Positions 1 through 64,000 of a stretch of DNA of 64,000 bases are shown piece by piece. Origin of the DNA: Candidatus Omnitrophota bacterium (GTDB lineage: Bacteria > Omnitrophota > Gorgyraeia > Zapsychrales > Fredricksoniimonadaceae). The translations under genes and the position numbers were made by a program. The stretch covers positions 7,480 through 71,479 of the forward strand of contig CAJARJ010000019.1 of NCBI GenBank assembly GCA_903944345.1, in the 5' to 3' direction. How positions within the stretch are numbered: position 1 is the first letter of the stretch; each line of letters begins with the position of its first letter. The notes under the pieces were generated by a model, which did not search any database, was not told the DNA's origin, and worked only from the letters and a program-made list of their open reading frames with translations.

Positions 1-361
1 GGGCTTTGTTAAAACGATGAATTTCATCAATAAACAGAATTGTCCTCATCCCGGAGGAAGAAAGACGATTCCTGGCTGCTACGATAATACGACGCAACTC
101 CTCCACATTCGACATAACTGCATTTATGCTTTCAAACCGGGCTTTGGTGCGGGCACTAATGCAAAATGCCAGAGTTGTTTTGCCAACCCCGGGAGGGCCA
201 TAAAAAATCAGCGAGCTTATACGATCAGCCTCTATCGAACGAATCAGGAGCTTGCCCGGGCCAAGAATATGTTCCTGGCCATAATACTCTTCAAGCGTTC
301 GCGGGCGCATCCTGGCCGACAAAGGACTGTGCCGGGTGTCGGTGGTTTCGAAAAAATCCAT
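1..361 (-). CDS. rarA: Replication-associated recombination protein A (RarA/MgsA AAA+ ATPase), 5' part only; gene runs off the window start
   Basis: Minus-strand translation from ATG at 361 reads MDFFETTDTRHSPLSARMRPRTLEEYYGQEHILGPGKLLIRSIEADRISSLIFYGPPGVGKTTLAFCISARTKARFESINAVMSNVEELRRIIVAARNRLSSSGMRTILFIDEIHRFNKA. Walker A GPPGVGKTT and the FIDEIHRFNK motif are typical of RarA. Not in the ORF track because it has no in-window stop. An alternative start is MRPRTLEEY at 310. Confidence 0.85.
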   Translation of the reverse strand, partial: MDFFETTDTRHSPLSARMRPRTLEEYYGQEHILGPGKLLIRSIEADRISSLIFYGPPGVGKTTLAFCISARTKARFESINAVMSNVEELRRIIVAARNRLSSSGMRTILFIDEIHRFNKA

Positions 362-383
362 ATTCGTTTCTTCTGCTTTTGTT

Positions 384-414
384 AAAAAAAAACCGCGCGA
401 TAGAAACCGCGCGG
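384..414 (-). terminator. Rho-independent terminator downstream of pheT
   Basis: On the minus strand: CCGCGCGG-uuucuau-CGCGCGG followed by a U9 run (plus-strand A9 at 384-392). 7-bp GC-only stem. Confidence 0.7.
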
Positions 415-567
415 AAAAGATCCACTTATGCCGTTGGAAGCCCGTGTATCGAACCTGATAAACAGGTGGAGTCAAGCTCGCGGTCCAGAGACACACAAAG
501 ACAACAGACTCCCGTAATATTGTATTGGTTCAATATTACAAACCTCCTGACGCGCACAGCAGACAAA

Positions 568-2589
568 CTACCTTCTTTTAATATGAAAAATCTCGGTTAA
601 ACGGGCCGCTATCTTTTCATTCAAGGTATTGACTTCCTCATCCGTCAAAGTCCGCTCTTTTGACTGATAGACTAATGAAAAGACATATCCCCTGAAGCCC
701 GCATCCATCTTATCACCGGAATACAATTCAACAAAGTTGATTTTTTGCAGCAGCCCCGCCCCCAGGCGCATACACTCACTAGTAATAGCGTCAAAACTAA
801 CATCCCGAACAGCTAGAGAAAGATCCCTGGTCATCGAAGGAAAATCATTAAGCTCAAGAAACTTTCTCAATGGCTCCGCCGTCATAAGAACTCCATCCAG
901 ATCAAGTTCCGCAAAATAAAGCCTGCTCTTCTTAATATCAAAACGGGCAAGAACCTCGTCTCGCACTCGACCAATACGGCCGGCATATTGCCCGTTAATA
1001 CTCAACTGCGCCGACTGCCCCGACTCCAGAGCATCATCCTGTTGCGCGGAAAATACCACACCGGAAACTCCCAGTTTTCCCAAAACCGACTGCAATGCAC
1101 CTTTCAAATCAAAAAAATCCAACGTTCTTTTTTCGCTGACCCGCCAATCATCTGAATACTTTCCACCCATCAACAAAGACAAGGACCACATCTCCCTCCC
1201 CGGAAGATAGCGTTTCCCCAACTCAAAAAGACGCAAATCTTTCTGGCCGCGATTAATATTTCCGGACGCGACGGACAACATTCCGACCAGCGCCGTTGGT
1301 TTCATCACTTCCTGTTCGGTCGACATCGGATTCTTCAAGGAAATCAGCGGACCGGTGTAATTTGCCTTCTCGAGTGCAGTTCTACCCGTAAGCGCATAAG
1401 TAATAATTTCATTAAAACCAAGCCCCACCAGCGTTTCATTAGTGCTACGTATAACGCCTTCTTCTTTCTTGTTCACTGAAATATTGGTCGACGGAACCTG
1501 AGGAATCGTCATCGGCAAATTATCATAACCAATGATCCGGGCAATCTCCTCAATCACATCCTGCTTGATTTGAATATCATTACGGAAATGCGGAGGAATA
1601 ACTGTCAGGTGCCGCTCTTCCTGCGGAACCATACAGCCGAGTCTTTTCAATATTCGGCGAGACCTGGTGAGATCCAGATCTGCCCCTATTAAATTCGAAA
1701 TGTCGTCAGAGCATACAACGATTTCCCGGCGAGAAATTTCCGGCTTTTGTGCCACGAAATCCCTGCGCGCATAAAGGGTTCCGCCTGCCTCGGATAAAAC
1801 AAGATCCGTCGCTCGGGCCGAAGCCGTCTCAATTGTTCTCCATGCCGTTCCCCGTTCAAATCGATAACAGGAATCACTGGTCAATGCCAGCTTGCGTGAA
1901 GCCCGGCGGATAACGCCAAGCTCGAAAGAGGCCGCTTCCAACAAAATATTTTTTGTCGCTGAAGTCACCGCCGTATCCATCCCCCCCATAATTCCGGCAA
2001 TGGCCACGGGCCTGCGCTCATCAGCAACCACCAAAATGCTTTCATCCAGTTTTCTTTCCACTCCATCCAAAGTAACTATTTTCTCTCCGGCTCTGGCCCG
2101 ACGCACAATGATCTTTTTTCCCTCGAGACGATCCAGATCAAAAGCATGTAGCGGCTGTCCATACTCGAAAAGTACAAAGTTGGTAACATCCACCACGTTG
2201 GAAAGTTGCTTCAGGCCCAGAGACTGCAAAAATTCTGAATGTTCTGCCGAGAAAGGCTTTACCTTCACTCCGGTGACAATAGTTCCTATATAGCGCCCAC
2301 AGTCTGTAGGATTCTCTATCGAAATATCTATCTCGCCTTTGTCGTCCTGATCCGAAACATCCGGAAGCACCAGGTCACGATCCACAATAGCCGAAATTTC
2401 CCGTGCCAGACCGAGCACGCTCAAGCAATCCGGACGGTTGGGAGTAACTTCTATCTCAAAAACAATATCCTCTCCAACCCGTTCAACGTGTTCTACCTCA
2501 AGCCCTGCCATGGTCATGCGCGTTGACAATTCTTCCGGCGTCAATCCGTGATCAATGTATTTTTTTAACCAGTTCAAACTTAATTTCAT
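568..2589 (-). CDS. pheT: Phenylalanine--tRNA ligase beta subunit
   Basis: 673-aa ORF starting MKLSLNWLKKYIDHGLTPEEL, a typical PheT N-terminus. Ends ...EKIAARLTEIFHIKRR. Directly downstream of pheS in the conserved thrS-infC-rpmI-rplT-pheST cluster. Confidence 0.93.
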   Translation of the reverse strand: MKLSLNWLKKYIDHGLTPEELSTRMTMAGLEVEHVERVGEDIVFEIEVTPNRPDCLSVLGLAREISAIVDRDLVLPDVSDQDDKGEIDISIENPTDCGRYIGTIVTGVKVKPFSAEHSEFLQSLGLKQLSNVVDVTNFVLFEYGQPLHAFDLDRLEGKKIIVRRARAGEKIVTLDGVERKLDESILVVADERRPVAIAGIMGGMDTAVTSATKNILLEAASFELGVIRRASRKLALTSDSCYRFERGTAWRTIETASARATDLVLSEAGGTLYARRDFVAQKPEISRREIVVCSDDISNLIGADLDLTRSRRILKRLGCMVPQEERHLTVIPPHFRNDIQIKQDVIEEIARIIGYDNLPMTIPQVPSTNISVNKKEEGVIRSTNETLVGLGFNEIITYALTGRTALEKANYTGPLISLKNPMSTEQEVMKPTALVGMLSVASGNINRGQKDLRLFELGKRYLPGREMWSLSLLMGGKYSDDWRVSEKRTLDFFDLKGALQSVLGKLGVSGVVFSAQQDDALESGQSAQLSINGQYAGRIGRVRDEVLARFDIKKSRLYFAELDLDGVLMTAEPLRKFLELNDFPSMTRDLSLAVRDVSFDAITSECMRLGAGLLQKINFVELYSGDKMDAGFRGYVFSLVYQSKERTLTDEEVNTLNEKIAARLTEIFHIKRR

Positions 2590-2632
2590 ATTTTTATCCC
2601 GCTCGTCTTGCTCTAAAGAGCGCAGCCCAAAA

Positions 2633-3646
2633 CTAGTACTGCTTCAAAAACCTCACATCATTTTCCACAAATGTCCGAATGTCTCCAATACCGTGTTTCA
2701 GCATCGCTATGCGTTCGACCCCCATGCCAAACGCCAGTCCGCAATACTCTCCGGCAGGATACCCTGCCGCCTCGAAAACTTTAGGATGAACCATGCCACA
2801 ACCAAGAATTTCCAGCCACTTCCCGGCACGCCCTTTAAAAATATTGGACTGAATATCCACCTCGGCCGATGGCTCAGTAAAAGGAAAAAAATGAGGACGA
2901 AATCGCATCACCACGTCTTCACCGAAATATTTCTGACAGAAAGTCGTCAGCAGGCCCTTAAGGTCAGAAAAAGTGACCTGCTTGCCTACAAGAAGACCCT
3001 CAATTTGATGAAACATGAACGAATGACTGGCATCCAAGGCGTCGGGGCGATAAACCTTTCCCGGAATAATAACGGCCAAAGGCGGCTTGAATTTCTGCAT
3101 AACCCGAACTTGTCCCGGAGAAGTATGGCTGCGCAGCAATAAATTTCTCCCAGGCGTCAGCGGGTCAGCCTCATCCAGATAAAAAGTATCAAAAGAATCT
3201 CTCGACGGATGATCAAGCGGAATGTTCAGAGCAGAAAAATTATAAAACTCTCTTTCTATCTCCGGGCCTCTCTGGATGACAAAACCCATGCGCTCGAACA
3301 CATCACAAATTTCATCCATCGTCTGATGAATCAGATGACGTGTTCCCAACGGAGAAACTATCCCGGGAAGAGTGACATCAATTGCATTGCTTTGCTTGTT
3401 CTGTTGCCCAAGAAATATTTTTCGTTCGGCTATCAGCTCTTCTGCCAACTGCCTGATTTCATTGGCCTCTTTTCCAATCAACTTCTTTTCTTCCGGCAAA
3501 GCAGTCGCAAGTCCGACGTACATCTGGGCAACAATTCCTTTCTTGCCTAAAAAACCAAGACGCACTGTCTCCAGCATTTTGTCATCAGCAGCTTCAGCTG
3601 TCGCCCGACGTAGATCTATTTTTATTTTCTCAATATCCAACGGCAT
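2633..3646 (-). CDS. pheS: Phenylalanine--tRNA ligase alpha subunit
   Basis: 337 aa; class II aaRS motifs including FRPHFFPFTEPSAEVDI and GCGMVHPKV; position upstream of pheT. Confidence 0.93.
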   Translation of the reverse strand: MPLDIEKIKIDLRRATAEAADDKMLETVRLGFLGKKGIVAQMYVGLATALPEEKKLIGKEANEIRQLAEELIAERKIFLGQQNKQSNAIDVTLPGIVSPLGTRHLIHQTMDEICDVFERMGFVIQRGPEIEREFYNFSALNIPLDHPSRDSFDTFYLDEADPLTPGRNLLLRSHTSPGQVRVMQKFKPPLAVIIPGKVYRPDALDASHSFMFHQIEGLLVGKQVTFSDLKGLLTTFCQKYFGEDVVMRFRPHFFPFTEPSAEVDIQSNIFKGRAGKWLEILGCGMVHPKVFEAAGYPAGEYCGLAFGMGVERIAMLKHGIGDIRTFVENDVRFLKQY

Positions 3647-3664
3647 ATATTTTGATACCCTCAG

Positions 3665-3700
3665 TTAAATAAAAAGGGATCTTGTTGCCAAGACCCCTTT
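3665..3700 (-). terminator. Putative intrinsic terminator after rplT
   Basis: Minus-strand hairpin AAGGGGTCTTG-gcaa-CAAGATCCCTT (one mismatch) followed by UUUUAUUU, between the rplT stop and the pheS start. Confidence 0.4.
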
Positions 3701-3724
3701 AGGAAAAAACCTGAAGTGCTTTTT

Positions 3725-4108
3725 TCAGTTCTTCTTCATCCGCGTAATCGTCGCGGGTAAGGCCTTATCAGCGATCTGAACAATTTGCGTAAAAGTTTTA
3801 GGATCATTTAACGCAATTTCGGATAGCATTTTACGATCCAGCGTAATTTTAGCTTCTTTCAATCCCCGAATCAGGCGGCTGTAAATAATTCCATTGTCTT
3901 TACAGGCGGCATTGATACGCACAATCCACAAGCTGCGAAAATCCCGTGCGCGGGCCTTACGATGTTTTGTAGAATAACGAAGAGCTCGAATAACTGTCTT
4001 AATCGCTTGCACATAACGATTTTTGCGTTGTCCGAAGTACCCTTTCGTAATCTTGAATATACGTTTGCGTCCGCGTTTACGAGCTACTGACGCTTTAATT
4101 CTAACCAT
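3725..4108 (-). CDS. rplT: 50S ribosomal protein L20
   Basis: 127 aa, very basic; RALRYSTKHRKARARDFRSLWIVRINAACKDNGI matches the L20 core; overlaps rpmI by 8 nt as usual. Confidence 0.92.
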   Translation of the reverse strand: MVRIKASVARKRGRKRIFKITKGYFGQRKNRYVQAIKTVIRALRYSTKHRKARARDFRSLWIVRINAACKDNGIIYSRLIRGLKEAKITLDRKMLSEIALNDPKTFTQIVQIADKALPATITRMKKN

Positions 4109-4298
4109 AGGGCATCATTCTCCTTACTTTCTTCGCATCCGTCGCGACCAAATAGCTGCTTCTACGCAACTTGCGTTTGCGTTTTGCGGTCTTCTTCGAA
4201 AGAATATGTCCGCGATTTGCTCTGCGCTTTTTAACTTTGCCTGACTTGGTGATCTTGAAACGCTTGACCACCCCTTTTTTCGTTTTTAACTTCGGCAT
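4101..4298 (-). CDS. rpmI: 50S ribosomal protein L35
   Basis: 65 aa, MPKLKTKKGVVKRFKITKSGKVKKRRANRGHILSKKTAKRKR, the L35 signature. Confidence 0.92.
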   Translation of the reverse strand: MPKLKTKKGVVKRFKITKSGKVKKRRANRGHILSKKTAKRKRKLRRSSYLVATDAKKVRRMMPYG

Positions 4299-4313
4299 AT
4301 GACCCTCTGATTG

Positions 4314-4847
4314 TTACATCTTTTCTGACTTTGGCGCCAGAACCAGGAACATGATGCGGCCTTCCATCATCACGTCTTTTTCGATCTGCGCTATGTCAGA
4401 AAGTTCGCTGACAAATTTATCCAACAACTTCTTGGCCTGATCCCGAAAAGCCATTTCACGTCCGGAGAAAAACAGATTAACCCGAACCTTATCTTTCTTT
4501 TCCAAGAATGCGCGCGACTGGTTAATTTTAGTTTCCAAATCGTGCTCATCAATATGTGGCTTAATACGAACTTGTTTAAGATGAGAAATATGTGCGTTCT
4601 TTCGAGCCTTTCTCTCTTTTTTTTCCTGCTCGTATTTATACTTACTGTAATCCATTATCCGGCAGACAGGCGGCTTGGCTGTCGGAGCAACTTCAACCAG
4701 ATCAAGCCCAACTTCTTCTGCCATCTGTATTGCCCGGAAAACCGGAAGAACGCCCAACTGTTCAGAATTCGCCCCGATGACTCGCACCTCAGGGATACGG
4801 ATCTGCTCATTGACTCGAATTCGTTTCTGGATGATACAAACCTCCAC
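4314..4847 (-). CDS. infC: Translation initiation factor IF-3
   Basis: 177 aa; IRIPEVRVIGANSEQLGVLPVFRAIQMAEEVGLDLVEVAP and the C-terminal KFVSELSDIAQIEKDVMMEGRIMFLVLAPK are typical IF-3; sits between thrS and rpmI. The true start may be a non-ATG codon slightly upstream. Confidence 0.9.
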   Translation of the reverse strand: MEVCIIQKRIRVNEQIRIPEVRVIGANSEQLGVLPVFRAIQMAEEVGLDLVEVAPTAKPPVCRIMDYSKYKYEQEKKERKARKNAHISHLKQVRIKPHIDEHDLETKINQSRAFLEKKDKVRVNLFFSGREMAFRDQAKKLLDKFVSELSDIAQIEKDVMMEGRIMFLVLAPKSEKM

Positions 4848-4892
4848 TGATTTCTTGTTATGCCTTAAAACGGCAGTTATTATCTTAAAAAA

Positions 4893-6632
4893 CTAAATTT
4901 TGTCAACGATATCTTTCTTGGCCAGTACTGAGAAATCTGTAAGTGACATTGCCCCAAGATCTGTTTCCGGACGTTTTCGAACAGAAACCATACCAGAAGA
5001 AACCTCTTTATCCCCGACAATAAGCATATATGGAATTCTCTGCATGCGCCCTTCACGAATACGTTTACCAAGAGATTCATTACGTGCGTCCACCTCCACA
5101 CGAAAACCTTCTGCTCGCAACGCATCTGCAACATTCCTGGAAAAAGCGTCATGATCACTTTTGATCGGGATAACAAGCGCCTGAACGGGCGACAACCACA
5201 ATGGAAAATTTCCGGAATAATGCTCAATTAATGTTCCAAAAAAACGCTCAACACTACCAAAAAGAGCCCGGTGAATCATTATCGGGCGTTCTTCTTTTCC
5301 ATCCGCATTTGTAAACTTGAGATTAAAACGCTCCGGCAAAGCAAAATCGCACTGAATAGTCGAACACTGCCATCTGCGATTGAGCGCATCTTTAAGTTTA
5401 AGATCAATCTTGGGGCCATAAAAGGCTCCGTCGCCTTCATTGATCTTGAAAACAATTTTCTTTTTTTCCAGAGCACCGCGTAAAGCATTGGTTGCCAGAT
5501 CCCAATCCTCCTGCTTTCCGATAAATTTTTCCGGACGGGTGCTGAGTTCAATTTCATAATCTTTGAAACCGAAAGCAGAAAGTAATTCAAACGCAAGATC
5601 GATCACCTTCTCAATTTCATCCTGCACCTGGTCCCGGCGACAAAAAATATGAGCATCATCCTGAGTAAATCCTCGCACCCTTAGCAAACCGTGTAAAACC
5701 CCGGCTTTCTCATAACGATAAACAGTTCCTAATTCAAAAAATTTTAACGGCAGCTCGCGATAGGAGTGCAACTTTTTTCCGTATATCAACATGTGCCCTG
5801 GACAATTCATGGGCTTAACAGCATATTCTTCGCCATCAAGTTTAAAATAGTACATATTGTCGCGGTAATGCTCTGCATGACCAGAAATTTCCCACAATTT
5901 TCCTCTCAGAAAATTTGGCGTCATGACAAGATCATATCCGCGTTTAAGATGCAGGTCTCTGGTAAAATCCTCTAGGATTTTACGCATTAATGCACCCTTG
6001 GGATGATAGAAAACCAATCCGGCGCCTGCTTCTTCCTGATAAATATGAAACAAATCAAGCTCTGTCCCCAGTTTACGATGATCTCGCTTGTCTGCTTCGA
6101 GAAGAGTCTGCAGGTGGGCGGCTAGCTCTTCTTTAGAAAAGAAACTTGTACCGTAAATTCGCTGCAACATGGGCTGTTTTTCGTCACCATGCCAATATGC
6201 CCCAGCCACGGAGAGTAGCTTAAAAGCCTTGATCTGGCCCGTCGATCTAACATGCGGACCTTTGCATAAATCAACAAATTCACGAGCGCCTGTCACAAAA
6301 AGCGAAATCTTTTCATCAGGTATCCCGGCAATTAACTCAACCTTATAGGTTTCATTTTTTTGACGAAAAAAATCCAGCGCCTCTTGTTTGCTGACGAGTT
6401 CCTGAACAATGGGAAGATTTCGATCTATGATCTTTTGCATGGACTGTTCAATTCGCACAAGATCCTGATCAGTAAAAGATTCTTTCTTCTCAAAATCATA
6501 ATAGAATCCGCTTTCTATAGCAGGACCTATGGTGACCTTGACATCAGGCCACAACTCTTTGACCGCCTGGGCCATGATGTGGGAACAACTGTGACGGAGC
6601 TTGTCAATCTCGCGGGAATAATCCATATGCAC
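4893..6632 (-). CDS. thrS: Threonine--tRNA ligase (begins in the N2/editing domain; no N-terminal TGS domain)
   Basis: 579 aa; editing-domain HSCSHIM motif, class II catalytic core (HRDHRKLGTELDLFH, PMNCPGHMLIY), C-terminal anticodon-binding domain. Confidence 0.92.
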   Translation of the reverse strand: MHMDYSREIDKLRHSCSHIMAQAVKELWPDVKVTIGPAIESGFYYDFEKKESFTDQDLVRIEQSMQKIIDRNLPIVQELVSKQEALDFFRQKNETYKVELIAGIPDEKISLFVTGAREFVDLCKGPHVRSTGQIKAFKLLSVAGAYWHGDEKQPMLQRIYGTSFFSKEELAAHLQTLLEADKRDHRKLGTELDLFHIYQEEAGAGLVFYHPKGALMRKILEDFTRDLHLKRGYDLVMTPNFLRGKLWEISGHAEHYRDNMYYFKLDGEEYAVKPMNCPGHMLIYGKKLHSYRELPLKFFELGTVYRYEKAGVLHGLLRVRGFTQDDAHIFCRRDQVQDEIEKVIDLAFELLSAFGFKDYEIELSTRPEKFIGKQEDWDLATNALRGALEKKKIVFKINEGDGAFYGPKIDLKLKDALNRRWQCSTIQCDFALPERFNLKFTNADGKEERPIMIHRALFGSVERFFGTLIEHYSGNFPLWLSPVQALVIPIKSDHDAFSRNVADALRAEGFRVEVDARNESLGKRIREGRMQRIPYMLIVGDKEVSSGMVSVRKRPETDLGAMSLTDFSVLAKKDIVDKI

Positions 6633-6657
6633 GGGACTCGGTGCTTTCTGAAAAAAA

Positions 6658-6734
6658 TGGTGGACCCAAGAGGACTCGAACCTCTGACCTCTTCCATGTC
6701 AAGGAAGCGCTCTAACCAACTGAGCTATGGGTCC
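6658..6734 (-). tRNA. tRNA-Val (anticodon GAC), CCA encoded
   Basis: Reverse complement GGACCCATAGCTCAGTTGGTTAGAGCGCTTCCTTGACATGGAAGAGGTCAGAGGTTCGAGTCCTCTTGGGTCCACCA. Fully paired 7-bp acceptor; anticodon stem CTTCC/GGAAG with loop TTGACAT; T-loop TTCGAGT. Confidence 0.93.
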
Positions 6735-6848
6735 CAAAAATACCTTGCGACCTGTAAAAGAAGTCTAAAAAAATGATTATACCTTTTCTGCTAGCTGCCG
6801 ACAAGAAAAATCTGGCACATATCCGGATTTCATAAAAATGTTCGAATA

Positions 6849-6931
6849 TGGGCAAGGAGGGAATCGAACCCTCAAGACCTTACGGTCAAAGGATTTTAAG
6901 TCCTTCGTGTATACCATTCCACCACTTGCCC
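6849..6931 (-). tRNA. tRNA-Leu (anticodon TAA), long variable arm, CCA not encoded
   Basis: Reverse complement GGGCAAGTGGTGGAATGGTATACACGAAGGACTTAAAATCCTTTGACCGTAAGGTCTTGAGGGTTCGATTCCCTCCTTGCCCA. Acceptor GGGCAAG/CTTGCCC; anticodon loop CTTAAAA; 15-nt variable arm. Confidence 0.9.
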
Positions 6932-6954
6932 GCAAGGCATTTATTCTATATATC

Positions 6955-7028
6955 TGGAGGCGTGGACCGGATTCGAACCGGTGGTAACGGTTTTGCAGAC
7001 CGTGGCCTTACCACTTGGCGACCACGCC
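6955..7028 (-). tRNA. tRNA-Cys (anticodon GCA), CCA encoded
   Basis: Reverse complement GGCGTGGTCGCCAAGTGGTAAGGCCACGGTCTGCAAAACCGTTACCACCGGTTCGAATCCGGTCCACGCCTCCA. Anticodon stem ACGGT/ACCGT with loop CTGCAAA; T-loop TTCGAAT. Confidence 0.93.
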
Positions 7029-7044
7029 AAAAATATTTTTTCCT

Positions 7045-7581
7045 TTACTCCAAAGATTTAATCGCTGCAAGAATTTCATTAATCTCAGCCAATGCGCCTG
7101 CACCTGTGTCGCCACAAGCAAGTCGACCTTCTTTGGGATTAATAAAATTCATTCCGATCTTTTTTAACTCCGATATATTTCGCTGCACGATTGCATTGCT
7201 ATACATGCCCGTGTTCATCGCCGGCGCAATTAAAAGAGGCGCGTTAATGGTAATAGCTACACAGGTCACGGGATCATCTGCCAGCCCCGCCGCAAGTTTA
7301 CCAATAATATTCGCTGTCGCCGGAGCAATAACCATGACCTGCGCCCATTGGGCAAGAGAAATATGCGCCATATCCCACTGCCCGTCTCTGGCAAACATAT
7401 CTCTACAAACAGGACGCTGTGTCAAGACTTCAAACGTCAAAGGTGTGACAAACTTTTCAGCACACGCCGTCATGACTACAGATACTTCGTAGTGATTGTC
7501 CTGCAAGCGTCGAACCAGATCACAAGCCTTATAAGCGGCAATGCTTCCGGATACGCCCAGAAGAAGATTCTTTTTTTTCAT
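7045..7581 (-). CDS. coaC: Phosphopantothenoylcysteine decarboxylase-type flavoprotein (CoaC domain only, not fused to CoaB)
   Basis: From ATG at 7581: MKKKNLLLGVSGSIAAYKACDLVRRLQDNHYEVSVVMTACAEKFVTPLTFEVL..., the flavoprotein (Dfp N-domain/EpiD-like) fold with the GVSGSIAAYK FMN-binding motif and PAMNTGMY motif. The ORF-track start at 7632 is probably too long. Confidence 0.8.
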   Translation of the reverse strand: MKKKNLLLGVSGSIAAYKACDLVRRLQDNHYEVSVVMTACAEKFVTPLTFEVLTQRPVCRDMFARDGQWDMAHISLAQWAQVMVIAPATANIIGKLAAGLADDPVTCVAITINAPLLIAPAMNTGMYSNAIVQRNISELKKIGMNFINPKEGRLACGDTGAGALAEINEILAAIKSLE

Positions 7582-7585
7582 AATA

Positions 7586-7810
7586 TCAGAGCTGGACAGG
7601 CGCAAACTTCTCGGCCACCCTGTCAAGAACAACCTTGCCCAATCTAACTTCCCTTAGCGCGGTCGTTACCAGCTTTTCATTCGCCGCAGCTTCTACCAGT
7701 TTGGGAGCTCCATTTGCCAGATCCAAAGCACGCTTCGAAACCAAAGACACCAAACTATAAGAGTTATAGTCGGCTTTGGGCAGTAATTCTTCCAGGGGCA
7801 TATAAACCAT
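7586..7810 (-). CDS. rpoZ: DNA-directed RNA polymerase subunit omega
   Basis: MVYMPLEELLPKADYNSYSLVSLVSKRALDLANGAPKLV..., the RpoZ signature; classic gmk-rpoZ adjacency. Start ambiguous (ATG at 7810 or 7801; the track's 7828 is TTG). Confidence 0.82.
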   Translation of the reverse strand: MVYMPLEELLPKADYNSYSLVSLVSKRALDLANGAPKLVEAAANEKLVTTALREVRLGKVVLDRVAEKFAPVQL

Positions 7811-7878
7811 TAGCTTGACCTCTTTCAAGAAACGTTAACGAAAATAGTGTTTCTATATAACACACCTGCGGAAAAAAG

Positions 7879-8490
7879 TCAACGACGGTTGCTCTCGGGT
7901 GCTATTTCTCGAGCAATAATTACACTCAATTCGGCATACGCACGCTCAAGGTCATCATTCACAATAATATAATTATAATGCTTTGCGCACTCCAATTCCT
8001 CGGCGGCCGCTTTCATTCGAATCTCTATGGACTTCGCATCATCTGTCTTACGGGCAATCAAGCGTTCCCGCAAAACTTCGAGTGTCGGTGTTCTAACAAA
8101 AATTTTTAATGCTGAAGGTATTTTCTGTTCCACCTGACTCGCACCTTGAACATCAATACACAACAACAGGCTCTTTCCCTGTCCGAGAATTTCCCTGGTG
8201 CTTTTCATCATGGTTCCATAATAATTGTTATATATTTTCGCCCACTCAAGAAACTGTCCGGATTTAATTTTATATTCGAACATCTTTTGCGAAAGAAAAA
8301 CATAGTCCTGCCCGTTGACCTCTTTCCCCCTTGGTAAACGCGTCGTCGCCGATATAGAACGAAGTATCCGACCATTAAATTTTTTGTCTTTCAGCAAACA
8401 ATCATGCAGGGTCGTTTTACCGGCACCAGACGGGCCGGAAAGAACTATTACCCGGCCCTTTGCCACTGTTTTAACCTCTTCTATCAACAT
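7879..8490 (-). CDS. gmk: Guanylate kinase
   Basis: 203 aa; P-loop GPSGAGKTTL; guanylate-kinase core. Confidence 0.93.
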   Translation of the reverse strand: MLIEEVKTVAKGRVIVLSGPSGAGKTTLHDCLLKDKKFNGRILRSISATTRLPRGKEVNGQDYVFLSQKMFEYKIKSGQFLEWAKIYNNYYGTMMKSTREILGQGKSLLLCIDVQGASQVEQKIPSALKIFVRTPTLEVLRERLIARKTDDAKSIEIRMKAAAEELECAKHYNYIIVNDDLERAYAELSVIIAREIAPESNRR

Positions 8491-8513
8491 AAAAGGACAT
8501 CTTCCTTAAGGCC

Positions 8514-9335
8514 TTACTCAATATTATTGGCCTGTTCGCGAATTTTTTCAATCTTACTCTTTAAGGCAATTACCGCATTGGTCACCAAGTCATCCTGTAA
8601 CTTTGATCCCAGCGTATTTGTTTCACGCTGCATTTCCTGAGCAATAAAATCAAGCTTCTTTCCCGCTTGCTTGCCATCTTTTAATAGCAAGCGCATTTCT
8701 TCAATATAATGATGAAACCTTGCGACCTCTTCGTTAACATCTATACTTTTCTGAAAAGATGAAAATTCTTCCGGCTTAAGGTTTTTCTGCCTGTTACGCA
8801 AAATCTCCAAAGACCGTTTCTCTATGGATTTAAGACGGTCGGTCATTTTCTTTAGTTTATCACTAATGTCGACAACCAAGCTTTTACCCTCACGGGCACG
8901 CATCACTTCTAAACTTTTTACCGCCGACTTGAGTGCTCGTTCTATGGCTGGCCACAATATTGAGGGATCAACAACCGCATCTCGAACATCAACAACACCC
9001 GGCATGCGAATTAGATCTGCCAGTGTCAGATTATTGGTCAACCTATACTTCTTTTCTATGCTCTTGGCATGCTTGAGATATTCATGTATTAATTCTTCGT
9101 TAAAAACGGCCTGTTGACCTGGTCGATCTTGAATTTTTAAAGAAACTGTAACTCGTCCACGTATAAGAACTTTAGATAAAACATCTCTTATTTTTCCCTC
9201 AACAACACCGAAGCCGACGGGCAAATAAAACGCGAGATCAAAAAAACGATGATTCACACTTTTGACCTCGATGGTTCCCTTGATTTTTCCGAACGCAAAC
9301 TGCGCGACACCAAAACCAGTCATTCCCCTAATCAT
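8514..9335 (-). CDS. yicC: YicC family stress-induced protein
   Basis: 273 aa beginning MIRGMTGFG, the hallmark YicC N-terminus, with a helical C-terminal part; usual position upstream of gmk. Confidence 0.8.
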   Translation of the reverse strand: MIRGMTGFGVAQFAFGKIKGTIEVKSVNHRFFDLAFYLPVGFGVVEGKIRDVLSKVLIRGRVTVSLKIQDRPGQQAVFNEELIHEYLKHAKSIEKKYRLTNNLTLADLIRMPGVVDVRDAVVDPSILWPAIERALKSAVKSLEVMRAREGKSLVVDISDKLKKMTDRLKSIEKRSLEILRNRQKNLKPEEFSSFQKSIDVNEEVARFHHYIEEMRLLLKDGKQAGKKLDFIAQEMQRETNTLGSKLQDDLVTNAVIALKSKIEKIREQANNIE

Positions 9336-9547
9336 GATGCGTCCCTTCTTACAATTAATCCTTGTTCTTTAGCCCGAATTTTTCTTTAATGAGGGAATCC
9401 AGATAACCCCCCAACCTTTTCTCATTTTCGTGACTGAAAAACTGCCTTCAACCATTTTCCTCTGTTAGGCTAAGCATTCTTCCCTGAGCGCTAGCAGTCC
9501 ACCTTTAAAGCATTCCTTGATCCTTTTAAAATATGGCAATAAACGTT

Positions 9548-10411
9548 TTATTTACGTAAAATCGAAAGAATACGATCAAGATCATCCAAAGAATAGTACT
9601 CTACCAACAATCGCCCCTTATTGCCCCGCCTATTTTCGACAATAACCTTCGTTCCCAATACTCTGCGCAATTCTTCTTCAAGCGAATCAATTTCCGGGTC
9701 TTTGGACTTTGTTTTATTTTTGTCCTCAGTCTGGACATTTCTGGTTGCCAGCGCTTTTGCTCTTGCTTCCATTTCTCTTACAGAAAATCCCTTTTTTACC
9801 GCCTCCAAAAAAAGCATTTTTCGAGCATTTGGATCCTCTATGACTAAAAGTGCCCGAGCATGTCCCTCAGAAAGAGCTCCATCCGATACCGCCGCACGCA
9901 TATCTTCAGGAAGCTTCAGTAAGCGCAACAAATTAGATATTGTTGCACGGTCTTTCCCGACAGACTTGGCAACATCTTCCTGAGAATACCCAAATTCTTC
10001 ATTAAGACGCTTATAGCTTTCTGCCTTCTCAATCGGATTTAATTCTTCTCTCTGGACATTTTCGACCAACGCTAAAACCAACGCTTCCTTGTCATTCACA
10101 TCCCGTATCATAACTGGTATTTTTTCTAAACCTAGCTTTCGTGCAGCTTTAACTCGTCGCTCTCCGGCTATAACTTCATAACCGTCCCCCGCTCTACGAA
10201 CAAGTATTGGCTGCAATATACCTTTGTCCTTAATTGATGCGGCCAACTCCTCCAATGCACTCTCCGCATAATGCTGTCGCGGCTGAAACCGATTATCTTT
10301 TACCAAATTTAAAGATACTTCTTGTCTTGCCAAAATTTCGAGTGATGAATTACTTTCTTTCTGATCTTGTTGTATCAACGCCGACAGACCCTTTCCTAAA
10401 GCCATGAGCAA
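9548..10411 (-). CDS. parB: Chromosome partitioning protein ParB/Spo0J
   Basis: 287 aa; ParB box GLEKIPVMIRDVNDKEALVLALVENVQREELNPIEKAESYKRL; HTH; downstream of parA. Confidence 0.92.
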   Translation of the reverse strand: MLMALGKGLSALIQQDQKESNSSLEILARQEVSLNLVKDNRFQPRQHYAESALEELAASIKDKGILQPILVRRAGDGYEVIAGERRVKAARKLGLEKIPVMIRDVNDKEALVLALVENVQREELNPIEKAESYKRLNEEFGYSQEDVAKSVGKDRATISNLLRLLKLPEDMRAAVSDGALSEGHARALLVIEDPNARKMLFLEAVKKGFSVREMEARAKALATRNVQTEDKNKTKSKDPEIDSLEEELRRVLGTKVIVENRRGNKGRLLVEYYSLDDLDRILSILRK

Positions 10412-10450
10412 CTTCCTTTCAAATATCGTAACATTCTGTAATTAAAAGAC

Positions 10451-11221
10451 TTATGATTGCAAAGAAAGACCGCAGCACTCTTTGGCTAAATCGGCATATT
10501 TTCTAGCCCCTACCGATTCTCTATCATATAAACAAATAGGTTTACCATGACTTGGGGCTTCACTTAATCGAATGTTTCTCGGAATAACTGTTTTATAAAC
10601 TTTATCTTTAAAATAGTTTTTGATTTCATTTATAACTTCTACTGTCAAGTTAGTTCTAAAATCAGCCATTGTCATTAAAACACCCTCAACTGTTAACGCT
10701 GGATTTAACCCCTCTCTAATTAATGCTATCGTATTAAGTAATTGTGATACTCCCTCCAATGCATAAAACTCGCATTGTATCGGAATAATTATTGAGTCGG
10801 CAGCTACTAAAGAATTTAAAGTCAGCAGCCCCAAAGATGGTGGAGAATCAATTAAAATATAATCAAAAAGACTTTTTACTTCATTTAAAGCTTTCTTAAG
10901 CTTTGTCTCTCTTGACAACACTCCAACCAGTTCAATTTCTGCACCAGTTAAGTGAATATTACATGGAATTAGATAGAGCCCCTTTACAACTGTGGGTAAA
11001 ATTGCTTGTTTGGCCGGAATTTTTCCTAAAATTACTTCATAGATAGATTCTTTTATTTCATTCTTATTAACGCCTACCCCACTCGTTGAATTCCCTTGCG
11101 GATCCATATCAATCAATAATACTTTTTTACCCAGCTCAGCCAACGCAGCCGATAGATTAACCGCCGTCGTTGTTTTTCCAGTTCCACCCTTTTGATTGCA
11201 TATCGCTATTATTTTCGGCAT
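10451..11221 (-). CDS. parA: Chromosome partitioning ATPase ParA/Soj
   Basis: 256 aa; deviant Walker A KGGTGKTTTAVNLSAALAELGKKVLLIDMDPQGN. Confidence 0.93.
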   Translation of the reverse strand: MPKIIAICNQKGGTGKTTTAVNLSAALAELGKKVLLIDMDPQGNSTSGVGVNKNEIKESIYEVILGKIPAKQAILPTVVKGLYLIPCNIHLTGAEIELVGVLSRETKLKKALNEVKSLFDYILIDSPPSLGLLTLNSLVAADSIIIPIQCEFYALEGVSQLLNTIALIREGLNPALTVEGVLMTMADFRTNLTVEVINEIKNYFKDKVYKTVIPRNIRLSEAPSHGKPICLYDRESVGARKYADLAKECCGLSLQS

Positions 11222-11973
11222 AATTTAAGTAGTCCTAAAAGTTATATGAGACAATTTAATACCGCAGCTTGTCTTTAATTATTACCTCTTCGAAATCATA
11301 GCCTCTACACTTGACTTTTGGGCTATCGAAGAAACTTATACAGGATTTTAAATTGTATAATTTTTATAACATCAAAATGAATTTTAAACAATCTATATTA
11401 TTTAAGAAAAATTAATGGTCTAGACTTTTTTCGCTGCTCAGATTGCAATTGGCGACTTTCGTTAGCACCAAATCTCTATTGAAAATGCTATAACATTAAG
11501 CCAACATAAATCCTATTTCATATATTCACTTTTTTGGCAGTACGCCCTTCATCAGGAGGATCTTGCCATTAGCAATCCGATCAATGTTCTACCTTCCTAA
11601 TGCGGCGGGCACATTGTTGACTTTTCTTTGACATTCGCAGCTAAATCAAATTATACATACTTTTATAACAAACTTATTTTATCGTGCAAGATGAGTGTTT
11701 TTGACGATTACGCATTTGCCCATATGCATGCTGATATCGGCCAGCAAACGTGTTTAAAGTCTGTTGAGTTTACCCGCCAAAAATTGCATTTCTGCTTGAT
11801 GGCGTCGATCTGCCGGTATATTTCGCGAGCTTGTCCTTATGAAGCTTACTAAAACATCAGTTGAATATATTCAATAAATAGTTCAATTAGAACAATATCG
11901 GCTAGACAGTAAACTTTAAAATCAGGATATAGAAATAACGACTTATTCTGCAGAAAATTTTCGAAAGGAAGGA

Positions 11974-12159
11974 TTACTTTAAGAAAACCTTGATCTTCGC
12001 TGGCTTAGCCCCACTCATTCCAAAAAGCCCTTTTTGCTCTTCACAAACCACTTTAATGGTTATCATTTCACGTGAAACATTCAGCTTATTCAAGGCAGCC
12101 TGAATGGCATCCTCAATGTTAGTTCCTTCAAACTCGAATGATGCCAAACTTTTTTTCAT
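11974..12159 (-). CDS. Jag/KhpB N-terminal domain protein (61 aa; KH and R3H domains absent)
   Basis: MKKSLASFEFEGTNIEDAIQAALNKLNVSREMITIKVVCEEQKGLFGMSGAKPAKIKVFLK resembles the Jag_N domain; lies immediately downstream of yidC, where jag normally sits. Confidence 0.6.
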   Translation of the reverse strand: MKKSLASFEFEGTNIEDAIQAALNKLNVSREMITIKVVCEEQKGLFGMSGAKPAKIKVFLK

Positions 12160-12164
12160 ATAAA

Positions 12165-13775
12165 CTACTTTGCTAACAATGAAGCCATACTACTTCTGGA
12201 AATATGCCACTGCGTAATTGCAGATAATAGATAAAAGACAACAAAATACACATTCAATCCGCTAGAAAAATTATAAAAAATGAAGCCTATCATAACAGGA
12301 AATACAGTTGCCATCATTTTTTGCTGTGCCGCCTGTTCAGGCGAAACATCCATATTCTGATTGGACATTTTCTGCTGAAACATCATGATAAAAACCATGA
12401 CGATTGGCAATAAATTAAAATAGCTACCCAAAAAAGGGATTTCAAATGGTAGTTTAAATAAATGATCCGGCTGAGACAGATCTTTCATCCAAAGAAAAGA
12501 CTCTCCCCTAAAGTAAAAAGACCGCCATAGTACTTGATATAGCCCAACAAAAATGGGCATTTGCAAAATCATCGGCAAACAACCACCTAAAGGATTAACT
12601 CCATGCTGTTTATAGAGAGCAAGAATTTCTTGGTTTACTTTCTCAGGATTATTCTTAAATTTTTCTTGAACCTGCTTGATTTTAGGTTGAATAGCCTGCA
12701 TTTTCCTCATAGATAGCAGGCTTTTCATTGTCAATGGAAACATTGCTCCATACACTACAAGACTTACCAAAATAATACAAAGCCCCCAAACAGGAATTAA
12801 ACTGTACGTTGCACCAAGCAACCAATAAATTAATTTCGATATGGCATCTAGCCAGGCCCAATCACTAAAAACTAAAATTTTTTGGAAATCTTTTCCTGCT
12901 TTATTAAGCAAATCAAGTTTCTGTGGGCCCAAATAGATATTGAAATCGTAAGTCTTAGTCTGATCTGGAAGAAAATCAAAATCGTTAAGGCTAAAACCTA
13001 AGGCCAAACGATCTGAATTCAATGCAGTTATATTAAAATTTCTCAGAGATGTTTGTGGCTGAAGAATCATGGCAAAGTATCTATCCCGGAGCCCAAGAAA
13101 GGAAACATCAACATCTTGTTTTGAAAAATCCCACTTTTCAGAAAAATTAGAAAGGTTATTCTTCCTATAAGATTTCTTGCTCTCAAGAATTAAATACTCA
13201 AGCAATGTTCGATCAGTTCCATTAATATTTTTGTCCAGTCTGGACGAATCAAAAATTGCCGCAGCTACTTTATAGGGAAACTGTCTTTTGGATCCTGCCG
13301 TATTTCTAATCTTCAAAGAACCAATAACGTTGAAATTATCAACTATTTTAAAAGTTTTGTAAACAACCCAATCATCCCAATCAATTTTATATTCAATAGA
13401 ATTCTGATTCTTGGATGATACTGTAAAAAACTTAGTATTAAATGAGTCTACAGCCAAAATATCATATAAAGGAAATGAATATGCGAATTTCGTCAACTCA
13501 GCATTACTGACTTTGGCTCCAAGAGTGGAGAATGTTAACTTAAGCCCGCTATGGGAAATAGCATCCTCGCTCCCCTGCAATTGATCGCTGTCAGAAATTA
13601 TTGGTTGTGAAAAAGCTTTAGCTTGCGTATTAATACTTGGAGCATCATCAAGTGAGCTTTGTTCCTGTGAAAATGGGGCGAAGGCAAAATCTTTTGGTTT
13701 TGGACCCCAAAAGGTTTGAAAAACAAAAACAACAATAAGTGATAGCGCAACAGCTAAAAATAGACGTTTTTCCAT
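12165..13775 (-). CDS. yidC: Membrane protein insertase YidC
   Basis: 536 aa; conserved C-terminal 60-kDa insertase core (MRKMQAIQPKIKQVQEKFKNNPEKVNQEILALYKQHGVNPLGGCLPMILQMPIFVGLY). Confidence 0.93.
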   Translation of the reverse strand: MEKRLFLAVALSLIVVFVFQTFWGPKPKDFAFAPFSQEQSSLDDAPSINTQAKAFSQPIISDSDQLQGSEDAISHSGLKLTFSTLGAKVSNAELTKFAYSFPLYDILAVDSFNTKFFTVSSKNQNSIEYKIDWDDWVVYKTFKIVDNFNVIGSLKIRNTAGSKRQFPYKVAAAIFDSSRLDKNINGTDRTLLEYLILESKKSYRKNNLSNFSEKWDFSKQDVDVSFLGLRDRYFAMILQPQTSLRNFNITALNSDRLALGFSLNDFDFLPDQTKTYDFNIYLGPQKLDLLNKAGKDFQKILVFSDWAWLDAISKLIYWLLGATYSLIPVWGLCIILVSLVVYGAMFPLTMKSLLSMRKMQAIQPKIKQVQEKFKNNPEKVNQEILALYKQHGVNPLGGCLPMILQMPIFVGLYQVLWRSFYFRGESFLWMKDLSQPDHLFKLPFEIPFLGSYFNLLPIVMVFIMMFQQKMSNQNMDVSPEQAAQQKMMATVFPVMIGFIFYNFSSGLNVYFVVFYLLSAITQWHISRSSMASLLAK

Positions 13776-13778
13776 AGA

Positions 13779-13988
13779 TTACCTTAAAGGATCAAAGCCC
13801 CCTGGATGAAATGGATGACACTTTATGATTCTTCGAAAAGTTAAAGAGAGGCCATTCCATGAGCCATACTGCTGTATAGCCTGAAGGGCATAGTTGGAGC
13901 AGGTTGGAGAAAACCGGCAATTTGCGGGTAATAACGGTCTTAACGCAAACTGATAAGCTCGTACAAGCAAAATCAATAAATGTTTCAT
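13779..13988 (-). CDS. yidD: Membrane protein insertion efficiency factor YidD
   Basis: 69 aa; LVRAYQFALRPLLPANCRFSPTCSNYALQAIQQYG...CHPFHPGGFDP matches the YidD family. Confidence 0.9.
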   Translation of the reverse strand: MKHLLILLVRAYQFALRPLLPANCRFSPTCSNYALQAIQQYGSWNGLSLTFRRIIKCHPFHPGGFDPLR

Positions 13989-14024
13989 GTGCCTACGCCA
14001 AGATACGCAAGTGTAGTCAAAGTA

Positions 14025-14162
14025 TCACTTTGATAAACGCTTACGACCTTTTGCCCGACGAGCACTTAACACTTTACGACCATCAGCCGTAGAGGAGCGC
14101 TTACGAAAACCGTGAACTCGTTTGCCTTTGAGATTTGTGGGAGTCTTAAGATTTAATTTCAT
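14025..14162 (-). CDS. rpmH: 50S ribosomal protein L34
   Basis: From the internal ATG: [45 protein letters not shown] (45 aa), the L34 signature. The longer 66-aa reading in the ORF track is an over-extension. Confidence 0.9.
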
Positions 14163-14470
14163 AATGTGGGAAATTATAACATATGATTTTCCTAAGTCAA
14201 GTATTGAAATCAAATGGCTATGCAAATCATTTGGGCGAACTAAAGAAGTATTGAATCTAATAAGAACAAATAAAGCTCAACAAAAATTAAAGCTCCATAA
14301 TAAACCAAAAAGTACCTTATATTTTACTTCATTAAAACAAACTATCCTATAAGAAGTGTACTAAGATTGTCTGATCGTTGCGTGAACTAAGATTTAAAAA
14401 AGAGGTATCCCAAACATAATGTTGTTGATAAATCAAAACTGATCCGCTCTTCCCGCTGGGTTAAAATAGG

Positions 14471-14498
14471 TTGCGCCTCAAGCTTTCTTTGATATAAT
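14471..14498 (+). promoter_or_regulatory. Candidate sigma70 promoter for dnaA
   Basis: -35 TTGCGC (14471-14476), 16-nt spacer, perfect -10 TATAAT (14493-14498), about 160 nt upstream of the dnaA ATG. Confidence 0.45.
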
Positions 14499-14564
14499 GC
14501 CTAAACTGAATCAAACTTCGAGCTAAGTCTATCAAGTTTTACGGTATAAAAAGTTAATAACAAC

Positions 14565-14573
14565 TGTGGATAA
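14565..14573 (-). promoter_or_regulatory. Consensus DnaA box (TTATCCACA on the minus strand)
   Basis: Plus strand reads TGTGGATAA at 14565-14573 in the rpmH-dnaA intergenic region; a 1-mismatch box TGTTGATAA lies at 14423-14431. Confidence 0.7.
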
Positions 14574-14659
14574 CCTGTTATTAAAATATTAATAAAGACC
14601 TAAGTCGATATGCTGAAATGATTTACATCTCTCTTCTTCATGCACAACCCTAAATCACT

Positions 14660-16009
14660 ATGACGACATTGCAACAATACTGGAACAACGCACAAACCTT
14701 TGTTCAAGACGAGATCGGGGTCTCTTCTTATCAAACATGGTTCTCTAATCTCAATGTAAATTGTCAAAACGATAAAATCATTCTCGAAACCCCGGATGAA
14801 TTCTTCAAAACATGGATTATTGATCATTACGCCGATATCATTCAGAATGCCCTAAAGAAAACCGGTCTTACCAATTGTGACTTCGAAATAGTTGTTTCCT
14901 CTGCATCAGCAAAACAACCTGAAGCGGCCATGCCAGCCGTTATTTCTGTCCAAACCGCTTCTGTTTCATATCCAAAAAATAGAACTTCAAACATACAATC
15001 GCGATTTTCTTTCGAAAATTTTGTTATGGGTTCATCAAATAAAATGGCATTTCGCGCAAGCCAGGCTGTTGCAGAAAATCCTTCAAAAGCTTACAATCCA
15101 TTGTTTATTTATGGGCAATCGGGCATGGGTAAAACTCATCTTATGCATGCGATCGCTAACCAAATTTCTATCAAGTATCCTGCTCAACATTGTCTTTATA
15201 TAACATCTGAGCAGTTTACCAATGAACTAATTGAAGCTATAAAAAACCGTTCCGCATCACAATTTAAACAAAAGTATCGAAATATCGATGTTCTCCTTAT
15301 TGATGATATTCAATTTATCGCCGGAAAAGAATCTACTCAGGAAGAATTTTTCCATACATTTAATGAATTACATAATTCCCACAAACAAATTGTTATGACC
15401 TGTGATCGACCTGCCAAAGAAGTTGCAAAACTGGAAGATCGCCTGGTCACTCGCTTTAGTTGGGGTTTAGCTGTCGATATCCAGCCTCCAGATTTTGAAA
15501 CACGTGTTGCCATCCTAAGAAAAAAAATAGAAGTTGAATCAATAAAAGTTCCAATACCAGATGATGTTATTTTTTTTATTGCGGAACAAATTAAAACAAA
15601 TATTCGAGAACTGGAAGGTGCTCTTATTAGAGTATTGGCAACTTCATTACTGGAAGAAAATCTGATTACTCTTGAATTAACAAGAAATACTCTAAAAGAC
15701 ATGGTCAAAGAAACAACAAAAACAATCAGTCTGGAAATGATTATTCTGACTGTAGCTGACTATTATAAAGTCAATATTTCAGACTTAAAATCAACTCGTC
15801 GAAATCAAACTATTGTTGTTCCCAGACAAATAGGAATGTATTTGTCCAGAAAGCTGACTAAACACTCTTTACCCGAAATAGGAAATGCTTTTGGGGGACG
15901 AGATCATACAACAGTTTTACATTCATGTAAAAAAATTGATGCCGATATTAATGAACAGGCCAGTTTACGTTATGCTATTGAAAAGTTATCAGATATTCTT
16001 AAACGTTAA
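14660..16009 (+). CDS. dnaA: Chromosomal replication initiator protein DnaA
   Basis: 449 aa; AAA+ Walker A GQSGMGKTHLMHAIAN; C-terminal DNA-binding domain (TTVLHSCKKI). Confidence 0.95.
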   Translation: MTTLQQYWNNAQTFVQDEIGVSSYQTWFSNLNVNCQNDKIILETPDEFFKTWIIDHYADIIQNALKKTGLTNCDFEIVVSSASAKQPEAAMPAVISVQTASVSYPKNRTSNIQSRFSFENFVMGSSNKMAFRASQAVAENPSKAYNPLFIYGQSGMGKTHLMHAIANQISIKYPAQHCLYITSEQFTNELIEAIKNRSASQFKQKYRNIDVLLIDDIQFIAGKESTQEEFFHTFNELHNSHKQIVMTCDRPAKEVAKLEDRLVTRFSWGLAVDIQPPDFETRVAILRKKIEVESIKVPIPDDVIFFIAEQIKTNIRELEGALIRVLATSLLEENLITLELTRNTLKDMVKETTKTISLEMIILTVADYYKVNISDLKSTRRNQTIVVPRQIGMYLSRKLTKHSLPEIGNAFGGRDHTTVLHSCKKIDADINEQASLRYAIEKLSDILKR

Positions 16010-16027
16010 TAACAACTAGTTTATATG

Positions 16028-16036
16028 TTATCCACA
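16028..16036 (+). promoter_or_regulatory. Consensus DnaA box TTATCCACA
   Basis: Perfect 9-mer 19 nt after the dnaA stop, followed by a very AT-rich stretch (16060-16145) before dnaN. Confidence 0.7.
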
Positions 16037-16160
16037 AAAAAAATTGCTATAAACTATTGATTTTAAATAACTTTTATTCCTTATTGATCTTATTAAGGTT
16101 ACCTACTTATACAGATACTATTTATTTCTATTAATTAAGATTTAAAGAAGGAGAGAAAAA

Positions 16161-17245
16161 ATGCGAATTAAAATACTAAAAGATGATTTATTACAAGGCA
16201 TACAAACGGTTCAAAATATCGTTGCTTCAAAGGCAACTTTACCTATTTTATCGAATATGCTACTAGAAACAAAAAAAGATTCTTTAAAGTTAAATACTAC
16301 TGATTTAGATATCGGAATATCCTGTGAAATACCTGTTAATATTATTGAAGATGGGGCGATTACTATTCCCGCCAAAAGATTTCATGATATTATTCGCGAG
16401 TTGCCAGCAGGAGATTTGACAATTTCTGTCAAAAAGAACAATCAGATTGAAATAGAAGGACTTAATTGTCGAATTAAATTAATGGGACTTCCTAAAGAAG
16501 AGTTTCCACAGTTCCCGGAATTTAAGGATAAGGAGGCTGTAAGAATTAAACAGTCTGATTTGAAAGAAATGTTCAGGTTAACAGCTTTTGCTGTTTCACA
16601 TGAAGAATCACGTTATGTATTAAACGGTATTATGCTGGAAATATCAAATAATACAATACGGATGGTTGCGACAGATGGAAAAAGATTAGCAAAAGCAGAA
16701 AGAAATTTAAATCTTCCGGTTACAAAAGATGTGGCTGTGATTTTACCGGTCAAGGCTGTTCAGGAAGTTAATAGAAATTTGAAGGATGATGGCGATGTTA
16801 TTATGGTCTCAGCGGTGAATCAGGTTCTTTTTGATATCAGCGGGGTGTTGATTGCAACACGCATAATTGAGGGAGATTTTCCTAATTATAGTCAGGTTAT
16901 TCCCAAAACAAACGTTCCAAAAATTACTTTGAATACTAATGATTTTCTTTCGGCTATACGCAGGGCAAATTTGTTAGCTACACCAGATTTTCAGGCGGTT
17001 AAATTTGAGGTATTTAAAGAAAAACTGGTAGTTTCGAAATCTACACCCGATATTGGAGAGTCCAGAGAAGAGTTGGCCATTCAGTATAGCGGCACAGAAA
17101 TGGTTGTGGGTTTTAATCCACAATATATGATAGATGTGCTTAAAAACATAAATGATGAAAAGATTGAACTTGAAATCCTTGGGCCAGACAAGCCTTGCGT
17201 AATTCGTAAAGAAAATTATTTATATTTGGCTCTGCCTATGAGATT

Positions 17246-17249
<4 letters not shown>
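16161..17249 (+). CDS. dnaN: DNA polymerase III beta sliding clamp
   Basis: 362 aa; MRIKILKDDLLQGIQTVQNIV...PILSNMLLE, the typical DnaN N-terminus; RBS AAGGAGAG 8 nt upstream. Confidence 0.95.
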
Positions 17250-19980
<2,731 letters not shown>

Positions 19981-20013
19981 ACAGAGATAAATGCTTAGAA
20001 AGGCATTGGCGGT

Positions 20014-22479
20014 ATGAAGGATTTTACAAAAAAAGAGCGAATTGTTCCGATTCCCATCGAAGAGGAAATGAAAAGTTCCTACATTTCCTATTCTATGAGC
20101 GTTATTGTCGGCCGGGCTTTGCCGGATGTGCGTGACGGCCTCAAGCCGGTGCATCGCCGCATATTGTATGCGATGAAAGAGCTGCATCTTGAACATAACA
20201 AGTCGTACAAAAAGAGCGCGCGTATCGTGGGTGAAGTTTTGGGTAAATATCATCCGCACGGGGATTCTGCTGTTTATGACACCATGGTCAGAATGGTGCA
20301 AAGTTTTTCGCTTCGCTATCCACTGGTTGATGGTCAGGGAAACTTTGGATCCATAGATGGAGATTCTGCGGCGGCTATGCGGTACACTGAAGCCAGGATG
20401 GCTCCTATTGCTGAGCCGCTCTTAGCCGATATCGACAAGAACACGGTTGACTATACCCCCAATTTCGATTCAACATTAGAAGAGCCGTTGATTCTTCCCG
20501 CCGCATTACCCAATCTTCTTGTGAATGGTTCGAGTGGTATCGCGGTCGGCATGGCGACTAATATGGCGCCGCATAACCTTAACGAGATTGTCGACGGAAT
20601 AAGCATTCTTCTGGACAATCCTGAGGTCGAAATTGCGGATCTGATGAAGTGTGTGAAGGGGCCGGATTTCCCTACAGGGGGGATTATCTGTGGTCGCGAG
20701 GGCATAAAAGATGCGTTTATGACCGGACGCGGTAAGGTGACTTTACGCGGCAAGGTTGGGATTGAGAAACAGAAGAACGGCAAAGATTTCATTATTATCA
20801 CCGAAATTCCTTACCAGGTGAACAAGTCGAATCTGGTATCTGCAATTGCGGATCAGGTGCAGAATAAGAGTGTTGATGGTATTACGGATATTCGGGATGA
20901 GTCTGATAAAGACGGAATTCGGGTTGTGATCGAACTGCGACGGGATGTTGAGGCGCAAATTATCCTGAATTATCTGTACAAGCATACGCAACTGGAAGTT
21001 ACTTTTGGTGTCATTAATCTTGCACTGGTCAACAATAGTCCGCGTGTCCTTAATTTGAAGCAGCTTATGTCTTATTATATCGATCACCGTCGTTTGGTGA
21101 TTCGTCGCAGGACACAATATGAGCTGGATAAAGCTTTGCGACGCGCACATATTCTGGAAGGATTGCGGATTGCCCTCGAAAATATTGATGAGATAATACG
21201 TGTTATTCGCAAATCATCCTCCACTCTGGAAGCCAAAACGGCCCTGATGAAAAAATTTGGGCTGACGGAAATCCAGGCGCAGGCTATTCTGGAAATGCAG
21301 CTGCAAAAGTTGACTGGTCTTGAGAGAGACAAGATCGAGCAGGAATATAATGAGCTGCTTAAGGCGATCGATGAGTACCGACAGATACTCGCTGATCCTA
21401 AAAGAGTCGATGCCATCATTCGTAATGATCTGGCAGCGTTAAAGGATCGTTTTGGAGACGAGCGCCGGACGGAGATTGCGGGCAAGGCAGATGAGATTGA
21501 GATAGAAGATTTGATTGTCGACGAGGACATGGCCATCACCGTGACCAATACTGGTTATATCAAGCGTACGCCGGTTGATGCCTATCGCAAGCAGAAGCGC
21601 GGTGGCAAAGGTGTTACGGGTATGACGACCAAGGAAGAGGATTTTGTTGAAAGACTTTTTGTCGCTTCGGCCAAGGATTATCTTTTGATTTTTTCCAATA
21701 AGGGGATTATCCGTTGGTTGAAGGTGTATGAAATTCCGATGGCCTCCCGTCAAGCCAAGGGAAAAGCTATTGTTAATCTTTTGTCTTTTTCCAGTGACGA
21801 GTCGATCAGTGCGATTGTGGCGGTCAAAGAATTCAATGACGAGCAGTCTTTGATCATGGCGACTTTTCGTGGAACGGTGAAGAAAACAAAACTTTCTGCT
21901 TACAGCAATCCCCGTAAGGGAGGAATTATTGGCATTACCCTAGATAAGGGGGATGCCTTGATCGGTGTGGCGCTTGCCGACGGCAAGCAGCATGTTCTTT
22001 TGGCTACAAGAAAAGGGCAATCGCTACGTTTTCTGGAAACGCAAATCCGTGACACCGGACGCTCTGCTATGGGGGTGCGAGGAATCGCTTTGGACAAAGA
22101 TGACGAAGTTGTGGGGATGATCGTGTTTCCCGCAGATGTGGATAAAACAGGGAATACTCTTTTGACTTGTTCGACACTTGGTTTTGCCAAGAGATCCAAA
22201 TTCGAAGATTACCGGACGCAAACGCGCGGCGGCAAGGGGATTATTAATCTCAAGTGTACGCCCAGAAATGGAGTTGTTGCCGGAATCCTTGTGGTGCATG
22301 AAGATGACGAGATTATGACGGTAACTAAACAAGGCTCAATTATTCGTTGTAAGCCGGCAGATGTTCGAATGACGGGACGCAGTGCGGTTGGGGTTAAGCT
22401 TGTTTCTTTGGAGGAAGCGGATGCCGTTGCTTCTATTGCGAACGTGATTGCCCGGGATGAAGTAGAGGTAACAGAGTAG
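20014..22479 (+). CDS. gyrA: DNA gyrase subunit A
   Basis: 821 aa; active-site region [14 protein letters not shown]-like region [19 protein letters not shown]-terminal beta-pinwheel repeats. Confidence 0.96.
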
Positions 22480-22494
22480 GCGTTTCAATTTTAC

Positions 22495-22522
22495 TTGACG
22501 ATTAGAAAGCCTTAAATATAAT
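22495..22522 (+). promoter_or_regulatory. Candidate sigma70 promoter for tRNA-Glu
   Basis: -35 TTGACG (22495-22500), 16-nt spacer, -10 TATAAT (22517-22522), about 30 nt upstream of the tRNA 5' end. Confidence 0.5.
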
Positions 22523-22552
22523 ATAGCGCTACTTTGAATAAAAGTAGTTTTC

Positions 22553-22629
22553 GACCCCATCGTCTAGTCTGGTCAGGACACAAGCTTTTCAAGCTTGGAA
22601 CGCGGGTTCAAATCCCGCTGGGGTCGCCA
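22553..22629 (+). tRNA. tRNA-Glu (anticodon TTC), CCA encoded
   Basis: GACCCCATCGTCTAGTCTGGTCAGGACACAAGCTTTTCAAGCTTGGAACGCGGGTTCAAATCCCGCTGGGGTCGCCA. Acceptor GACCCCA/TGGGGTC; anticodon loop TTTTCAA; T-loop TTCAAAT. Confidence 0.92.
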
Positions 22630-22744
22630 TAATTTTTTCTCATCCGCTGATTCCGAGTGTTCAAAGCTTTCCCTTTCCAAGTCCGGCAAAAAGATTAAAT
22701 ATTAGGATATAAAGTCATAAAAAAGGTTATAGTAGGATTACTAT

Positions 22745-23740
22745 ATGTCTAAGAAAGTTGTCAAAATAGCTGTTAGTGGTGCGGCAGGTCAAATAGGCTA
22801 CTCGCTGTTGTTTCGTCTGGCAGCGGCCCAATTATTCGCAATGGACTGCCGTATTGAGTTAAGCCTGCTGGAACTTGAACCAGCAATGTCTGCCCTTAAA
22901 GGCGTTGTTATGGAGCTGGAGGATTGCGCTTTTCCGCAGTTAGCCAGTATCAAAATTTCATCCGATCCATATGAAGCTTTTGCGGATGCCGACTGGGCAC
23001 TTTTGGTGGGTGCCGCTCCACGGAAAGCCGGAATGGAGAGAGCGGATTTGTTAAAGATTAATGCGTCTATCTTCTTGCAACAGGGCCGGGCATTAGCTGC
23101 AGCCGCACGCAAGGACTGTCGAGTGCTTGTGGTCGGGAATCCTTGTAATACCAATGCTTTTATTGTTAAAGAAAGCGCAGTTGGCTTAGATCCAAAAAAT
23201 ATTTTTGCCATGATGATGCTTGACCAGAACCGGGCGGCAGCACAAATAGCTCGTAGGGCGGCAGTGGACGTTACCGAGATCAGGCGGATTGGAATATGGG
23301 GGAATCATTCAACAACACAGTTTCCAGATTTTTATCATGCCACTATTTCCGGCCGAAATGTTCGCGATGTTATTGCCGATGACAGGTGGCTCCAGACTTT
23401 TTTTATTGAGACTGTTCAGAATCGCGGGGCAGACATAATCAAGTCCAGAGGCATGTCTTCAGCTGCTTCAGCTGCTAATGCCGTTGTCGACACGATGGCT
23501 GCAATCCTCACGCCAACCCTTGAGAATGATTTTTTTTCTGTCGCACAGATATCATGCGGTGAATATGGCGTGCCGGAGGGATTGATTTTCGGATATCCCG
23601 TATGTTCAAACGGTACCCGACTTATGGTTGTTTCGGGGCTGACGCATGAAATTTTTGCGGAACAGAAGATTAAGGCGACCATACAAGAGCTGGTACAGGA
23701 AAGGGATGCGGTCAAGGATGTTCTTAAAAAACAGCACTAG
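22745..23740 (+). CDS. mdh: Malate dehydrogenase (NAD-dependent, cytosolic/LDH-like type 2 family)
   Basis: 331 aa; N-terminal Rossmann VKIAVSGAAGQIGYSLLFRLAA, characteristic of type-2 MDH; catalytic IWGNHS. Confidence 0.88.
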   Translation: MSKKVVKIAVSGAAGQIGYSLLFRLAAAQLFAMDCRIELSLLELEPAMSALKGVVMELEDCAFPQLASIKISSDPYEAFADADWALLVGAAPRKAGMERADLLKINASIFLQQGRALAAAARKDCRVLVVGNPCNTNAFIVKESAVGLDPKNIFAMMMLDQNRAAAQIARRAAVDVTEIRRIGIWGNHSTTQFPDFYHATISGRNVRDVIADDRWLQTFFIETVQNRGADIIKSRGMSSAASAANAVVDTMAAILTPTLENDFFSVAQISCGEYGVPEGLIFGYPVCSNGTRLMVVSGLTHEIFAEQKIKATIQELVQERDAVKDVLKKQH

Positions 23741-23812
23741 TTTTTTGAATGCCTGCTTGTTTTCCCGTAGTTAAAAGATATAATCTGATTATCTTAAATA
23801 AACGGAGGAGTT

Positions 23813-24775
23813 ATGATGGATTTCACCAGGACTAGAGCGGTAATTTTTACCGGCTTGATAGTATTGTTATCAACCGGATGTGATGCGTTTGTTTCCAAGC
23901 CAAAAACAACCAGCAAAAGTAGTTCGCGTTCAGCGGCAACAGATGCCAAGAAGGTTGATGTTGCGGCGATCAAATCAGAATCTGCAGCCAAGATGCTTAC
24001 CGAGCCGTTACCGGCTGGCGTTGTTGCCAAAGTCGGAGAATGGACGCTAACTCTTGAGGAATTTGAGGGGCGACTGAAAGGTGTCAAACAGGTTGTTCCG
24101 GATTTTGATGCGCGCGAGCCAGGCGCAAAAGAGGCCGTTCTCGATGAGCTTTTGCGTCAGCAATTGTTGGTTTACGAAGGTCGCCGTCAGAAGGTTGATC
24201 AGACGCAAGATATACGCAATGCGGTGAAAGATTTCGAGAACACCCTAATTGTTAGGGAGTTTGCCGAAAGCTTGGTGAAGGGCGTTCTGGCGACCGAGCA
24301 GGACGCGCGCGAATATTATGATGCTAACCCAGATGTGTTTATAGTTCCGGTTGAGAAAAGGGTTCGTGAAATTGTTTTGTTGACGGAAGCCGAAGCCAAG
24401 AGCGTTCTGGTTGAGCTTTTGCAGGGGGCGGACTTTGCACAGATAGCCAAAGACCGATCTAAAGGTAAATCGGCAGTTCTGGAAGGCGATTTGGGTTATT
24501 TAACGGAACCCCCTTTTGAGCTTATGAAAAAAGAGATCGATCCGCTGAAGAAGGGGGAGATATCCCGTGTTTTTAGCGGACCAGAAGGGTATTATCTGGT
24601 CAAGGTAGAAGATGTGCGTGGCGGAAACAAGCAACCATATGCTGAGATTGAAACGGATTTGGTTAAATGGCTTACCGGACAGAAACAGCAGCAGGCGGTT
24701 ATGGAGGTCATAGCCAAAACGGCTGAGACCGTCAAGGTTCAGGTGAATGCCGAATTACTTAAGGGCGACAAGTAA
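23813..24775 (+). CDS. Parvulin-type peptidyl-prolyl isomerase lipoprotein (SurA/PrsA-like)
   Basis: 320 aa; lipobox LLSTGC at residues 19-23; SurA-like chaperone N-region; PpiC domain DFAQIAKDRSKGKSAVLEGDLGYLTEPPFELMKK...GPEGYYLVKVEDV. Confidence 0.75.
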   Translation: MMDFTRTRAVIFTGLIVLLSTGCDAFVSKPKTTSKSSSRSAATDAKKVDVAAIKSESAAKMLTEPLPAGVVAKVGEWTLTLEEFEGRLKGVKQVVPDFDAREPGAKEAVLDELLRQQLLVYEGRRQKVDQTQDIRNAVKDFENTLIVREFAESLVKGVLATEQDAREYYDANPDVFIVPVEKRVREIVLLTEAEAKSVLVELLQGADFAQIAKDRSKGKSAVLEGDLGYLTEPPFELMKKEIDPLKKGEISRVFSGPEGYYLVKVEDVRGGNKQPYAEIETDLVKWLTGQKQQQAVMEVIAKTAETVKVQVNAELLKGDK

Positions 24776-24789
24776 CCGGGAGACAAGAT

Positions 24790-25701
24790 ATGGATCTTTT
24801 CGAAAACAAAAAGCAGTTGATCATGATTGCCGCCGCTGTTGTGATCGGCATTGTGGCTTCTGTCATGGTTGCTGGTTTTGTTTCGACGCGCATTAACGAG
24901 GAAACACAAATTTTGGCAGATCGATATCAACAGGCACAGAAGCAGAGAGAGCAGCAATATAACGAGCAAATGGCGGGAATGAATCAGAAAATTGCCGCAA
25001 TGGATCAAAATTACAAAAAAGCCATTGAGGAGTCCAGTCGGGCGGCCGACAAGCGACTGGCAGATGCTGTCGCAGCTGCTAAAGCCGCAGCTGCAGCTGA
25101 ATCAGCCAGAAAGGCGACCGAAGATGCTCAAAAGAATCCGCCCAAAAAGCCAAAACCTTCTCTGGCATTACGTACTCCTGCCGGGAAAAGGGCGATCACA
25201 TTAAAGATAGAGTCTATTGGCGCGGTTGGGGGGTTAATTAATCCGGGAGATTACGTTGACATTATTGCGCACTTGAATCTTCCCGCTGAGCCCGTTGCTG
25301 ACAAACAAAAAAAAGTTGTTACGGCCATGATTTTTCAGAGGGTGCAGATATTGGCTGTGAATACAAATCTTGATCAGATGGGGGAGTACGATGCTCAGCA
25401 GAAAGATGCTGCGCTGAAAATAACCTTTGCGGTTGACCCTCAGGAAGCTGGCCTTTTATCATTTGCAGAAAAGAACGGAAAATTGGAAATGGCTCTACGA
25501 GGCCCCAATGAAAGCAAGAGTGTGATGCTATCTAGTGCGACCTGGTCGACACTTGCCGAGTATGTTCTGGAAAATAGTGGCGCGGATTTGAAGATTCCCG
25601 ATTCAGAGTGGGGGGAAGAGGCACCTGTGGCTGAAGTGGAAACTGTTGACGTTGTTGAAGCTAAACCGTACATTCCGGTCTATCGGGGTGGAAAGGAGTA
25701 G
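24790..25701 (+). CDS. cpaB: Flp pilus assembly protein CpaB/RcpC-like (SAF domain) with an Ala/Lys-rich insert
   Basis: 303 aa; N-terminal TM (IMIAAAVVIGIVASVMVAGFV); SAF-like RAITLKIESIGAVGGLINPGDYVDIIA and QRVQILAVNT motifs; immediately upstream of the secretin. Confidence 0.72.
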   Translation: MDLFENKKQLIMIAAAVVIGIVASVMVAGFVSTRINEETQILADRYQQAQKQREQQYNEQMAGMNQKIAAMDQNYKKAIEESSRAADKRLADAVAAAKAAAAAESARKATEDAQKNPPKKPKPSLALRTPAGKRAITLKIESIGAVGGLINPGDYVDIIAHLNLPAEPVADKQKKVVTAMIFQRVQILAVNTNLDQMGEYDAQQKDAALKITFAVDPQEAGLLSFAEKNGKLEMALRGPNESKSVMLSSATWSTLAEYVLENSGADLKIPDSEWGEEAPVAEVETVDVVEAKPYIPVYRGGKE

Positions 25702-25704
25702 GGA

Positions 25705-27378
25705 ATGTTGGCGTCAATAAATAGAAAATCGGTTGTTTTTGACCGCTCACTCAGGCTTGTTTTGATTCTTTGCCTTTTATCGTTTACTTCTGTCACGGTT
25801 CATGGGGCGGGAAATTTTGATCAGGTTCAGATTCTTAAAGGTGACATGGTCAAGATAGACACCAAAGCGCTAACTAAAGTGTCGATTACGGATCCTGAAA
25901 TTGCAGATATTAGTGGAGCCTCCGCAGAAGGCATCACTGTTATTGGAAAAGAAACAGGCCAGACTGTGTTATTTATCTGGGACGGCGATGTCAAGACAAC
26001 TACGATTGTTCAGGTAGTTCCTGAAAATACTGCATACCTTAAGAGTCGCGCCGAAAGCCTTTTGTTTAGTGCCAACATTCATGAGGTGATAGTTTCAGAA
26101 AGTCCTTATGAAGGTCGGATTGTTTTGACCGGAGAGTTGACGGCCGAAAAAAGAAACATTATGGAGAAGGCGCTTGAGCCATTATTTGGTAAGTATTTGA
26201 ATTTGGTAGGTGATGCGGTCAGTGAGGATATGATACAGATCGATATGCAGGTTACGGATTTATCGACAACTTTGACTAAAGAGCTGGGGGTTGATTGGTT
26301 TTCCGGTACGCAGTCAGGTGATGGAGCCACAGGGAAAGTAACTGGAACTATTGGTGATGGTCTAAATCCCATGGCGGTCGAGGTTCCTCCTGATCAAGCC
26401 GGAACATTTAATGATATGTTCAAGATAGGAAACTTCTATCGTTCAACTGATAGTGCGTTAATAGCCAAAATTAATGCCTTAATTATAGAAGGTCGGGCTC
26501 GCGTTTTGTCCAAGCCGAGGCTTGTTGTCATGAGCGGGAAGCAGGCAACGTTTCTTGTTGGTGGAGAAATCCCGATCAGAACGACAACAACTAATGCCAG
26601 TGGTGGGTCAACGCAGGAAAATGTCGAATACAAAGAGTATGGGGTGAGCTTGATGATGACCCCAACGATTCGTAACGACAAAGTCGACTTGTTGATGAAT
26701 GTTGAAATTAGTGATATTGATGCGGCCAATTCGAGCGGAGATGATGTAGCTTTTACGACTCGCACCGCCCAAACGCAGCTTTTTTTGGATGATCGACAGA
26801 CTATCGTTCTGGCCGGCCTGATACGCAAGCAGGATGGGGTTACCGTCCGAAAAGTTCCTTTGTTGGGAAGTATTCCAGTTCTGGGGATGCTTTTTCGTAG
26901 CAAAAAGACTCCTGCTAATGTCGGGGACAGTGAACTAGTTATCTCCCTGACACCGACGATTATTGCATCAGCCAATAAGAATAAAGGGGCGCGCGCCTTT
27001 CAGGCAAAAAAAGGTGGTTCTGCGAATTTTGAGCGGGATCTGTCTTCTTCATACGTTTCGGTGTCTCAAGCGTTGGCCCCGTATGCCAGACAGGTTCAGG
27101 AAAAGATATCTGCATTTATTGTTTTTCCTTATGAGGCGCGTAGAAATGGCTGGGAGGGTGTCGTAAAATTGGCTCTCATTATCAAACGCGACGGCTCCTT
27201 GAGGGATGCTTTTATTCAGGAATCTTCGGGATATGAAATTTTTGATTTGGATGCTCTTAATACAGCGCGGGGGCTTTCCCCATATTTTCCAATCCCGGAT
27301 GATATTCGCAGTGACGAAGTTTCGGTAACAATACCAATAGCCTATAGATTTGATTCTGTTAATCAAAAAGTTCAATAA
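25705..27378 (+). CDS. cpaC: Tad-type secretin (CpaC/RcpA) with a C-terminal TonB-C-like domain
   Basis: 557 aa; signal peptide; secretin C-domain (LVVMSGKQATFLVGGEIPIRTTTTNASGG...VPLLGSIPVLGMLFRSKKT...SELVISLTPTII); then an extra ~100 aa FIVFPYEARRNGWEGVVKLALIIKRDGSLRDAFIQESSGYEIFDLDALNTARGLSPYFPIP matching the TonB C-terminal fold consensus. Confidence 0.88.
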   Translation: MLASINRKSVVFDRSLRLVLILCLLSFTSVTVHGAGNFDQVQILKGDMVKIDTKALTKVSITDPEIADISGASAEGITVIGKETGQTVLFIWDGDVKTTTIVQVVPENTAYLKSRAESLLFSANIHEVIVSESPYEGRIVLTGELTAEKRNIMEKALEPLFGKYLNLVGDAVSEDMIQIDMQVTDLSTTLTKELGVDWFSGTQSGDGATGKVTGTIGDGLNPMAVEVPPDQAGTFNDMFKIGNFYRSTDSALIAKINALIIEGRARVLSKPRLVVMSGKQATFLVGGEIPIRTTTTNASGGSTQENVEYKEYGVSLMMTPTIRNDKVDLLMNVEISDIDAANSSGDDVAFTTRTAQTQLFLDDRQTIVLAGLIRKQDGVTVRKVPLLGSIPVLGMLFRSKKTPANVGDSELVISLTPTIIASANKNKGARAFQAKKGGSANFERDLSSSYVSVSQALAPYARQVQEKISAFIVFPYEARRNGWEGVVKLALIIKRDGSLRDAFIQESSGYEIFDLDALNTARGLSPYFPIPDDIRSDEVSVTIPIAYRFDSVNQKVQ

Positions 27379-27396
27379 ATAATTGTTTCAGAAATT

Positions 27397-29571
27397 ATGG
27401 CAGCTAAAACGATAACAGTATTTAGTAATAAAGGCGGCGTCGGGAAGACATTTCTCTGCGTTAATAGTGCCTGTTCGCTGGCTTTGTCTGGTAAAAAAGT
27501 TCTTCTGATTGATCTGGATTTCCAGGCAGGACAGGATATGGCGCGCATGCTGAATCTTGTTCCGCGCAGCTCTATTGTTGAATCTTTTTCTCAGTTGGAG
27601 AATCAGGAAGATCCTGCGGTCATCAAGAAATTCGTCATGACTCACGCCATTGGCGTAGATTTTATTTCTGCAGTTTTAAGTTATCGGGAAATGGGGCAGA
27701 TTACTCCAGATAATATACGACCGTTTCTGAGAAAGGCTCAGCAGCTTTACGATTTCATCATTATTGATGTTGGAAAATCATTTACCGAAGTCCTGCTTTC
27801 AGTGTTGGACATGTCCAATCTTATTTTGCTTGCCGTTACTCCTGATATTTTAGCGGTATACCAGATCAAATGGGGCCTAGAGTTGTTGCAAAGCCAGCAT
27901 TTTCCGATGAAAATGATTAAAGCCGTTTTAAATCGTTCGGAAAGTCAAGGCGGAGTTGTGTGGCAGGAAGTTAAGGCGGCGTTAGGTTGCGATATTCTTG
28001 CCAGAATCCCATCAGACGGAAAAGTTGTCGGAAGTGCTCTTAATCGTGGAATTCCATGTGTGGTCGACAGTCCGCGGGCGCGTGTTTCTATGGCATTTTC
28101 GGATCTGGCAGAAATGCTGTGCAACGAAAACAATTATGTGCAGACCACGGAAGTCCTAAGGGTTCGCATAGTCGATGATAAAAAGCAGGATAATTTCTGG
28201 GAAAAGTTTGGTATTACGGAAAAAGCTTCCGGTTCACCAATAAAATATTCAAGCCAAAAAGATGAAGACGAAGGGGTTCGGCTTAAAAAAAGGATTCATG
28301 CAAAACTTGTTGATCGCATGAACCTCAAATCGATAACACCGGAAGCATTGGCAGACCCCGAGCAGGCGGCTAATATTAAGAAACAGGCTGAACGAATTAT
28401 TGTGGATCTCATCACTGAGGAGGCTGGAGCGATTGTTTCTTCTCATCAGGAAAGATCCAAGCTTGTTACCGAAATAGTTAATGAGGCGCTTGGGCTTGGT
28501 CCGTTGGAGGATTTGCTGGCAGATAATGCTATTACGGATATCATGGTTAATAACAAGGATGAGATCTATATTGAGAAATCCGGAAAAATTTTCCTGACCG
28601 GGCGAAAATTTATTTCAGATCAGCAGGTTCGCTCGACAATCGATCGCATTATTGCACCCTTAGGAAGGCGTATTGACGAATCTGTGCCAATGGTGGATGC
28701 TCGTTTGCCGGATGGATCGCGTGTCAATGCTATCATTCCTCCGCTTTCTTTGCGGGGCCCGATGATCACAATTCGTAAGTTTGCCCAGGATCGGTATACG
28801 GTAGAAGATCTTTTACAGCGTTTTCATAGCCTTTCGCGTCCGATGGCGGATTTTATTCAGGCCGCTGTTGTTAGCCGCAAGAATATGCTTGTGTCCGGCG
28901 GGACGGGTTCAGGAAAAACGACCCTCCTTAATATTATTTCAAATAATATTCCGGATGGTGAAAGAATTATTACACTGGAAGATGCGGCCGAGCTCAAGCT
29001 GATCAAGCCGCACTGGGCGCGCCTTGAGTCGAGGCCCCCGAACGTTGAGGGTAAAGGAGCGATTACGATAAGGGATCTTTTTATCAATACCCTGCGTATG
29101 CGGCCAGATCGAATTATTATTGGTGAGTGCCGTGGCCCGGAAGTTCTGGACATGCTACAGGCCATGAATACTGGCCACGATGGATCGCTAACAACCATCC
29201 ATGCGAATTCCACCAGAGATGCCGTAACCCGGCTCAATTCCCTCATTCTTTTAAGTGGAGTAGAGCTACCGTTACAAGCGGTTTATGACATGATTGCGTC
29301 GGCGTTGGATATTATTGTTCAAGTTGCCCGCTTATCGGATGGATCCCGTAAAATTATAGGGATTTCCGAATTAACCGGACGCATTGTGAACGGACTGCCT
29401 GAACTTAAAGATATTTTCGAATTTCGTCATACGGGAATAGATAAAGATGGCCGGGTGATGGGGGATTTTGTGCCAACAGGATATGTACCCGAGTGCTACG
29501 ATGATTTTGTTAAACGCGGGGTTGCTCTCTCTAAAGAAATATTTTCTATAGACCACGTTGTTTCCGCCTGA
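27397..29571 (+). CDS. tadA: Fused TadZ/CpaE-like (MinD/ParA ATPase domain) and TadA/CpaF secretion ATPase
   Basis: 724 aa. N-terminal ~250 aa has the deviant Walker A VFSNKGGVGKTFLCVNSACSLALSGKKVLLIDLD (MinD/ParA/CpaE). A K/E-rich linker follows. C-terminal ~450 aa is a CpaF/VirB11-family ATPase (Walker A LVSGGTGSGKTTLLN, IGECRGPE, His-box TIHANS). Confidence 0.85.
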   Translation: MAAKTITVFSNKGGVGKTFLCVNSACSLALSGKKVLLIDLDFQAGQDMARMLNLVPRSSIVESFSQLENQEDPAVIKKFVMTHAIGVDFISAVLSYREMGQITPDNIRPFLRKAQQLYDFIIIDVGKSFTEVLLSVLDMSNLILLAVTPDILAVYQIKWGLELLQSQHFPMKMIKAVLNRSESQGGVVWQEVKAALGCDILARIPSDGKVVGSALNRGIPCVVDSPRARVSMAFSDLAEMLCNENNYVQTTEVLRVRIVDDKKQDNFWEKFGITEKASGSPIKYSSQKDEDEGVRLKKRIHAKLVDRMNLKSITPEALADPEQAANIKKQAERIIVDLITEEAGAIVSSHQERSKLVTEIVNEALGLGPLEDLLADNAITDIMVNNKDEIYIEKSGKIFLTGRKFISDQQVRSTIDRIIAPLGRRIDESVPMVDARLPDGSRVNAIIPPLSLRGPMITIRKFAQDRYTVEDLLQRFHSLSRPMADFIQAAVVSRKNMLVSGGTGSGKTTLLNIISNNIPDGERIITLEDAAELKLIKPHWARLESRPPNVEGKGAITIRDLFINTLRMRPDRIIIGECRGPEVLDMLQAMNTGHDGSLTTIHANSTRDAVTRLNSLILLSGVELPLQAVYDMIASALDIIVQVARLSDGSRKIIGISELTGRIVNGLPELKDIFEFRHTGIDKDGRVMGDFVPTGYVPECYDDFVKRGVALSKEIFSIDHVVSA

Positions 29572-29574
29572 ATA

Positions 29575-29916
29575 ATGACTGCATATAATATTTCTCGCCA
29601 GACTTTAATTGCAAAACAAGTGCGGTTCGCAGATAGCCCATGGGCGCGCATGAAGGGCTTATTGGGACGCGACTCCTTGAATTCTGATGAGGGATTACTT
29701 ATAACCTGTTGCAATTCAATTCACATGTTTTTTATGCGGTTTTCCATTGATGCTATTTTCTTAGACCGTAATAATAGTGTTGTTGGACTTGTTTGTGCAA
29801 TTCCGCCGTTTTCTTTAAGTCCTGTTTTCTGGAATGCTTCCAAGGTGCTGGAATTGTCAAGTGGCACCATAAAGTTATCAGGTACAGAACTTAACGACAA
29901 GATTGAAATTTCCTGA
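29575..29916 (+). CDS. DUF192 family protein
   Basis: 113 aa; conserved DUF192 core IHMFFMRFSIDAIFLD. Confidence 0.7.
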   Translation: MTAYNISRQTLIAKQVRFADSPWARMKGLLGRDSLNSDEGLLITCCNSIHMFFMRFSIDAIFLDRNNSVVGLVCAIPPFSLSPVFWNASKVLELSSGTIKLSGTELNDKIEIS

Positions 29917-30027
29917 GTATATACTTCCGCGAAAAAGATTACTTAAACCTTTCTCACATATCATAAAAGTGCTAAATTAAAACTGTCCACTCTGGACATT
30001 AATCTCGGTTATCAGGATTGGCAAGAT

Positions 30028-31833
30028 ATGGGAGTAACTTACAAATTAAAATCAGAAGTGGTTGATTTTATAGTAGAGAGCAAGCGGAGTGTCCCCTCGC
30101 TAAGTTGCCGGAAGCTGGTTGATCTTGTTCGGCAGCGTTTCTCGATGGATGTTTCGAAATCTTCGATTAATGCAGTTCTTAAAGAGTCTGACTTGAGCAG
30201 CCCAGTTGGACGCCATCCCAAGGGGGTTCCGCTTAAGAATTTTTTTATTCCCAAAGAGAAAAAAGAAAGCTTATTGCAGCAGGTTCAGCCATTTCTTGTT
30301 CCGGAAACTGTTGAGGTTGAGCCGTTGATGGAATTAAGGGAGGATTTTATCCAGCAGTTACCCCCGGAATTACCGCAAGTTGCGCAAAGCGACCAGCCTT
30401 TGAGGCTGGCGCCGGATATCATGAAGCTTGGCTTAGTAGAAGATGTTGCGCCAGAAGACTTTATATTACCGGAAAAGCCTTCAAATTTGAGCGACCCGGA
30501 GCCGGAACAAATTTGGAACATTTCAGATAATTTGCTATTTGAAAAAGGCGGAGCAATTTTTTTTGCTGCCATGTGGTGGCAACGGGCAAGATCTCCGGTG
30601 ATTGGTCAGGCTGTATGGCGCAGTGGTATTTTTGATGGCGGGCGTTTTCTTGAGACTGACTTTATACAATGGCTGGAAGGTCTCTTTTTGTTTCAAGCGA
30701 TTTTCGAAAAAAAGCAAGAGGACTTCTCGCGCGAAGAAATGCGAACGCTTACGGCGCTTTTTGCACACAAACAAACCGATCTTCCTGTGCCCTTAATAAG
30801 GAAGGAAGCATCAGCCGAGGAAAACAGGCGGTTGGCTTGGGACATTGAATCGGCATTGGCAGAAGCTTTTAGCATGGTTAGTTGTTATGAGCTGATCACC
30901 AGATCGGGTCGCAAAGTGCTGATGAATGCTTTTTTAGCCGGTTTTTTGCAGAATTTGCAGGAGGCAGGAAATTCTAGTCTTCCATTATTTTTTGCAATTG
31001 AGCGGGTTGCAGACCGTTTGGTGAATAATATTGAGCCATTGACGCTGCTGTATGGCGCTGGTCAAGATCCTTTTTCGCCATTGTTTGCTGAATACTGGGA
31101 TTTATTGACCGGAGAAACGCAAGATCCGATAGATAGAGTACTGGTTCATATGGTGGATGGCCGGGTTTTCCCGATGTTTGAACGTTTGGCGGCGATCAGT
31201 CGTTCGGTTGTTTTAATTGGGCCGGATCGGGAACAGGTTCTATCGGGCATTGATTTCGGGATTATTGCTGATGGCACAGCGTTTCACTGTGCTTTTACAG
31301 AAAGGACAGCTTCTTATTGCAAAGGGCTTGCAACTATTGCTGGAAAGAAAATTTATGCTTTTTGGGTGAGAGGGCTAGATCAGTCAGAACAGAAAATAAT
31401 ATTGACCAATATTTCTGCCAGTGCTTGTACTGATAATGAGATTGTGGCCCTTTTGTTCAGGACTTATGCACAGCAGCCGGTAACGGATATTTCGCAAAAG
31501 CTTCATCCATTGGAAAATCGGCCATTTTTAGTGGAGAAGCAAGGGAATTTGACCACAATTTTTTATACTCTTTATGAGTATCTGCATCGGGAGCTTGTAG
31601 CCAGTGTATTTCCCGTTCTTAGTCAGCTGGCACTTGATGAATTCAGAAATAATGTTTACACCTTACCGGCGCATATTATTAATCAGCCGGGGGCCTTGCT
31701 GGTTCGACTGCAAGCTGAACCCGGACATCCTTTTTTTGATGCCTTGGTTGAGGCGGCCAGATGGATTAATGCCCAGGACATTCGCGATCAACAAGGGCGC
31801 AGGCTGTATCTTTCCGTAGCTTCTTCTAAATAA
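30028..31833 (+). CDS. Hypothetical 601-aa protein with an HTH-like N-terminus
   Basis: Long ORF with protein-like composition; N-terminal ~50 aa (VVDFIVESKRSVPSLSCRKLVDLVRQRFSMDVSKSSINAVLKE) resembles a DNA-binding HTH; remainder unrecognised. Preceded by the palindrome TGTCCACTCTGGACA (29984-29998). Confidence 0.55.
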   Translation: MGVTYKLKSEVVDFIVESKRSVPSLSCRKLVDLVRQRFSMDVSKSSINAVLKESDLSSPVGRHPKGVPLKNFFIPKEKKESLLQQVQPFLVPETVEVEPLMELREDFIQQLPPELPQVAQSDQPLRLAPDIMKLGLVEDVAPEDFILPEKPSNLSDPEPEQIWNISDNLLFEKGGAIFFAAMWWQRARSPVIGQAVWRSGIFDGGRFLETDFIQWLEGLFLFQAIFEKKQEDFSREEMRTLTALFAHKQTDLPVPLIRKEASAEENRRLAWDIESALAEAFSMVSCYELITRSGRKVLMNAFLAGFLQNLQEAGNSSLPLFFAIERVADRLVNNIEPLTLLYGAGQDPFSPLFAEYWDLLTGETQDPIDRVLVHMVDGRVFPMFERLAAISRSVVLIGPDREQVLSGIDFGIIADGTAFHCAFTERTASYCKGLATIAGKKIYAFWVRGLDQSEQKIILTNISASACTDNEIVALLFRTYAQQPVTDISQKLHPLENRPFLVEKQGNLTTIFYTLYEYLHRELVASVFPVLSQLALDEFRNNVYTLPAHIINQPGALLVRLQAEPGHPFFDALVEAARWINAQDIRDQQGRRLYLSVASSK

Positions 31834-31898
31834 AGCACGTTCAGTGGGTTGACGGGAAAAGCTGATATGCTATACTTCAAATGTCTTTAAGAGATAAG

Positions 31899-31930
31899 AG
31901 ATCCTAAAAGCATTAAACAGGATCTTTTTC
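31899..31930 (+). terminator. Putative intrinsic terminator after the 601-aa gene
   Basis: AGATCCT-(13-nt loop)-AGGATCT followed by TTTTTCGCTCTTTT; a second small hairpin CCGCC-ttag-GGCGG at 31944-31957. Confidence 0.45.
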
Positions 31931-32111
31931 GCTCTTTTAGGTTCCGCCTTAGGGCGGTACATGATCGCTTGGCTGTTATTAAAAGGTCAAGCGGCCTTTT
32001 TCGGAGTGATCCGCAAAAGGATATAAGCCCGGACATAGGGGCCGTTTCCGTTTCGTGTCTGTTTGGAACGAAACCCGGGCGTAACTTCTTTCAAACGCAG
32101 GTGACGCAACG

Positions 32112-32264
32112 ATGAGATGGGTAACAAACCGCAATGCTCAAAATCTTATTGAATATACCCTTGTCGTTGCCGTTGTTTCGGCTGCAGTTGTGGCCATGAG
32201 CACCTACGTGTTTCGCGCTGTTCAGGCGGCACAGAAAGAAATTATAAGGGAAGCCCAGGAATAG
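32112..32264 (+). CDS. flp: Flp-family pilin (50 aa)
   Basis: MRWVTNRNAQNLIEYTLVVAVVSAAVVAMSTYVFRAVQAAQKEIIREAQE: short basic leader, then EY at the Flp processing position and a hydrophobic helix. Below the ORF-track length cutoff. Confidence 0.7.
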   Translation: MRWVTNRNAQNLIEYTLVVAVVSAAVVAMSTYVFRAVQAAQKEIIREAQE

Positions 32265-32296
32265 TTTGTTCTCATCCGGATTTTTAAGGAGGATGT

Positions 32297-32503
32297 ATGA
32301 AGTTAAGGAATAAAAGAGGTCAAGGAACACTCGAGTATGTGATCTTGGTCACAGCAGTAATCGTTGTAGTTATTTATTTTCTTATGGGAACAGGTCAGGG
32401 GTCATTCCAGAACACAATGAATGGTGCATTAAACGAGGCCACTGAAGGAATGTCCACGATGTCCGGTCGTTTTGATGCGGCGTTTGCTCCTCCGGCCCCT
32501 TGA
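32297..32503 (+). CDS. flp: Flp-family pilin
   Basis: MKLRNKRGQGTLEYVILVTAVIVVVIYFLMG...; RBS AAGGAGG upstream. Confidence 0.85.
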   Translation: MKLRNKRGQGTLEYVILVTAVIVVVIYFLMGTGQGSFQNTMNGALNEATEGMSTMSGRFDAAFAPPAP

Positions 32504-32554
32504 GGTTGTGAAGAGTTGACAGAAAGAACAGAATGGCTCAACTGGAGGTAAATC

Positions 32555-32947
32555 ATGTTAAAGGTGTTAAGAAATAAAAAGGCTCAGAATACGGCGGAAT
32601 ACGCCATTCTGATCGCTTTGGTTGTTGGCGCTGTGGTCGCCATGCAGTCTTACGTTCAGCGCGGACTGCAGGCTAGAACACGAGGAACTTCATTGTATAT
32701 GAGAGACGAGATCTCAAATGCGATGAAAGCGGCCGATGCCAGTATGGCCGCCAGTATCGGTAATACCGGGCAGTACAATCCGTATTATCTGGATCAGCAG
32801 TATGAAACGACTCGCGATAGTGAAGAGACTGCAACTGCGGCTCCTTCCAATATCGTGTTGACGGGAACGTCAAATAAGTCTCGTGCTGCCGCCGGATATG
32901 ATGCGACTCTATATAATGGGGATGTAGGCGCAACGGGTCAGGATTAA
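32555..32947 (+). CDS. flp: Flp-family pilin with extended C-terminal domain
   Basis: MLKVLRNKKAQNTAEYAILIALVVGAVVAMQSYVQRGL...; paralog of the gene at 33522. Confidence 0.85.
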   Translation: MLKVLRNKKAQNTAEYAILIALVVGAVVAMQSYVQRGLQARTRGTSLYMRDEISNAMKAADASMAASIGNTGQYNPYYLDQQYETTRDSEETATAAPSNIVLTGTSNKSRAAAGYDATLYNGDVGATGQD

Positions 32948-32976
32948 AAAGCAGGTATTAAACAGGAGAGAAAATA

Positions 32977-33303
32977 ATGAGTATAAGAACAAAAAACAAT
33001 AAGGGACAAACGACCCTGGAGTATATCATCCTGATCGTTATTATCATTGCCGCCCTGTTGACTATACAAGGGTATCTCAAACGCGGCATTCAGGGGCGTC
33101 TGCGCAGTTCAGCGGACGATATTGGTGAGCAGTATGAATCGACAGCCACTAATCATACAAGAACAACGCGAGTTGCCTCTGTTACCAATGAGCGAACGAC
33201 ACAGGCCGGGGAATTCACCGGGTTTATTGGCCAGGAAAACAAGACAGTTGACGAATCTTATAACACGGCTAATGCAGAAATTGTGTACATGCCGGCGCCC
33301 TAA
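32977..33303 (+). CDS. flp: Flp-family pilin with extended C-terminal domain
   Basis: MSIRTKNNKGQTTLEYIILIVIIIAALLTIQGYLKRGIQGRLRSSADDIGEQYE...; paralog of the genes at 33916 and 35058. Confidence 0.85.
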   Translation: MSIRTKNNKGQTTLEYIILIVIIIAALLTIQGYLKRGIQGRLRSSADDIGEQYESTATNHTRTTRVASVTNERTTQAGEFTGFIGQENKTVDESYNTANAEIVYMPAP

Positions 33304-33318
33304 TCAGGAGAGAAACGC

Positions 33319-33501
33319 ATGAAAACAAACAAAGGTCAAAGTACTCTTGAATATGTACTGTTAGTGACAGCAGTTCTGGTGGTCATTATAGGTTGGGTGG
33401 CAGGGCCGGCATCTCCTTTCAAGCAGGCGGTCAACAATACCTTGTATGACGCATCAAATCAAATTGAGTCCATGTCCCAGCGCATTATGGCGGGGAAATA
33501 G
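33319..33501 (+). CDS. flp: Flp-family pilin
   Basis: MKTNKGQSTLEYVLLVTAVLVVIIGWVAGP...; paralog of the gene at 32297. Confidence 0.85.
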   Translation: MKTNKGQSTLEYVLLVTAVLVVIIGWVAGPASPFKQAVNNTLYDASNQIESMSQRIMAGK

Positions 33502-33521
33502 TTGTATAACGAGGAGGATCT

Positions 33522-33887
33522 ATGTTAAAAAGAACTCGCGATCGCAAAGGCCAGAATACGGCGGAATACGCGATCCTGATTGCGCTGGTTGTTGGAGCGG
33601 TTATTGCGATGCAGACTTACGTGCAGCGCGCCTTGAACGGACGGGTTTTTGATACGACCAAATATATGGCCGATAAAACCGCAGAAGTTACAGGAAACGG
33701 GTATCAGTATGAGCCGTATTATACAAATTCGGATTATCAGGTGGATAAAAACACTGGAGAAATCCGTAATCAGTATAATGCCGAGATTGGGATGTATTCG
33801 ACAGCTGAAACATTAAGAGCTGGTAATGAGGTGTCGGATTTTAACCGAGATGGCCTTACGGATTACGGTGACGTAGTTGTTCCGTAA
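33522..33887 (+). CDS. flp: Flp-family pilin with extended C-terminal domain
   Basis: MLKRTRDRKGQNTAEYAILIALVVGAVIAMQTYVQRAL...; paralog of the gene at 32555. Confidence 0.85.
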   Translation: MLKRTRDRKGQNTAEYAILIALVVGAVIAMQTYVQRALNGRVFDTTKYMADKTAEVTGNGYQYEPYYTNSDYQVDKNTGEIRNQYNAEIGMYSTAETLRAGNEVSDFNRDGLTDYGDVVVP

Positions 33888-33915
33888 TTTAATGGAAATT
33901 ATCAGGAGGCATTGC

Positions 33916-34245
33916 ATGAGAATCAATCTAAAAGGAAAAAACGGGCAAACAACCCTTGAGTACGCGATTTTGGTTATGATTATTATTGGCGCTTTGTTGA
34001 CGATTCAGGCCTACATCAAGCGCGGTATTCAGGGGCGGGTCAAAAGTTCGGCGGATGATATCGGCGAGCAATACGATCCGGGTAACACAAATTATGTTAA
34101 GGTAACTAATTCGATATCCAATACCCGCCAGACGTTTAATTCCGGTATTTCACGTTCGGAGTTAACGGCGGCGGATACGGTGGATGTTTCGACCTTCCAG
34201 GAGATAAGTAATCTGGAGTCGGGTGGTTATTGGGGAACACCGTAA
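33916..34245 (+). CDS. flp: Flp-family pilin with extended C-terminal domain
   Basis: From the internal ATG with RBS AGGAGG 6 nt upstream: MRINLKGKNGQTTLEYAILVMIIIGALLTIQAYIKRGIQGRVKSSADDIGEQYD... The track start at 33877 is probably too long. Confidence 0.82.
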   Translation: MRINLKGKNGQTTLEYAILVMIIIGALLTIQAYIKRGIQGRVKSSADDIGEQYDPGNTNYVKVTNSISNTRQTFNSGISRSELTAADTVDVSTFQEISNLESGGYWGTP

Positions 34246-34275
34246 TACGGTTTGGCTTTAGAGCCTTCAGGCTTT

Positions 34276-34318
34276 AAACATCAATGCCGGTTCCGTGACG
34301 GAACCGGCATTGATGTTT
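34276..34318 (+). repeat. Perfect 20-bp inverted repeat with 3-nt loop (hairpin or attenuator) inside the pilin array
   Basis: AAACATCAATGCCGGTTCCG-tga-CGGAACCGGCATTGATGTTT. A smaller hairpin AGCC-ttca-GGCT lies at 34262-34273. Located 30 nt after the stop of the 33916 pilin gene. Confidence 0.8.
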
Positions 34319-34330
34319 AGAAAGAAAAAT

Positions 34331-34681
34331 ATGATTAAGATGTTTCACGGACAACGCGGTCAGAGTGTGGCAACAGAATATGTTGTCATTTTTTTTCTGG
34401 CGATTGCCGCGGTGGCTGCAATGGCCATGTATGTCCGGCGCGCGTTTCAGGGGCGGGTTTATGATGCGAGAATGTATACAATGCAGAAAGCTGCCCAGGC
34501 TTTGGGAGAGTCGGTTCCTTTTGAGTATGAGCCATATTATGCCCAGACGGATAGCAATCTGGCCAAAAGAGCGGATGAAATGACGAGCATTAGTGGTGCT
34601 GAGGTTGTTCTGCGGACGTCTTTCGAAGCTACCACCACGAATAGTCATAGCGTGCAAAGGCAACCGGACAGAGGAATTTAG
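34331..34681 (+). CDS. Flp-like pilin, divergent (start uncertain)
   Basis: MIKMFHGQRGQSVATEYVVIFFLAIAAVAAMAMYVRRAFQGRVYDA...; G-x4-EY motif plus hydrophobic helix. Upstream in-frame ATGs at 34295 and 34313 lie inside the hairpin. Confidence 0.7.
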   Translation: MIKMFHGQRGQSVATEYVVIFFLAIAAVAAMAMYVRRAFQGRVYDARMYTMQKAAQALGESVPFEYEPYYAQTDSNLAKRADEMTSISGAEVVLRTSFEATTTNSHSVQRQPDRGI

Positions 34682-34707
34682 TCGAAATTGCTGTCGGGGG
34701 AAGCGAG

Positions 34708-35061
34708 ATGTTAAAAAAGAAACGTGCCCAGTCACTGGCTGAATACTCGATGTTAACCAGTATTATTGTGGCGGCTATTGTGGTTGTTTATCCGCTGGTC
34801 AAGCGCGGGCACCAGAGTTTGATTAAAGTGGTGGCTGATCAGGTTGGAAGCCAGAGGGATGCTGAGCAGGACTTTTCGCGAGGCTCTTCTTATCTGGCCT
34901 GTTCGGAAACTCGATATAACAGCCGCATTGGTGATGTAGTTCAGGAGGATGGGTACATAGACGGATCGGGAACTGCGCATTTTGCTTATATCCGAACTTA
35001 TGACCAGTCAACCAACAGTTCGAGTATTGAGATTACAAACATGGAGCATGATACGCAATGA
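34708..35061 (+). CDS. Flp-like pilin, divergent
   Basis: MLKKKRAQSLAEYSMLTSIIVAAIVVVYPLVKRGHQ... Confidence 0.72.
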   Translation: MLKKKRAQSLAEYSMLTSIIVAAIVVVYPLVKRGHQSLIKVVADQVGSQRDAEQDFSRGSSYLACSETRYNSRIGDVVQEDGYIDGSGTAHFAYIRTYDQSTNSSSIEITNMEHDTQ

Positions 35062-35390
35062 TCAGGCGCACAAATCAAGACGGACAGACAATTCTTGAGT
35101 ATTCGATCATCATGATTATTGTGATAGCTACTCTTATCACTATGCAGGGCTATATCAAGCGCGGCTTTCAGGGACGCTGGAAATCGGCAGTGGACGATCT
35201 TGGGGAGCAGTATGACCCCCGCGCGGTTTGCAGTACGATTGTTTATTCACAGTCCTCTAATTCAGTTGCCAGTGTTCGCGTGATGGATCATACATCCCAG
35301 AGTGGAATATCGGGCAAGTATACTATACGCAACGATCAGGTGCAGTCTTCAGAGACTAAAACCGGGACAACGGAAGTTCGCCGTCCCTAG
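35058..35390 (+). CDS. flp: Flp-family pilin with extended C-terminal domain
   Basis: MIRRTNQDGQTILEYSIIMIIVIATLITMQGYIKRGFQGRWKSAVDDLGEQYDP...; third member of the KGQTTLEY..KRGIQGR subfamily; ATGA overlap with the preceding gene. Confidence 0.85.
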   Translation: MIRRTNQDGQTILEYSIIMIIVIATLITMQGYIKRGFQGRWKSAVDDLGEQYDPRAVCSTIVYSQSSNSVASVRVMDHTSQSGISGKYTIRNDQVQSSETKTGTTEVRRP

Positions 35391-35402
35391 CGGAAAGATA
35401 TT

Positions 35403-36659
35403 ATGGGGGATGTTCGTAAAAGTTCAGACTGGCGCAAGGCTCAGGCGACCATTGAAATAGCAGCTTTTGGGGCTATTGTTATTTTTATTATTGGATTGAT
35501 TGTTCAGCAAGGATACAGTTCTACCCAACAGCAGAATATACAGCTACAGGCGCTAAGGATAGCGTTGCTAAAGTCTTATGAGAGTTCGCTGCAGGGCAGT
35601 TCGGCCCGTAATTCGGGGAGTTTTATGCTGATTGAGGATCGGCTTTCTCCGGCGGTGGGGAAATATGGCCCGCTGGATCGGCAGGTTTTTATGTCGAGTG
35701 GATCCGGTGTTATGAGCTATTTGTTGTTTCGTCCGATTGATTGGGAAGATTTGCCCAGAGACCTTCCGCTAACGGATGTTAGCGTTAACGGGCAGGATTT
35801 TGTTTTCAGAACAGCTGCTGCCGTCAAGTATACGATTAATCCAGGCTCAATTGTTGCCAATGATAGCATCACCATGCAATCGGGATCTGATCCTGATGCG
35901 GCCAGATTAAGCGAGGAAGGACTATGGGCCTGGCAGAGCATCGTCAAGTATAGCGAAGATTGGACCGGAAGTGCGGACTGTTCCAATATGCGCCGGAATG
36001 CAGCTAAAGAGAAGCCCTGTTCGGCTGCTGTGCAGGACAAGATTCCTTGGAAATGGAAAAAGGTTTCCTGGGGAGAGGCGGCTTCCGAGATTAATCTGGA
36101 TGACGGGGTTTACCCGAGTTACGATATTGATGGCGACCGTAGCGAAGAAACTCTTTACAAGATGAGCGGCAATACGGTATGGGTGATTGATTGGAACGCA
36201 GGTGATGTTGACAACAGTGCGGATGAATGGGAGTTTGCGGACGAAGAAGATATCCCCGGACTCAAAGACACAATGGAAATTGTCTCCATGCCGCTTTATC
36301 CCGGTGATCGTAACACATTGGAGATCAGGGAAAACGGAGCTTCCAGCCGAGCGACCAGCCTCAGCAGTAAAAGCCAGATGGATATTATTACCCGCAAGTT
36401 TGTGATGAATCCGCGCATGATCGGAGGAGGGACGCTTTGCTCAGGCGGCACACCTACCCAAGGATCAGTCGAAGCCTGCTGTCAGGGAGAGGGGTGTTGC
36501 TCTTCAGCTGACAATGCTTATAAAACCTGTTTTCAGTATGTTGACGGTTATGGCAGGAAGGTTCTTTATATTCGTAGCCGCATTCAAGATGAACGAAAGA
36601 GCGGATGGACGACTCCGGTGGTTCCGGCGGATATTGGAGATCGGACGATTTTCAAGTAA
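35403..36659 (+). CDS. TadE-like pseudopilin with a large Cys-containing C-terminal domain
   Basis: 418 aa; N-terminus KAQATIEIAAFGAIVIFIIGLIV resembles the TadE/TadF pseudopilin motif; 8 Cys including the cluster EACCQGEGCC. Confidence 0.65.
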   Translation: MGDVRKSSDWRKAQATIEIAAFGAIVIFIIGLIVQQGYSSTQQQNIQLQALRIALLKSYESSLQGSSARNSGSFMLIEDRLSPAVGKYGPLDRQVFMSSGSGVMSYLLFRPIDWEDLPRDLPLTDVSVNGQDFVFRTAAAVKYTINPGSIVANDSITMQSGSDPDAARLSEEGLWAWQSIVKYSEDWTGSADCSNMRRNAAKEKPCSAAVQDKIPWKWKKVSWGEAASEINLDDGVYPSYDIDGDRSEETLYKMSGNTVWVIDWNAGDVDNSADEWEFADEEDIPGLKDTMEIVSMPLYPGDRNTLEIRENGASSRATSLSSKSQMDIITRKFVMNPRMIGGGTLCSGGTPTQGSVEACCQGEGCCSSADNAYKTCFQYVDGYGRKVLYIRSRIQDERKSGWTTPVVPADIGDRTIFK

Positions 36660-36682
36660 GAGGTTCGTAAAGGGGAGCGGTT

Positions 36683-36925
36683 ATGCTGGATCATATTCCG
36701 AAATCAAACCATTCGTGCGTCGGGCAGAGCACTGTGGAGTTCTGTTTCGGACTTTTTATTGTGTTGTTGCTTTTTTTTGCCCTGGTTCAGGCTGTACGGT
36801 GGGTGGTTCTGGAGAAGATCGAGTTGCGAGTTGATTTTGAACGTTCCTTGCAGACAGGCAGTGGAGCGTATCAGCAGCTGAATCCGCACTTTCATCGATT
36901 GCGGCCTTTGGACATGGAATATTAG
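36683..36925 (+). CDS. TadE-like pseudopilin (80 aa)
   Basis: GQSTVEFCFGLFIVLLLFFALVQ TadE-type N-terminal motif. Confidence 0.65.
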   Translation: MLDHIPKSNHSCVGQSTVEFCFGLFIVLLLFFALVQAVRWVVLEKIELRVDFERSLQTGSGAYQQLNPHFHRLRPLDMEY

Positions 36926-36944
36926 CGGCGGCATTTAACCCCGG

Positions 36945-39773
36945 GTGGTTTGTTTTATGAAAAAAATAATGATGGATAACAGGGGGCAGATGGCGCTGTT
37001 GATGGTTTTGGTTGCTGCCATAGCGCTGGTGTGCCTGGCCATGACTCTGAATCTCACCCGGGTGGCGGCCACAAAAACGTTGACCATGATTGCAGCCCAT
37101 CAGGCATCTTCTTACACAGCTTCGCAAATGGCCAGCTATGCTCAGATGCAGAAAGAAACACAACTCGGAGGAAAGCAGAAAGTTTGTAAGAACACAGGAC
37201 TGCTGTCTTCTTTGTTGACATTTATTATTGTTCTGGTGATTGCGGTGATTGTGACGGTAGCTTCATATGGAACTGCGGGTCCTTCGATGTGGACTGTTGT
37301 TGCTGCGTGGGCAGCTGTAGCTATTTCGGCGGCCTCGGTGGTGTTGCAGGCTACGGTTATTCAGCCCGGATTGACCAAAATGTGGAATAAATTGCAGATG
37401 ACGATAGCAACGACGGAGGATCGTTTTCTGGAGATGGGACTGCAGGTGGCGCTTTCCGGAGCGGTGAGCGATAGTGAGCAAATTCCGGATTATTATGATT
37501 ATAATATGAACGGGGTGATATGGGATGGAGATATAAATTCTGATGAGCAGGATCAGATTTCCCGATTTTCTTATTACTACACGAAACATTTGCTGGATGC
37601 TTCGGCGGAATATGCTTCTTCAGGTGGCGTGGCCGGCATTAATCAGATGAAAACCATTTTAGGGGAGATTCGGGAGTCCTTTGGCCTTGAGATTGATCAT
37701 GGTTGTTGTGCAGACAAGGGGTATCACCCCGCTTTATGTAATCCATGTTGTGTCAGCAAGGAGTTGCGTCCGGGGTCCTGTCACCCGGAGATAGCTGATC
37801 CTGAGCTTTTTCCGGATGTCCCCTCCGAATGTATGGCTGGGGTCATGCCCTACTATCCGTTGAATTACGATCCTCTTTTTTGTAAGCGTATCCCTGATTC
37901 TTCCGTACCTGAGAGTGATCCCAAAAATAATACCATGGCTGCGGTGATGGGGATGGATGATGGAAATATGTCCATGACCAGGGTCTTTCCTAATCAGGCG
38001 TACTCAAGAGAAGCTTTGGACTCGATCAGAAACATGTTTCGTGGTGAGGATAGTGACGGCAAGCTGTTTCCGTTGTTATGGATGAATGCCGACGGCGCTC
38101 CTGAAACGTATAATCTTCGGGCCTCCGATATTACGGAGGCGTCGGCTAATTGTCATTGGTGTTCGGCGGATGGAGGGTTACCCAAGTGTGACAATGCGGG
38201 CAGTAATTATCATTATTGGAGAAATCCGTACACTGGGGCGGCTTTTACCCAGTTGGATCTGGGGGATCCGGTTTGTTCCGGGGACGGTTGCTGCGTTAAC
38301 AGACTTGTTCAGACAAGCGGTTCTTTACATGGCTTGCAAATGGACAAGGTTCAGGGTCTGGAAAGTGTCAGGAATTTCTCCGGACATGAAAGTTTTTTTG
38401 AAGAAGATCCTCCGGATGCAGATTGTCCCGGTAGTAGTGGTTTATGGCGCAAAGGATCAGACTTGTACTGTTCTTCGACCATTCCCTACTATGCCAATTG
38501 TTCCAAAGTTCAGGGCATGAGTTGTCAGGAAGAATATTCCGAAGATTCATGTGAGTGCAGTGAGTCCTTGAGGAAGGATATCTGGCGGGATGATGATCTG
38601 GATGATTTTACCGTCTGGCTGCGACAGGCGGCCACTTTAATTGATAGGTTTATGCAAACCAGCAGTCCGGCCTTGTTTGCCCAGATTGACGATTATTACG
38701 AAGACTTCACCAAACTTGTTGAAGAGTTGAGAGCCAAAAGAGGGCTCATGGAAGGTTGGCGGACGGGCTTTCAGCAGTGGCTGGATCGCACCGATTTCGC
38801 CGAAGGTGGTTTATGGTGCCTTCCAAATGATCCGAACACCTTGGCTATAGATGAGCGTGCCGCAGTGCTGGCTGCAGGACCATATGGTAGTGTTCAGTCT
38901 GTTGTTGCCTGCCTGGATTATAATAAAGATAATGCGGTTAAGCTGCAAACGTGTATTGACAATTCACAGACTTGTGCCAGCGGCCCGCGTCGCCTGGGTC
39001 CGGCCGGAGACCTGGAGTCGAACCAGAAGGCCGCCGTGAATGCCGATATCAAATTCCGCAAACGCTGGGAGTATTTAAGCGGGATTTATAATTTATCGGT
39101 CAGAGTACGCGACAGCCTGACCAGGGCTATTGATACGGTCGATGAATCCAGGTTGAACTCCTTGCTGTCCGCGCTGGAGAGTGTCAAGACGTCCTATGGA
39201 GCAGTCACGGGCAACAATTTTCTTATTTACGGCTGGAAAAGCGGGCAGGGAAAAGGCGGAAAATTGTGGCATGTGGTCAAGGCGGACTTATGGTTACCCA
39301 AGCGTTGTGATGGATTTGACTGTCGGGCTACACGTTTCCCATGGGTAAAAACTTATAAAAAGGGTTCTTTCAAGCGCTGTTACGAGTTATTTTCATATAA
39401 TGGTTGTGTGAAAACACTGGTTAAACGTTATGACGCTTCACCCAGAAGTCTTTATAATGAAAATGCCCAGTTTGGCAGTGGTTTGGCTGTATGGTTTCCT
39501 CGTAACAACAAAAACACAGGAAGCGCGACTATCAACGACGGACTGGATGAGTGTAATCAGGTTGAGTCAGGAGTGCCTTCAGGGGCTTTTATTCTTAGCA
39601 CACAGACCATGAGTTCAGCCCCAGCGGCTTGTCAGAATGCTCTGGCGGGAGCCCTCAGTTCTGCTACAACAGGAAGTGAGCTTTGTGCTGCTTATGAAAT
39701 GGTTGGCAGCGGTTATCAGGTAAGATTTCTGGACTGTAATCAGTGTGGCAGTGTAGATCCACATAATGACTAG
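36945..39773 (+). CDS. TadG-like large pseudopilin / putative pilus tip protein, cysteine-rich (942 aa, ~36 Cys)
   Basis: N-terminus NRGQMALLMVLVAAIALVCLAMTLNLTRVAATKTLTMIAAHQAS matches the TadG N-terminal pattern; remainder is rich in Cys clusters (GCCADKGYHPALCNPCC, CECSES, CNQCG). Confidence 0.7.
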   Translation: MVCFMKKIMMDNRGQMALLMVLVAAIALVCLAMTLNLTRVAATKTLTMIAAHQASSYTASQMASYAQMQKETQLGGKQKVCKNTGLLSSLLTFIIVLVIAVIVTVASYGTAGPSMWTVVAAWAAVAISAASVVLQATVIQPGLTKMWNKLQMTIATTEDRFLEMGLQVALSGAVSDSEQIPDYYDYNMNGVIWDGDINSDEQDQISRFSYYYTKHLLDASAEYASSGGVAGINQMKTILGEIRESFGLEIDHGCCADKGYHPALCNPCCVSKELRPGSCHPEIADPELFPDVPSECMAGVMPYYPLNYDPLFCKRIPDSSVPESDPKNNTMAAVMGMDDGNMSMTRVFPNQAYSREALDSIRNMFRGEDSDGKLFPLLWMNADGAPETYNLRASDITEASANCHWCSADGGLPKCDNAGSNYHYWRNPYTGAAFTQLDLGDPVCSGDGCCVNRLVQTSGSLHGLQMDKVQGLESVRNFSGHESFFEEDPPDADCPGSSGLWRKGSDLYCSSTIPYYANCSKVQGMSCQEEYSEDSCECSESLRKDIWRDDDLDDFTVWLRQAATLIDRFMQTSSPALFAQIDDYYEDFTKLVEELRAKRGLMEGWRTGFQQWLDRTDFAEGGLWCLPNDPNTLAIDERAAVLAAGPYGSVQSVVACLDYNKDNAVKLQTCIDNSQTCASGPRRLGPAGDLESNQKAAVNADIKFRKRWEYLSGIYNLSVRVRDSLTRAIDTVDESRLNSLLSALESVKTSYGAVTGNNFLIYGWKSGQGKGGKLWHVVKADLWLPKRCDGFDCRATRFPWVKTYKKGSFKRCYELFSYNGCVKTLVKRYDASPRSLYNENAQFGSGLAVWFPRNNKNTGSATINDGLDECNQVESGVPSGAFILSTQTMSSAPAACQNALAGALSSATTGSELCAAYEMVGSGYQVRFLDCNQCGSVDPHND

Positions 39774-39793
39774 TCTGAGAGAGGCGGTTTAAA

Positions 39794-40168
39794 TTGTTTA
39801 ACAGACGCGCCTATTCGGTTCTGGAATATCTTGTCATTTTTGTTGTTGTTATTGCCGCTTTGCTGGTTTTGGGGTCGTATATTCATAGTGCCATGCAGGG
39901 GCAATTTCGCACTGCGGGGGCGACAATGGCTGATCTTCGCCAGCATGAAACATCAAGTCAGGACTGCGCCTATGACGATCAGCTTGGGATATGGTATTCT
40001 GTTGCTTGTGTTGATAACGGCTGGGGCACGAATTGCCGTTATGCGGGTGTTGATAATGTCAATATGCGCGCGGAGTGTCGCAGCAACCCCTGTAATGGGC
40101 AATGTCCATTCTCCTGTTGTCAGGAAAATGTGAAACGTAGTTGTGCGATGCCTTGTGCTCCTTCCTGA
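39794..40168 (+). CDS. Pilin-like protein with a Cys-rich C-terminal module (14 Cys in 124 aa)
   Basis: SVLEYLVIFVVVIAALLVLGSYIHSAMQGQF pilin-like N-terminus, then CAYDD...CVDNGWGTNCRYAG...CRSNPCNGQCPFSCCQENVKRSCAMPCAPS. Confidence 0.7.
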   Translation: MFNRRAYSVLEYLVIFVVVIAALLVLGSYIHSAMQGQFRTAGATMADLRQHETSSQDCAYDDQLGIWYSVACVDNGWGTNCRYAGVDNVNMRAECRSNPCNGQCPFSCCQENVKRSCAMPCAPS

Positions 40169-40219
40169 TAAGTGGCATGGATGTTGTCCTGAACAGCAGA
40201 AAAATTTACAAGGAGAAAC

Positions 40220-41065
40220 ATGTTAGCGGTCAGTCTGTTTCTGTTTTTTCTTAGCGTGATGATATCTGTTTATTACGTGATTCCTTTTGTTGTTAGAAGG
40301 ATTATTGAGGTCAACAAGAATCGCGCACGCAATTTTGCCCGGGACATGGATCGAACCATGTTAACCCAGGACATTCAAAAAGTTCGGGTTCTTTTTATTA
40401 TCGGACCTTTTGTTTGTGGAGCCGCCGGTTTTTTTCTGGGTGGAGTGATTGGTGTTCTGGTTGGATCAGCGGTCGGTTTTGTGATCCCCAGAACGTATGC
40501 GTCTATCTTGCAGGGTCAGAGACGGGAACAGTTTGAAAAACAACTGGTGGATGCCCTTATGATCATGTCCAGTTCGTTTCGGGGCGGCTTGAGTCTGGTT
40601 CAGTCTATGGAATCGGTAGTTGATGAAATGCCCGATCCTATCCGCCAGGAATTCGGGCTCGTTCTGGGCGAGAACAAGATTGGAGTTCTTTTGGATGACG
40701 CTTTCAATCGACTTTATAAACGTTTGCCGTCACCGCCATTACAGCAAATGATTAGTGCTATTTTGCTGGCACGCGAGACGGGCGGAAATCTGCCGGCTAT
40801 CTTTTCGCGAATTGTGAGCACTATACGTGAACGTCGAAAGATCGAGGATAATCTTAAAGTTCTGACTTTGCAGGGTAAGCTGCAGGCTTTTGTGATGAGC
40901 GGCTTGCCGGTAGGGTTCTTTTTTCTGGTCAATACAACCAATCCCAATTATTTTAAGATCATGACCAATACCGATACGGGGCGCATGCTGTTGGCGGTTT
41001 GTGCGTTTTTATGGGTTCTTGGAACTTTCATGATCATAAAGATCAGTACTATCAAGGAGGTCTGA
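40220..41065 (+). CDS. tadB: Tad pilus inner-membrane platform protein TadB (GspF-like)
   Basis: 281 aa; T2SS-F domain (LYKRLPSPPLQQMISAILLARETGGNLPAIFSRIVSTIRERRKIEDNLKVLTLQGKLQAFVMSGLP). Confidence 0.85.
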   Translation: MLAVSLFLFFLSVMISVYYVIPFVVRRIIEVNKNRARNFARDMDRTMLTQDIQKVRVLFIIGPFVCGAAGFFLGGVIGVLVGSAVGFVIPRTYASILQGQRREQFEKQLVDALMIMSSSFRGGLSLVQSMESVVDEMPDPIRQEFGLVLGENKIGVLLDDAFNRLYKRLPSPPLQQMISAILLARETGGNLPAIFSRIVSTIRERRKIEDNLKVLTLQGKLQAFVMSGLPVGFFFLVNTTNPNYFKIMTNTDTGRMLLAVCAFLWVLGTFMIIKISTIKEV

Positions 41066-41066
41066 C

Positions 41067-41957
41067 GTGCTTCTTCTGAGTTTGATTCTAATCACACTGT
41101 CGGTAACCATTTTGATTTGTGCCTTTCTTCCTGGTTTAAGCGAGTTCCGGCCACAGCCCAAGATCCAGAATTTTGGACAAATGCCGGATTTCTTTGGAAA
41201 GAAAAAGAAACAGGAAGGCAATGACTTTATAAAAGGTTTGGCGCTCTTTAATCGCCCCCTGATTGGCGGCGAGATGCGTTTGCGGCTGGTGAGGGACTTG
41301 TCTATCGCCCAGTTGAATATGACTCCGGAAGAGTTTATGCTGATTAAAGAAATCATGATAGTTGTATTACTTGTTTTTGTTCCCGGTTTCTTTCCGGGAG
41401 ACATGCTTATCTTTGCTGTTTTAATGTCGGTTGCCTTTGGGTATTTCGCTCCGGAGTTCTGGCTTAAAGGAAAGATCAAGAAGGTCAAAGAGGATTTCGT
41501 GCGTTATTTGCCGGACACGGTTGATCTTTTGGGTTTATGCGTTAATGCAGGGCTGGATTTCATGATGGCGCTTAAATGGGTTTCGGAGAAGTCTTCGCCT
41601 AATGTAGTGGTCAATGAAATGAACAGCTTGTTGCAGGAAATTAGTGTTGGTAAGCCCAGGCGGGAGGCGTTACGTGATGCTGCGCGCAAGTACGAATTGG
41701 CGGATCTTTCTACGTTTTCGCGGACATTGATCCAAGCGGATAAAATGGGGACATCGGTGTCTGAAGCGCTCAATATTCTTTCTGAGGATATGCGTCAGGC
41801 GCGCTATCGTCGCGGAGAAGCCATGGCTCTTAAGGCCCCCATCAAGCTTTTGGTTCCGTTGCTTTTCTGTATCTTTCCGGTAGTCGGGATTCTGGTTGGA
41901 GGACCGATTTTTCTTGATTTTATGACCAATAACCCTATGAAAAAGATGGGGATGTAA
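41067..41957 (+). CDS. tadC: Tad pilus inner-membrane platform protein TadC (GspF-like)
   Basis: 296 aa; T2SS-F domain (YLPDTVDLLGLCVNAGLDFMMALKWV...LSTFSRTLIQADKMGTSVSEALNILSEDMRQARYRRGEAMALKAPIKLLVPLLFCIFPVV). Confidence 0.85.
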   Translation: MLLLSLILITLSVTILICAFLPGLSEFRPQPKIQNFGQMPDFFGKKKKQEGNDFIKGLALFNRPLIGGEMRLRLVRDLSIAQLNMTPEEFMLIKEIMIVVLLVFVPGFFPGDMLIFAVLMSVAFGYFAPEFWLKGKIKKVKEDFVRYLPDTVDLLGLCVNAGLDFMMALKWVSEKSSPNVVVNEMNSLLQEISVGKPRREALRDAARKYELADLSTFSRTLIQADKMGTSVSEALNILSEDMRQARYRRGEAMALKAPIKLLVPLLFCIFPVVGILVGGPIFLDFMTNNPMKKMGM

Positions 41958-41989
41958 TAAAGTCATCATTTTCTATTAGCGAATAAAAA

Positions 41990-42016
41990 TGTCCAGTCTG
42001 AGGCTGGACATTTTTA
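41990..42016. terminator. Strong intrinsic terminator (bidirectional appearance) after tadC
   Basis: AAAAA-TGTCCAG-tctgagg-CTGGACA-TTTTT; 7-bp stem flanked by an A-run and a T-run. Confidence 0.8.
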
Positions 42017-42443
42017 TTAAAGATTGTCCATTCTGGTGTTTGCAGAGCATTTATTTATCCCTAAAGAGTGCCCAATCAAATTAATAAATGCTTACTGGCT
42101 AAGAGGAGTCCTGATTGAAAAGTTAGGTAGATAAAGTGCGAATAGTTTCCTTCCATTTTGGAAATGAGCAAAGGATTGTAGCGTATAAATTCGTCTGGTA
42201 TTGATTCTGTTTATAGGGTTTAATTTACGCCATAACGCGCAGGATAAAGAGAATTTGCAGGGAATTAAAAAACAATTTAAGATCATTTATATTGAGGAAT
42301 GTAACCTGTTGTCAGTAAAAGTGATTTTATTGTAAATAGATTTGCCAGCGAATTGTCTTGCCTATACTATAATGTTATACTTCGTCCATCGATTGACTTG
42401 AGGTATCGAGTCGATATTTTGGGTTTATTGACGGAGTCCCGGT

Positions 42444-45400
42444 ATGGACAAGCAGCTGGATTCAAAGACCGTCGAGTCTTTTTCAACCGTTGCCGCAGCT
42501 GAAGCGCCTATCAGCGTTTATGCCGAGGGTGGCTTCCGGAGTCGTTTTAATTTCTGGATCCGCGCGGTTTCTGTTATTCTCATCTGCATTTTTCTTCCTG
42601 ATCAGATTGGCTGGGCTTTCAATTATAATCCGGCCGTGATTTATCCCCAGAATGCACTTAATTACCAGCCCGCACCGGTTTTAACTTCAGCCGAACGTTC
42701 TTCTGCGCAGATTGCTGGCAGTGTCGGTTTTCTTTTGAATCAGGTAAAAGGTCTTGAGCAAGCGCGCTTTGAGCTGAAGCTTAATCCTGCAAATGCTCTT
42801 CAGCTGGCGAAAGAGCTCAAGCAACCGGTTTTGGCAATCGATAGCCGTAGAAGTTTTAACGAATTGGCCATATCAGAAATTACGCAATGGCTGGCTGAGC
42901 CTCAGGTTCATATCCTTAATTGCGGCGTTTACGCGCTCAAGGATTTGTTGGATTTTGAGGGGATCAGCAAAACACCCGAAGAGCTGTCGGTCATAACCAT
43001 TCTGGCGGATCTTCTAAGCGATGTGCTTCGGACCGGGGACGAGCGTCTGAAAACATCATTGTTTGCCTTGAGCCAGGCTATGGATGCGTTTGGGCTGGAG
43101 TACCAGGCGGTCAAGCTTCGTCCGGAAAATCTCCGGTTGTTGGCCACACCTTTTATTGCTCATTTTAAAGATGAACATTTCGTAACAGTGCTGCGGATAG
43201 AGGGGGACACGGTTTATTTGAACGACATCGGAAACCCCGGTCAGATGTCGATCTCTGAGTTGGCGCAGCGGGCTTCCGGGTTTGCCCTGGCTCGGGAGAT
43301 GAAGTTTTTTGTGAAAGCTGGCTTTGAACGTGTTGCGCAAAACACACAAACATTCGTTTGGGGTGACAAATGGCGTAATAAGTCAGATGAACTGCCCGGG
43401 CTCGTGTCCAATTCTCAGATAGCCATGCAGGTAGGAATACAAGTTGTGGGGGCGCTGGCGGCCGCTTGGATGGGGCCAGGCGGATGGGCGGCGTATGCGA
43501 CGTTTTCCATGAGCATGGCAGCATCTTCTTTCGCGCAGGCGGTTGGACAGGTTTGTCAGATGCGCGGAGGCAGCGGTCAAAGCTGCATGTTGTTAAGTAC
43601 TGCGATTAGCGTTGGACTGACTATGGGGACTTCGGCGCTGCTTTCTGCCGGACAGGCGGCAGGAACCCAGGCTGCGGGTCAGGCTTTGGCTAAAGATGGA
43701 GTCACGAATGCTTCGGCTCAGGTTTCGCAGGAAACGGTCAACAAGGCGGCGTCTGAAGCGGCGGGAGCCATTTCTCGTAGCGGAGAGATTGCGACACAGG
43801 AGGCCATCACCTCGTCTGTGACCAAGGCGTTTGCCAATCAGGGGATTGCTGTCTCGGGCGAGTTGGGGGCCAAAATTAGTGCGGCTGCCGCGGCTAACGT
43901 TACCGCCAAGGTTGCCGAAGCTTCGGCTTCAACTATGGCATCAACATTTGCTGCCGGTTTTGCGCAAGGAGCTATTATTGGTGTCGCCAAAGGGGCGGTG
44001 GAGTACCAGGTTGTCAAGATGATCGACAAGGCTCTGGGGGACGACGATTATATTCTCAAGAGCACAGTGCAGGCCATTGCTTCATCGGTCGCAGGGGCGA
44101 TGGTGGGATCGATTGTTCAGTGGGGAATCAGTAATGCGGTCACCGCTTACAACGAGTCTTCCGCGGCAAATACCGATACAGAAACAGCCGCTGCGTCAAC
44201 AGACACTTCAGCAACATCGACACAGGCGGCGACTACAGCAACAGACTCGGCCATGATTCGCCTGACCAAGCTGGACGGCGGCTTTAATCCGTATGACTTG
44301 GGCAAGAATTCATTAGGAACGGTATTGTCGCGCACATTGATGGATCGTTCGCTTTTGGCCGGAGTTGTCGGGCATTTGGCGGCCATGGGCGTGCGCTATG
44401 CGGTTTCCGGTGGCGCGGTGACCCAGGAAGAAGAGGGAGATTTATCTGTTGTGTTGGGCCAGCTGGGTAATACCTTCGGCCAGATGGCTGGAAACTTTGC
44501 GATGGGCCAGAGTAAAATCGGTTATGACAACCGTACGCCGGAACAAACGGTCAAGGATGCCAAGGACTGGACAGCTTTGTTTAAACAGGCTATCCCTAAA
44601 GCCGTGGTTTCTGCCGGCCTGACTTATGCGCTCCTGGCCATGGAAGAAAGCGTTATCGGAGACGATGACGGGTCTCATTCCTATAAAGAAAAACAGATGG
44701 CGTTTCGCAACACCGCGTTTATGATCTCGGGCGTTATGACTGGCCTGGCTCTGGGGTTAGCGGCGGAGTATGCTCATCAAGATGCTGATTCTCCTGTGGG
44801 TGCGACAACCTCTTCTGTTGTAGAGGATGGCCGGTTAGAGGCTGGTTACAAGACTGGCTATTGGCAGCAGCAAAAAGAATTTCAGATGGATTTCTGGGGT
44901 CTTGGCGCCATGCAGACGCTCACCAACGAGATGGGCGGAACACCGTATTCGTTAAATGCGGGGCTGGCTGCGGGCCAGTTAACCAGCACCATGCAGGGGT
45001 TAACCGGTTTTACGCCTCAAACCGCCTGGCAGATAGACAAGATGTGGCTGGCAACCAAGAAGGCCAATTCGGAGCTTTCAGCAGACAACAGGGAATCAAA
45101 CAGCGTTCTTAAGTTGCGTCACCGTATTGCAATCTTCGATATTATTGATCCTGGCATGATCAATATTGATTATGTTAACTCACAATTCTCGGCCGGAGTT
45201 GTCAGCAATGTTATTGCTACCGGAGAGATTGCAGCCAGCGCGACTTTCGCTCGTGGAAGCATTGACGGGCAGCAGTATTTGACCGATTGGGGTTTCCAGT
45301 GGCGGCCGGCCATAACCAGGGATATTGTCACTCCGGATGGCAAGCCTACCGGGCGGGCATTGGTTTTTATGGGGGCTACAAATGATGTTAACCGTTTGCT

Positions 45401-48400
45401 GGATTTTCGGGGAGTTGAAAATCTTGGGCTGTCGCGGGAAACCGATCCGAAGACCGGCAAAGTTCGGGAGAGCCTGACGGGAACTTATACTAAAGAGTAC
45501 GCGCACGCGACAGGACTTGATAAGGCTATGGCCGGAATCGACGATCTGACCAGAGAGCTTAACAGTGCGGGAGTCAATGGAATTTCTGCCGAAAGATTGC
45601 AGGCGGCGCTGGCTAAGAATGGCCTGAAAGGGGCGGTGGTTTCGAGCGGCCCGGACGGTTCACAGAAGGTTCTGGTTGATGTCGATGGAAAGACGGTAAG
45701 CCTGGATGCCTCTCTTTTACAGCAGGCAGGTCTCATTGCGCCGGCTGGTGTGGATAAGAATGGCAAGTTGCAGTGGAAGTTTAATGCGGGTTCTGCCCCT
45801 GGATCTGTTTTTTCAAACAGAAATGCCAAGGGAACAGTTTTTTCCTTTTCAGGGGCTGAGGTGGTAGCCGATACCAGTTCACCTGTTTATTTCTTGCACA
45901 AGATTGCTGGCTTGCCGGGGGCTCCTGTTGATTGGGCGCGTTCGACCCAGCCGGAAAATGTATGGAAGAATTACACAGTTGATCTGGGTGCCCGTAACGC
46001 GGCCATGACCAATAATCCAGGCACGACATTCTCCGCACAGCAAATAAATCAGCCCGGTGGAGCCAGTCAGTCTGTGTTTAGCCTGGAGCTTGATTATGCC
46101 GGTAACAGTGGAAATCCGTTGCAAATGGCCAGCGGATACAGAGGTATCAAGAAGAACCGGGCCGGAGAGGCTGATCGCAAGACACTTTCATTTGACCTGA
46201 CCGCCCAGGCTAATCCTGATGGTTCTGCTGTTTTTGGCGAAAGAAGAAATCTTTCTATTGCCGGACTGGTGATCGAGCCCGGCAACAAGAGCGTTATGGA
46301 TCTTGCTTTTACGTCTATGAATAATGTCGGAGGCAACAACCTTCGATATAACGTAACCGGTGTCAATACGGTGACCGGAGAGGTTTTTGATCTGGCCCGT
46401 TTCAAAAAAGCTTTTGAAGCCGGAATCAGAAAGCAGGAACAGATTGGCCTGCTAGATTTGTTTCTGCCGCAAATGTCCGGAAAAACGGCGGCGGCGTGGC
46501 TTTCGGTGATGGCCACATCCCAGGCTTTGGGGCAGTTGACGCCGGGGATTACGGCTCCGGTTTTAATGAATATGGGAATAAGGCAGAAGGGGTCGGCTCT
46601 GCCGGAAGCGTCCCTCGTTTCCTCTATAGACGGAAAGATTAATCCCTTACAGTTGAATACCTATACAGCCGACGGACAGGTCAAGGATGTGTTGCGTGTC
46701 ACGGCGCGCAATACGCCGCTTCTTCAGCTTGCCGCGGGAGGCGGAGCGAATAACTTTCTGGGGAATGTGCACAATGTTTCGAGAACTTTTCTGAACAACC
46801 ATTTGCCGATGGGTTCGGCGGATCGCTTTGGCTATTATTATGCCGCAGGGACTCCTTCCGTCGGCAAAGGTGGAGGGAAAGTCACCCAGTATGATTCCCA
46901 GTTGTTGCCGATGTTTAGCGGTGATGAAGTTGGGTTGGAAGGCTGGCTGAGAGAAGGGACGGTGGCCAGGATCAGCGACGGCAAGAAAAAGGGATCGTAT
47001 AAGGGCAAGATCCTCTCAGACTTTTTTCTGGTTAATCCGCTGGATCCGGCGGCCGGAGAATTGGTGCGCCTTGTCGGAGAGATCGGTATTACCCGCGCCG
47101 GGCATGGCCAGACATTAACGGCTGAAGAAGGAAAAACGATCAAAAATTTTGCCTTGCAGCAGGCCCCCGAGGGCATAGTGGCTGTTATTGACAATAACGG
47201 CCTGTCACCGTTTCTGGAACGCGCGGTGCTGGCTTATCCGCACAAGGGAGCTTTCAGTCCCGAACAAGGCGGACAGGTGGGAGATATTACCCTGACCACC
47301 AATCAGACGGGACACGCTTTGTCCAAATATCCCAAGTTGGGTTTTGTGTTTCATGACAAGGCTGGTTGGCAGTTGTTGCCGGAACAAAGCAGTTCTTCAA
47401 CAACAAAAGATCGTTACCGTCGCGGCGACGGGGCCATTATGGAGCGGTTGTTCAAGCGGACGATTCGTATTTTTGGCAGGCAGACTATAACTCAGAAAGA
47501 TGGCAGCGTGACGGGATCAACTATCGATCCGGCGATTTCCAAGCGCAAGGTTTCGGATACGGGTTGGGTGCAGATGGGCGAAAGAATGATCGCGCCGCCG
47601 CCAGCTCCGAAGCCAGTGGCTAGGGCGGCTGGGGGAAGTGGAGACGGATCGCAGAAGGTGGGGGCGGAGATCGAATATACCGAACAGTCTTTGGATACAG
47701 CGGCTCGAGAACAAGTAGCAAAGGCGAAAAAAGATCAAGGAATTGATGTTCCGCCAACTGAGCAGGAGGTTGCTGCGGCGAAAAAGAGCATTCTGGCAGA
47801 ATTAAACTCTTCTGAGTCTGTCGAGGGAGGGGGAACAAAAGGTGAATGGATGCGCTTTAGGCTGCAACAGTCCGCGGCAAGAAAATCAGCGGCAGCCTTT
47901 GAGCAAGGCGGAGAAGATAATGAAGCGCTTCTTGCTGAACAGGAAGCTGCCAGCGAGGCGGGGTCAGGGGTCTTTTCCGGGCTTGATAAACCTGTGACCG
48001 AGAAAAGCCTTGAACGAAAAGTTAAAGCGCAGCAAACAAATGACAATACAGTCCACCTAAAGCCAGATCAGGGAGCGATGGGGTCGTATCTTACGGGGGC
48101 TGTTGGAGCGCCCAAGGCCGAGGAGCTTTATCCTGAAGTAAAGGGTTCAGGGGAACAAACGGCCAAGACGGGGTCTCAGTGGAAAAAAGCAAAAACCGAG
48201 CAGGTTTCTTTGGCGATCGAAGCTAATGGTGTGGTGACCCCAGGGGCCATAACCTTTGAAGCAACAACCTATCTCGGACGTAAAGGGGCAGCGGGGCAAG
48301 CCGCGGAACAAATCAATGTATGTGTTCAGACTAATTGCAAGGCTGTCGAGACACCCTATCAGGCCGCATATGACGCAAAAACAGGTCAATGGCTTTTGAC

Positions 48401-51400
48401 AGGAGTTGATGGCAAGGGAGTTTACGGAATCTCTACTCCTTTGGGAGGGGTGAAGCCTCAGGAGGGAAACTCGACACAGGTTGCCGGTAATGGTCTTGAT
48501 GGTCGCGTGACATTAAGAAGATTTGTTGGTCTTGATGCCAATGGCCAAGCTATTTATATGATGACGCTGGACTCTCAAACTCCTGGACCCAACAGCAATA
48601 TTCAGATTGCGGAAACAGGCAAACAAGCGGTTCCTGATGGTATGCAGGTTAATAATAATCAAGTTAGCTTACAGGCCCCCGCGGTTGGGGTTGGAAACGG
48701 TTTTATTACATTCAAGGAAGATCGCAAGACCGGGCAGGTGACTTTTCAGGATAACAATATGTATTATGCCGTGGATATGGCCAAGAATCAGAACGGCATT
48801 GAGTTGTGGCACAATGATTCGCGGACCCCGGGGGGACAGGTCTTGACTCTTGATCCGCAATATAATGTTGATGGATCGGGCCAATACAATGCGGTTTTGA
48901 AGCAGGGCTCCCAGTTGACAATAGCCGACGGAAGTTATGGAAAGGTTATCGGCAGCTCTTCTGTTGATGGTGAGGGAATGGATTTTCGTCAAGGTATTTT
49001 TGCCGGGGGCAATCTGCATTTTGTTAATAATCTCAAGAGCGGCATTATGAGCTTGTCGGCTGACCCCAACCAGTTTTATATCGATAAAACGGGTGACGGG
49101 ATGGTATTGAATCGTAATGGTCAGTCGATCAACGGAGCTCTTTGGCAGACGAGCAAGAGCGGAGCATCATCTTGGCTGAGTTTTGACAGAGCAGAGTTTG
49201 GCTCGAAAACAGATCCTTCCCTATTCGGAACTCCGGTCAGATTAGGGGTTCCTGATCAGGAAGGCAAGGCCATTGCGGTTAATTCTCCGGAGTTGATCAA
49301 AGTTCAATCTTCGGAAAGTGTGGCAGAGCTGTCCGCGAAAGCAACATATGATGCGGCGCACGCTGAAGTTCAGAAATTGCAAGCGCAATTAAGCCAGCCG
49401 GGGTCGATATTATTCGAGGGAGATGTTCCTGTTGCAAGAGAGGCTGTTGCCGCGCAGTTGGCCAATGCGTTGACAAAAGAAGGCAGCGCTCGAAAGGCTT
49501 ATGCTGTGGCGGCAGAGCAAAGATCAGCAAAAGAAGCAAATGCCAGCGGAAAAGGCGCGGAGACAGAATTTATTAATCAAACCATGGGCGAGAAGGCGCA
49601 AGATCCTGCCGCCCAGGAAACAGCGAGGCTTTATAAGGATGAGGGTAGCGATCAGGTCTGGGCAACCGGAGAGTTGTCTTTTGTTCTCGGAGAGCTCAAT
49701 ACAACAACTCCTGCAGCATGGGGAGTTTTCCGTGGGCAAATGACAGACCAAGAAATAGCAGACAAGACAGGTTTGCAGATCACCCCAGAATTTTCTGCAG
49801 AACGTAAGGCTTTTGAGGACGAACTTGCTAAAAATGGAGAGGTTTCTCAAGAAGACTTTGCCAGAATCGCCCCGCACTGGTCTGAGATATTCAAAGATGA
49901 AACACAAAGAAGAAAACTTGCTTCGGCTGATTCGCATCTTGATCAGTTTGTCAATAACGGCAATGTTACGCCGCTAACGTATATGAACAGCGATTCTTTA
50001 TATACATATGTTAGCGGGAAGTCTTCTGTTGAGGGAATAAAAGACGCCACGGCGGTATATGATAAAAGCGGCCAATTGACGGGTTATACCGACAGAGATG
50101 GTCGCATGGTGACGTTTACAAACGCCATTCCTTTGATCAAGCTGGTTGATCCCACAGGAGAGAAGGTTTACAGCCAGACCGTTCTTTACGGAGGAAGCTT
50201 TAAAGGCGGGGAGAATCGTCAGCTGCTCGAGGGTGCGGTTGCCGGTCAGATGGATTATTTGACGGGATCCGGTTTGAGCAAAGCGCCGCTGGAACAACAG
50301 TTTATTCAACTAAAAGATGGGAAAAGGTTTATTACCCAGATCAAATGGTCAGAACTTGGCATGGATGAAGCTGGGCCCGACCGTCCTTTGGGCTTGGCGG
50401 TAAATGTCAATAATCTTAGTCTTGGTTTGCAAAATCAGTTGCAGGGTAATCTTTCCGGCATCAGCCCTGTCAGCTTGAGCGATCAAGCCAAGGGCATGCT
50501 GGCATATAGAGACAAAGAAGGTCATGAGCGGATTGTCGCATTTCCTGCTATGGAGCGGGGGTCAAATACGGATATCATGTCAACGAACATCATGGCGTTT
50601 AATCCGGGGGATGTTCTCTCTATTAATCATTTTGCTCCCAAATTTGTTAATTTATCGGCAAAAGATGCGCCCTATGATCAGGCTCAGCAGGTTATCAGTA
50701 TTCCTGAAAGTCAACTGAAAGCGGTGAATATAGGGCAAGATTTTTCTTTTCAGGCAGCTCCGCCGAATCTATCAGGAGCCAAATCTGGGACAGTCAACCA
50801 AGGAGCCAATGAAGCCTCTGCGACTTCTGATTCTGTCGAATCGCGTCGGACTCAGATGCAGGGGCAGGACCTGGCTTCGGTTTACGCGATTGATTCCAAA
50901 GGAACCGTAACCGCTGGTCCAGATACAACGCAAGCTATCGAGTTTAACACGGGAGAGAAGCTGATTGGCCGCGTTGGCTTTCAGATAGGAACAATAAATC
51001 AGGGTGGTGTGCCGGTTTTAAGCAAAGAAATACAGTTTGCCGGGCAAGCTCCGGGGTCTGTGGTCGGCTGGAAGGGAACCGATGCAGAGCTGAAGAGTAT
51101 CACGGGAGAGCGGATTGCGCAATTCAAAACACCTGACGGGAAAACAAATGTAACTCCATATATTGGCGGATGGGTTTATAAAGGAGAAGGGCACGTCGAT
51201 TTTTTTGCTGACCGTGGACGAGCTCAGACGGAAATAAGTCAGGGAAAGAGTGTATTAAGAGTAGTTGAGAGTGTTCCGGGGTATCTCATGGTTGTGCCGG
51301 TACAGTATTCTTTTGATTTATCGAAACCAAAGATTGCAGGTAAGGAATTTGTTATTGATGCCAAAACCGGACAAAAGCTTACACAGAGCGTCGGTCAGGT

Positions 51401-54400
51401 TGGTACAGATCACGGTCTTTTTTATGTGACCACGGATAAATTTATTAAGGAATATGAAGGTTTTACTTTTTTTGAAGGACAATCGCTACCCGCTATCAGG
51501 CGTTGGCTTATGAAGGATAATGGGATTGTGGCGGATATCAGAACTCTTTTGGGCAAGCCAAGAGCAGGAATGGATTATCAGGATGCGTATGATTACAGTA
51601 CATTTTCAACCTGGAAAGGGTTGAAAGGTTTGGCTGCGGGGTATGGGGTTGCGCAGTATCTTGGATGGACCGCGGTTTCTGCAGGCATCGGGGGGGCGGT
51701 GGGAGGCTATGCTAACGACTGGGATCGAGCGGCTATATTTGAGGGGACTTTGAACGGAGGAGTGGATGGTGCGGCATTGGGAGGGGTTGTTGGGATCGGG
51801 GGTGGAGTGTTACAGGCTGCCGCAAAAGCAGGCTATGTTCAGAAGCTGCAATCGTTGAGTCCGGCGGTTAAGATGGGAGCCTCTTCGGTTGGCTGGGGGT
51901 CTTATGGTGTTGGTCAGGGGATGTTTAGTAATTATATGGCCGGCAAAGATATTACCGATGGCAACTGGAAAGAGTGGACCAGTCGGTTTGTGATTGGTGC
52001 CGCAACAGGTGCGGCCGGACGCGGGTTATCGGCAACCAGGTCGCCGGCATTGAATGCCGTGGCAGGAAATGTTTATACGAAGAGTCTGGTGACCACTGTT
52101 GCAGGAGGAGCAGCAGCCCGGAGTTTCGAGGAAGGCGGCAAGGGCAATTCGGCCGGAACCTTTTTGTTTGATGTTGGCTCGGGAGTTGTTGGAGCGTTCG
52201 CAATCTCCGGTGCGGGGGTATGGGGCAGATCTATTCTGGGCCAGACAGCAGGGAAAACGGTTTCTGCGCCAGCCTCCTCTGTTTGGTATGACTCTTGGGC
52301 CGCAAGTAGCAATCTCTTTAAGTCCTCTGTCGGCAAGACGACGGCAAAGTCTGTTTCATTAGCTGAGCGCGGAGCCGCGGCTGTTCGTCCCTATACCGCT
52401 CCAGTTGGAAACTTTTTTGATGCCAATCCTGCAGTAAGACAATTTGTAATGCCCTTTTCCGGAAAAAACTACAATACAGCGCTGGGTGAAATACGCGGGC
52501 TTGCCGGGGCAGGAAAGATGTCTTATCTTGAGTATTCCGCAAAAGTTTCGAAGCTCGCAGCCTCCGGAGTTCTTGGCGGATCGACTTGGGGAGGCGTGGC
52601 CGGGTATGCGTTGTCATATGGCAATCCCAATGAGCTCACATCTGAACAACGGATGGGTTATGCGGCTTATGGCGCTTTTGCGGGGGGCGCGTTGGCTCTT
52701 CTGGTTGCCGCTCGTCCGGCTATGCAGAACTGGTCACGAACAACCCCTGAGGGGCGCACTCTGGAGAAGGTGGATATTACAAATTTTACTCCGAATATGG
52801 CCGGACGCATGGCTTTAACGGGGGCAACCGATTTTGCCTTGATGATGCCGGCTTGGAATATTGTGACTGTTCCGGTACACGCTGCGGCAGAAAAACTTCT
52901 TGGAAAGAGCGAAAACTGGAAGGAAGCCTGGAAAAGTTCTGATATCAGATTTCGTACGGGGATGGACGGATCTTTAATAGATCCCACAGACCTGTTAGCT
53001 CGCAAGGCTCCTGGCGATATGTTAAGCGGTGCCCAGATGGGCGTTATGCTGGGACCGACCATGGGGCTTTTACAAAAGCCATTAAGCGCCGTGACCAGAA
53101 ATGAGAACGGTTTCTGGGGCAAGTTCTGGAAAGGTGAAAATCTGGCCGGAAAATTAACACCTTTTGCCGGACATTCGATGCCCAGAACCATTGCGACTTT
53201 GTCTTTTGTCGAGGTAGGAACCGAGCAGGCCATGCATGCCTTTGGACAGGGACGCATTGACCGGTGGGGTCAAGAGGGCATGGCAAAGGTCGAAAAATTA
53301 ATGGCGCTTGATCAGGTGTCGCGAGAGTTGGAATTGCAGCGTTTGGGAGATTCGGGATTAAAGACTTTTTTTGATACAGGAGATTTCTCCGCGGACGCGG
53401 TCAGGAATTATGGTATCAGTTACGCTGAAGGGCAGGTTGCCGCATTAGCCTCGAATGTTGCGTTTGCTTCGCTTTTCTTCAAGCCGACGGCCAGTCCTCG
53501 TCCGGTTGATTATCGTGCCCAGCGTATAGCCGCGGCGAAGGAATTGCGCGCTGCAAGAAAAGAGGTTGAGACGGCAGAAACGGCATGGAGGGCGGCCCCG
53601 ACTGATTCACAAAAGATAACGGCACATGCTGCTGCCATCGGCAAGGTAGAGAGGGCCAAACAGAAAATCTTCAGGGCTAACGCCAGCGAAGCCGCCGTTG
53701 AATTATCTAAATTTCGAACGGGCACCGGGGACGAGGGAAAAGCGGATGGGAAAACAAAAAATGTAGAGGCGATAGAGACCAAGTATAACAAAAGTATTAA
53801 TCTTGCAGAGGCCAGTGCCCGGCGGGCGAGCTGGGCGCAAACGGTTTCGACCTTGGCCGAGAACGGGGTTGTCAAATTTGATATTGATCTGCAAAGTCAG
53901 GCCGACAAGGCTCTGGCGGAAGTTAACAACCGGCAAGCGGAATATAGTCAGAATGCTTCGCCGGAGAATAAGGCGCAGGTTGACAATGCTTTAATAAATT
54001 TTTCGAAGCTTCAGAAGCAAATCAATAGAGCCGAATATGAGGCAAAGGAGATTGTTCTGAAAGCACGGATTAAAAAAGGTGAAGGAGCTGCCCCTTCAGC
54101 GTTGAAGAAGGATGCGCAGAAAGCTCAAGTGGAACTGGCTTTGTTGCCCCTAGAGAGGCTGCTCGCCCCGCGCATCGCCGTCGTTGATCAGCGAATTGCT
54201 ACTAAAAGAGCGCAGAGGGACGGGCTGGTTCGTGAAGGAATAGAGGCAGCCGAACGGGAAACGTCACCTGATAATAAGACGGCTGAAACAAGCGGAAGTA
54301 CCCGTGTTGAACCTCCCGAGAGCGTTGAGACGCCCGCTCAAGCAGCGCTCAGACAAGAGCGAATTCAGGCATTGGATCACGAGATAGCCGTGCAGGAGGG

Positions 54401-57400
54401 AGTTCGTGATCGTTTGGTAACAATGATGGAAAAATGGATCGCGCCTCTTGTTGAAAGTCGTAAACAGGCCGGCGAGACCAGCCCTACCGGTGGCATCAAC
54501 TCAAAGATTGTACGTGAGGCCGTTGAAGATCATCTGGCGAATGATCCACTGGAAAGGTCTCAACTAGAGACAAGCGCCGGGAGGCTGGAAGGTTCCAGCG
54601 GCAAGAAAGTTGAAGCAGGATCCAAAGAATATGGCGAAGCGGTTGAGGCCGCGCAGATTCTGGCGCGGCATAATTTGAGGACAGTCGAGAGACAAAGGGA
54701 CTCCCGCAGCGAAGAGTGGGTCGCAGATGAGCAGCTGCAGCGGGCGCAAAGGGAACTTGCCGAGGTAGAAAAGGAGCTTGGTTCCGCCACAGCTTCTTCT
54801 GCAGACACCAGGGTTGACACGAAAGATTCCGTGCCGCAAACCGCGGATACCGATGTTGTCAAGGCTTTGCAGCAAAGGAAGGCTGACCTGAACACCGAAA
54901 TTTCCCGATTGGAGGCATTTCTTCAAGAAAATTCCTCGTCAGCACAACCAAAAGAGATCGCTCAATTAAAGAGAGAACACAGGCAGGCTGTCGCTGCTGC
55001 CGAGGTAGCCGATAAGCACCGGGCTTTGCACGAGAGTGGTCAGACAGCGGAAAAGGTTTTGAAATCACAGGAGGCCGGCGGCAAAAGATGGTATGCCTCA
55101 GCAGAAGGGTTTGTCAGGAGGCACAAGGCTTTATTGACCCTGGAACAGCGCAAGCTGGCTTCCAAAGAATTGGAGTTGGCGCAAGCAAAGCAGAAGCTTG
55201 AAAATAGCTTGCAGGCACCCGAGCAAGCCGAAACTAAAGAAAAGATCGAGGCTCTGGAGAAAGATGTTTTTAATCTCCAAAAGTTGATGCTGGCTCACGA
55301 GTCCAGACTTGGTTGGGCCGAATTTTTTGCGGGAGCCAGGGCAAAGGGACAAATTAATCCATTAGAGTTTTTAAGCCTCAAGGGAAAAATAGAACGAATT
55401 GAGCATGATCCCAGTTATTCCAGAGAGCAGGCCGAAGATCTGGCGAGCAAAAAGCAGGAACTGGATAAGTTCGAGGCGACAGTAAAGGCTTTGGAGGCTG
55501 CGAAAGAGTCCTATGAAAAGGGGGAGAATGTCGATGCTGCTGCCAGTCTGCAGAAAGCGGCGGAAAATGATCCTGGATTAAGGGAGGTTTTTCCGGAATT
55601 ATTCAAGACAAGCAAGCCATCCGCTCCCGAACAGTCCGAAGCGGTTGAACAGCCAAAGCCGGCAGAGGCGGAAGCTTCCAGACAGCAAGCTACGCCAGCC
55701 CAACAGCAGCAGGCCCGTCCACAGGGAGATTTGGCAGCCAGGCAAAAAGAACAGGCGGCTCAGCTGGAAGCAATGCGTCAGCGGCAAGCTTCCAGTTCCG
55801 GAAAAACGTCGGTTGCCGCAGAAAAGCCGACGGCGGAGAAACCCGAAGCCCCGGCAAAAGTTGAGCTGTCCGAAAGTGTATCTGAATCTGTCAGAGCGGA
55901 AGGTCAGTCGAAGGAAACAATTGAGCTTCCTGAAAATATTCCATGGTCACAAGTCCAGCAGAATGTTCTTGAACGGATGGCACAAGTTGCTGGCCTTAAA
56001 GAAGGTTCGACATTGGAAGGAAGCAAAGACAGGCTGGACAAGGATATAGCCGGGCATACACAATCGGTGGGGACTCATTATGATCTTGCTCTCAGGCAGT
56101 ATGAAGTCGAGATAGCTGGCAATAAAGCACTGACTACGGGTGAAAGAAAAGCTCGCTTGGACCTTGTCAGAAGCGAGCTGGCGTTTCAGCGCGAGCATAT
56201 GCTTCGTCTGTTTCAGGCAGAACGAACGCCTTTGGAGGAGGCGCGATTTGAAGCATCCGAGTACAAGCTTGATGTGCAGGCCGCGAAATGGGAGCTGAAC
56301 AGGCCGCAGGATATTCATTTGAGCGGGGAGGGACACCTCTCTGCCTTCGATCAAATGCGGGATGAAGCCAGGACGGAGTTGGACAAGATTGATGTGCCCG
56401 ACTTGTCGGCACTGTTAGAGCACCGGGCCGCCCCCAGGGTTATTACCAGAAGAATGGTTGGAGCAAAAGGACTGGACTGGAAGAAATTCGTGGATGCTCT
56501 GCCCCAAGAAGGTGTTGAGCGCGATGCTCATCAAACTGATCAGGTCACGCTAACAAAAGATTTTGATAGAACCAAGACGGGCGGCTACCTTAAAGGCAAA
56601 GATGCCGCAGAGGTTGTTTTGAATAGAAGTCTTGATCCGAAAGAGGTTGAAGTTAAAGTTGAACAGACATTAAACCGCTTAAGAGAAGTGAAGGAACGGG
56701 TTGCGGCCATGAGAGTGGTCGGTGACATGGTTCGTGAAATGGCCGATGCCCGTGAGCTGAAAGGGACAGCGCTGTATCTTGTGAAAGCCGCCGAAGCCAC
56801 CGCAGTCCGGATTGATCTGAGAAAAAGATACGACAATCTGTTTCTTGAATTGAGGGATGATTACCGCATTCCTTTGAAGGATTTGACGCCAGAACAGCAG
56901 TTGGCGGTGGTAAAGTTCAATAAATATGTTTTTGGTGAATCCGGTGATTATCTGACACCAAAAGAATTCGTTGGGAGGGTGAGGGATGTACAAGAATCAG
57001 TTTTGTCCATTTTGCAGGACCAAGCTAAGGGGTTCGGGGAAGGTGCGGAAAATATAGTTGGCGAATTAAGCAGGATTGAAGCAAGAATTCAAGAGGTTGG
57101 AAACGAAATTGATTTGGCCTATTCCCTGGCGGTTTTGTCGCACGCAAGGACGGATAAGTCGGCGACTCCGGCGATAGAAGATCTTTTGCGTCAGGTGGAA
57201 CACTCCAAAGATGTGCCGATTGATCAGCAAACAATAGACAACATCAAGGAGCAGGCGGGGAGCATTCTTCCTTCTGCCAAAGAGGTAGCTGTTTCGACAG
57301 AGAAAGAGCCCTTTGCCAAACGAGCTCTCGACTATCTTGGCCAGGGTTCGCAACAGCAGAAAGACCAGGCGATTTTTGCCGTAACCAAACGGCTGACAAC

Positions 57401-60400
57401 GCTGGAGAAAACGGTCGAGACAGCCCAGGAACGTTCCCGTTTGCGCCGAGACCTGGAGCCTTTGCGTCGGGCGGTTACGGTCTTGCAGACCCAGGAATAT
57501 ATCCGGCACGATATATTTAGAAAGCTTGAGGCTGCGCGCACGAATAATTCAACTCGGGAACAGGAGATTGACCTGATTGAACGTGAAGCTAAGCGCATGA
57601 CGTATATTGACACGGATGTTTTTCGCTCCCTTGAAATGGGTCGTCCGGGGGAGCGCGCTTTTATGGATTATCTGATGTTGACGGAGTTGTTTAGAAATCC
57701 CGAGATCAAGACCCCGAAAGAGTTGGAAGCAGCATTGAAAAAGAAACTTAGTGGCGATGAGAATCTCAAACCGGATAGGATTGAGCAGGAATTGACACAA
57801 GGGGACAATCAAAATCGCCTGCAGATCACGTTAGATGTATTCAACCAGCATAAAAACACTGCTCCGATTAAAGCCCTCAATCAGATGCTAAAAGATTTGA
57901 ACAGAACGCATACTTCGGTGACAGATGGTTTCAGATCCGCCTTGAGCAGACGGGAGGGGTTGAGCCCGGAGGGTGAAGCGGGCAATATCGTAGATAAGAG
58001 GATTCGAGAAGCTCAGGAACAGATAGAGAGTATGTTGGAAATTATGTATGCCAAAGATTTTGAACTCGACAGAGGGGCCGAGATTACCGAGACGCTGCGA
58101 ACAGATAATAGTGGTGTAACCGAAATGAAACGCCGCTTTGTGATGGCGGAAGGTATTGCCCAGCAGGCTATTGGCTTGCCCGGAACGGTGGTGGTCAAGG
58201 GTACGGGAGGTGGTAAAACGCTTATTCAGCTCATGGGAGTGGAGTTAAGTCATATTGTCAGTGGACGCCAGGGGGCCACCACGACCATCATCACGCCTGA
58301 ACCGGCTAATATGATTGATTACATGAAAAGAGTCAATGAATTGTATGGTAAGGCAAAAGGACAGGGGGAGACAGATCACAAGACCAGATATTTTGCCGTT
58401 TCTGAAGGCAAGGTTTATCGTTTTGATGGAGAAAATGGTGTCAATAAGGATGGCTGGAAGCTTGTCACCAGAGGTGGCAAGCCTGTGGAGGCGCGGGAAT
58501 TCGAAATGACAGACAAGAAGGAGGGAGAATCTGCGGTTGTTATGATGACCTCCCGCGATGCTTATGATATGCGGATTCAGCCCGATTCCAAGGGGTATGA
58601 GTTCTTGAAATCTATGAAAGAGGGAAAGAACGAAGTTATTATGGATGATATTCAGGAAATGACCCGCGGTTCGGGGCTTGTTCTGGGTGGAGCTTATTCT
58701 GTAAAGGAACTGATTGCCAATGGCGGGCGGGCGGAAGCTGATGAAATTAGGGGGGCGGCCCAGATGGCTGCGCAGGTTTATAATTTAACAAAAAACTATT
58801 TATCCGAACGTTCCCTGAGTACTGCATTTGAGCGGGTGGATGCTCAACTGGTTGACCATATCAAGTCGCAGGTTTTTGGAAATGGGGTCGGTCGGCTTCC
58901 TTATTCCGAAACGTCCGAGAAACGCGTTTATGAGTTTATTGATGCGGCCTGGCGGCATTTCCGTCGGGTCAAAGGCAGCGATTATCATGAAGTTGTTGTG
59001 GATGAGAAAACAAAAAGCACGGCTTATGTTGTCAGGGTCAAGGATGTCCGCGGCGAAAGAGGAGTAGAGTTGACCTGGGAAGGCGAAAATCATCAGGGCC
59101 CCAGAACCCAGAGATTTGAGAAAGAAGAGGATTTCTACAGTTTTCTGAAGCAGAACGCCGAAGCCATGACTTTGGGGTATTCCAAGGGGTTTGTTCTGGC
59201 TGATCGGTCAGTGGCCACCAAGGATCATATTTTTCATGATCCGGCAGACGCGGCCATTTGTTCAGTTGCGGTGGGAGCTGACCTGCGGGTTACTGCTGAT
59301 TATCTGGTGCGGCCCAAGAAAGCCTTGTCGGCTGATATTTTCAAGGTTGCCTCTCTGGTCGGGGCGGAACGGATAACGTTTTATAGCGCGTCTCCGGATC
59401 TTGATGCTATCAAGGAGATGGGGCTGGATGTCACCTTTTCTCGGGATGGAGGAATGCGTCAACGGGGCGATCTGGTTCTGGTGGGCAGAGCTCCGGAACT
59501 AAAACAGGGGCAGTTGGAATTTCGTTATGGCCGCGGCCGCGAGATGCTGACGGAAGCGGTGCAACAGATTGTGCGTGATATTCGTGCGGACCCGTTTACT
59601 GTCCAAAGAAGAGCGGGCGAACGCGTAGTTGCCGTCAAGGTAGGGGTTCTGGTTCTGGATCGCGCGGATTATGCCCATGAGGCCAGGGAGGCGGCTCTTG
59701 CCGCCACACGGCATGATCCTTACCAGCATGTGGTTGAAGTGACTTTTACAGGAGACCGGAAACAAAGCATAATTGCCGCGCAGGCCAGGTTGCAGGAAGT
59801 GGCTGCCGGGTATTTTACGAAAGACATGTTTGAACGCGTTGGCCCCAAGGATCAAACCTGGGAGCAGTTCGTGGAAGACTGTCTTGGTAAGAATATAATT
59901 TTGCGTGATCCGGACAAGGTGGATCCGAACACGCGCGCGAACACGGAAACGCTGCAAGACTTTGTGACGGCTGGCAAGATTCGTTTTACTACCGATGCCG
60001 CCACGCATCCCAAAGTGTCCCGGGAGATCCAGACCATTATTGAGAAGTCTTCAAAGCAGAAGATCATTGTTGTCCTTCCCAAATTTGAAGCCGGTTCGAA
60101 TCTGCTGGAGTTTTTCTCTGACAAAGGAGAGCGGATCCTTTTTGGCGCTTCTATCCGTCATGTCGGGCGCATGGAAGACAGCACGTTTTACCTTCAGCTG
60201 GTCGGACGCGGAACTGATAATTACAAAGAAACAGAGACCAATCGCGCTTACTTGTTGGGTGGTAAAATGACCACTTATGTGGACACCGCACGTATGTCGG
60301 CCACGCAGCGGGAGGCGTTTAGGGCGGCAGAGAATAAGGAAGAGAAGCTCTGGGAGCTGGCGCATACCTATGAGCGTGAGCTGGGCGTGCAGGCCGCTCA

Positions 60401-63400
60401 CCGGGCCAGATATTCCCTGTTGGATCTAAAGCTCGATGGTTATGGCCTCGAAACCAAATTAAGCGATACCGAACGTAATCAGCAGGCTCATTACGACAAG
60501 ATCATTCTGGAAAAAGGAGAAATGTATCGCGGCTTTTCCAGTTTCTATCTTCCGGAAAGAAATACGCAGTCTGTTCGCTGGTCTGTGCTTGACCGGATGG
60601 ATCTGGCAGAAGAAGGAGTTTCTTACAGAGCCTGGCAGGACTCGTTTCGCCCCTTCCGGGAAACACAGTCGGGCACACAGCTTGTGCGGGAACTGGTTTC
60701 CCAGCAGGCCGTGTCTTCCGAGGATCTGGACCGGTTGATGTTCACCCGCGATCAGAGCGGGCGTATTACAGACTCTCCTGTTTTCGAGATCGGGCGTAAC
60801 GGCGGCTTGACCGGTAATACGACGATGGTTGGAACCGTGGCCATGCGTATTTTACAGGATGAGCATCATGGCGGTCAGCCAGCCACCCGCAACGATCTGG
60901 AGGGCATACTCAACCGGGCGCGCCAGGAAGTGACCAGCTACATTTCTGCCGGAGCCAAGCTGGAGCAGGGAACAGATGGCGAGCTCATGTGGGTCAAGCG
61001 GGATGACGAGGGTCTTTATATGGACGTTATTCCGGCCGGAACAAAAAGATATAAGGTGAACGCTGCCGATACGCAGGAGTTTCAGGTGGTGGAGCGTTAT
61101 AATTACAATCCTGCCGGTCAGGGAGCGTATTGGGCAAAAAGTTTCCTGGCTTTGCCCTCGGGCGCTCCAGCCCAGGGACTGACGGTGCACGGAACAATAA
61201 TTCCTGACGGAGCGCAGGTGGACCAGAGTGGACAGTATGTCTTGACACAGAATTTTTCTCATCCTGACCAGCCGAATGTTCTGGCTTTGCTGGTGAACGG
61301 GCAGATGATCGTCAAGGAAAAAGGAGAGCTCTCCAAAGAGGATGTGGAGGCGGCCGGAGGAGATTGGGAGCAGATCAAAGAAAAGTTGACCCAGGCCAAA
61401 GAGCGGCTGGCCGACATTAAAGAGGATACGATCATATTTGATTCTGCTGTGACGGCAGAAAAAGCGCAGGCACTGCTTTTGGATATGTCCGCAACACAAC
61501 CGCTTCGGCGAGTGATTCAAGCGGCTGTTGAAGGTTATTATCAGCTAAATGCGCATTTGCCCCGCGAACGGCTGGCGGCGATTGTTGGGGAGAATAACGT
61601 TGGTGTTTTGGAAACCGCTTTGCAGCAAGCGGGTCTTGTTGATGCGGCGGGAACTGTGCAGGAGAAGAAAAAAGTAGTACTTGAAAAAGACGAACCTGCG
61701 CAGTCATGGACGGCCCTGATGCCCTCCCGGATGCCTTCCAGAGTAAACACGGCAGAAGATGAGAAAGACAGGGCACAGAAAGCTGAAAAGAGAGCCCGCG
61801 ATCTGGCTGTAGCTTTAAACTTGCCCAGGAGCTACCACGAGCATGCTTTGGCCATTCTGGAAAGCCTGAGAGATTCTTTGGAAATAGATATTCCTTTGCG
61901 GCAGTTTGTTTCGGGCACAGAGCGCCTGCAAGCTCCGGATGGAATTGTGCGTTTGTCGGCTGAAACTATGGACAGACGCGTTATTGACGTCTCTCTTCAG
62001 AGTCAGACGGCTCGCCGTGAAGGACAGCTGCGTCAGCAGGCTGGCGAGCGGGGAGACTTGGATGCTGTTCGGGCGCACACCAGAAATATCAACCGGTCGC
62101 TTGCCGGAATTCTGAAGTATCGCGCCGGACTTTCTTTGGCCCCTACGGTGACGAAAGAAATCTTCAAGGATATCAAGGATGCGGCTGTTAATAAAGATGC
62201 ATTGATTCAGGCATTGAGAGCTGCCGGGTATATTGATGACAAAGGCTTTTTAAAAGATGACAGTTTCTTTGCTGTGAAAACTGCGGCAGATCTGAATATT
62301 GGCCTTGATCTGAAAGATGAAGACAAGGACAAGGTCTTTGAGGCGCTGGTCAAGGCGGAAACAATCCGTATTAATATTGATCGTGGTTTGTCACGTTCAG
62401 AATATACGCTGGAAGATTTTGACGGAAAACAGGAGAAGGCACAGGCTTTACTGGATCAAATTCGCAGGGATTCCAGTATTAGCGCTCCGACTCCGCAAGA
62501 CGGCCATCCCGCTGAAGATCCGGTAGCGGCGCTTAATCAGTTGTTGTCTGACCAGACAGGATCTGCGTTCTTGCCCCAAAAGGATTCTGTCACTCCTCTG
62601 GAAGTCCGCCGGGCCATCAAGGCTAAATATGAAAAACTGGCTCCCGAGGATCGCGATCTGGGCCAGGATAAAGATGAGCTGACCATTCGTCTTTTGCGTA
62701 CGCTGGGGAGCAAAGTTCGTGATGTAAAAGGTGATCTTGTCCCCTTGTCCCAAATTCGTCAGCTGGAAATGGATTTTTCCCTGCTGGATGACGGCCAGGC
62801 GGCGCAGGCCACAAATTCTTCGATCAAGCTGGGCCTTGATGCGTTTCTCACCGCGCTGGCGGACAATAACAAGTCCGGTTTCCGTTTTGTTCGTCACGAA
62901 GGTATGCACGTCTGGGATCGCAATCTCTCCCGGCATAAACTGGAGGCCCGGCGAATTGCGGGCAAAGTGGATGTCATCCCCCGTTCGGCACGCATACGGT
63001 TTGAGGATTATAAAGTTTTTCAGACAGACACTCTGCGTGCCAGATTGAATGAAAACAAGGTTGGAATTTTGAGTGATCCTTTTGCTTTTATCAGGGACAT
63101 GGAAACGCTGGGCTATGTCAGGAAAGAAAAGGATCATTACATTAAGACCGACAAGTTCTACCAGGAAACCAACGGAATGGTTTTTAAGAAACTTCCCGGG
63201 TATGACACGCAGGAACAGCGCAAGTTTGTTTTTGAGCTTCTTAATAATGGAGAAGAAATCGGTATATATGACAAGGATTTTGCTCTTGGCGAAGTCTTTA
63301 CCCAGAGAAAGGAAGGCAGGGATTATCTGCAGGAATTGTCCCGGGCCATGGAGCAGGGAGATATGCAGGAGGTTCGGCGGATGTCTGCCATTGTGGAAGA

Positions 63401-64000
63401 CAATTTCCAGCGCTCGCGTGAAATGGCTTATCGTTTTTATGGCGGGTATCAGAAATTCTTGTCACAGTTGAAGGGGGAAACAAGGCAGGCCGACTGGAAA
63501 GTGGAAGCGGAAACAGGTTCAGGAGAAAATATTCTGCTTGTTCCGGTTACGGAGCACGCATCTTTGCGGATTCCGGTTGGAAACAAGACACTCGAAGATA
63601 TAAATTCGCCGGCGAATCGGGAGAATCTCCAAACACTTGTACAAAACGAGCTTGTGGAACTGGAGCATTTAACGGCGGAAATGGATGCCTATTTGCAGTT
63701 GGCCAAGAAGCATGCCACAGATCGCTTCCTGTACACTGTTTTAAACCGGGCCAGGTTGTCAAAGAATCTTGACCAAACCGTTCCGGTGGCCGGGGAAAAA
63801 GACGCTTCATCGACCTTTAAACTGCGGATCGTTGCCGGTATTTTAAGTTCGGATTTTATGAAAAAGGAAGCCGCTACCAAGGATGGAAAAGCGGTAACGA
63901 TTTATTCCAACCCGAAAACCGGCTGGCGTATGCATGTGGATCAGAAGACCGGATTGATTCACAGGTTTGACAGAACGCCAGGGGTTTCCGAGGATGCCGT
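42444..64000 (+). CDS. Giant multidomain protein, N-terminal >=7,185 aa (ORF still open at the window end)
   Basis: ATG at 42444 preceded by GGAG (42433-42436) and an in-frame TGA at 42429. The codon frame with starts at positions congruent to 0 mod 3 is open to 64000: hand-checked at 47400, 49980, 54960, 60000, 63960, with protein-like sequence throughout. The ORF track shows no plus-strand ORF in this frame because there is no in-window stop. Recognisable parts: TM helix FWIRAVSVILICIFL; C39-like Cys/His motifs (NCGVYAL ... HFVTVLRIEGDTVYLNDIGNPG); Gly/Ala-rich hydrophobic modules; ~1,400-aa coiled coil; SecA-like ATPase (KGTGGGKT, VIMDDIQEMTRGSGLVLGG, LVGRGTD..LLGG). Confidence 0.85.
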   Translation, partial: MDKQLDSKTVESFSTVAAAEAPISVYAEGGFRSRFNFWIRAVSVILICIFLPDQIGWAFNYNPAVIYPQNALNYQPAPVLTSAERSSAQIAGSVGFLLNQVKGLEQARFELKLNPANALQLAKELKQPVLAIDSRRSFNELAISEITQWLAEPQVHILNCGVYALKDLLDFEGISKTPEELSVITILADLLSDVLRTGDERLKTSLFALSQAMDAFGLEYQAVKLRPENLRLLATPFIAHFKDEHFVTVLRIEGDTVYLNDIGNPGQMSISELAQRASGFALAREMKFFVKAGFERVAQNTQTFVWGDKWRNKSDELPGLVSNSQIAMQVGIQVVGALAAAWMGPGGWAAYATFSMSMAASSFAQAVGQVCQMRGGSGQSCMLLSTAISVGLTMGTSALLSAGQAAGTQAAGQALAKDGVTNASAQVSQETVNKAASEAAGAISRSGEIATQEAITSSVTKAFANQGIAVSGELGAKISAAAAANVTAKVAEASASTMASTFAAGFAQGAIIGVAKGAVEYQVVKMIDKALGDDDYILKSTVQAIASSVAGAMVGSIVQWGISNAVTAYNESSAANTDTETAAASTDTSATSTQAATTATDSAMIRLTKLDGGFNPYDLGKNSLGTVLSRTLMDRSLLAGVVGHLAAMGVRYAVSGGAVTQEEEGDLSVVLGQLGNTFGQMAGNFAMGQSKIGYDNRTPEQTVKDAKDWTALFKQAIPKAVVSAGLTYALLAMEESVIGDDDGSHSYKEKQMAFRNTAFMISGVMTGLALGLAAEYAHQDADSPVGATTSSVVEDGRLEAGYKTGYWQQQKEFQMDFWGLGAMQTLTNEMGGTPYSLNAGLAAGQLTSTMQGLTGFTPQTAWQIDKMWLATKKANSELSADNRESNSVLKLRHRIAIFDIIDPGMINIDYVNSQFSAGVVSNVIATGEIAASATFARGSIDGQQYLTDWGFQWRPAITRDIVTPDGKPTGRALVFMGATNDVNRLLDFRGVENLGLSRETDPKTGKVRESLTGTYTKEYAHATGLDKAMAGIDDLTRELNSAGVNGISAERLQAALAKNGLKGAVVSSGPDGSQKVLVDVDGKTVSLDASLLQQAGLIAPAGVDKNGKLQWKFNAGSAPGSVFSNRNAKGTVFSFSGAEVVADTSSPVYFLHKIAGLPGAPVDWARSTQPENVWKNYTVDLGARNAAMTNNPGTTFSAQQINQPGGASQSVFSLELDYAGNSGNPLQMASGYRGIKKNRAGEADRKTLSFDLTAQANPDGSAVFGERRNLSIAGLVIEPGNKSVMDLAFTSMNNVGGNNLRYNVTGVNTVTGEVFDLARFKKAFEAGIRKQEQIGLLDLFLPQMSGKTAAAWLSVMATSQALGQLTPGITAPVLMNMGIRQKGSALPEASLVSSIDGKINPLQLNTYTADGQVKDVLRVTARNTPLLQLAAGGGANNFLGNVHNVSRTFLNNHLPMGSADRFGYYYAAGTPSVGKGGGKVTQYDSQLLPMFSGDEVGLEGWLREGTVARISDGKKKGSYKGKILSDFFLVNPLDPAAGELVRLVGEIGITRAGHGQTLTAEEGKTIKNFALQQAPEGIVAVIDNNGLSPFLERAVLAYPHKGAFSPEQGGQVGDITLTTNQTGHALSKYPKLGFVFHDKAGWQLLPEQSSSSTTKDRYRRGDGAIMERLFKRTIRIFGRQTITQKDGSVTGSTIDPAISKRKVSDTGWVQMGERMIAPPPAPKPVARAAGGSGDGSQKVGAEIEYTEQSLDTAAREQVAKAKKDQGIDVPPTEQEVAAAKKSILAELNSSESVEGGGTKGEWMRFRLQQSAARKSAAAFEQGGEDNEALLAEQEAASEAGSGVFSGLDKPVTEKSLERKVKAQQTNDNTVHLKPDQGAMGSYLTGAVGAPKAEELYPEVKGSGEQTAKTGSQWKKAKTEQVSLAIEANGVVTPGAITFEATTYLGRKGAAGQAAEQINVCVQTNCKAVETPYQAAYDAKTGQWLLTGVDGKGVYGISTPLGGVKPQEGNSTQVAGNGLDGRVTLRRFVGLDANGQAIYMMTLDSQTPGPNSNIQIAETGKQAVPDGMQVNNNQVSLQAPAVGVGNGFITFKEDRKTGQVTFQDNNMYYAVDMAKNQNGIELWHNDSRTPGGQVLTLDPQYNVDGSGQYNAVLKQGSQLTIADGSYGKVIGSSSVDGEGMDFRQGIFAGGNLHFVNNLKSGIMSLSADPNQFYIDKTGDGMVLNRNGQSINGALWQTSKSGASSWLSFDRAEFGSKTDPSLFGTPVRLGVPDQEGKAIAVNSPELIKVQSSESVAELSAKATYDAAHAEVQKLQAQLSQPGSILFEGDVPVAREAVAAQLANALTKEGSARKAYAVAAEQRSAKEANASGKGAETEFINQTMGEKAQDPAAQETARLYKDEGSDQVWATGELSFVLGELNTTTPAAWGVFRGQMTDQEIADKTGLQITPEFSAERKAFEDELAKNGEVSQEDFARIAPHWSEIFKDETQRRKLASADSHLDQFVNNGNVTPLTYMNSDSLYTYVSGKSSVEGIKDATAVYDKSGQLTGYTDRDGRMVTFTNAIPLIKLVDPTGEKVYSQTVLYGGSFKGGENRQLLEGAVAGQMDYLTGSGLSKAPLEQQFIQLKDGKRFITQIKWSELGMDEAGPDRPLGLAVNVNNLSLGLQNQLQGNLSGISPVSLSDQAKGMLAYRDKEGHERIVAFPAMERGSNTDIMSTNIMAFNPGDVLSINHFAPKFVNLSAKDAPYDQAQQVISIPESQLKAVNIGQDFSFQAAPPNLSGAKSGTVNQGANEASATSDSVESRRTQMQGQDLASVYAIDSKGTVTAGPDTTQAIEFNTGEKLIGRVGFQIGTINQGGVPVLSKEIQFAGQAPGSVVGWKGTDAELKSITGERIAQFKTPDGKTNVTPYIGGWVYKGEGHVDFFADRGRAQTEISQGKSVLRVVESVPGYLMVVPVQYSFDLSKPKIAGKEFVIDAKTGQKLTQSVGQVGTDHGLFYVTTDKFIKEYEGFTFFEGQSLPAIRRWLMKDNGIVADIRTLLGKPRAGMDYQDAYDYSTFSTWKGLKGLAAGYGVAQYLGWTAVSAGIGGAVGGYANDWDRAAIFEGTLNGGVDGAALGGVVGIGGGVLQAAAKAGYVQKLQSLSPAVKMGASSVGWGSYGVGQGMFSNYMAGKDITDGNWKEWTSRFVIGAATGAAGRGLSATRSPALNAVAGNVYTKSLVTTVAGGAAARSFEEGGKGNSAGTFLFDVGSGVVGAFAISGAGVWGRSILGQTAGKTVSAPASSVWYDSWAASSNLFKSSVGKTTAKSVSLAERGAAAVRPYTAPVGNFFDANPAVRQFVMPFSGKNYNTALGEIRGLAGAGKMSYLEYSAKVSKLAASGVLGGSTWGGVAGYALSYGNPNELTSEQRMGYAAYGAFAGGALALLVAARPAMQNWSRTTPEGRTLEKVDITNFTPNMAGRMALTGATDFALMMPAWNIVTVPVHAAAEKLLGKSENWKEAWKSSDIRFRTGMDGSLIDPTDLLARKAPGDMLSGAQMGVMLGPTMGLLQKPLSAVTRNENGFWGKFWKGENLAGKLTPFAGHSMPRTIATLSFVEVGTEQAMHAFGQGRIDRWGQEGMAKVEKLMALDQVSRELELQRLGDSGLKTFFDTGDFSADAVRNYGISYAEGQVAALASNVAFASLFFKPTASPRPVDYRAQRIAAAKELRAARKEVETAETAWRAAPTDSQKITAHAAAIGKVERAKQKIFRANASEAAVELSKFRTGTGDEGKADGKTKNVEAIETKYNKSINLAEASARRASWAQTVSTLAENGVVKFDIDLQSQADKALAEVNNRQAEYSQNASPENKAQVDNALINFSKLQKQINRAEYEAKEIVLKARIKKGEGAAPSALKKDAQKAQVELALLPLERLLAPRIAVVDQRIATKRAQRDGLVREGIEAAERETSPDNKTAETSGSTRVEPPESVETPAQAALRQERIQALDHEIAVQEGVRDRLVTMMEKWIAPLVESRKQAGETSPTGGINSKIVREAVEDHLANDPLERSQLETSAGRLEGSSGKKVEAGSKEYGEAVEAAQILARHNLRTVERQRDSRSEEWVADEQLQRAQRELAEVEKELGSATASSADTRVDTKDSVPQTADTDVVKALQQRKADLNTEISRLEAFLQENSSSAQPKEIAQLKREHRQAVAAAEVADKHRALHESGQTAEKVLKSQEAGGKRWYASAEGFVRRHKALLTLEQRKLASKELELAQAKQKLENSLQAPEQAETKEKIEALEKDVFNLQKLMLAHESRLGWAEFFAGARAKGQINPLEFLSLKGKIERIEHDPSYSREQAEDLASKKQELDKFEATVKALEAAKESYEKGENVDAAASLQKAAENDPGLREVFPELFKTSKPSAPEQSEAVEQPKPAEAEASRQQATPAQQQQARPQGDLAARQKEQAAQLEAMRQRQASSSGKTSVAAEKPTAEKPEAPAKVELSESVSESVRAEGQSKETIELPENIPWSQVQQNVLERMAQVAGLKEGSTLEGSKDRLDKDIAGHTQSVGTHYDLALRQYEVEIAGNKALTTGERKARLDLVRSELAFQREHMLRLFQAERTPLEEARFEASEYKLDVQAAKWELNRPQDIHLSGEGHLSAFDQMRDEARTELDKIDVPDLSALLEHRAAPRVITRRMVGAKGLDWKKFVDALPQEGVERDAHQTDQVTLTKDFDRTKTGGYLKGKDAAEVVLNRSLDPKEVEVKVEQTLNRLREVKERVAAMRVVGDMVREMADARELKGTALYLVKAAEATAVRIDLRKRYDNLFLELRDDYRIPLKDLTPEQQLAVVKFNKYVFGESGDYLTPKEFVGRVRDVQESVLSILQDQAKGFGEGAENIVGELSRIEARIQEVGNEIDLAYSLAVLSHARTDKSATPAIEDLLRQVEHSKDVPIDQQTIDNIKEQAGSILPSAKEVAVSTEKEPFAKRALDYLGQGSQQQKDQAIFAVTKRLTTLEKTVETAQERSRLRRDLEPLRRAVTVLQTQEYIRHDIFRKLEAARTNNSTREQEIDLIEREAKRMTYIDTDVFRSLEMGRPGERAFMDYLMLTELFRNPEIKTPKELEAALKKKLSGDENLKPDRIEQELTQGDNQNRLQITLDVFNQHKNTAPIKALNQMLKDLNRTHTSVTDGFRSALSRREGLSPEGEAGNIVDKRIREAQEQIESMLEIMYAKDFELDRGAEITETLRTDNSGVTEMKRRFVMAEGIAQQAIGLPGTVVVKGTGGGKTLIQLMGVELSHIVSGRQGATTTIITPEPANMIDYMKRVNELYGKAKGQGETDHKTRYFAVSEGKVYRFDGENGVNKDGWKLVTRGGKPVEAREFEMTDKKEGESAVVMMTSRDAYDMRIQPDSKGYEFLKSMKEGKNEVIMDDIQEMTRGSGLVLGGAYSVKELIANGGRAEADEIRGAAQMAAQVYNLTKNYLSERSLSTAFERVDAQLVDHIKSQVFGNGVGRLPYSETSEKRVYEFIDAAWRHFRRVKGSDYHEVVVDEKTKSTAYVVRVKDVRGERGVELTWEGENHQGPRTQRFEKEEDFYSFLKQNAEAMTLGYSKGFVLADRSVATKDHIFHDPADAAICSVAVGADLRVTADYLVRPKKALSADIFKVASLVGAERITFYSASPDLDAIKEMGLDVTFSRDGGMRQRGDLVLVGRAPELKQGQLEFRYGRGREMLTEAVQQIVRDIRADPFTVQRRAGERVVAVKVGVLVLDRADYAHEAREAALAATRHDPYQHVVEVTFTGDRKQSIIAAQARLQEVAAGYFTKDMFERVGPKDQTWEQFVEDCLGKNIILRDPDKVDPNTRANTETLQDFVTAGKIRFTTDAATHPKVSREIQTIIEKSSKQKIIVVLPKFEAGSNLLEFFSDKGERILFGASIRHVGRMEDSTFYLQLVGRGTDNYKETETNRAYLLGGKMTTYVDTARMSATQREAFRAAENKEEKLWELAHTYERELGVQAAHRARYSLLDLKLDGYGLETKLSDTERNQQAHYDKIILEKGEMYRGFSSFYLPERNTQSVRWSVLDRMDLAEEGVSYRAWQDSFRPFRETQSGTQLVRELVSQQAVSSEDLDRLMFTRDQSGRITDSPVFEIGRNGGLTGNTTMVGTVAMRILQDEHHGGQPATRNDLEGILNRARQEVTSYISAGAKLEQGTDGELMWVKRDDEGLYMDVIPAGTKRYKVNAADTQEFQVVERYNYNPAGQGAYWAKSFLALPSGAPAQGLTVHGTIIPDGAQVDQSGQYVLTQNFSHPDQPNVLALLVNGQMIVKEKGELSKEDVEAAGGDWEQIKEKLTQAKERLADIKEDTIIFDSAVTAEKAQALLLDMSATQPLRRVIQAAVEGYYQLNAHLPRERLAAIVGENNVGVLETALQQAGLVDAAGTVQEKKKVVLEKDEPAQSWTALMPSRMPSRVNTAEDEKDRAQKAEKRARDLAVALNLPRSYHEHALAILESLRDSLEIDIPLRQFVSGTERLQAPDGIVRLSAETMDRRVIDVSLQSQTARREGQLRQQAGERGDLDAVRAHTRNINRSLAGILKYRAGLSLAPTVTKEIFKDIKDAAVNKDALIQALRAAGYIDDKGFLKDDSFFAVKTAADLNIGLDLKDEDKDKVFEALVKAETIRINIDRGLSRSEYTLEDFDGKQEKAQALLDQIRRDSSISAPTPQDGHPAEDPVAALNQLLSDQTGSAFLPQKDSVTPLEVRRAIKAKYEKLAPEDRDLGQDKDELTIRLLRTLGSKVRDVKGDLVPLSQIRQLEMDFSLLDDGQAAQATNSSIKLGLDAFLTALADNNKSGFRFVRHEGMHVWDRNLSRHKLEARRIAGKVDVIPRSARIRFEDYKVFQTDTLRARLNENKVGILSDPFAFIRDMETLGYVRKEKDHYIKTDKFYQETNGMVFKKLPGYDTQEQRKFVFELLNNGEEIGIYDKDFALGEVFTQRKEGRDYLQELSRAMEQGDMQEVRRMSAIVEDNFQRSREMAYRFYGGYQKFLSQLKGETRQADWKVEAETGSGENILLVPVTEHASLRIPVGNKTLEDINSPANRENLQTLVQNELVELEHLTAEMDAYLQLAKKHATDRFLYTVLNRARLSKNLDQTVPVAGEKDASSTFKLRIVAGILSSDFMKKEAATKDGKAVTIYSNPKTGWRMHVDQKTGLIHRFDRTPGVSEDA

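Follow-up and report, generated by a model that had tools for sequence, protein, structure and literature searches.

A conserved export signal, a C39 peptidase domain, and a double-glycine-like motif at the N-terminus of a giant Omnitrophota protein: a candidate maturation module

The N-terminal part of a giant open reading frame from a Candidatus Omnitrophota genome combines a conserved export signal, a C39 cysteine peptidase domain, and, directly behind the peptidase, a single motif resembling a double-glycine leader. Our interpretation, with a probability of about 0.5, is that this arrangement would serve the maturation of a giant surface or envelope protein of Omnitrophota, as an N-terminal module comprising export, the C39 peptidase, and one self-cut. 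Domain identity, conservation of the catalytic residues, conservation and single-copy occurrence of the motif, and synteny were obtained directly, while we infer topology, signal-peptide cleavage, catalysis, and the cut site. Coordinates refer to the window, i.e., the whole 64 kb stretch of DNA analyzed; the features described lie on the plus strand. Giant proteins of Omnitrophota reach more than 100,000 aa and are among the largest known. The homologues and 60 related loci found here come almost exclusively from Candidatus Omnitrophota MAGs, and none of the relatives found shares more than 49% identity with the window protein. Conservation counts are given for 158 family representatives, with denominators varying with position.

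The giant ORF (42444-63998) starts with an ATG at 42444, preceded by a stop codon (42429-31) and by GGAG (42433-42436), a Shine-Dalgarno-like sequence read directly 7 nt 5' of the ATG. No stop codon occurs before the window end; since the frame is still open at 63998, where the window cuts the ORF, the length of >7185 aa is a lower bound. The peptides quoted in an earlier note on this DNA, FWIRAVSVILICIFLP (residues 37-52), VHILNCGVYALKDLL (155-169), and EHFVTVLRIEGDTVYLNDIGNPGQMSISELAQRASGFAL (244-282), were all found in this one plus-strand frame. The amino acid composition of the protein shifts along its length; a search for tandem DNA repeats in the ORF found none, and Pfam analysis of the 7185 aa yielded nothing above the curated cut-off besides the C39 domain. 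The N-terminal layout is a charged tail, one hydrophobic segment (residues 37-58), and then the C39 domain. The tail, residues 1-30 (42444-42533), is variable and unconserved in relatives, in which the stretch ahead of the hydrophobic core is likewise not conserved and comprises 14-212 aa; the module formed by the export signal and C39 starts, in the median relative, at residue 2 of the protein.

The core of the C39 peptidase domain spans residues ~140-285 (42861-43298), as seen by Pfam, AF2, Foldseek, and profile alignment. Pfam PF03412 (Peptidase_C39) matches with E=1.6e-10 and 41.4 bits, above the gathering score of 22, its envelope at residues 201-282 corresponding to profile positions 42-126 of 133; the same family is present in 15/15 homologues. 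Comparison of the family profile with PDB sequences retrieves LahT at E=6.7e-9, and TIGR03796 scores 25 bits vs a cut-off of 853, matching through the peptidase part only. AF2 models have pLDDT 85-98 over the domain, about 90 in its core, and the model of residues 128-322 reaches pLDDT 89.9 and pTM 0.86. The predicted structure is a papain-like C39 fold, for which the best Foldseek PDB matches are all C39 peptidase domains, namely those of LahT, ComA, and PCAT1 (TM about 0.70-0.73). Here, LahT 6mpz is matched with E=5.4e-7, TMt 0.72-0.73, and rmsd 2.8 Å, and 3k8u with TMt 0.70; further fold matches are the HlyB C39-like domain (CLD) 3zua, also 3b79, 7sgr, and 8dck, and 9l5u and 8ssm. The C39-like module proposed in the earlier note, which had suggested HMM searches and structure prediction, is borne out by the above-threshold PF03412 match and the fold match, and also by the LahT alignment and the invariance across 158 relatives. 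The sequence similarity to C39 far exceeds what chance would give, and the domain is a genuine and probably active C39 cysteine peptidase domain.

The catalytic residues can be assigned by alignment with LahT; in C39 peptidases, the catalytic Cys begins helix alpha1, the His is located on a beta strand, and the Asp comes about 16 residues after it. Cys160 (42921-42923), the putative nucleophile, is aligned with the LahT Cys in 'QMEALECGAASL' and is Cys in 154/155 relatives; His245 (43176-43178), the putative general base, is aligned with the His of LahT 'NHFVVL' and is His in 153/153. In the profile alignment, 'lnCGvyaL' is paired with LahT 'ECGAASL', and 'eHfvlV' with 'NHFVVL'. Asp261 (43224-43226) follows the His at +16, as in LahT (His101/Asp117); relatives have Asp (124), Glu (10), or Asn (5) at this position. 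One further residue, Asp189 (43008-43010), lies outside the classic C39 triad and is invariant (158/158). The Cys codon was placed correctly in the earlier note, and its His codon, given as 43177-43179, denotes the right residue at a position off by one. The Cys and His that it had picked align to LahT and are invariant. The canonical Gln six residues ahead of the Cys does not hold for the family: the window protein has it (Q154), relatives have Pro, Glu, Asp, Gly, or Asn there, and half of the family carries a 5-residue deletion at this position. Work on LahT has cast doubt on the role of the equivalent Gln21, proposed to form the oxyanion hole.

The absence of a conserved Gln bears on whether the domain is catalytic at all. 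As in the CLD of HlyB, it might tether or chaperone the unfolded chain during export, with the motif behind it being a permanently bound, uncleaved ligand or an autoinhibitor. The HlyB CLD 3zua and 3b79 are indeed among the fold matches, and the window protein has Asp at position -1 of the motif, which is atypical for cleavage. However, CLDs by definition lack the catalytic Cys, while here Cys (154/155) and His (153/153) are retained and Asp is mostly kept; this retention argues for selection on catalysis, and a non-catalytic CLD was rejected because of the invariant Cys and His. We consider such a role quite unlikely.

The conserved export signal occupies residues 31-58 (42534-42617). Its n-region is basic, F-[K/R]-S-[R/S]-F-K-x-W-I-R, with R32, R34, and R40 in the window; the h-region comprises 11 uncharged residues (41-51), bounded by R40 and P52; the c-region reads P52-[E/D]-Q54-x-[A/S/G]56-x-A58. 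In all 145 sequences covering these positions, 56 is Ala, Ser, Gly, or Cys, and 58 is Ala or Ser. The -3/-1 rule puts a predicted site for signal peptidase I behind A58, at the junction of 42617 and 42618. By 19-residue hydropathy, residues 35-59 are the only segment in the 7185 aa with a Kyte-Doolittle (KD) value of at least 1.6; the peak of 1.84 is reached only when the c-region is included. The sum of Lys and Arg is 2.99 in the N-flank of the hydrophobic core vs 1.33 in the C-flank, a bias that fits an N-in orientation. A Tat-type signal was rejected, the n-region by eye having single Arg residues and no RR pair. Past the putative cleavage site, residues 59-67 (42618-42644) form a strongly conserved motif, [F/V/I]-[E/N]-Y-[D/N]-[P/W]-x-V-L-W, followed by a linker and an N-terminal extension of the peptidase (residues 68-139; 42645-42860) with a predicted helix at 82-100 and near-invariant L97 and L98.

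The earlier note had called the N-terminal segment a signal-anchor. A single hydrophobic segment is indeed present, whereas its role as an anchor is doubtful, given the core of 11 residues and the invariant small-x-small site after it. If the segment did stay uncleaved and fixed the peptidase and the giant protein in the inner membrane, it would be the C39 cut that frees the body from the membrane, a release role that would parallel LapG/LapA. This is possible, if on the doubtful side: the segment is the single strongly hydrophobic stretch, AF2 models a helix over residues 34-55, and segment and flanks are conserved far beyond ordinary signal peptides, but the uncharged core between R40 and P52-E53, at 11 residues, is short for an anchor, which takes about 18-20 residues to span the membrane, and has a length usual for the h-region of signal peptides (about 7-15), and every covering sequence has the small -3/-1 residues of cleaved signal peptides. 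Predicted signal peptides have, moreover, been reported beside these C39 domains (West-Roberts et al., 2023). The total length of 58 aa is atypical for a signal peptide, and the flanks are unusually conserved; still, a cleavable signal peptide with a long n-region appears at least as likely as a signal-anchor, because the small residues at 56 and 58 match the -3/-1 pattern of signal peptidase I.

Behind the peptidase, starting about 36 residues past the catalytic Asp, lies the double-glycine-leader-like motif VAQNTQTFVWGD (residues 297-308; 43332-43367). Its Gly307 (43362-43364) is invariant, being present in 145/145 relatives, and the candidate self-cleavage site follows G307-D308. The family profile of the motif shows Val, Leu, or Ile (95%) at -12; Ser, Pro, or Thr at -11; Asp or Glu at -10; Glu (47%) at -8; Val or Ile (94%) at -4; Gly (~100%) at -2; and Ala, Ser, or Gly (71%) at -1; examples from relatives are LSDSEAKQIMGA and LSASEAKKVLGA. 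The published consensus of double-glycine leaders is LSXXELXXIXGG; C39 peptidases cut behind GG, GA, or GS, the leader ahead of it being amphipathic, with hydrophobic residues at -4, -7, and -12 and Glu at -8. Among the 25 relatives longer than 3000 aa, the motif is present as a single copy, at residues 135-353, in 24; the 25th (P0062) lacks it. A second AF2 model assigns pLDDT 94 to residues 298-307 of the motif, vs 76 before and 72 after them, which we take as a hint of docking. The conserved motif lends indirect support to the self-processing that the earlier note had put forward as one possibility.

We infer a single self-cleavage at the Gly307 motif, although the window's own clade weakens the case: -1 is occupied there by Asp, Asn, or Ser (by Asp in the window protein), and residues other than Glu/Leu stand at -8/-7, which counts against self-cleavage. 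To our knowledge, Asp at P1 does not occur in any known C39 substrate. The invariant Gly307 could alternatively have a structural role, or the motif segment could be a pseudo-substrate that inhibits the enzyme. The two types of motif follow two clades, hence the co-variation of the motif with the loop beside Cys is not independent evidence. Further downstream, two moderately hydrophobic Ala/Gly-rich segments (residues 323-346 and 380-403; 43410-43652) have KD values of 1.53 and 1.57; between them lies a Cys371-x9-Cys381 loop, conserved in the close subclade. The pair is a possible membrane hairpin of the body.

The number of motif copies is relevant for the polyprotein model of West-Roberts et al. 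(2023), in which a long series of smaller functional polypeptides would be cut out of the giant protein by the C39 domain. The protein is very long, its composition varies along the length, and relaxed G-[G/A/S] specificity is conceivable. However, the scan with the family motif gives one site only, both in the window protein (first 7185 aa) and in 24/25 relatives of 3000-7800 aa. In the window protein, the PSSM score of the true site is 17.4 and that of the next best 9.0, the 95% shuffle threshold being 13.9; in the giant bodies of the window protein and the 25 long relatives (3000-7800 aa), no site beyond the motif exceeds the shuffle threshold. Many internal cleavage sites were rejected on this basis, and we regard such a polyprotein as very unlikely.

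The gene neighborhood links the giant protein to a secretion system. A Tad/T2SS-like locus (23813-41957), recognized by Pfam and NCBIfam searches on ORFs and by synteny, lies upstream of the giant ORF. It encodes a Rotamase_2 PPIase, RcpC/CpaB, a secretin with a TonB_C domain, a fusion of ParA-like and T2SSE ATPases, DUF192, Flp/class-III pilin-like proteins, unknown proteins of 418 and 942 aa, TadB, and TadC (T2SSF). In related loci, too, the part from pilin to TadC immediately precedes the C39 gene; of the loci with enough upstream sequence, nearly all have TadB and TadC ahead of this gene. The sites in the pilin-like genes are of class III, [G/A]|Q-[N/T]-T-[A/L]-E-Y, with Lys, Asn, Arg, or Asp, and not Gly, at -2. 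No A24 prepilin peptidase was recognized in the 64 kb window by Pfam and NCBIfam on the ORFs scanned or by a scan of multi-TM ORFs.

With its catalytic residues conserved, the peptidase might also be active in trans, an option left open by West-Roberts et al. (2023); the substrates would be exported double-glycine-leader proteins, prey surface proteins, or the adjacent Flp-type prepilins. The lack of a recognized A24 prepilin peptidase among the window ORFs fits the latter, and C39-like papain folds are also used as toxin domains (Tox-PL-C39; fold matches 9l5u and 8ssm). Flp-like leaders had been named as possible substrates in the earlier note, an idea that finds no support, as the class-III sites do not have Gly at -2. 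Moreover, Flp-type prepilin leaders are removed at the cytoplasmic face, with the C39 domain predicted on the opposite side, and the gene for the prepilin peptidase may lie outside the window. As for other leaders, the six-frame PSSM scan of the window has the motif as its only clear match, with one weak extra (score 10.2) inside dnaN, and the canonical GG-leader regex gives one minus-strand match in the window, with no start codon in the upstream flank shown; separate genes for double-glycine-leader peptides in the window were rejected on these two scans. Action in trans would also leave the invariant single-copy motif behind the domain unexplained, and we consider it unlikely.

For the maturation module, the following sequence of events can be proposed. 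The basic and unusually long signal (residues 31-58) would take the nascent chain across the inner membrane and would then probably be removed by signal peptidase I after Ala58, or else be kept as an N-in anchor. The C39 domain (Cys160, His245, Asp261), if catalytically competent as predicted, would thus be placed on the exported side. There, as the most likely mechanism, it would bind the motif as the peptidases of PCAT, ComA, and LahT bind a bacteriocin leader. The motif mimics a double-glycine leader in that -12 and -4 are hydrophobic, -8 is frequently Glu, -2 is the invariant Gly, and -1 is a small residue. One cut after Gly307-Asp308, in cis or between neighboring copies, would part the export/peptidase module of ~300 aa from the giant body, which might be handled by, or work with, the Tad-like secretin/pilus machinery encoded upstream. 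A more specific version, which we offer tentatively and hold to be less than probable, is that the ~300-aa module is a self-contained exported peptidase with its own leader downstream in the chain, and that the single cut gives the body a new N-terminus. The body would then begin with a few polar residues ahead of a hydrophobic helix, the form needed for its transfer to the Tad-like pilus/secretin machine.

The arrangement of export signal and C39 domain has already been described for Omnitrophota giant proteins, and its finding here is a re-discovery of the published annotation in a new genome. An N-terminal C39 domain beside a predicted signal peptide was reported together with an upstream secretion locus containing a Rotamase_2 PPIase, rcpC, homologues of gspD/E/F, and class III signal peptide genes, and with pilZ and carbohydrate import genes downstream of the giant gene (West-Roberts et al., 2023; bioRxiv 10.1101/2023.11.21.568195), while an architecture cluster with PF03412 only was described in bioRxiv 10.64898/2026.06.07.730766. 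Both papers end at domain annotation and state the cleavage points as unknown. The window protein shares with these proteins an ORF of >7000 aa, the N-terminal C39 domain by the signal, and a body almost devoid of other Pfam domains, as well as the Rotamase_2 PPIase, rcpC, gspD/E/F-like, and class III signal peptide genes (at 23813-41957). It differs in being a new sequence; moreover, our literature search found no paper mentioning the single double-glycine-like motif, the AXA-type signal site, or conservation at the residue level, which are set out only in the present analysis. What is new is hence the candidate for a single cut, which would follow the invariant Gly of the double-glycine-like motif just C-terminal to the peptidase. 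Confirmation of this site would reveal where the mature giant proteins begin and would provide a case of a C39 peptidase at work apart from ABC transporters. The self-contained version of the module, if true, would represent a new autoproteolytic maturation route for giant proteins and the first C39/double-glycine system in cis, outside an ABC transporter.

Compared with the C39 domains of PCAT/AMS transporters (ComA, LahT, PCAT1; MEROPS C39), the fold, the aligned Cys, His, and Asp, and the His-to-Asp distance of +16 are the same, and the putative motif shares with their double-glycine leaders the hydrophobic register and Gly at -2. Unlike them, the giant protein is not fused to an ABC transporter (no Pfam match to ABC_membrane or ABC_tran in the 7185 aa); the Cys-to-His spacing is 85 vs 74; Gln at -6 is not conserved; and enzyme and putative leader are parts of a single polypeptide in which the 'leader' follows the enzyme. 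For PCATs, the known C39 domains are cytoplasmic in their action, whereas that of the giant protein is predicted outside the cytoplasm, on the exported side, because the export signal precedes the domain. The HlyB-type CLD of type I secretion ABC transporters has the same fold and is likewise tied to the export of a very large, largely unfolded protein, but the CLD lacks the catalytic Cys, which the giant-protein family keeps, and no ABC transporter is involved here.

LapG/LapA release and MARTX CPD autoprocessing both involve the trimming of a giant protein, secreted or on the surface, by a cysteine protease that acts at a defined short motif near the retention or export module; LapG is a separate protein of the transglutaminase-like C93 family, and the MARTX CPD belongs to C80. 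The likeness is therefore one of function, a single cut that matures or releases a giant protein, while the protease families and motifs differ. Finally, the Tox-PL-C39 domains of polymorphic toxins (Zhang et al., 2012; PMC3482391) also have a C39-related papain fold within a large secreted protein (cf. the matches to 9l5u and 8ssm). These are C-terminal toxin cassettes paired with immunity genes; in contrast, the C39 domain of the giant protein sits at the N-terminus, has a conserved position, and is coupled with the leader-like motif next to it.

The giant open reading frame runs on the plus strand from ATG 42444 (GGAG 7 nt before it, in-frame stop at 42429–42431 just 5′ of it) and stays open throughout the sequence read; no stop occurs before 63998, the frame being truncated by the window end, so that the product exceeds 7185 aa. 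All three peptides quoted in the earlier note are found in it, at residues 37–52, 155–169, and 244–282; the Cys codon lies at 42921–42923, as stated there, and the His codon at 43176–43178, one base off the position given. As the peptides, codons, and hydrophobic stretch occur in one frame, that observation is confirmed. Across all 7185 aa, 19-residue Kyte–Doolittle hydropathy reaches 1.6 or more in residues 35–59 only. Cys is scarce (eight residues encoded in 42444–63998, four of them among the first 500 residues), and the composition, rich in Ala/Gly/Ser/Thr up to about residue 3500, is rich in Ala/Glu/Leu/Lys/Arg beyond it. No Pfam family other than C39 exceeds its cut-off in the 7185 aa, and no tandem DNA repeats were found in 42444–63998.

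Peptidase_C39 (PF03412) matches residues 201–282 with E = 1.6e-10 and 41.4 bits (gathering score 22), over profile positions 42–126, that is, the His/Asp half. AlphaFold2, run on a 16-sequence alignment, gives pLDDT 85–95 across residues ~130–310; a second model (residues 128–322, 26 sequences) has a mean pLDDT of 89.9 and pTM 0.86. The top Foldseek match in the PDB is LahT (6mpz; E = 5.4e-7, TM 0.72–0.73, rmsd 2.8 Å over 128 columns), and the other top matches, namely PCAT1, ComA (3k8u/5xe9), and the Cys-less C39-like domains of HlyB (3zua) and 3b79, are likewise C39 domains only. The C39-like peptidase claimed in the earlier note is hence borne out by both profile and fold. The family profile, compared with PDB sequences, recovers LahT at E = 6.7e-9, aligning 'lnCGvyaL' with 'ECGAASL' and 'eHfvlV' with 'NHFVVL'. 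The LahT triad is Cys27/His101/Asp117; compared with Cys160/His245/Asp261 here, the His-to-Asp spacing is 16 in both, while the Cys-to-His spacing is 74 in LahT and 85 in the window protein.

Among 1.84 billion representative proteins, a profile search detected 1464 relatives (211 at E < 1e-30). In the alignment of the best 158 of these, position 160 is Cys in 154/155, position 245 is His in 153/153, and position 261 is Asp in 124, Glu in 10, and Asn in five. The domain might instead be a non-catalytic C39-like domain (CLD) or bind an autoinhibitory ligand; CLDs, however, are defined by the absence of the catalytic Cys, and the near-invariance of Cys160 and His245 sets the family apart from them and argues against that identity. 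Gln154, at −6 from the Cys, is not conserved in relatives, half of the family having a 5-residue deletion there; the oxyanion role of the equivalent Gln has been doubted for LahT. By residue conservation and predicted fold, the C39 domain is very probably genuine and likely to be active. Outside the classic triad, Asp189 (43008–43010), in the helix 'ILADLLSD', is invariant (158/158 relatives) and thus more conserved than the catalytic Asp261.

The N-terminal region has, in 145 relatives, the consensus F-[K/R]-S-[R/S]-F-K-x-W-I-R, an 11-residue uncharged core (41–51), P52-[E/D]-Q54-x-[A/S/G/C]56-[W/Q]-[A/S]58, and [F/V/I]-[E/N]-Y-[D/N]. All 145 have small residues at positions 56 and 58, matching the signal peptidase I rule (−3/−1). 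Lys and Arg together number 2.99 in the N-terminal flank of the core against 1.33 in the C-terminal flank, a bias that predicts a cytoplasmic N-terminus and an exported peptidase. Of the signal-anchor described in the earlier note, the hydrophobic export segment before the peptidase stands; the anchor itself is disfavoured. An uncleaved anchor, from which the body would be released by the C39 cut, is a rival reading, but at 11 residues the core is short to serve as a stable anchor and, given also the small residues 56/58 and the charge bias, we favour a signal peptide that would be cleaved and whose n-region is extended and unusually well conserved. Residues 59–67 (42618–42644; [F/V/I]-[E/N]-Y-[D/N]-[P/W]-x-V-L-W), directly after the putative signal-peptidase site, and the n-region F-K-S-R-F-K-x-W-I-R show far stronger conservation than the flanks of ordinary signal peptides, which suggests a recognition function.

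Behind the peptidase, Gly307 is present in 145/145 sequences, in surroundings that otherwise vary in length and sequence. With the following residue numbered −1, the family profile shows V/L/I at −12 (95%), S/P/T at −11, D/E at −10, E at −8 (47%), A at −7 (45%), V/I at −4 (94%), W/L/M at −3, G at −2 (~100%), and A (48%), S (18%), D (13%), N (11%), or G (5%) at −1; examples are LSDSEAKQIMGA, LSASEAKKVLGA, and VSDDQLRQIFGG, and the window protein has, at residues 297–308, VAQNTQTFVWGD followed by KW. Double-glycine leaders have the published consensus LSXXELXXIXGG, also given as Leu(−12)-X3-Glu(−8)-Leu(−7) and then GG/GA/GS. We found no description of a leader-like motif behind the Omnitrophota C39 domain in the literature. 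The canonical clade combines 'KPCG' at the Cys with [L/M/K]-G-A in the motif, and the window's clade 'LNCG' with W-G-[S/N/D]. In the second model, block 298–307 has pLDDT 94 (linker before it 76, after it 72), consistent with the motif being packed on the C39 domain. In 24/25 relatives longer than 3000 aa, the motif PSSM detects a single site per protein, invariably directly behind the C39 domain. Against a 95% shuffle threshold of 13.9, the window protein scores 17.4 at residues 297–308 and at most 9.0 at any other position.

To judge from the sequence, then, the C39 domain lies on the C-terminal side of the export signal, looks catalytically intact, and has a single conserved motif directly behind it. 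Under the mechanism that we propose, the chain would be exported through Sec and the signal probably removed after Ala58; the peptidase would bind residues 297–308 as the PCAT peptidase binds its leader, and a single cut after Gly307–Asp308 would free the giant body from its ~300-aa N-terminal module. Segments 323–346 and 380–403 may then form a membrane-interacting N-terminus of the mature body. These are Ala/Gly-rich and hydrophobic (Kyte–Doolittle about 1.5) and flank the Cys371-x9-Cys381 loop (43554–43586), which is C-x(6–14)-C among close relatives reaching this far and is not kept across the wider family. We assign self-cleavage at the motif a probability of about 0.45–0.5. Asp at −1, as in the window protein, is not known from C39 substrates, hence our confidence in cleavage is lower for this particular protein.

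Repeated cutting of the giant protein as a polyprotein is opposed by the PSSM search, which found no further sites in the 7185 aa of the window protein or in the 25 long relatives. Alternatively, the peptidase could act in trans, including on Flp leaders, as the earlier note suggested. At least eight consecutive genes (32555–36659, 36945–39773, 39794–40168) open with a Flp/class-III type prepilin signal, the N-termini of the unknown 418-aa and 942-aa proteins among them: a [K/R/N]-rich leader, [G/A]↓Q-[N/T]-T-[A/L]-E-Y, and a hydrophobic helix. Among the ORFs scanned across the 64-kb window, none was recognised as an A24 prepilin peptidase, whose gene may simply lie elsewhere. The Flp-like sites, however, carry K/N/R/D at −2, which counts against their processing by the C39 module, and six-frame search of the 64 kb gave one clear motif match only, with a weak extra (score 10.2) inside dnaN.

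The C39 module is tightly linked to the Tad-like locus. The plus-strand order is dnaA, dnaN, gyrB, gyrA, malate dehydrogenase, Rotamase_2 PPIase, RcpC/CpaB, secretin, ATPase, DUF192, several Flp/class-III-signal pilin-like genes, the 418-aa and 942-aa proteins, and two T2SSF genes (TadB/TadC) ending at 41957; the order pilins, 418-aa protein, 942-aa protein, TadB, TadC, C39 gene is repeated in almost every related locus with enough upstream sequence. Two fusions are unusual: the secretin (25705–27378) has a C-terminal TonB_C domain (E = 2.3e-17), and the 724-aa T2SSE/TadA-type ATPase (27397–29571) an N-terminal ParA/MinD-like (TadZ-like) domain. At 39774–40168 two ORFs overlap in different frames, both without a Pfam match; that at 39794–40168, with a pilin-like N-terminus (…SVLEYLVIFVVVIAALLV), fits the locus better than the very hydrophobic one at 39774–40130. 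The 486-bp non-coding spacer between tadC and the giant gene (41958–42443) contains four sigma-70-like promoter matches and, just 5′ of the ribosome-binding site, a hairpin with a T-run (42392–42415), all consensus matches only.

All 15 word-index homologues carry PF03412, the named ones being Candidatus Omnitrophica/Omnitrophota MAGs (best identity 47%); scanning one genome per GTDB species gave 60 loci, almost all Candidatus Omnitrophota (best 49%), some with the third-party label 'uncultured Planctomycetales'. Given these identities, the genome represents a new lineage relative to the collections searched. In relatives, the module is at the extreme N-terminus (median start residue 2); 26/158 relatives exceed 3000 aa and 13/158 exceed 5000 aa, many others being contig-end fragments. 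One relative, P0062 (3237 aa), departs from the N-terminal, single-copy rule, with three internal C39-family copies (~554–797, 1615–1812, 1849–2009) and no PSSM match to the motif. A related locus, L002 (ENA ERZ25039529 contig_97998, 6018–9979), is degraded: its T2SSF genes are fragmented, and its C39 ORF stops after 297 aa, with an unrelated tail. It adjoins a phage-type integrase, a SIR2-TPR protein, and a BilD_N/ThiF-like gene, defence-island-like neighbours, and may represent a pseudogene or an indel artefact of long-read sequencing.

The window covers the chromosomal origin region (10451–22479): the minus strand carries parA/parB and yidC, the plus strand dnaA (14660–16009), dnaN, gyrB, and gyrA. 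GC skew changes sign at 12–16 kb, from about −0.2 to +0.19; both the Tad-like locus and the giant gene therefore begin about 10–28 kb from oriC, on the leading strand. This place next to dnaA resembles that of the Tad complex which V. archaeovorus expresses, at 12–30 kb of its chromosome (Seymour et al., 2023). The window protein is an Omnitrophota giant protein with an N-terminal signal and a C39 domain, behind a Tad/T2SS-like locus. This arrangement has been described by West-Roberts et al. (2023; bioRxiv 10.1101/2023.11.21.568195), with a conserved preceding secretion locus of gspD/E/F and rcpC homologues, a Rotamase_2 PPIase, and class III signal peptide genes; a 2026 preprint (bioRxiv 10.64898/2026.06.07.730766) reports a 24-protein architecture cluster with PF03412 as the sole Pfam family and Tad/T2SS flanks. 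The earlier finding is hence a correct re-discovery in a new genome. To the published feature, known from bioinformatic annotation only, the present analysis adds a specific candidate cleavage site and residue-level conservation data.

Follow-up and report, generated by a model that had tools for sequence, protein, structure and literature searches.

Residues ~5235-5945 of a giant protein encoded by Omnitrophota DNA (nt ~58130-60263 of the 64,000-nucleotide stretch that was analysed, hereafter the window) probably constitute a genuine, very divergent SF2 ATPase of the DEAD/ResIII, helicase-like type, a reading to which a probability of roughly 0.62 was assigned. An initial annotation of the same DNA had described this region as a SecA-like, P-loop DEAD-type motor inside a giant protein. 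The motor part of that description was upheld, and the region carries a two-lobe SF2 ATPase motif set that is ordered and conserved. The SecA-like part, judged from sequence comparison, was not supported.

The reading frame that encodes the module is open from nt 42432 up to the window end (at least 7189 aa) and continues past it. Residue numbers are frame positions counted from nt 42432, and all peptides quoted in the initial annotation were located in this one frame where it had placed them. The following features were identified at the N-terminus:

42444..63998 (+): giant ORF, at least 7185 aa counted from the first ATG
42546..42602 (+): N-terminal hydrophobic segment, signal anchor (frame aa 39-57; Kyte-Doolittle scan)
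43044..43289 (+): Peptidase C39-like domain near the N-terminus (Pfam PF03412, E 3.3e-9)

Peptidase_C39 is the sole Pfam domain in the giant ORF and lies directly after the hydrophobic segment. The composition of the protein shifts from Gly/Ala-rich to Glu/Lys/Arg-rich at about aa 3500, a change that would fit a protein whose N-terminal half is extracytoplasmic and whose C-terminal half, with the ATPase, is cytoplasmic.

The window covers a chromosomal replication-origin region, in which the minus strand carries parB/parA and yidC and the plus strand then carries dnaA, dnaN, gyrB, and gyrA; the sign change of the GC skew is at about nt 15000 of the window. On the 3' side of the origin genes are encoded malate dehydrogenase, a Rotamase_2 PPIase, RcpC/CpaB, and a secretin fused to TonB_C, then a CpaE-like/CpaF-like fusion, several unannotated ORFs, and two GspF/TadB-C-like genes, after which the giant ORF is located. 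The features of Omnitrophota giant-protein ('Archaeovorin'-like) loci were all found, namely a very long ORF with a signal anchor and a C39 peptidase, preceded by genes for a Rotamase_2 PPIase, RcpC, a secretin, and GspE-like and GspF-like proteins. The locus in the window is of a type that West-Roberts et al. 2023 (bioRxiv 10.1101/2023.11.21.568195) described for Omnitrophota, in which a T2SS/Tad-like cluster with rcpC and a Rotamase_2 PPIase is followed by a giant ORF whose N-terminus bears a C39 domain.

Within the module, SF2 motifs I, Ia, II, III, V, and VI were found in order and with canonical spacing in lobe 2. The motifs and the elements between them are as follows:

58194..58223 (+): motif I / Walker A, VKGTGGGKTL (Lys aa 5262, Thr aa 5263)
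58284..58304 (+): motif Ia, TIITPEP, aligned to the motif Ia region of DinG, RhlE, and XPB
58536..58553 (+): motif Ib-like strand, VVMMTS (hhhMS in the family), aligned to RhlE 'vlv~t~grl'
58635..58661 (+): motif II / Walker B, VIMDDIQEM (D5405/D5406)
58662..59369 (+): II-III insertion of about 240 aa (alignment, AF2 secondary structure)
59175..59324 (+): most conserved family block, consensus DFVLAE.GNT.KDHIFHS..DAAV..I.VGAD....DYL.RPE.A.
59379..59402 (+): motif III, FYSASPDL (SAT in relatives), aligned to the SAT of RhlE and DinG
59466..60263 (+): lobe 2, the second RecA-like domain (alignments, AF2 secondary structure)
60069..60107 (+): motif V, VVLPKFEAGSNLL (family consensus PRFDAGLNL), aligned to VLVGLQSFAEGLDL of E. 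coli DinG
60189..60260 (+): motif VI, YLQLVGRGTDN at 60189-60221, then NRAYLLG at 60240-60260

Both the Walker A and the Walker-B-like block of the initial annotation were recovered. In hhalign comparisons the Walker A block was paired with motif I of SecA, DinG, RhlE, RecQ, and UvrB, and the Walker B block was aligned to the DEAD of RhlE, the DExH of UvrB and RapA, and the DE of DinG; in each of the four members covering the site, motif II has DD in place of DE. A third block had been placed correctly, but its claimed likeness to SecA motif V (MAGRGTD) did not hold, LQLVGRGTD being motif VI (QxxGR) by hhalign, and LVLVGR, which had been taken for motif IV, is actually the first strand of lobe 2. 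The motif VI block also pairs by hhalign with the QxxGR of DinG, UvrB, RecQ, and RhlE. A check of motif VI had been proposed as well; the Q..GR that it looks for is present, but the second Arg is replaced by D, S, K, or W across the family. The pattern TGxGK[ST] has a single occurrence in the 7189 aa and is present in about 2.6% of composition-preserving shuffles, and an ordered chain I-II-III-VI with helicase-like spacing was obtained in 0 of 3000 shuffles. Since the motif set is ordered, and is conserved at about 30% identity in relatives, chance was excluded as its origin.

Relatives are very few. When 1.84 billion representative proteins were searched exhaustively with phmmer, only four were returned, comprising P0001 (5689 aa, E 7.7e-88), which is identical to locus L003 of an Omnitrophota MAG, and three metagenome fragments (P0002-P0004). 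The conserved block of the insert served as the pattern for recovering L002 and L003; L002 was found in a second Omnitrophota MAG by a pattern scan of GTDB genomes, and its entire 20-kb locus is one open frame. A further protein with a complete module, P0005 (2375 aa), was obtained from a cluster look-up, and its neighbours (TraD-like, HTH, integrase, and toxin-antitoxin genes) constitute a mobile-element context. The relatives that could be placed taxonomically belong only to Omnitrophota MAGs. No relatives were returned by a word-indexed homolog search with either the single sequence or the alignment as query, by a genome-contig scan with the single window protein, or by a metagenome-contig scan with family alignment A2.

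Overall identity between the window module and its relatives is 26-34%. Conserved among them are KGTGGGK[TS] (I), hhhTP (Ia), hhhMS (Ib), hhxDD (II), SAT (III), PRFDAGLN (V), and Q[LF]xGR (VI), and because these motifs are kept at so low an overall identity, the module is considered real and under purifying selection. The extent of the similarity to the other giant ORFs is given by one feature:

57984..61316 (+): block shared with giant ORFs L002 and L003 (frame aa 5185-6295; phmmer)

This block consists of the SF2 module and about 330 aa downstream, and between the giants conservation is almost confined to the ATPase module and a block at aa 6761-7182. Internal repeats of the ATPase module were not found in the giant ORF.

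The putative fold was read from the alignments and from the secondary structure of a low-confidence AF2 model of the module (pLDDT about 41). In lobe 1, the model gives a strand, the P-loop, a helix, the strand of motif Ia, and onward to the DD-bearing strand, with local pLDDT of 50-80. After motif III, the strand/helix order appears to match that of canonical SF2 domain 2, beginning with an entry strand (GDVVVIG / QVxF), a helix, a strand VxVxVVV at the motif IV position, and a helix, and continuing with a strand VxITG, a helix, a strand with motif V, a strand ANIRxVG, and the motif VI helix. The peptide LVLVGRAPELKQ is encoded at nt 59472-59507 in the giant-ORF frame. Lobe 2 of the window protein has roughly 85 additional residues relative to its relatives. 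A greedy hhalign alignment had offered LAEKGNT as motif III by pairing it with SecA LAGMTGT; this candidate was rejected because SAT together with the canonical lobe 2 topology fits better, and the DEAD and DinG blocks fall on SAT. According to the AF2 secondary structure, the II-III insert is composed of a helical part, a part with four strands and a helix (TWEG), and the conserved block; it has no Pfam match.

The closest profile matches of the family are to nucleic-acid helicases. Lobe 1 of P0005 passed Pfam DEAD (PF00270; 2.2e-6, 27.9 bits vs a cut-off of 26) and fell just short for ResIII (PF04851; 1.4e-4, 22.3 bits vs 22.5), and P0005 was also matched by a PHROG DNA helicase profile (6.5e-4) and by PADLOC PbeA (1.9e-6). 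The window sequence itself had a weak match to PADLOC DpdF (0.004). The window module reached no Pfam or NCBIfam threshold, which counts against the SF2-helicase reading, and it had no phmmer match among PDB sequences; Helicase_C (PF00271) matched no family member, and the family consensus had no match in Pfam.

For profile-profile comparison, profiles of the SecA NBD (n=10), of DinG (n=8), and of the RhlE/RhlB pair were built with sequences from plasmid and E. coli collections and were compared by hhalign with the family profile including P0005. The RhlE/RhlB pair matched from motif I through II (probability 82%, E 1.1e-5), DinG matched over I-Ia at E 3.8e-4 with motif II colinear, and SecA, at E 5.8e-3, ranked below both. 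Among single-sequence controls, RhlE scored 0.002 and RecQ 0.003, and any single SecA scored 0.02 or worse. Block-wise hhalign landed on true motifs of the DEAD-box proteins (I, II, III, and VI), DinG (I, III, V, and VI), and UvrB (I, II, and VI), as well as of RecQ and RapA. Family profiles gave sub-threshold matches only to PDB sequences (XPB, 0.16), as did lobe 1 of P0005 alone (Hel308, 0.41), and SecA was absent among the PDB-sequence matches of the family profile. Generic SF2 DEAD/ResIII helicases (E. coli RhlE/RhlB, archaeal XPB, PADLOC PbeA, and DpdF) are therefore the best profile-profile match, and the module resembles them in its motifs I (TGxGKT), Ia (TP), Ib, II, III (SAT), V, and VI (QxxGR) in canonical order and in the predicted strand/helix order of lobe 2. 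Unlike them, it carries some 240 aa inserted between motifs II and III, has a DD Walker B and a motif VI without the second Arg, and sits about 5200 residues into a protein that is at least 7189 aa long.

SecA profiles and residues were examined in the same sequences. SecA_DEAD (PF07517) and P-loop_SecA (PF21090) gave no match at E<=1-10 in the window, in four relatives and P0005, in the L002 and L003 ORFs, or with the family consensus. SecA_PP_bind (PF01043) matched neither the window nor the relatives including P0005, SecA_SW (PF07516) had no match in nt 57600-63998, and no SecA family of NCBIfam matched the window module. Of the profiles that the initial annotation had proposed as a check (SecA_DEAD, SecA_PP_bind, SecA_SW, Helicase_C, and DEAD), only DEAD matched, and in P0005 only. 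The positive control, a giant protein of a Megaera plasmid that is SecA-like but diverged, was matched by a SecA profile at E 3.2e-37. E. coli SecA as a single sequence did not match the module by BLASTP or hhalign. With the SecA profile, hhalign found three weak, colinear local matches, at motif I (E 0.0059), at motif VI with RAYL/RFYL (E 0.036), and at the lobe linker PTNRP..R.D (E 0.62), and as a single block motif VI reached E 1.3e-3 against SecA motif VI NQLRGRSGRQG; the QxxGR of motif VI is generic to SF2. The motif II block was aligned to SecA out of register, and blocks of the II-III insert had no hhalign match to the SecA profile. The SecA arginine finger had also been proposed for checking: an Arg of the R509 type is absent from motif V, where the family reads PRFDAG[SLM]N and E. 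coli SecA has R509 (GRGTD). The family position of E. coli SecA R577 (second Arg of QLRGRxGRQGD) is occupied by D, S, K, or W, and QLxGR is kept. Assignment to a different P-loop family had been named in the initial annotation as what would tell against SecA, and P0005 was assigned to DEAD, ResIII, the PHROG DNA helicase, and PbeA, so the SecA reading fails on its own terms.

Descent from SecA was kept as a rival, though an unlikely one, because the SecA domains of published giant proteins are described as extremely diverged. It would imply an extremely diverged motor with NBD1, a PPXD-like insert, and NBD2 but without scaffold or wing, threading polypeptide across the inner membrane, with segments from that same giant protein or partner proteins as the proposed substrates. 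In favour of it, most full-length giants were reported to carry divergent SecA_DEAD and preprotein-binding domains, likewise without scaffold/wing (West-Roberts 2023, bioRxiv 10.1101/2023.11.21.568195), and the window protein shares with them the host protein class, the N-terminal C39 domain, the upstream T2SS-like locus with Rotamase_2 PPIase, the large II-III insert, and the lack of scaffold/wing; an architecture cluster of 20 SecA_DEAD proteins is also on record (Nielsen and Lui 2026, bioRxiv 10.64898/2026.06.07.730766). Weak colinear similarity to SecA, located at motif I, in the linker between lobes 1 and 2, and at motif VI with its (K/S)R(A/F)YL, points in the same direction, as does the position of the insert exactly between motifs II and III, the site of the SecA preprotein cross-linking domain. 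The linker and motif VI matches, the insert site, and the published reports of divergent SecA_DEAD in most Omnitrophota giants all count against the SF2-helicase reading. Opposed to SecA are the lack of any match of members or consensus to a SecA family profile that readily detects the diverged control, the assignment of P0005 to DEAD/ResIII, the higher scores of the DEAD and DinG profiles, the missing R509 counterpart (AG[SLM]N), the out-of-register block II, and a P0005 context of mobile element, not secretion. The insert itself is shared more widely, since XPD/DinG helicases likewise carry a large one between motifs II and III; in E. coli DinG, for which the spacing was checked, DEGH is at 248 and SAT at 459.

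That similarity raises a second alternative, a helicase module of the XPD/DinG (Rad3-like) lineage that has lost its Fe-S cluster and has an Arch-like II-III insert. The DinG profile match described above (the motif I block alone reached 3.9e-5), the fall of the motif III, V, and VI blocks on DinG SAT, FAEGLD, and QQVGR, and I-II and II-III spacings that resemble those of DinG all speak for it, and the module further shares Ia-II and II-III inserts of similar length, a motif III of the form SATxxxL...G(L), and a motif V near F(A/D)(E/A)GL(D/N)L. However, frame aa 5283-5405 of the window protein, the stretch from motif Ia to motif II, is free of Cys and hence has no Fe-S cluster, Pfam assigned P0005 to DEAD/ResIII and not to DEAD_2 or Helicase_C_2, and the DEAD-box pair scores better. 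This lineage was judged very unlikely. Slightly less probable still is an SF2 relic, decayed or non-catalytic, with a role as a structural or binding domain only; the DD Walker B, the missing motif V arginine and second motif VI arginine, and the rarity of relatives (4 matches among 1.84 billion representatives) are what it would explain, but relatives at about 30% identity keep the Lys/Thr of Walker A, the DD, the SAT, and the Q..GR, and the module is among the few parts common to otherwise unrelated giants.

If the module is an SF2 helicase-like ATPase, as preferred here, ATP would lie between the lobes. In lobe 1 its contacts would be K5262/T5263 (Walker A) and D5405/D5406 (Walker B), and in lobe 2 R5926 of motif VI would sense it. 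Closure of the lobes would be coupled to hydrolysis through motif III (SAS/SAT), so that the ATP cycle steps the module along a linear polymer. Catalytic competence is only putative because Walker B is DD and motif VI has no second Arg. The II-III insert with its most conserved block would most likely be a clamp or arch above the polymer substrate. DNA or RNA was taken as the default substrate because the closest detectable relatives are nucleic-acid helicases and the context of P0005 is a mobile element; threading of a polypeptide would be the main alternative. The protein's charged C-terminal half, in which the module is located, may be cytoplasmic, tethered to the membrane through the upstream hydrophobic segments, and adjoining the Tad/T2SS-like machine encoded upstream. 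A more speculative and rather improbable extension is that the module founds an unnamed SF2 family of very large Omnitrophota and mobile-element proteins, in which the insert adapts the motor to a non-canonical job. Such a job might be threading, with the giant protein or products of its cleavage passed towards the Tad-like machine next to it, or it might be work, once delivered, on the nucleic acid of prey or of a recipient.

The initial annotation had not recognised this architecture, but Omnitrophota giants bearing SecA_DEAD were already published in 2023 and 2026 in the two preprints cited above, the first of which describes 'divergent SecA_DEAD' domains in giant proteins of both Omnitrophota and actinobacteria. 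The C39 N-terminus, the upstream Tad/T2SS-like locus, and SecA-like domains in Omnitrophota giants are thus known. What is new is modest, namely an SF2 family, very small and very divergent, that has a conserved insert between motifs II and III and is not demonstrably SecA; the family is common to Omnitrophota giants and one mobile-element protein, and Pfam does not detect it in the window sequence. Omnitrophota giant proteins are mostly unannotated, and how they are exported and serve predation is at stake. P-loop modules of this kind should not be called 'SecA-like' on motif resemblance alone, and a helicase-type signal would imply a nucleic-acid-directed role rather than one in protein export. 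The module and the one downstream block are good experimental handles, because they are almost the sole parts conserved between unrelated giants.

Besides its divergent SF2 helicase-type ATPase module, the giant protein contains a second strongly conserved block at window 62712-63977 (frame aa 6761-7182), for which no match was found in Pfam or NCBIfam. It was aligned by phmmer, with scores of ~145, to aa 4082-4499 of L002 and aa 3576-3981 of L003, the related giant ORFs from two Omnitrophota MAGs, and this block and the SF2 module account for nearly everything that the three giants have in common.

Within the module, the central part of the insert between motifs II and III (window ~58980-59170; module residues 296-356) comprises four strands and one helix and carries a conserved KWEG ... 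GY..DF signature. Foldseek matched this part weakly to the WGR domain of PARP1 (E 0.04-0.5, from an unreliable model), and no WGR match was obtained there with Pfam. Lobe 2 of the window protein includes ~85 extra residues between the IV-V helices (window ~59750-60010; module residues ~553-640), a stretch that is absent from all relatives.

Two of these relatives have the following features.

Module-bearing relatives of the giant protein
L024:10001-17128, P0005 (2375 aa), with the same module as the window giant
L003:~12700-13030 and ~15870-16150, P0001/L003, a GNAT acetyltransferase domain (2.5e-14) plus another P-loop, DEAH-like (GETGTGKS; Pfam DEAD, E 0.0015), downstream of the module

P0005 also has a hydrophobic segment at its N-terminus, as well as a DUF4347 / His-Cys region that may be caspase-like. 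Its gene adjoins that of a 2234-aa unannotated protein and is flanked by TraD-like, HTH_36, phage-integrase, HEPN/NTP_transf_2 and PemK genes, a setting that is a mobile-element context and not a Tad locus.

In the giant protein itself, two weak Gly/Ala-rich hydrophobic segments are located at window ~52150-52700 (frame aa ~3245-3430). Past both of them, at ~aa 3500, the composition shifts sharply, with Gly dropping from 15% to 6% as Glu, Lys and Arg become more frequent; this may be where an outside half of the protein meets an inside half. The Gly-rich N-terminal half gave a lone sub-threshold RHS/YD-repeat match at window 50058-50120 (Pfam E 0.011; NCBIfam E 0.047).

Upstream of the giant gene, the secretion locus (window 23813-29571 and 40220-41957) includes unusual fusions.

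Fusion genes of the secretion locus
Window 25705-27378, secretin with a C-terminal TonB_C domain
Window 27397-29571, 724-aa protein in which a ParA/CpaE-like NTPase is fused to a T2SSE/CpaF ATPase

Both are preceded by genes for a Rotamase_2 PPIase and RcpC, which matches the conserved locus already described in the literature. Both the Tad-like locus and the giant gene are within ~25 kb of dnaA-dnaN-gyrB-gyrA (window 14660-22479), and a sign change of the GC skew falls near nt 15000. The locus thus sits beside the replication origin and runs in the same direction as replication.
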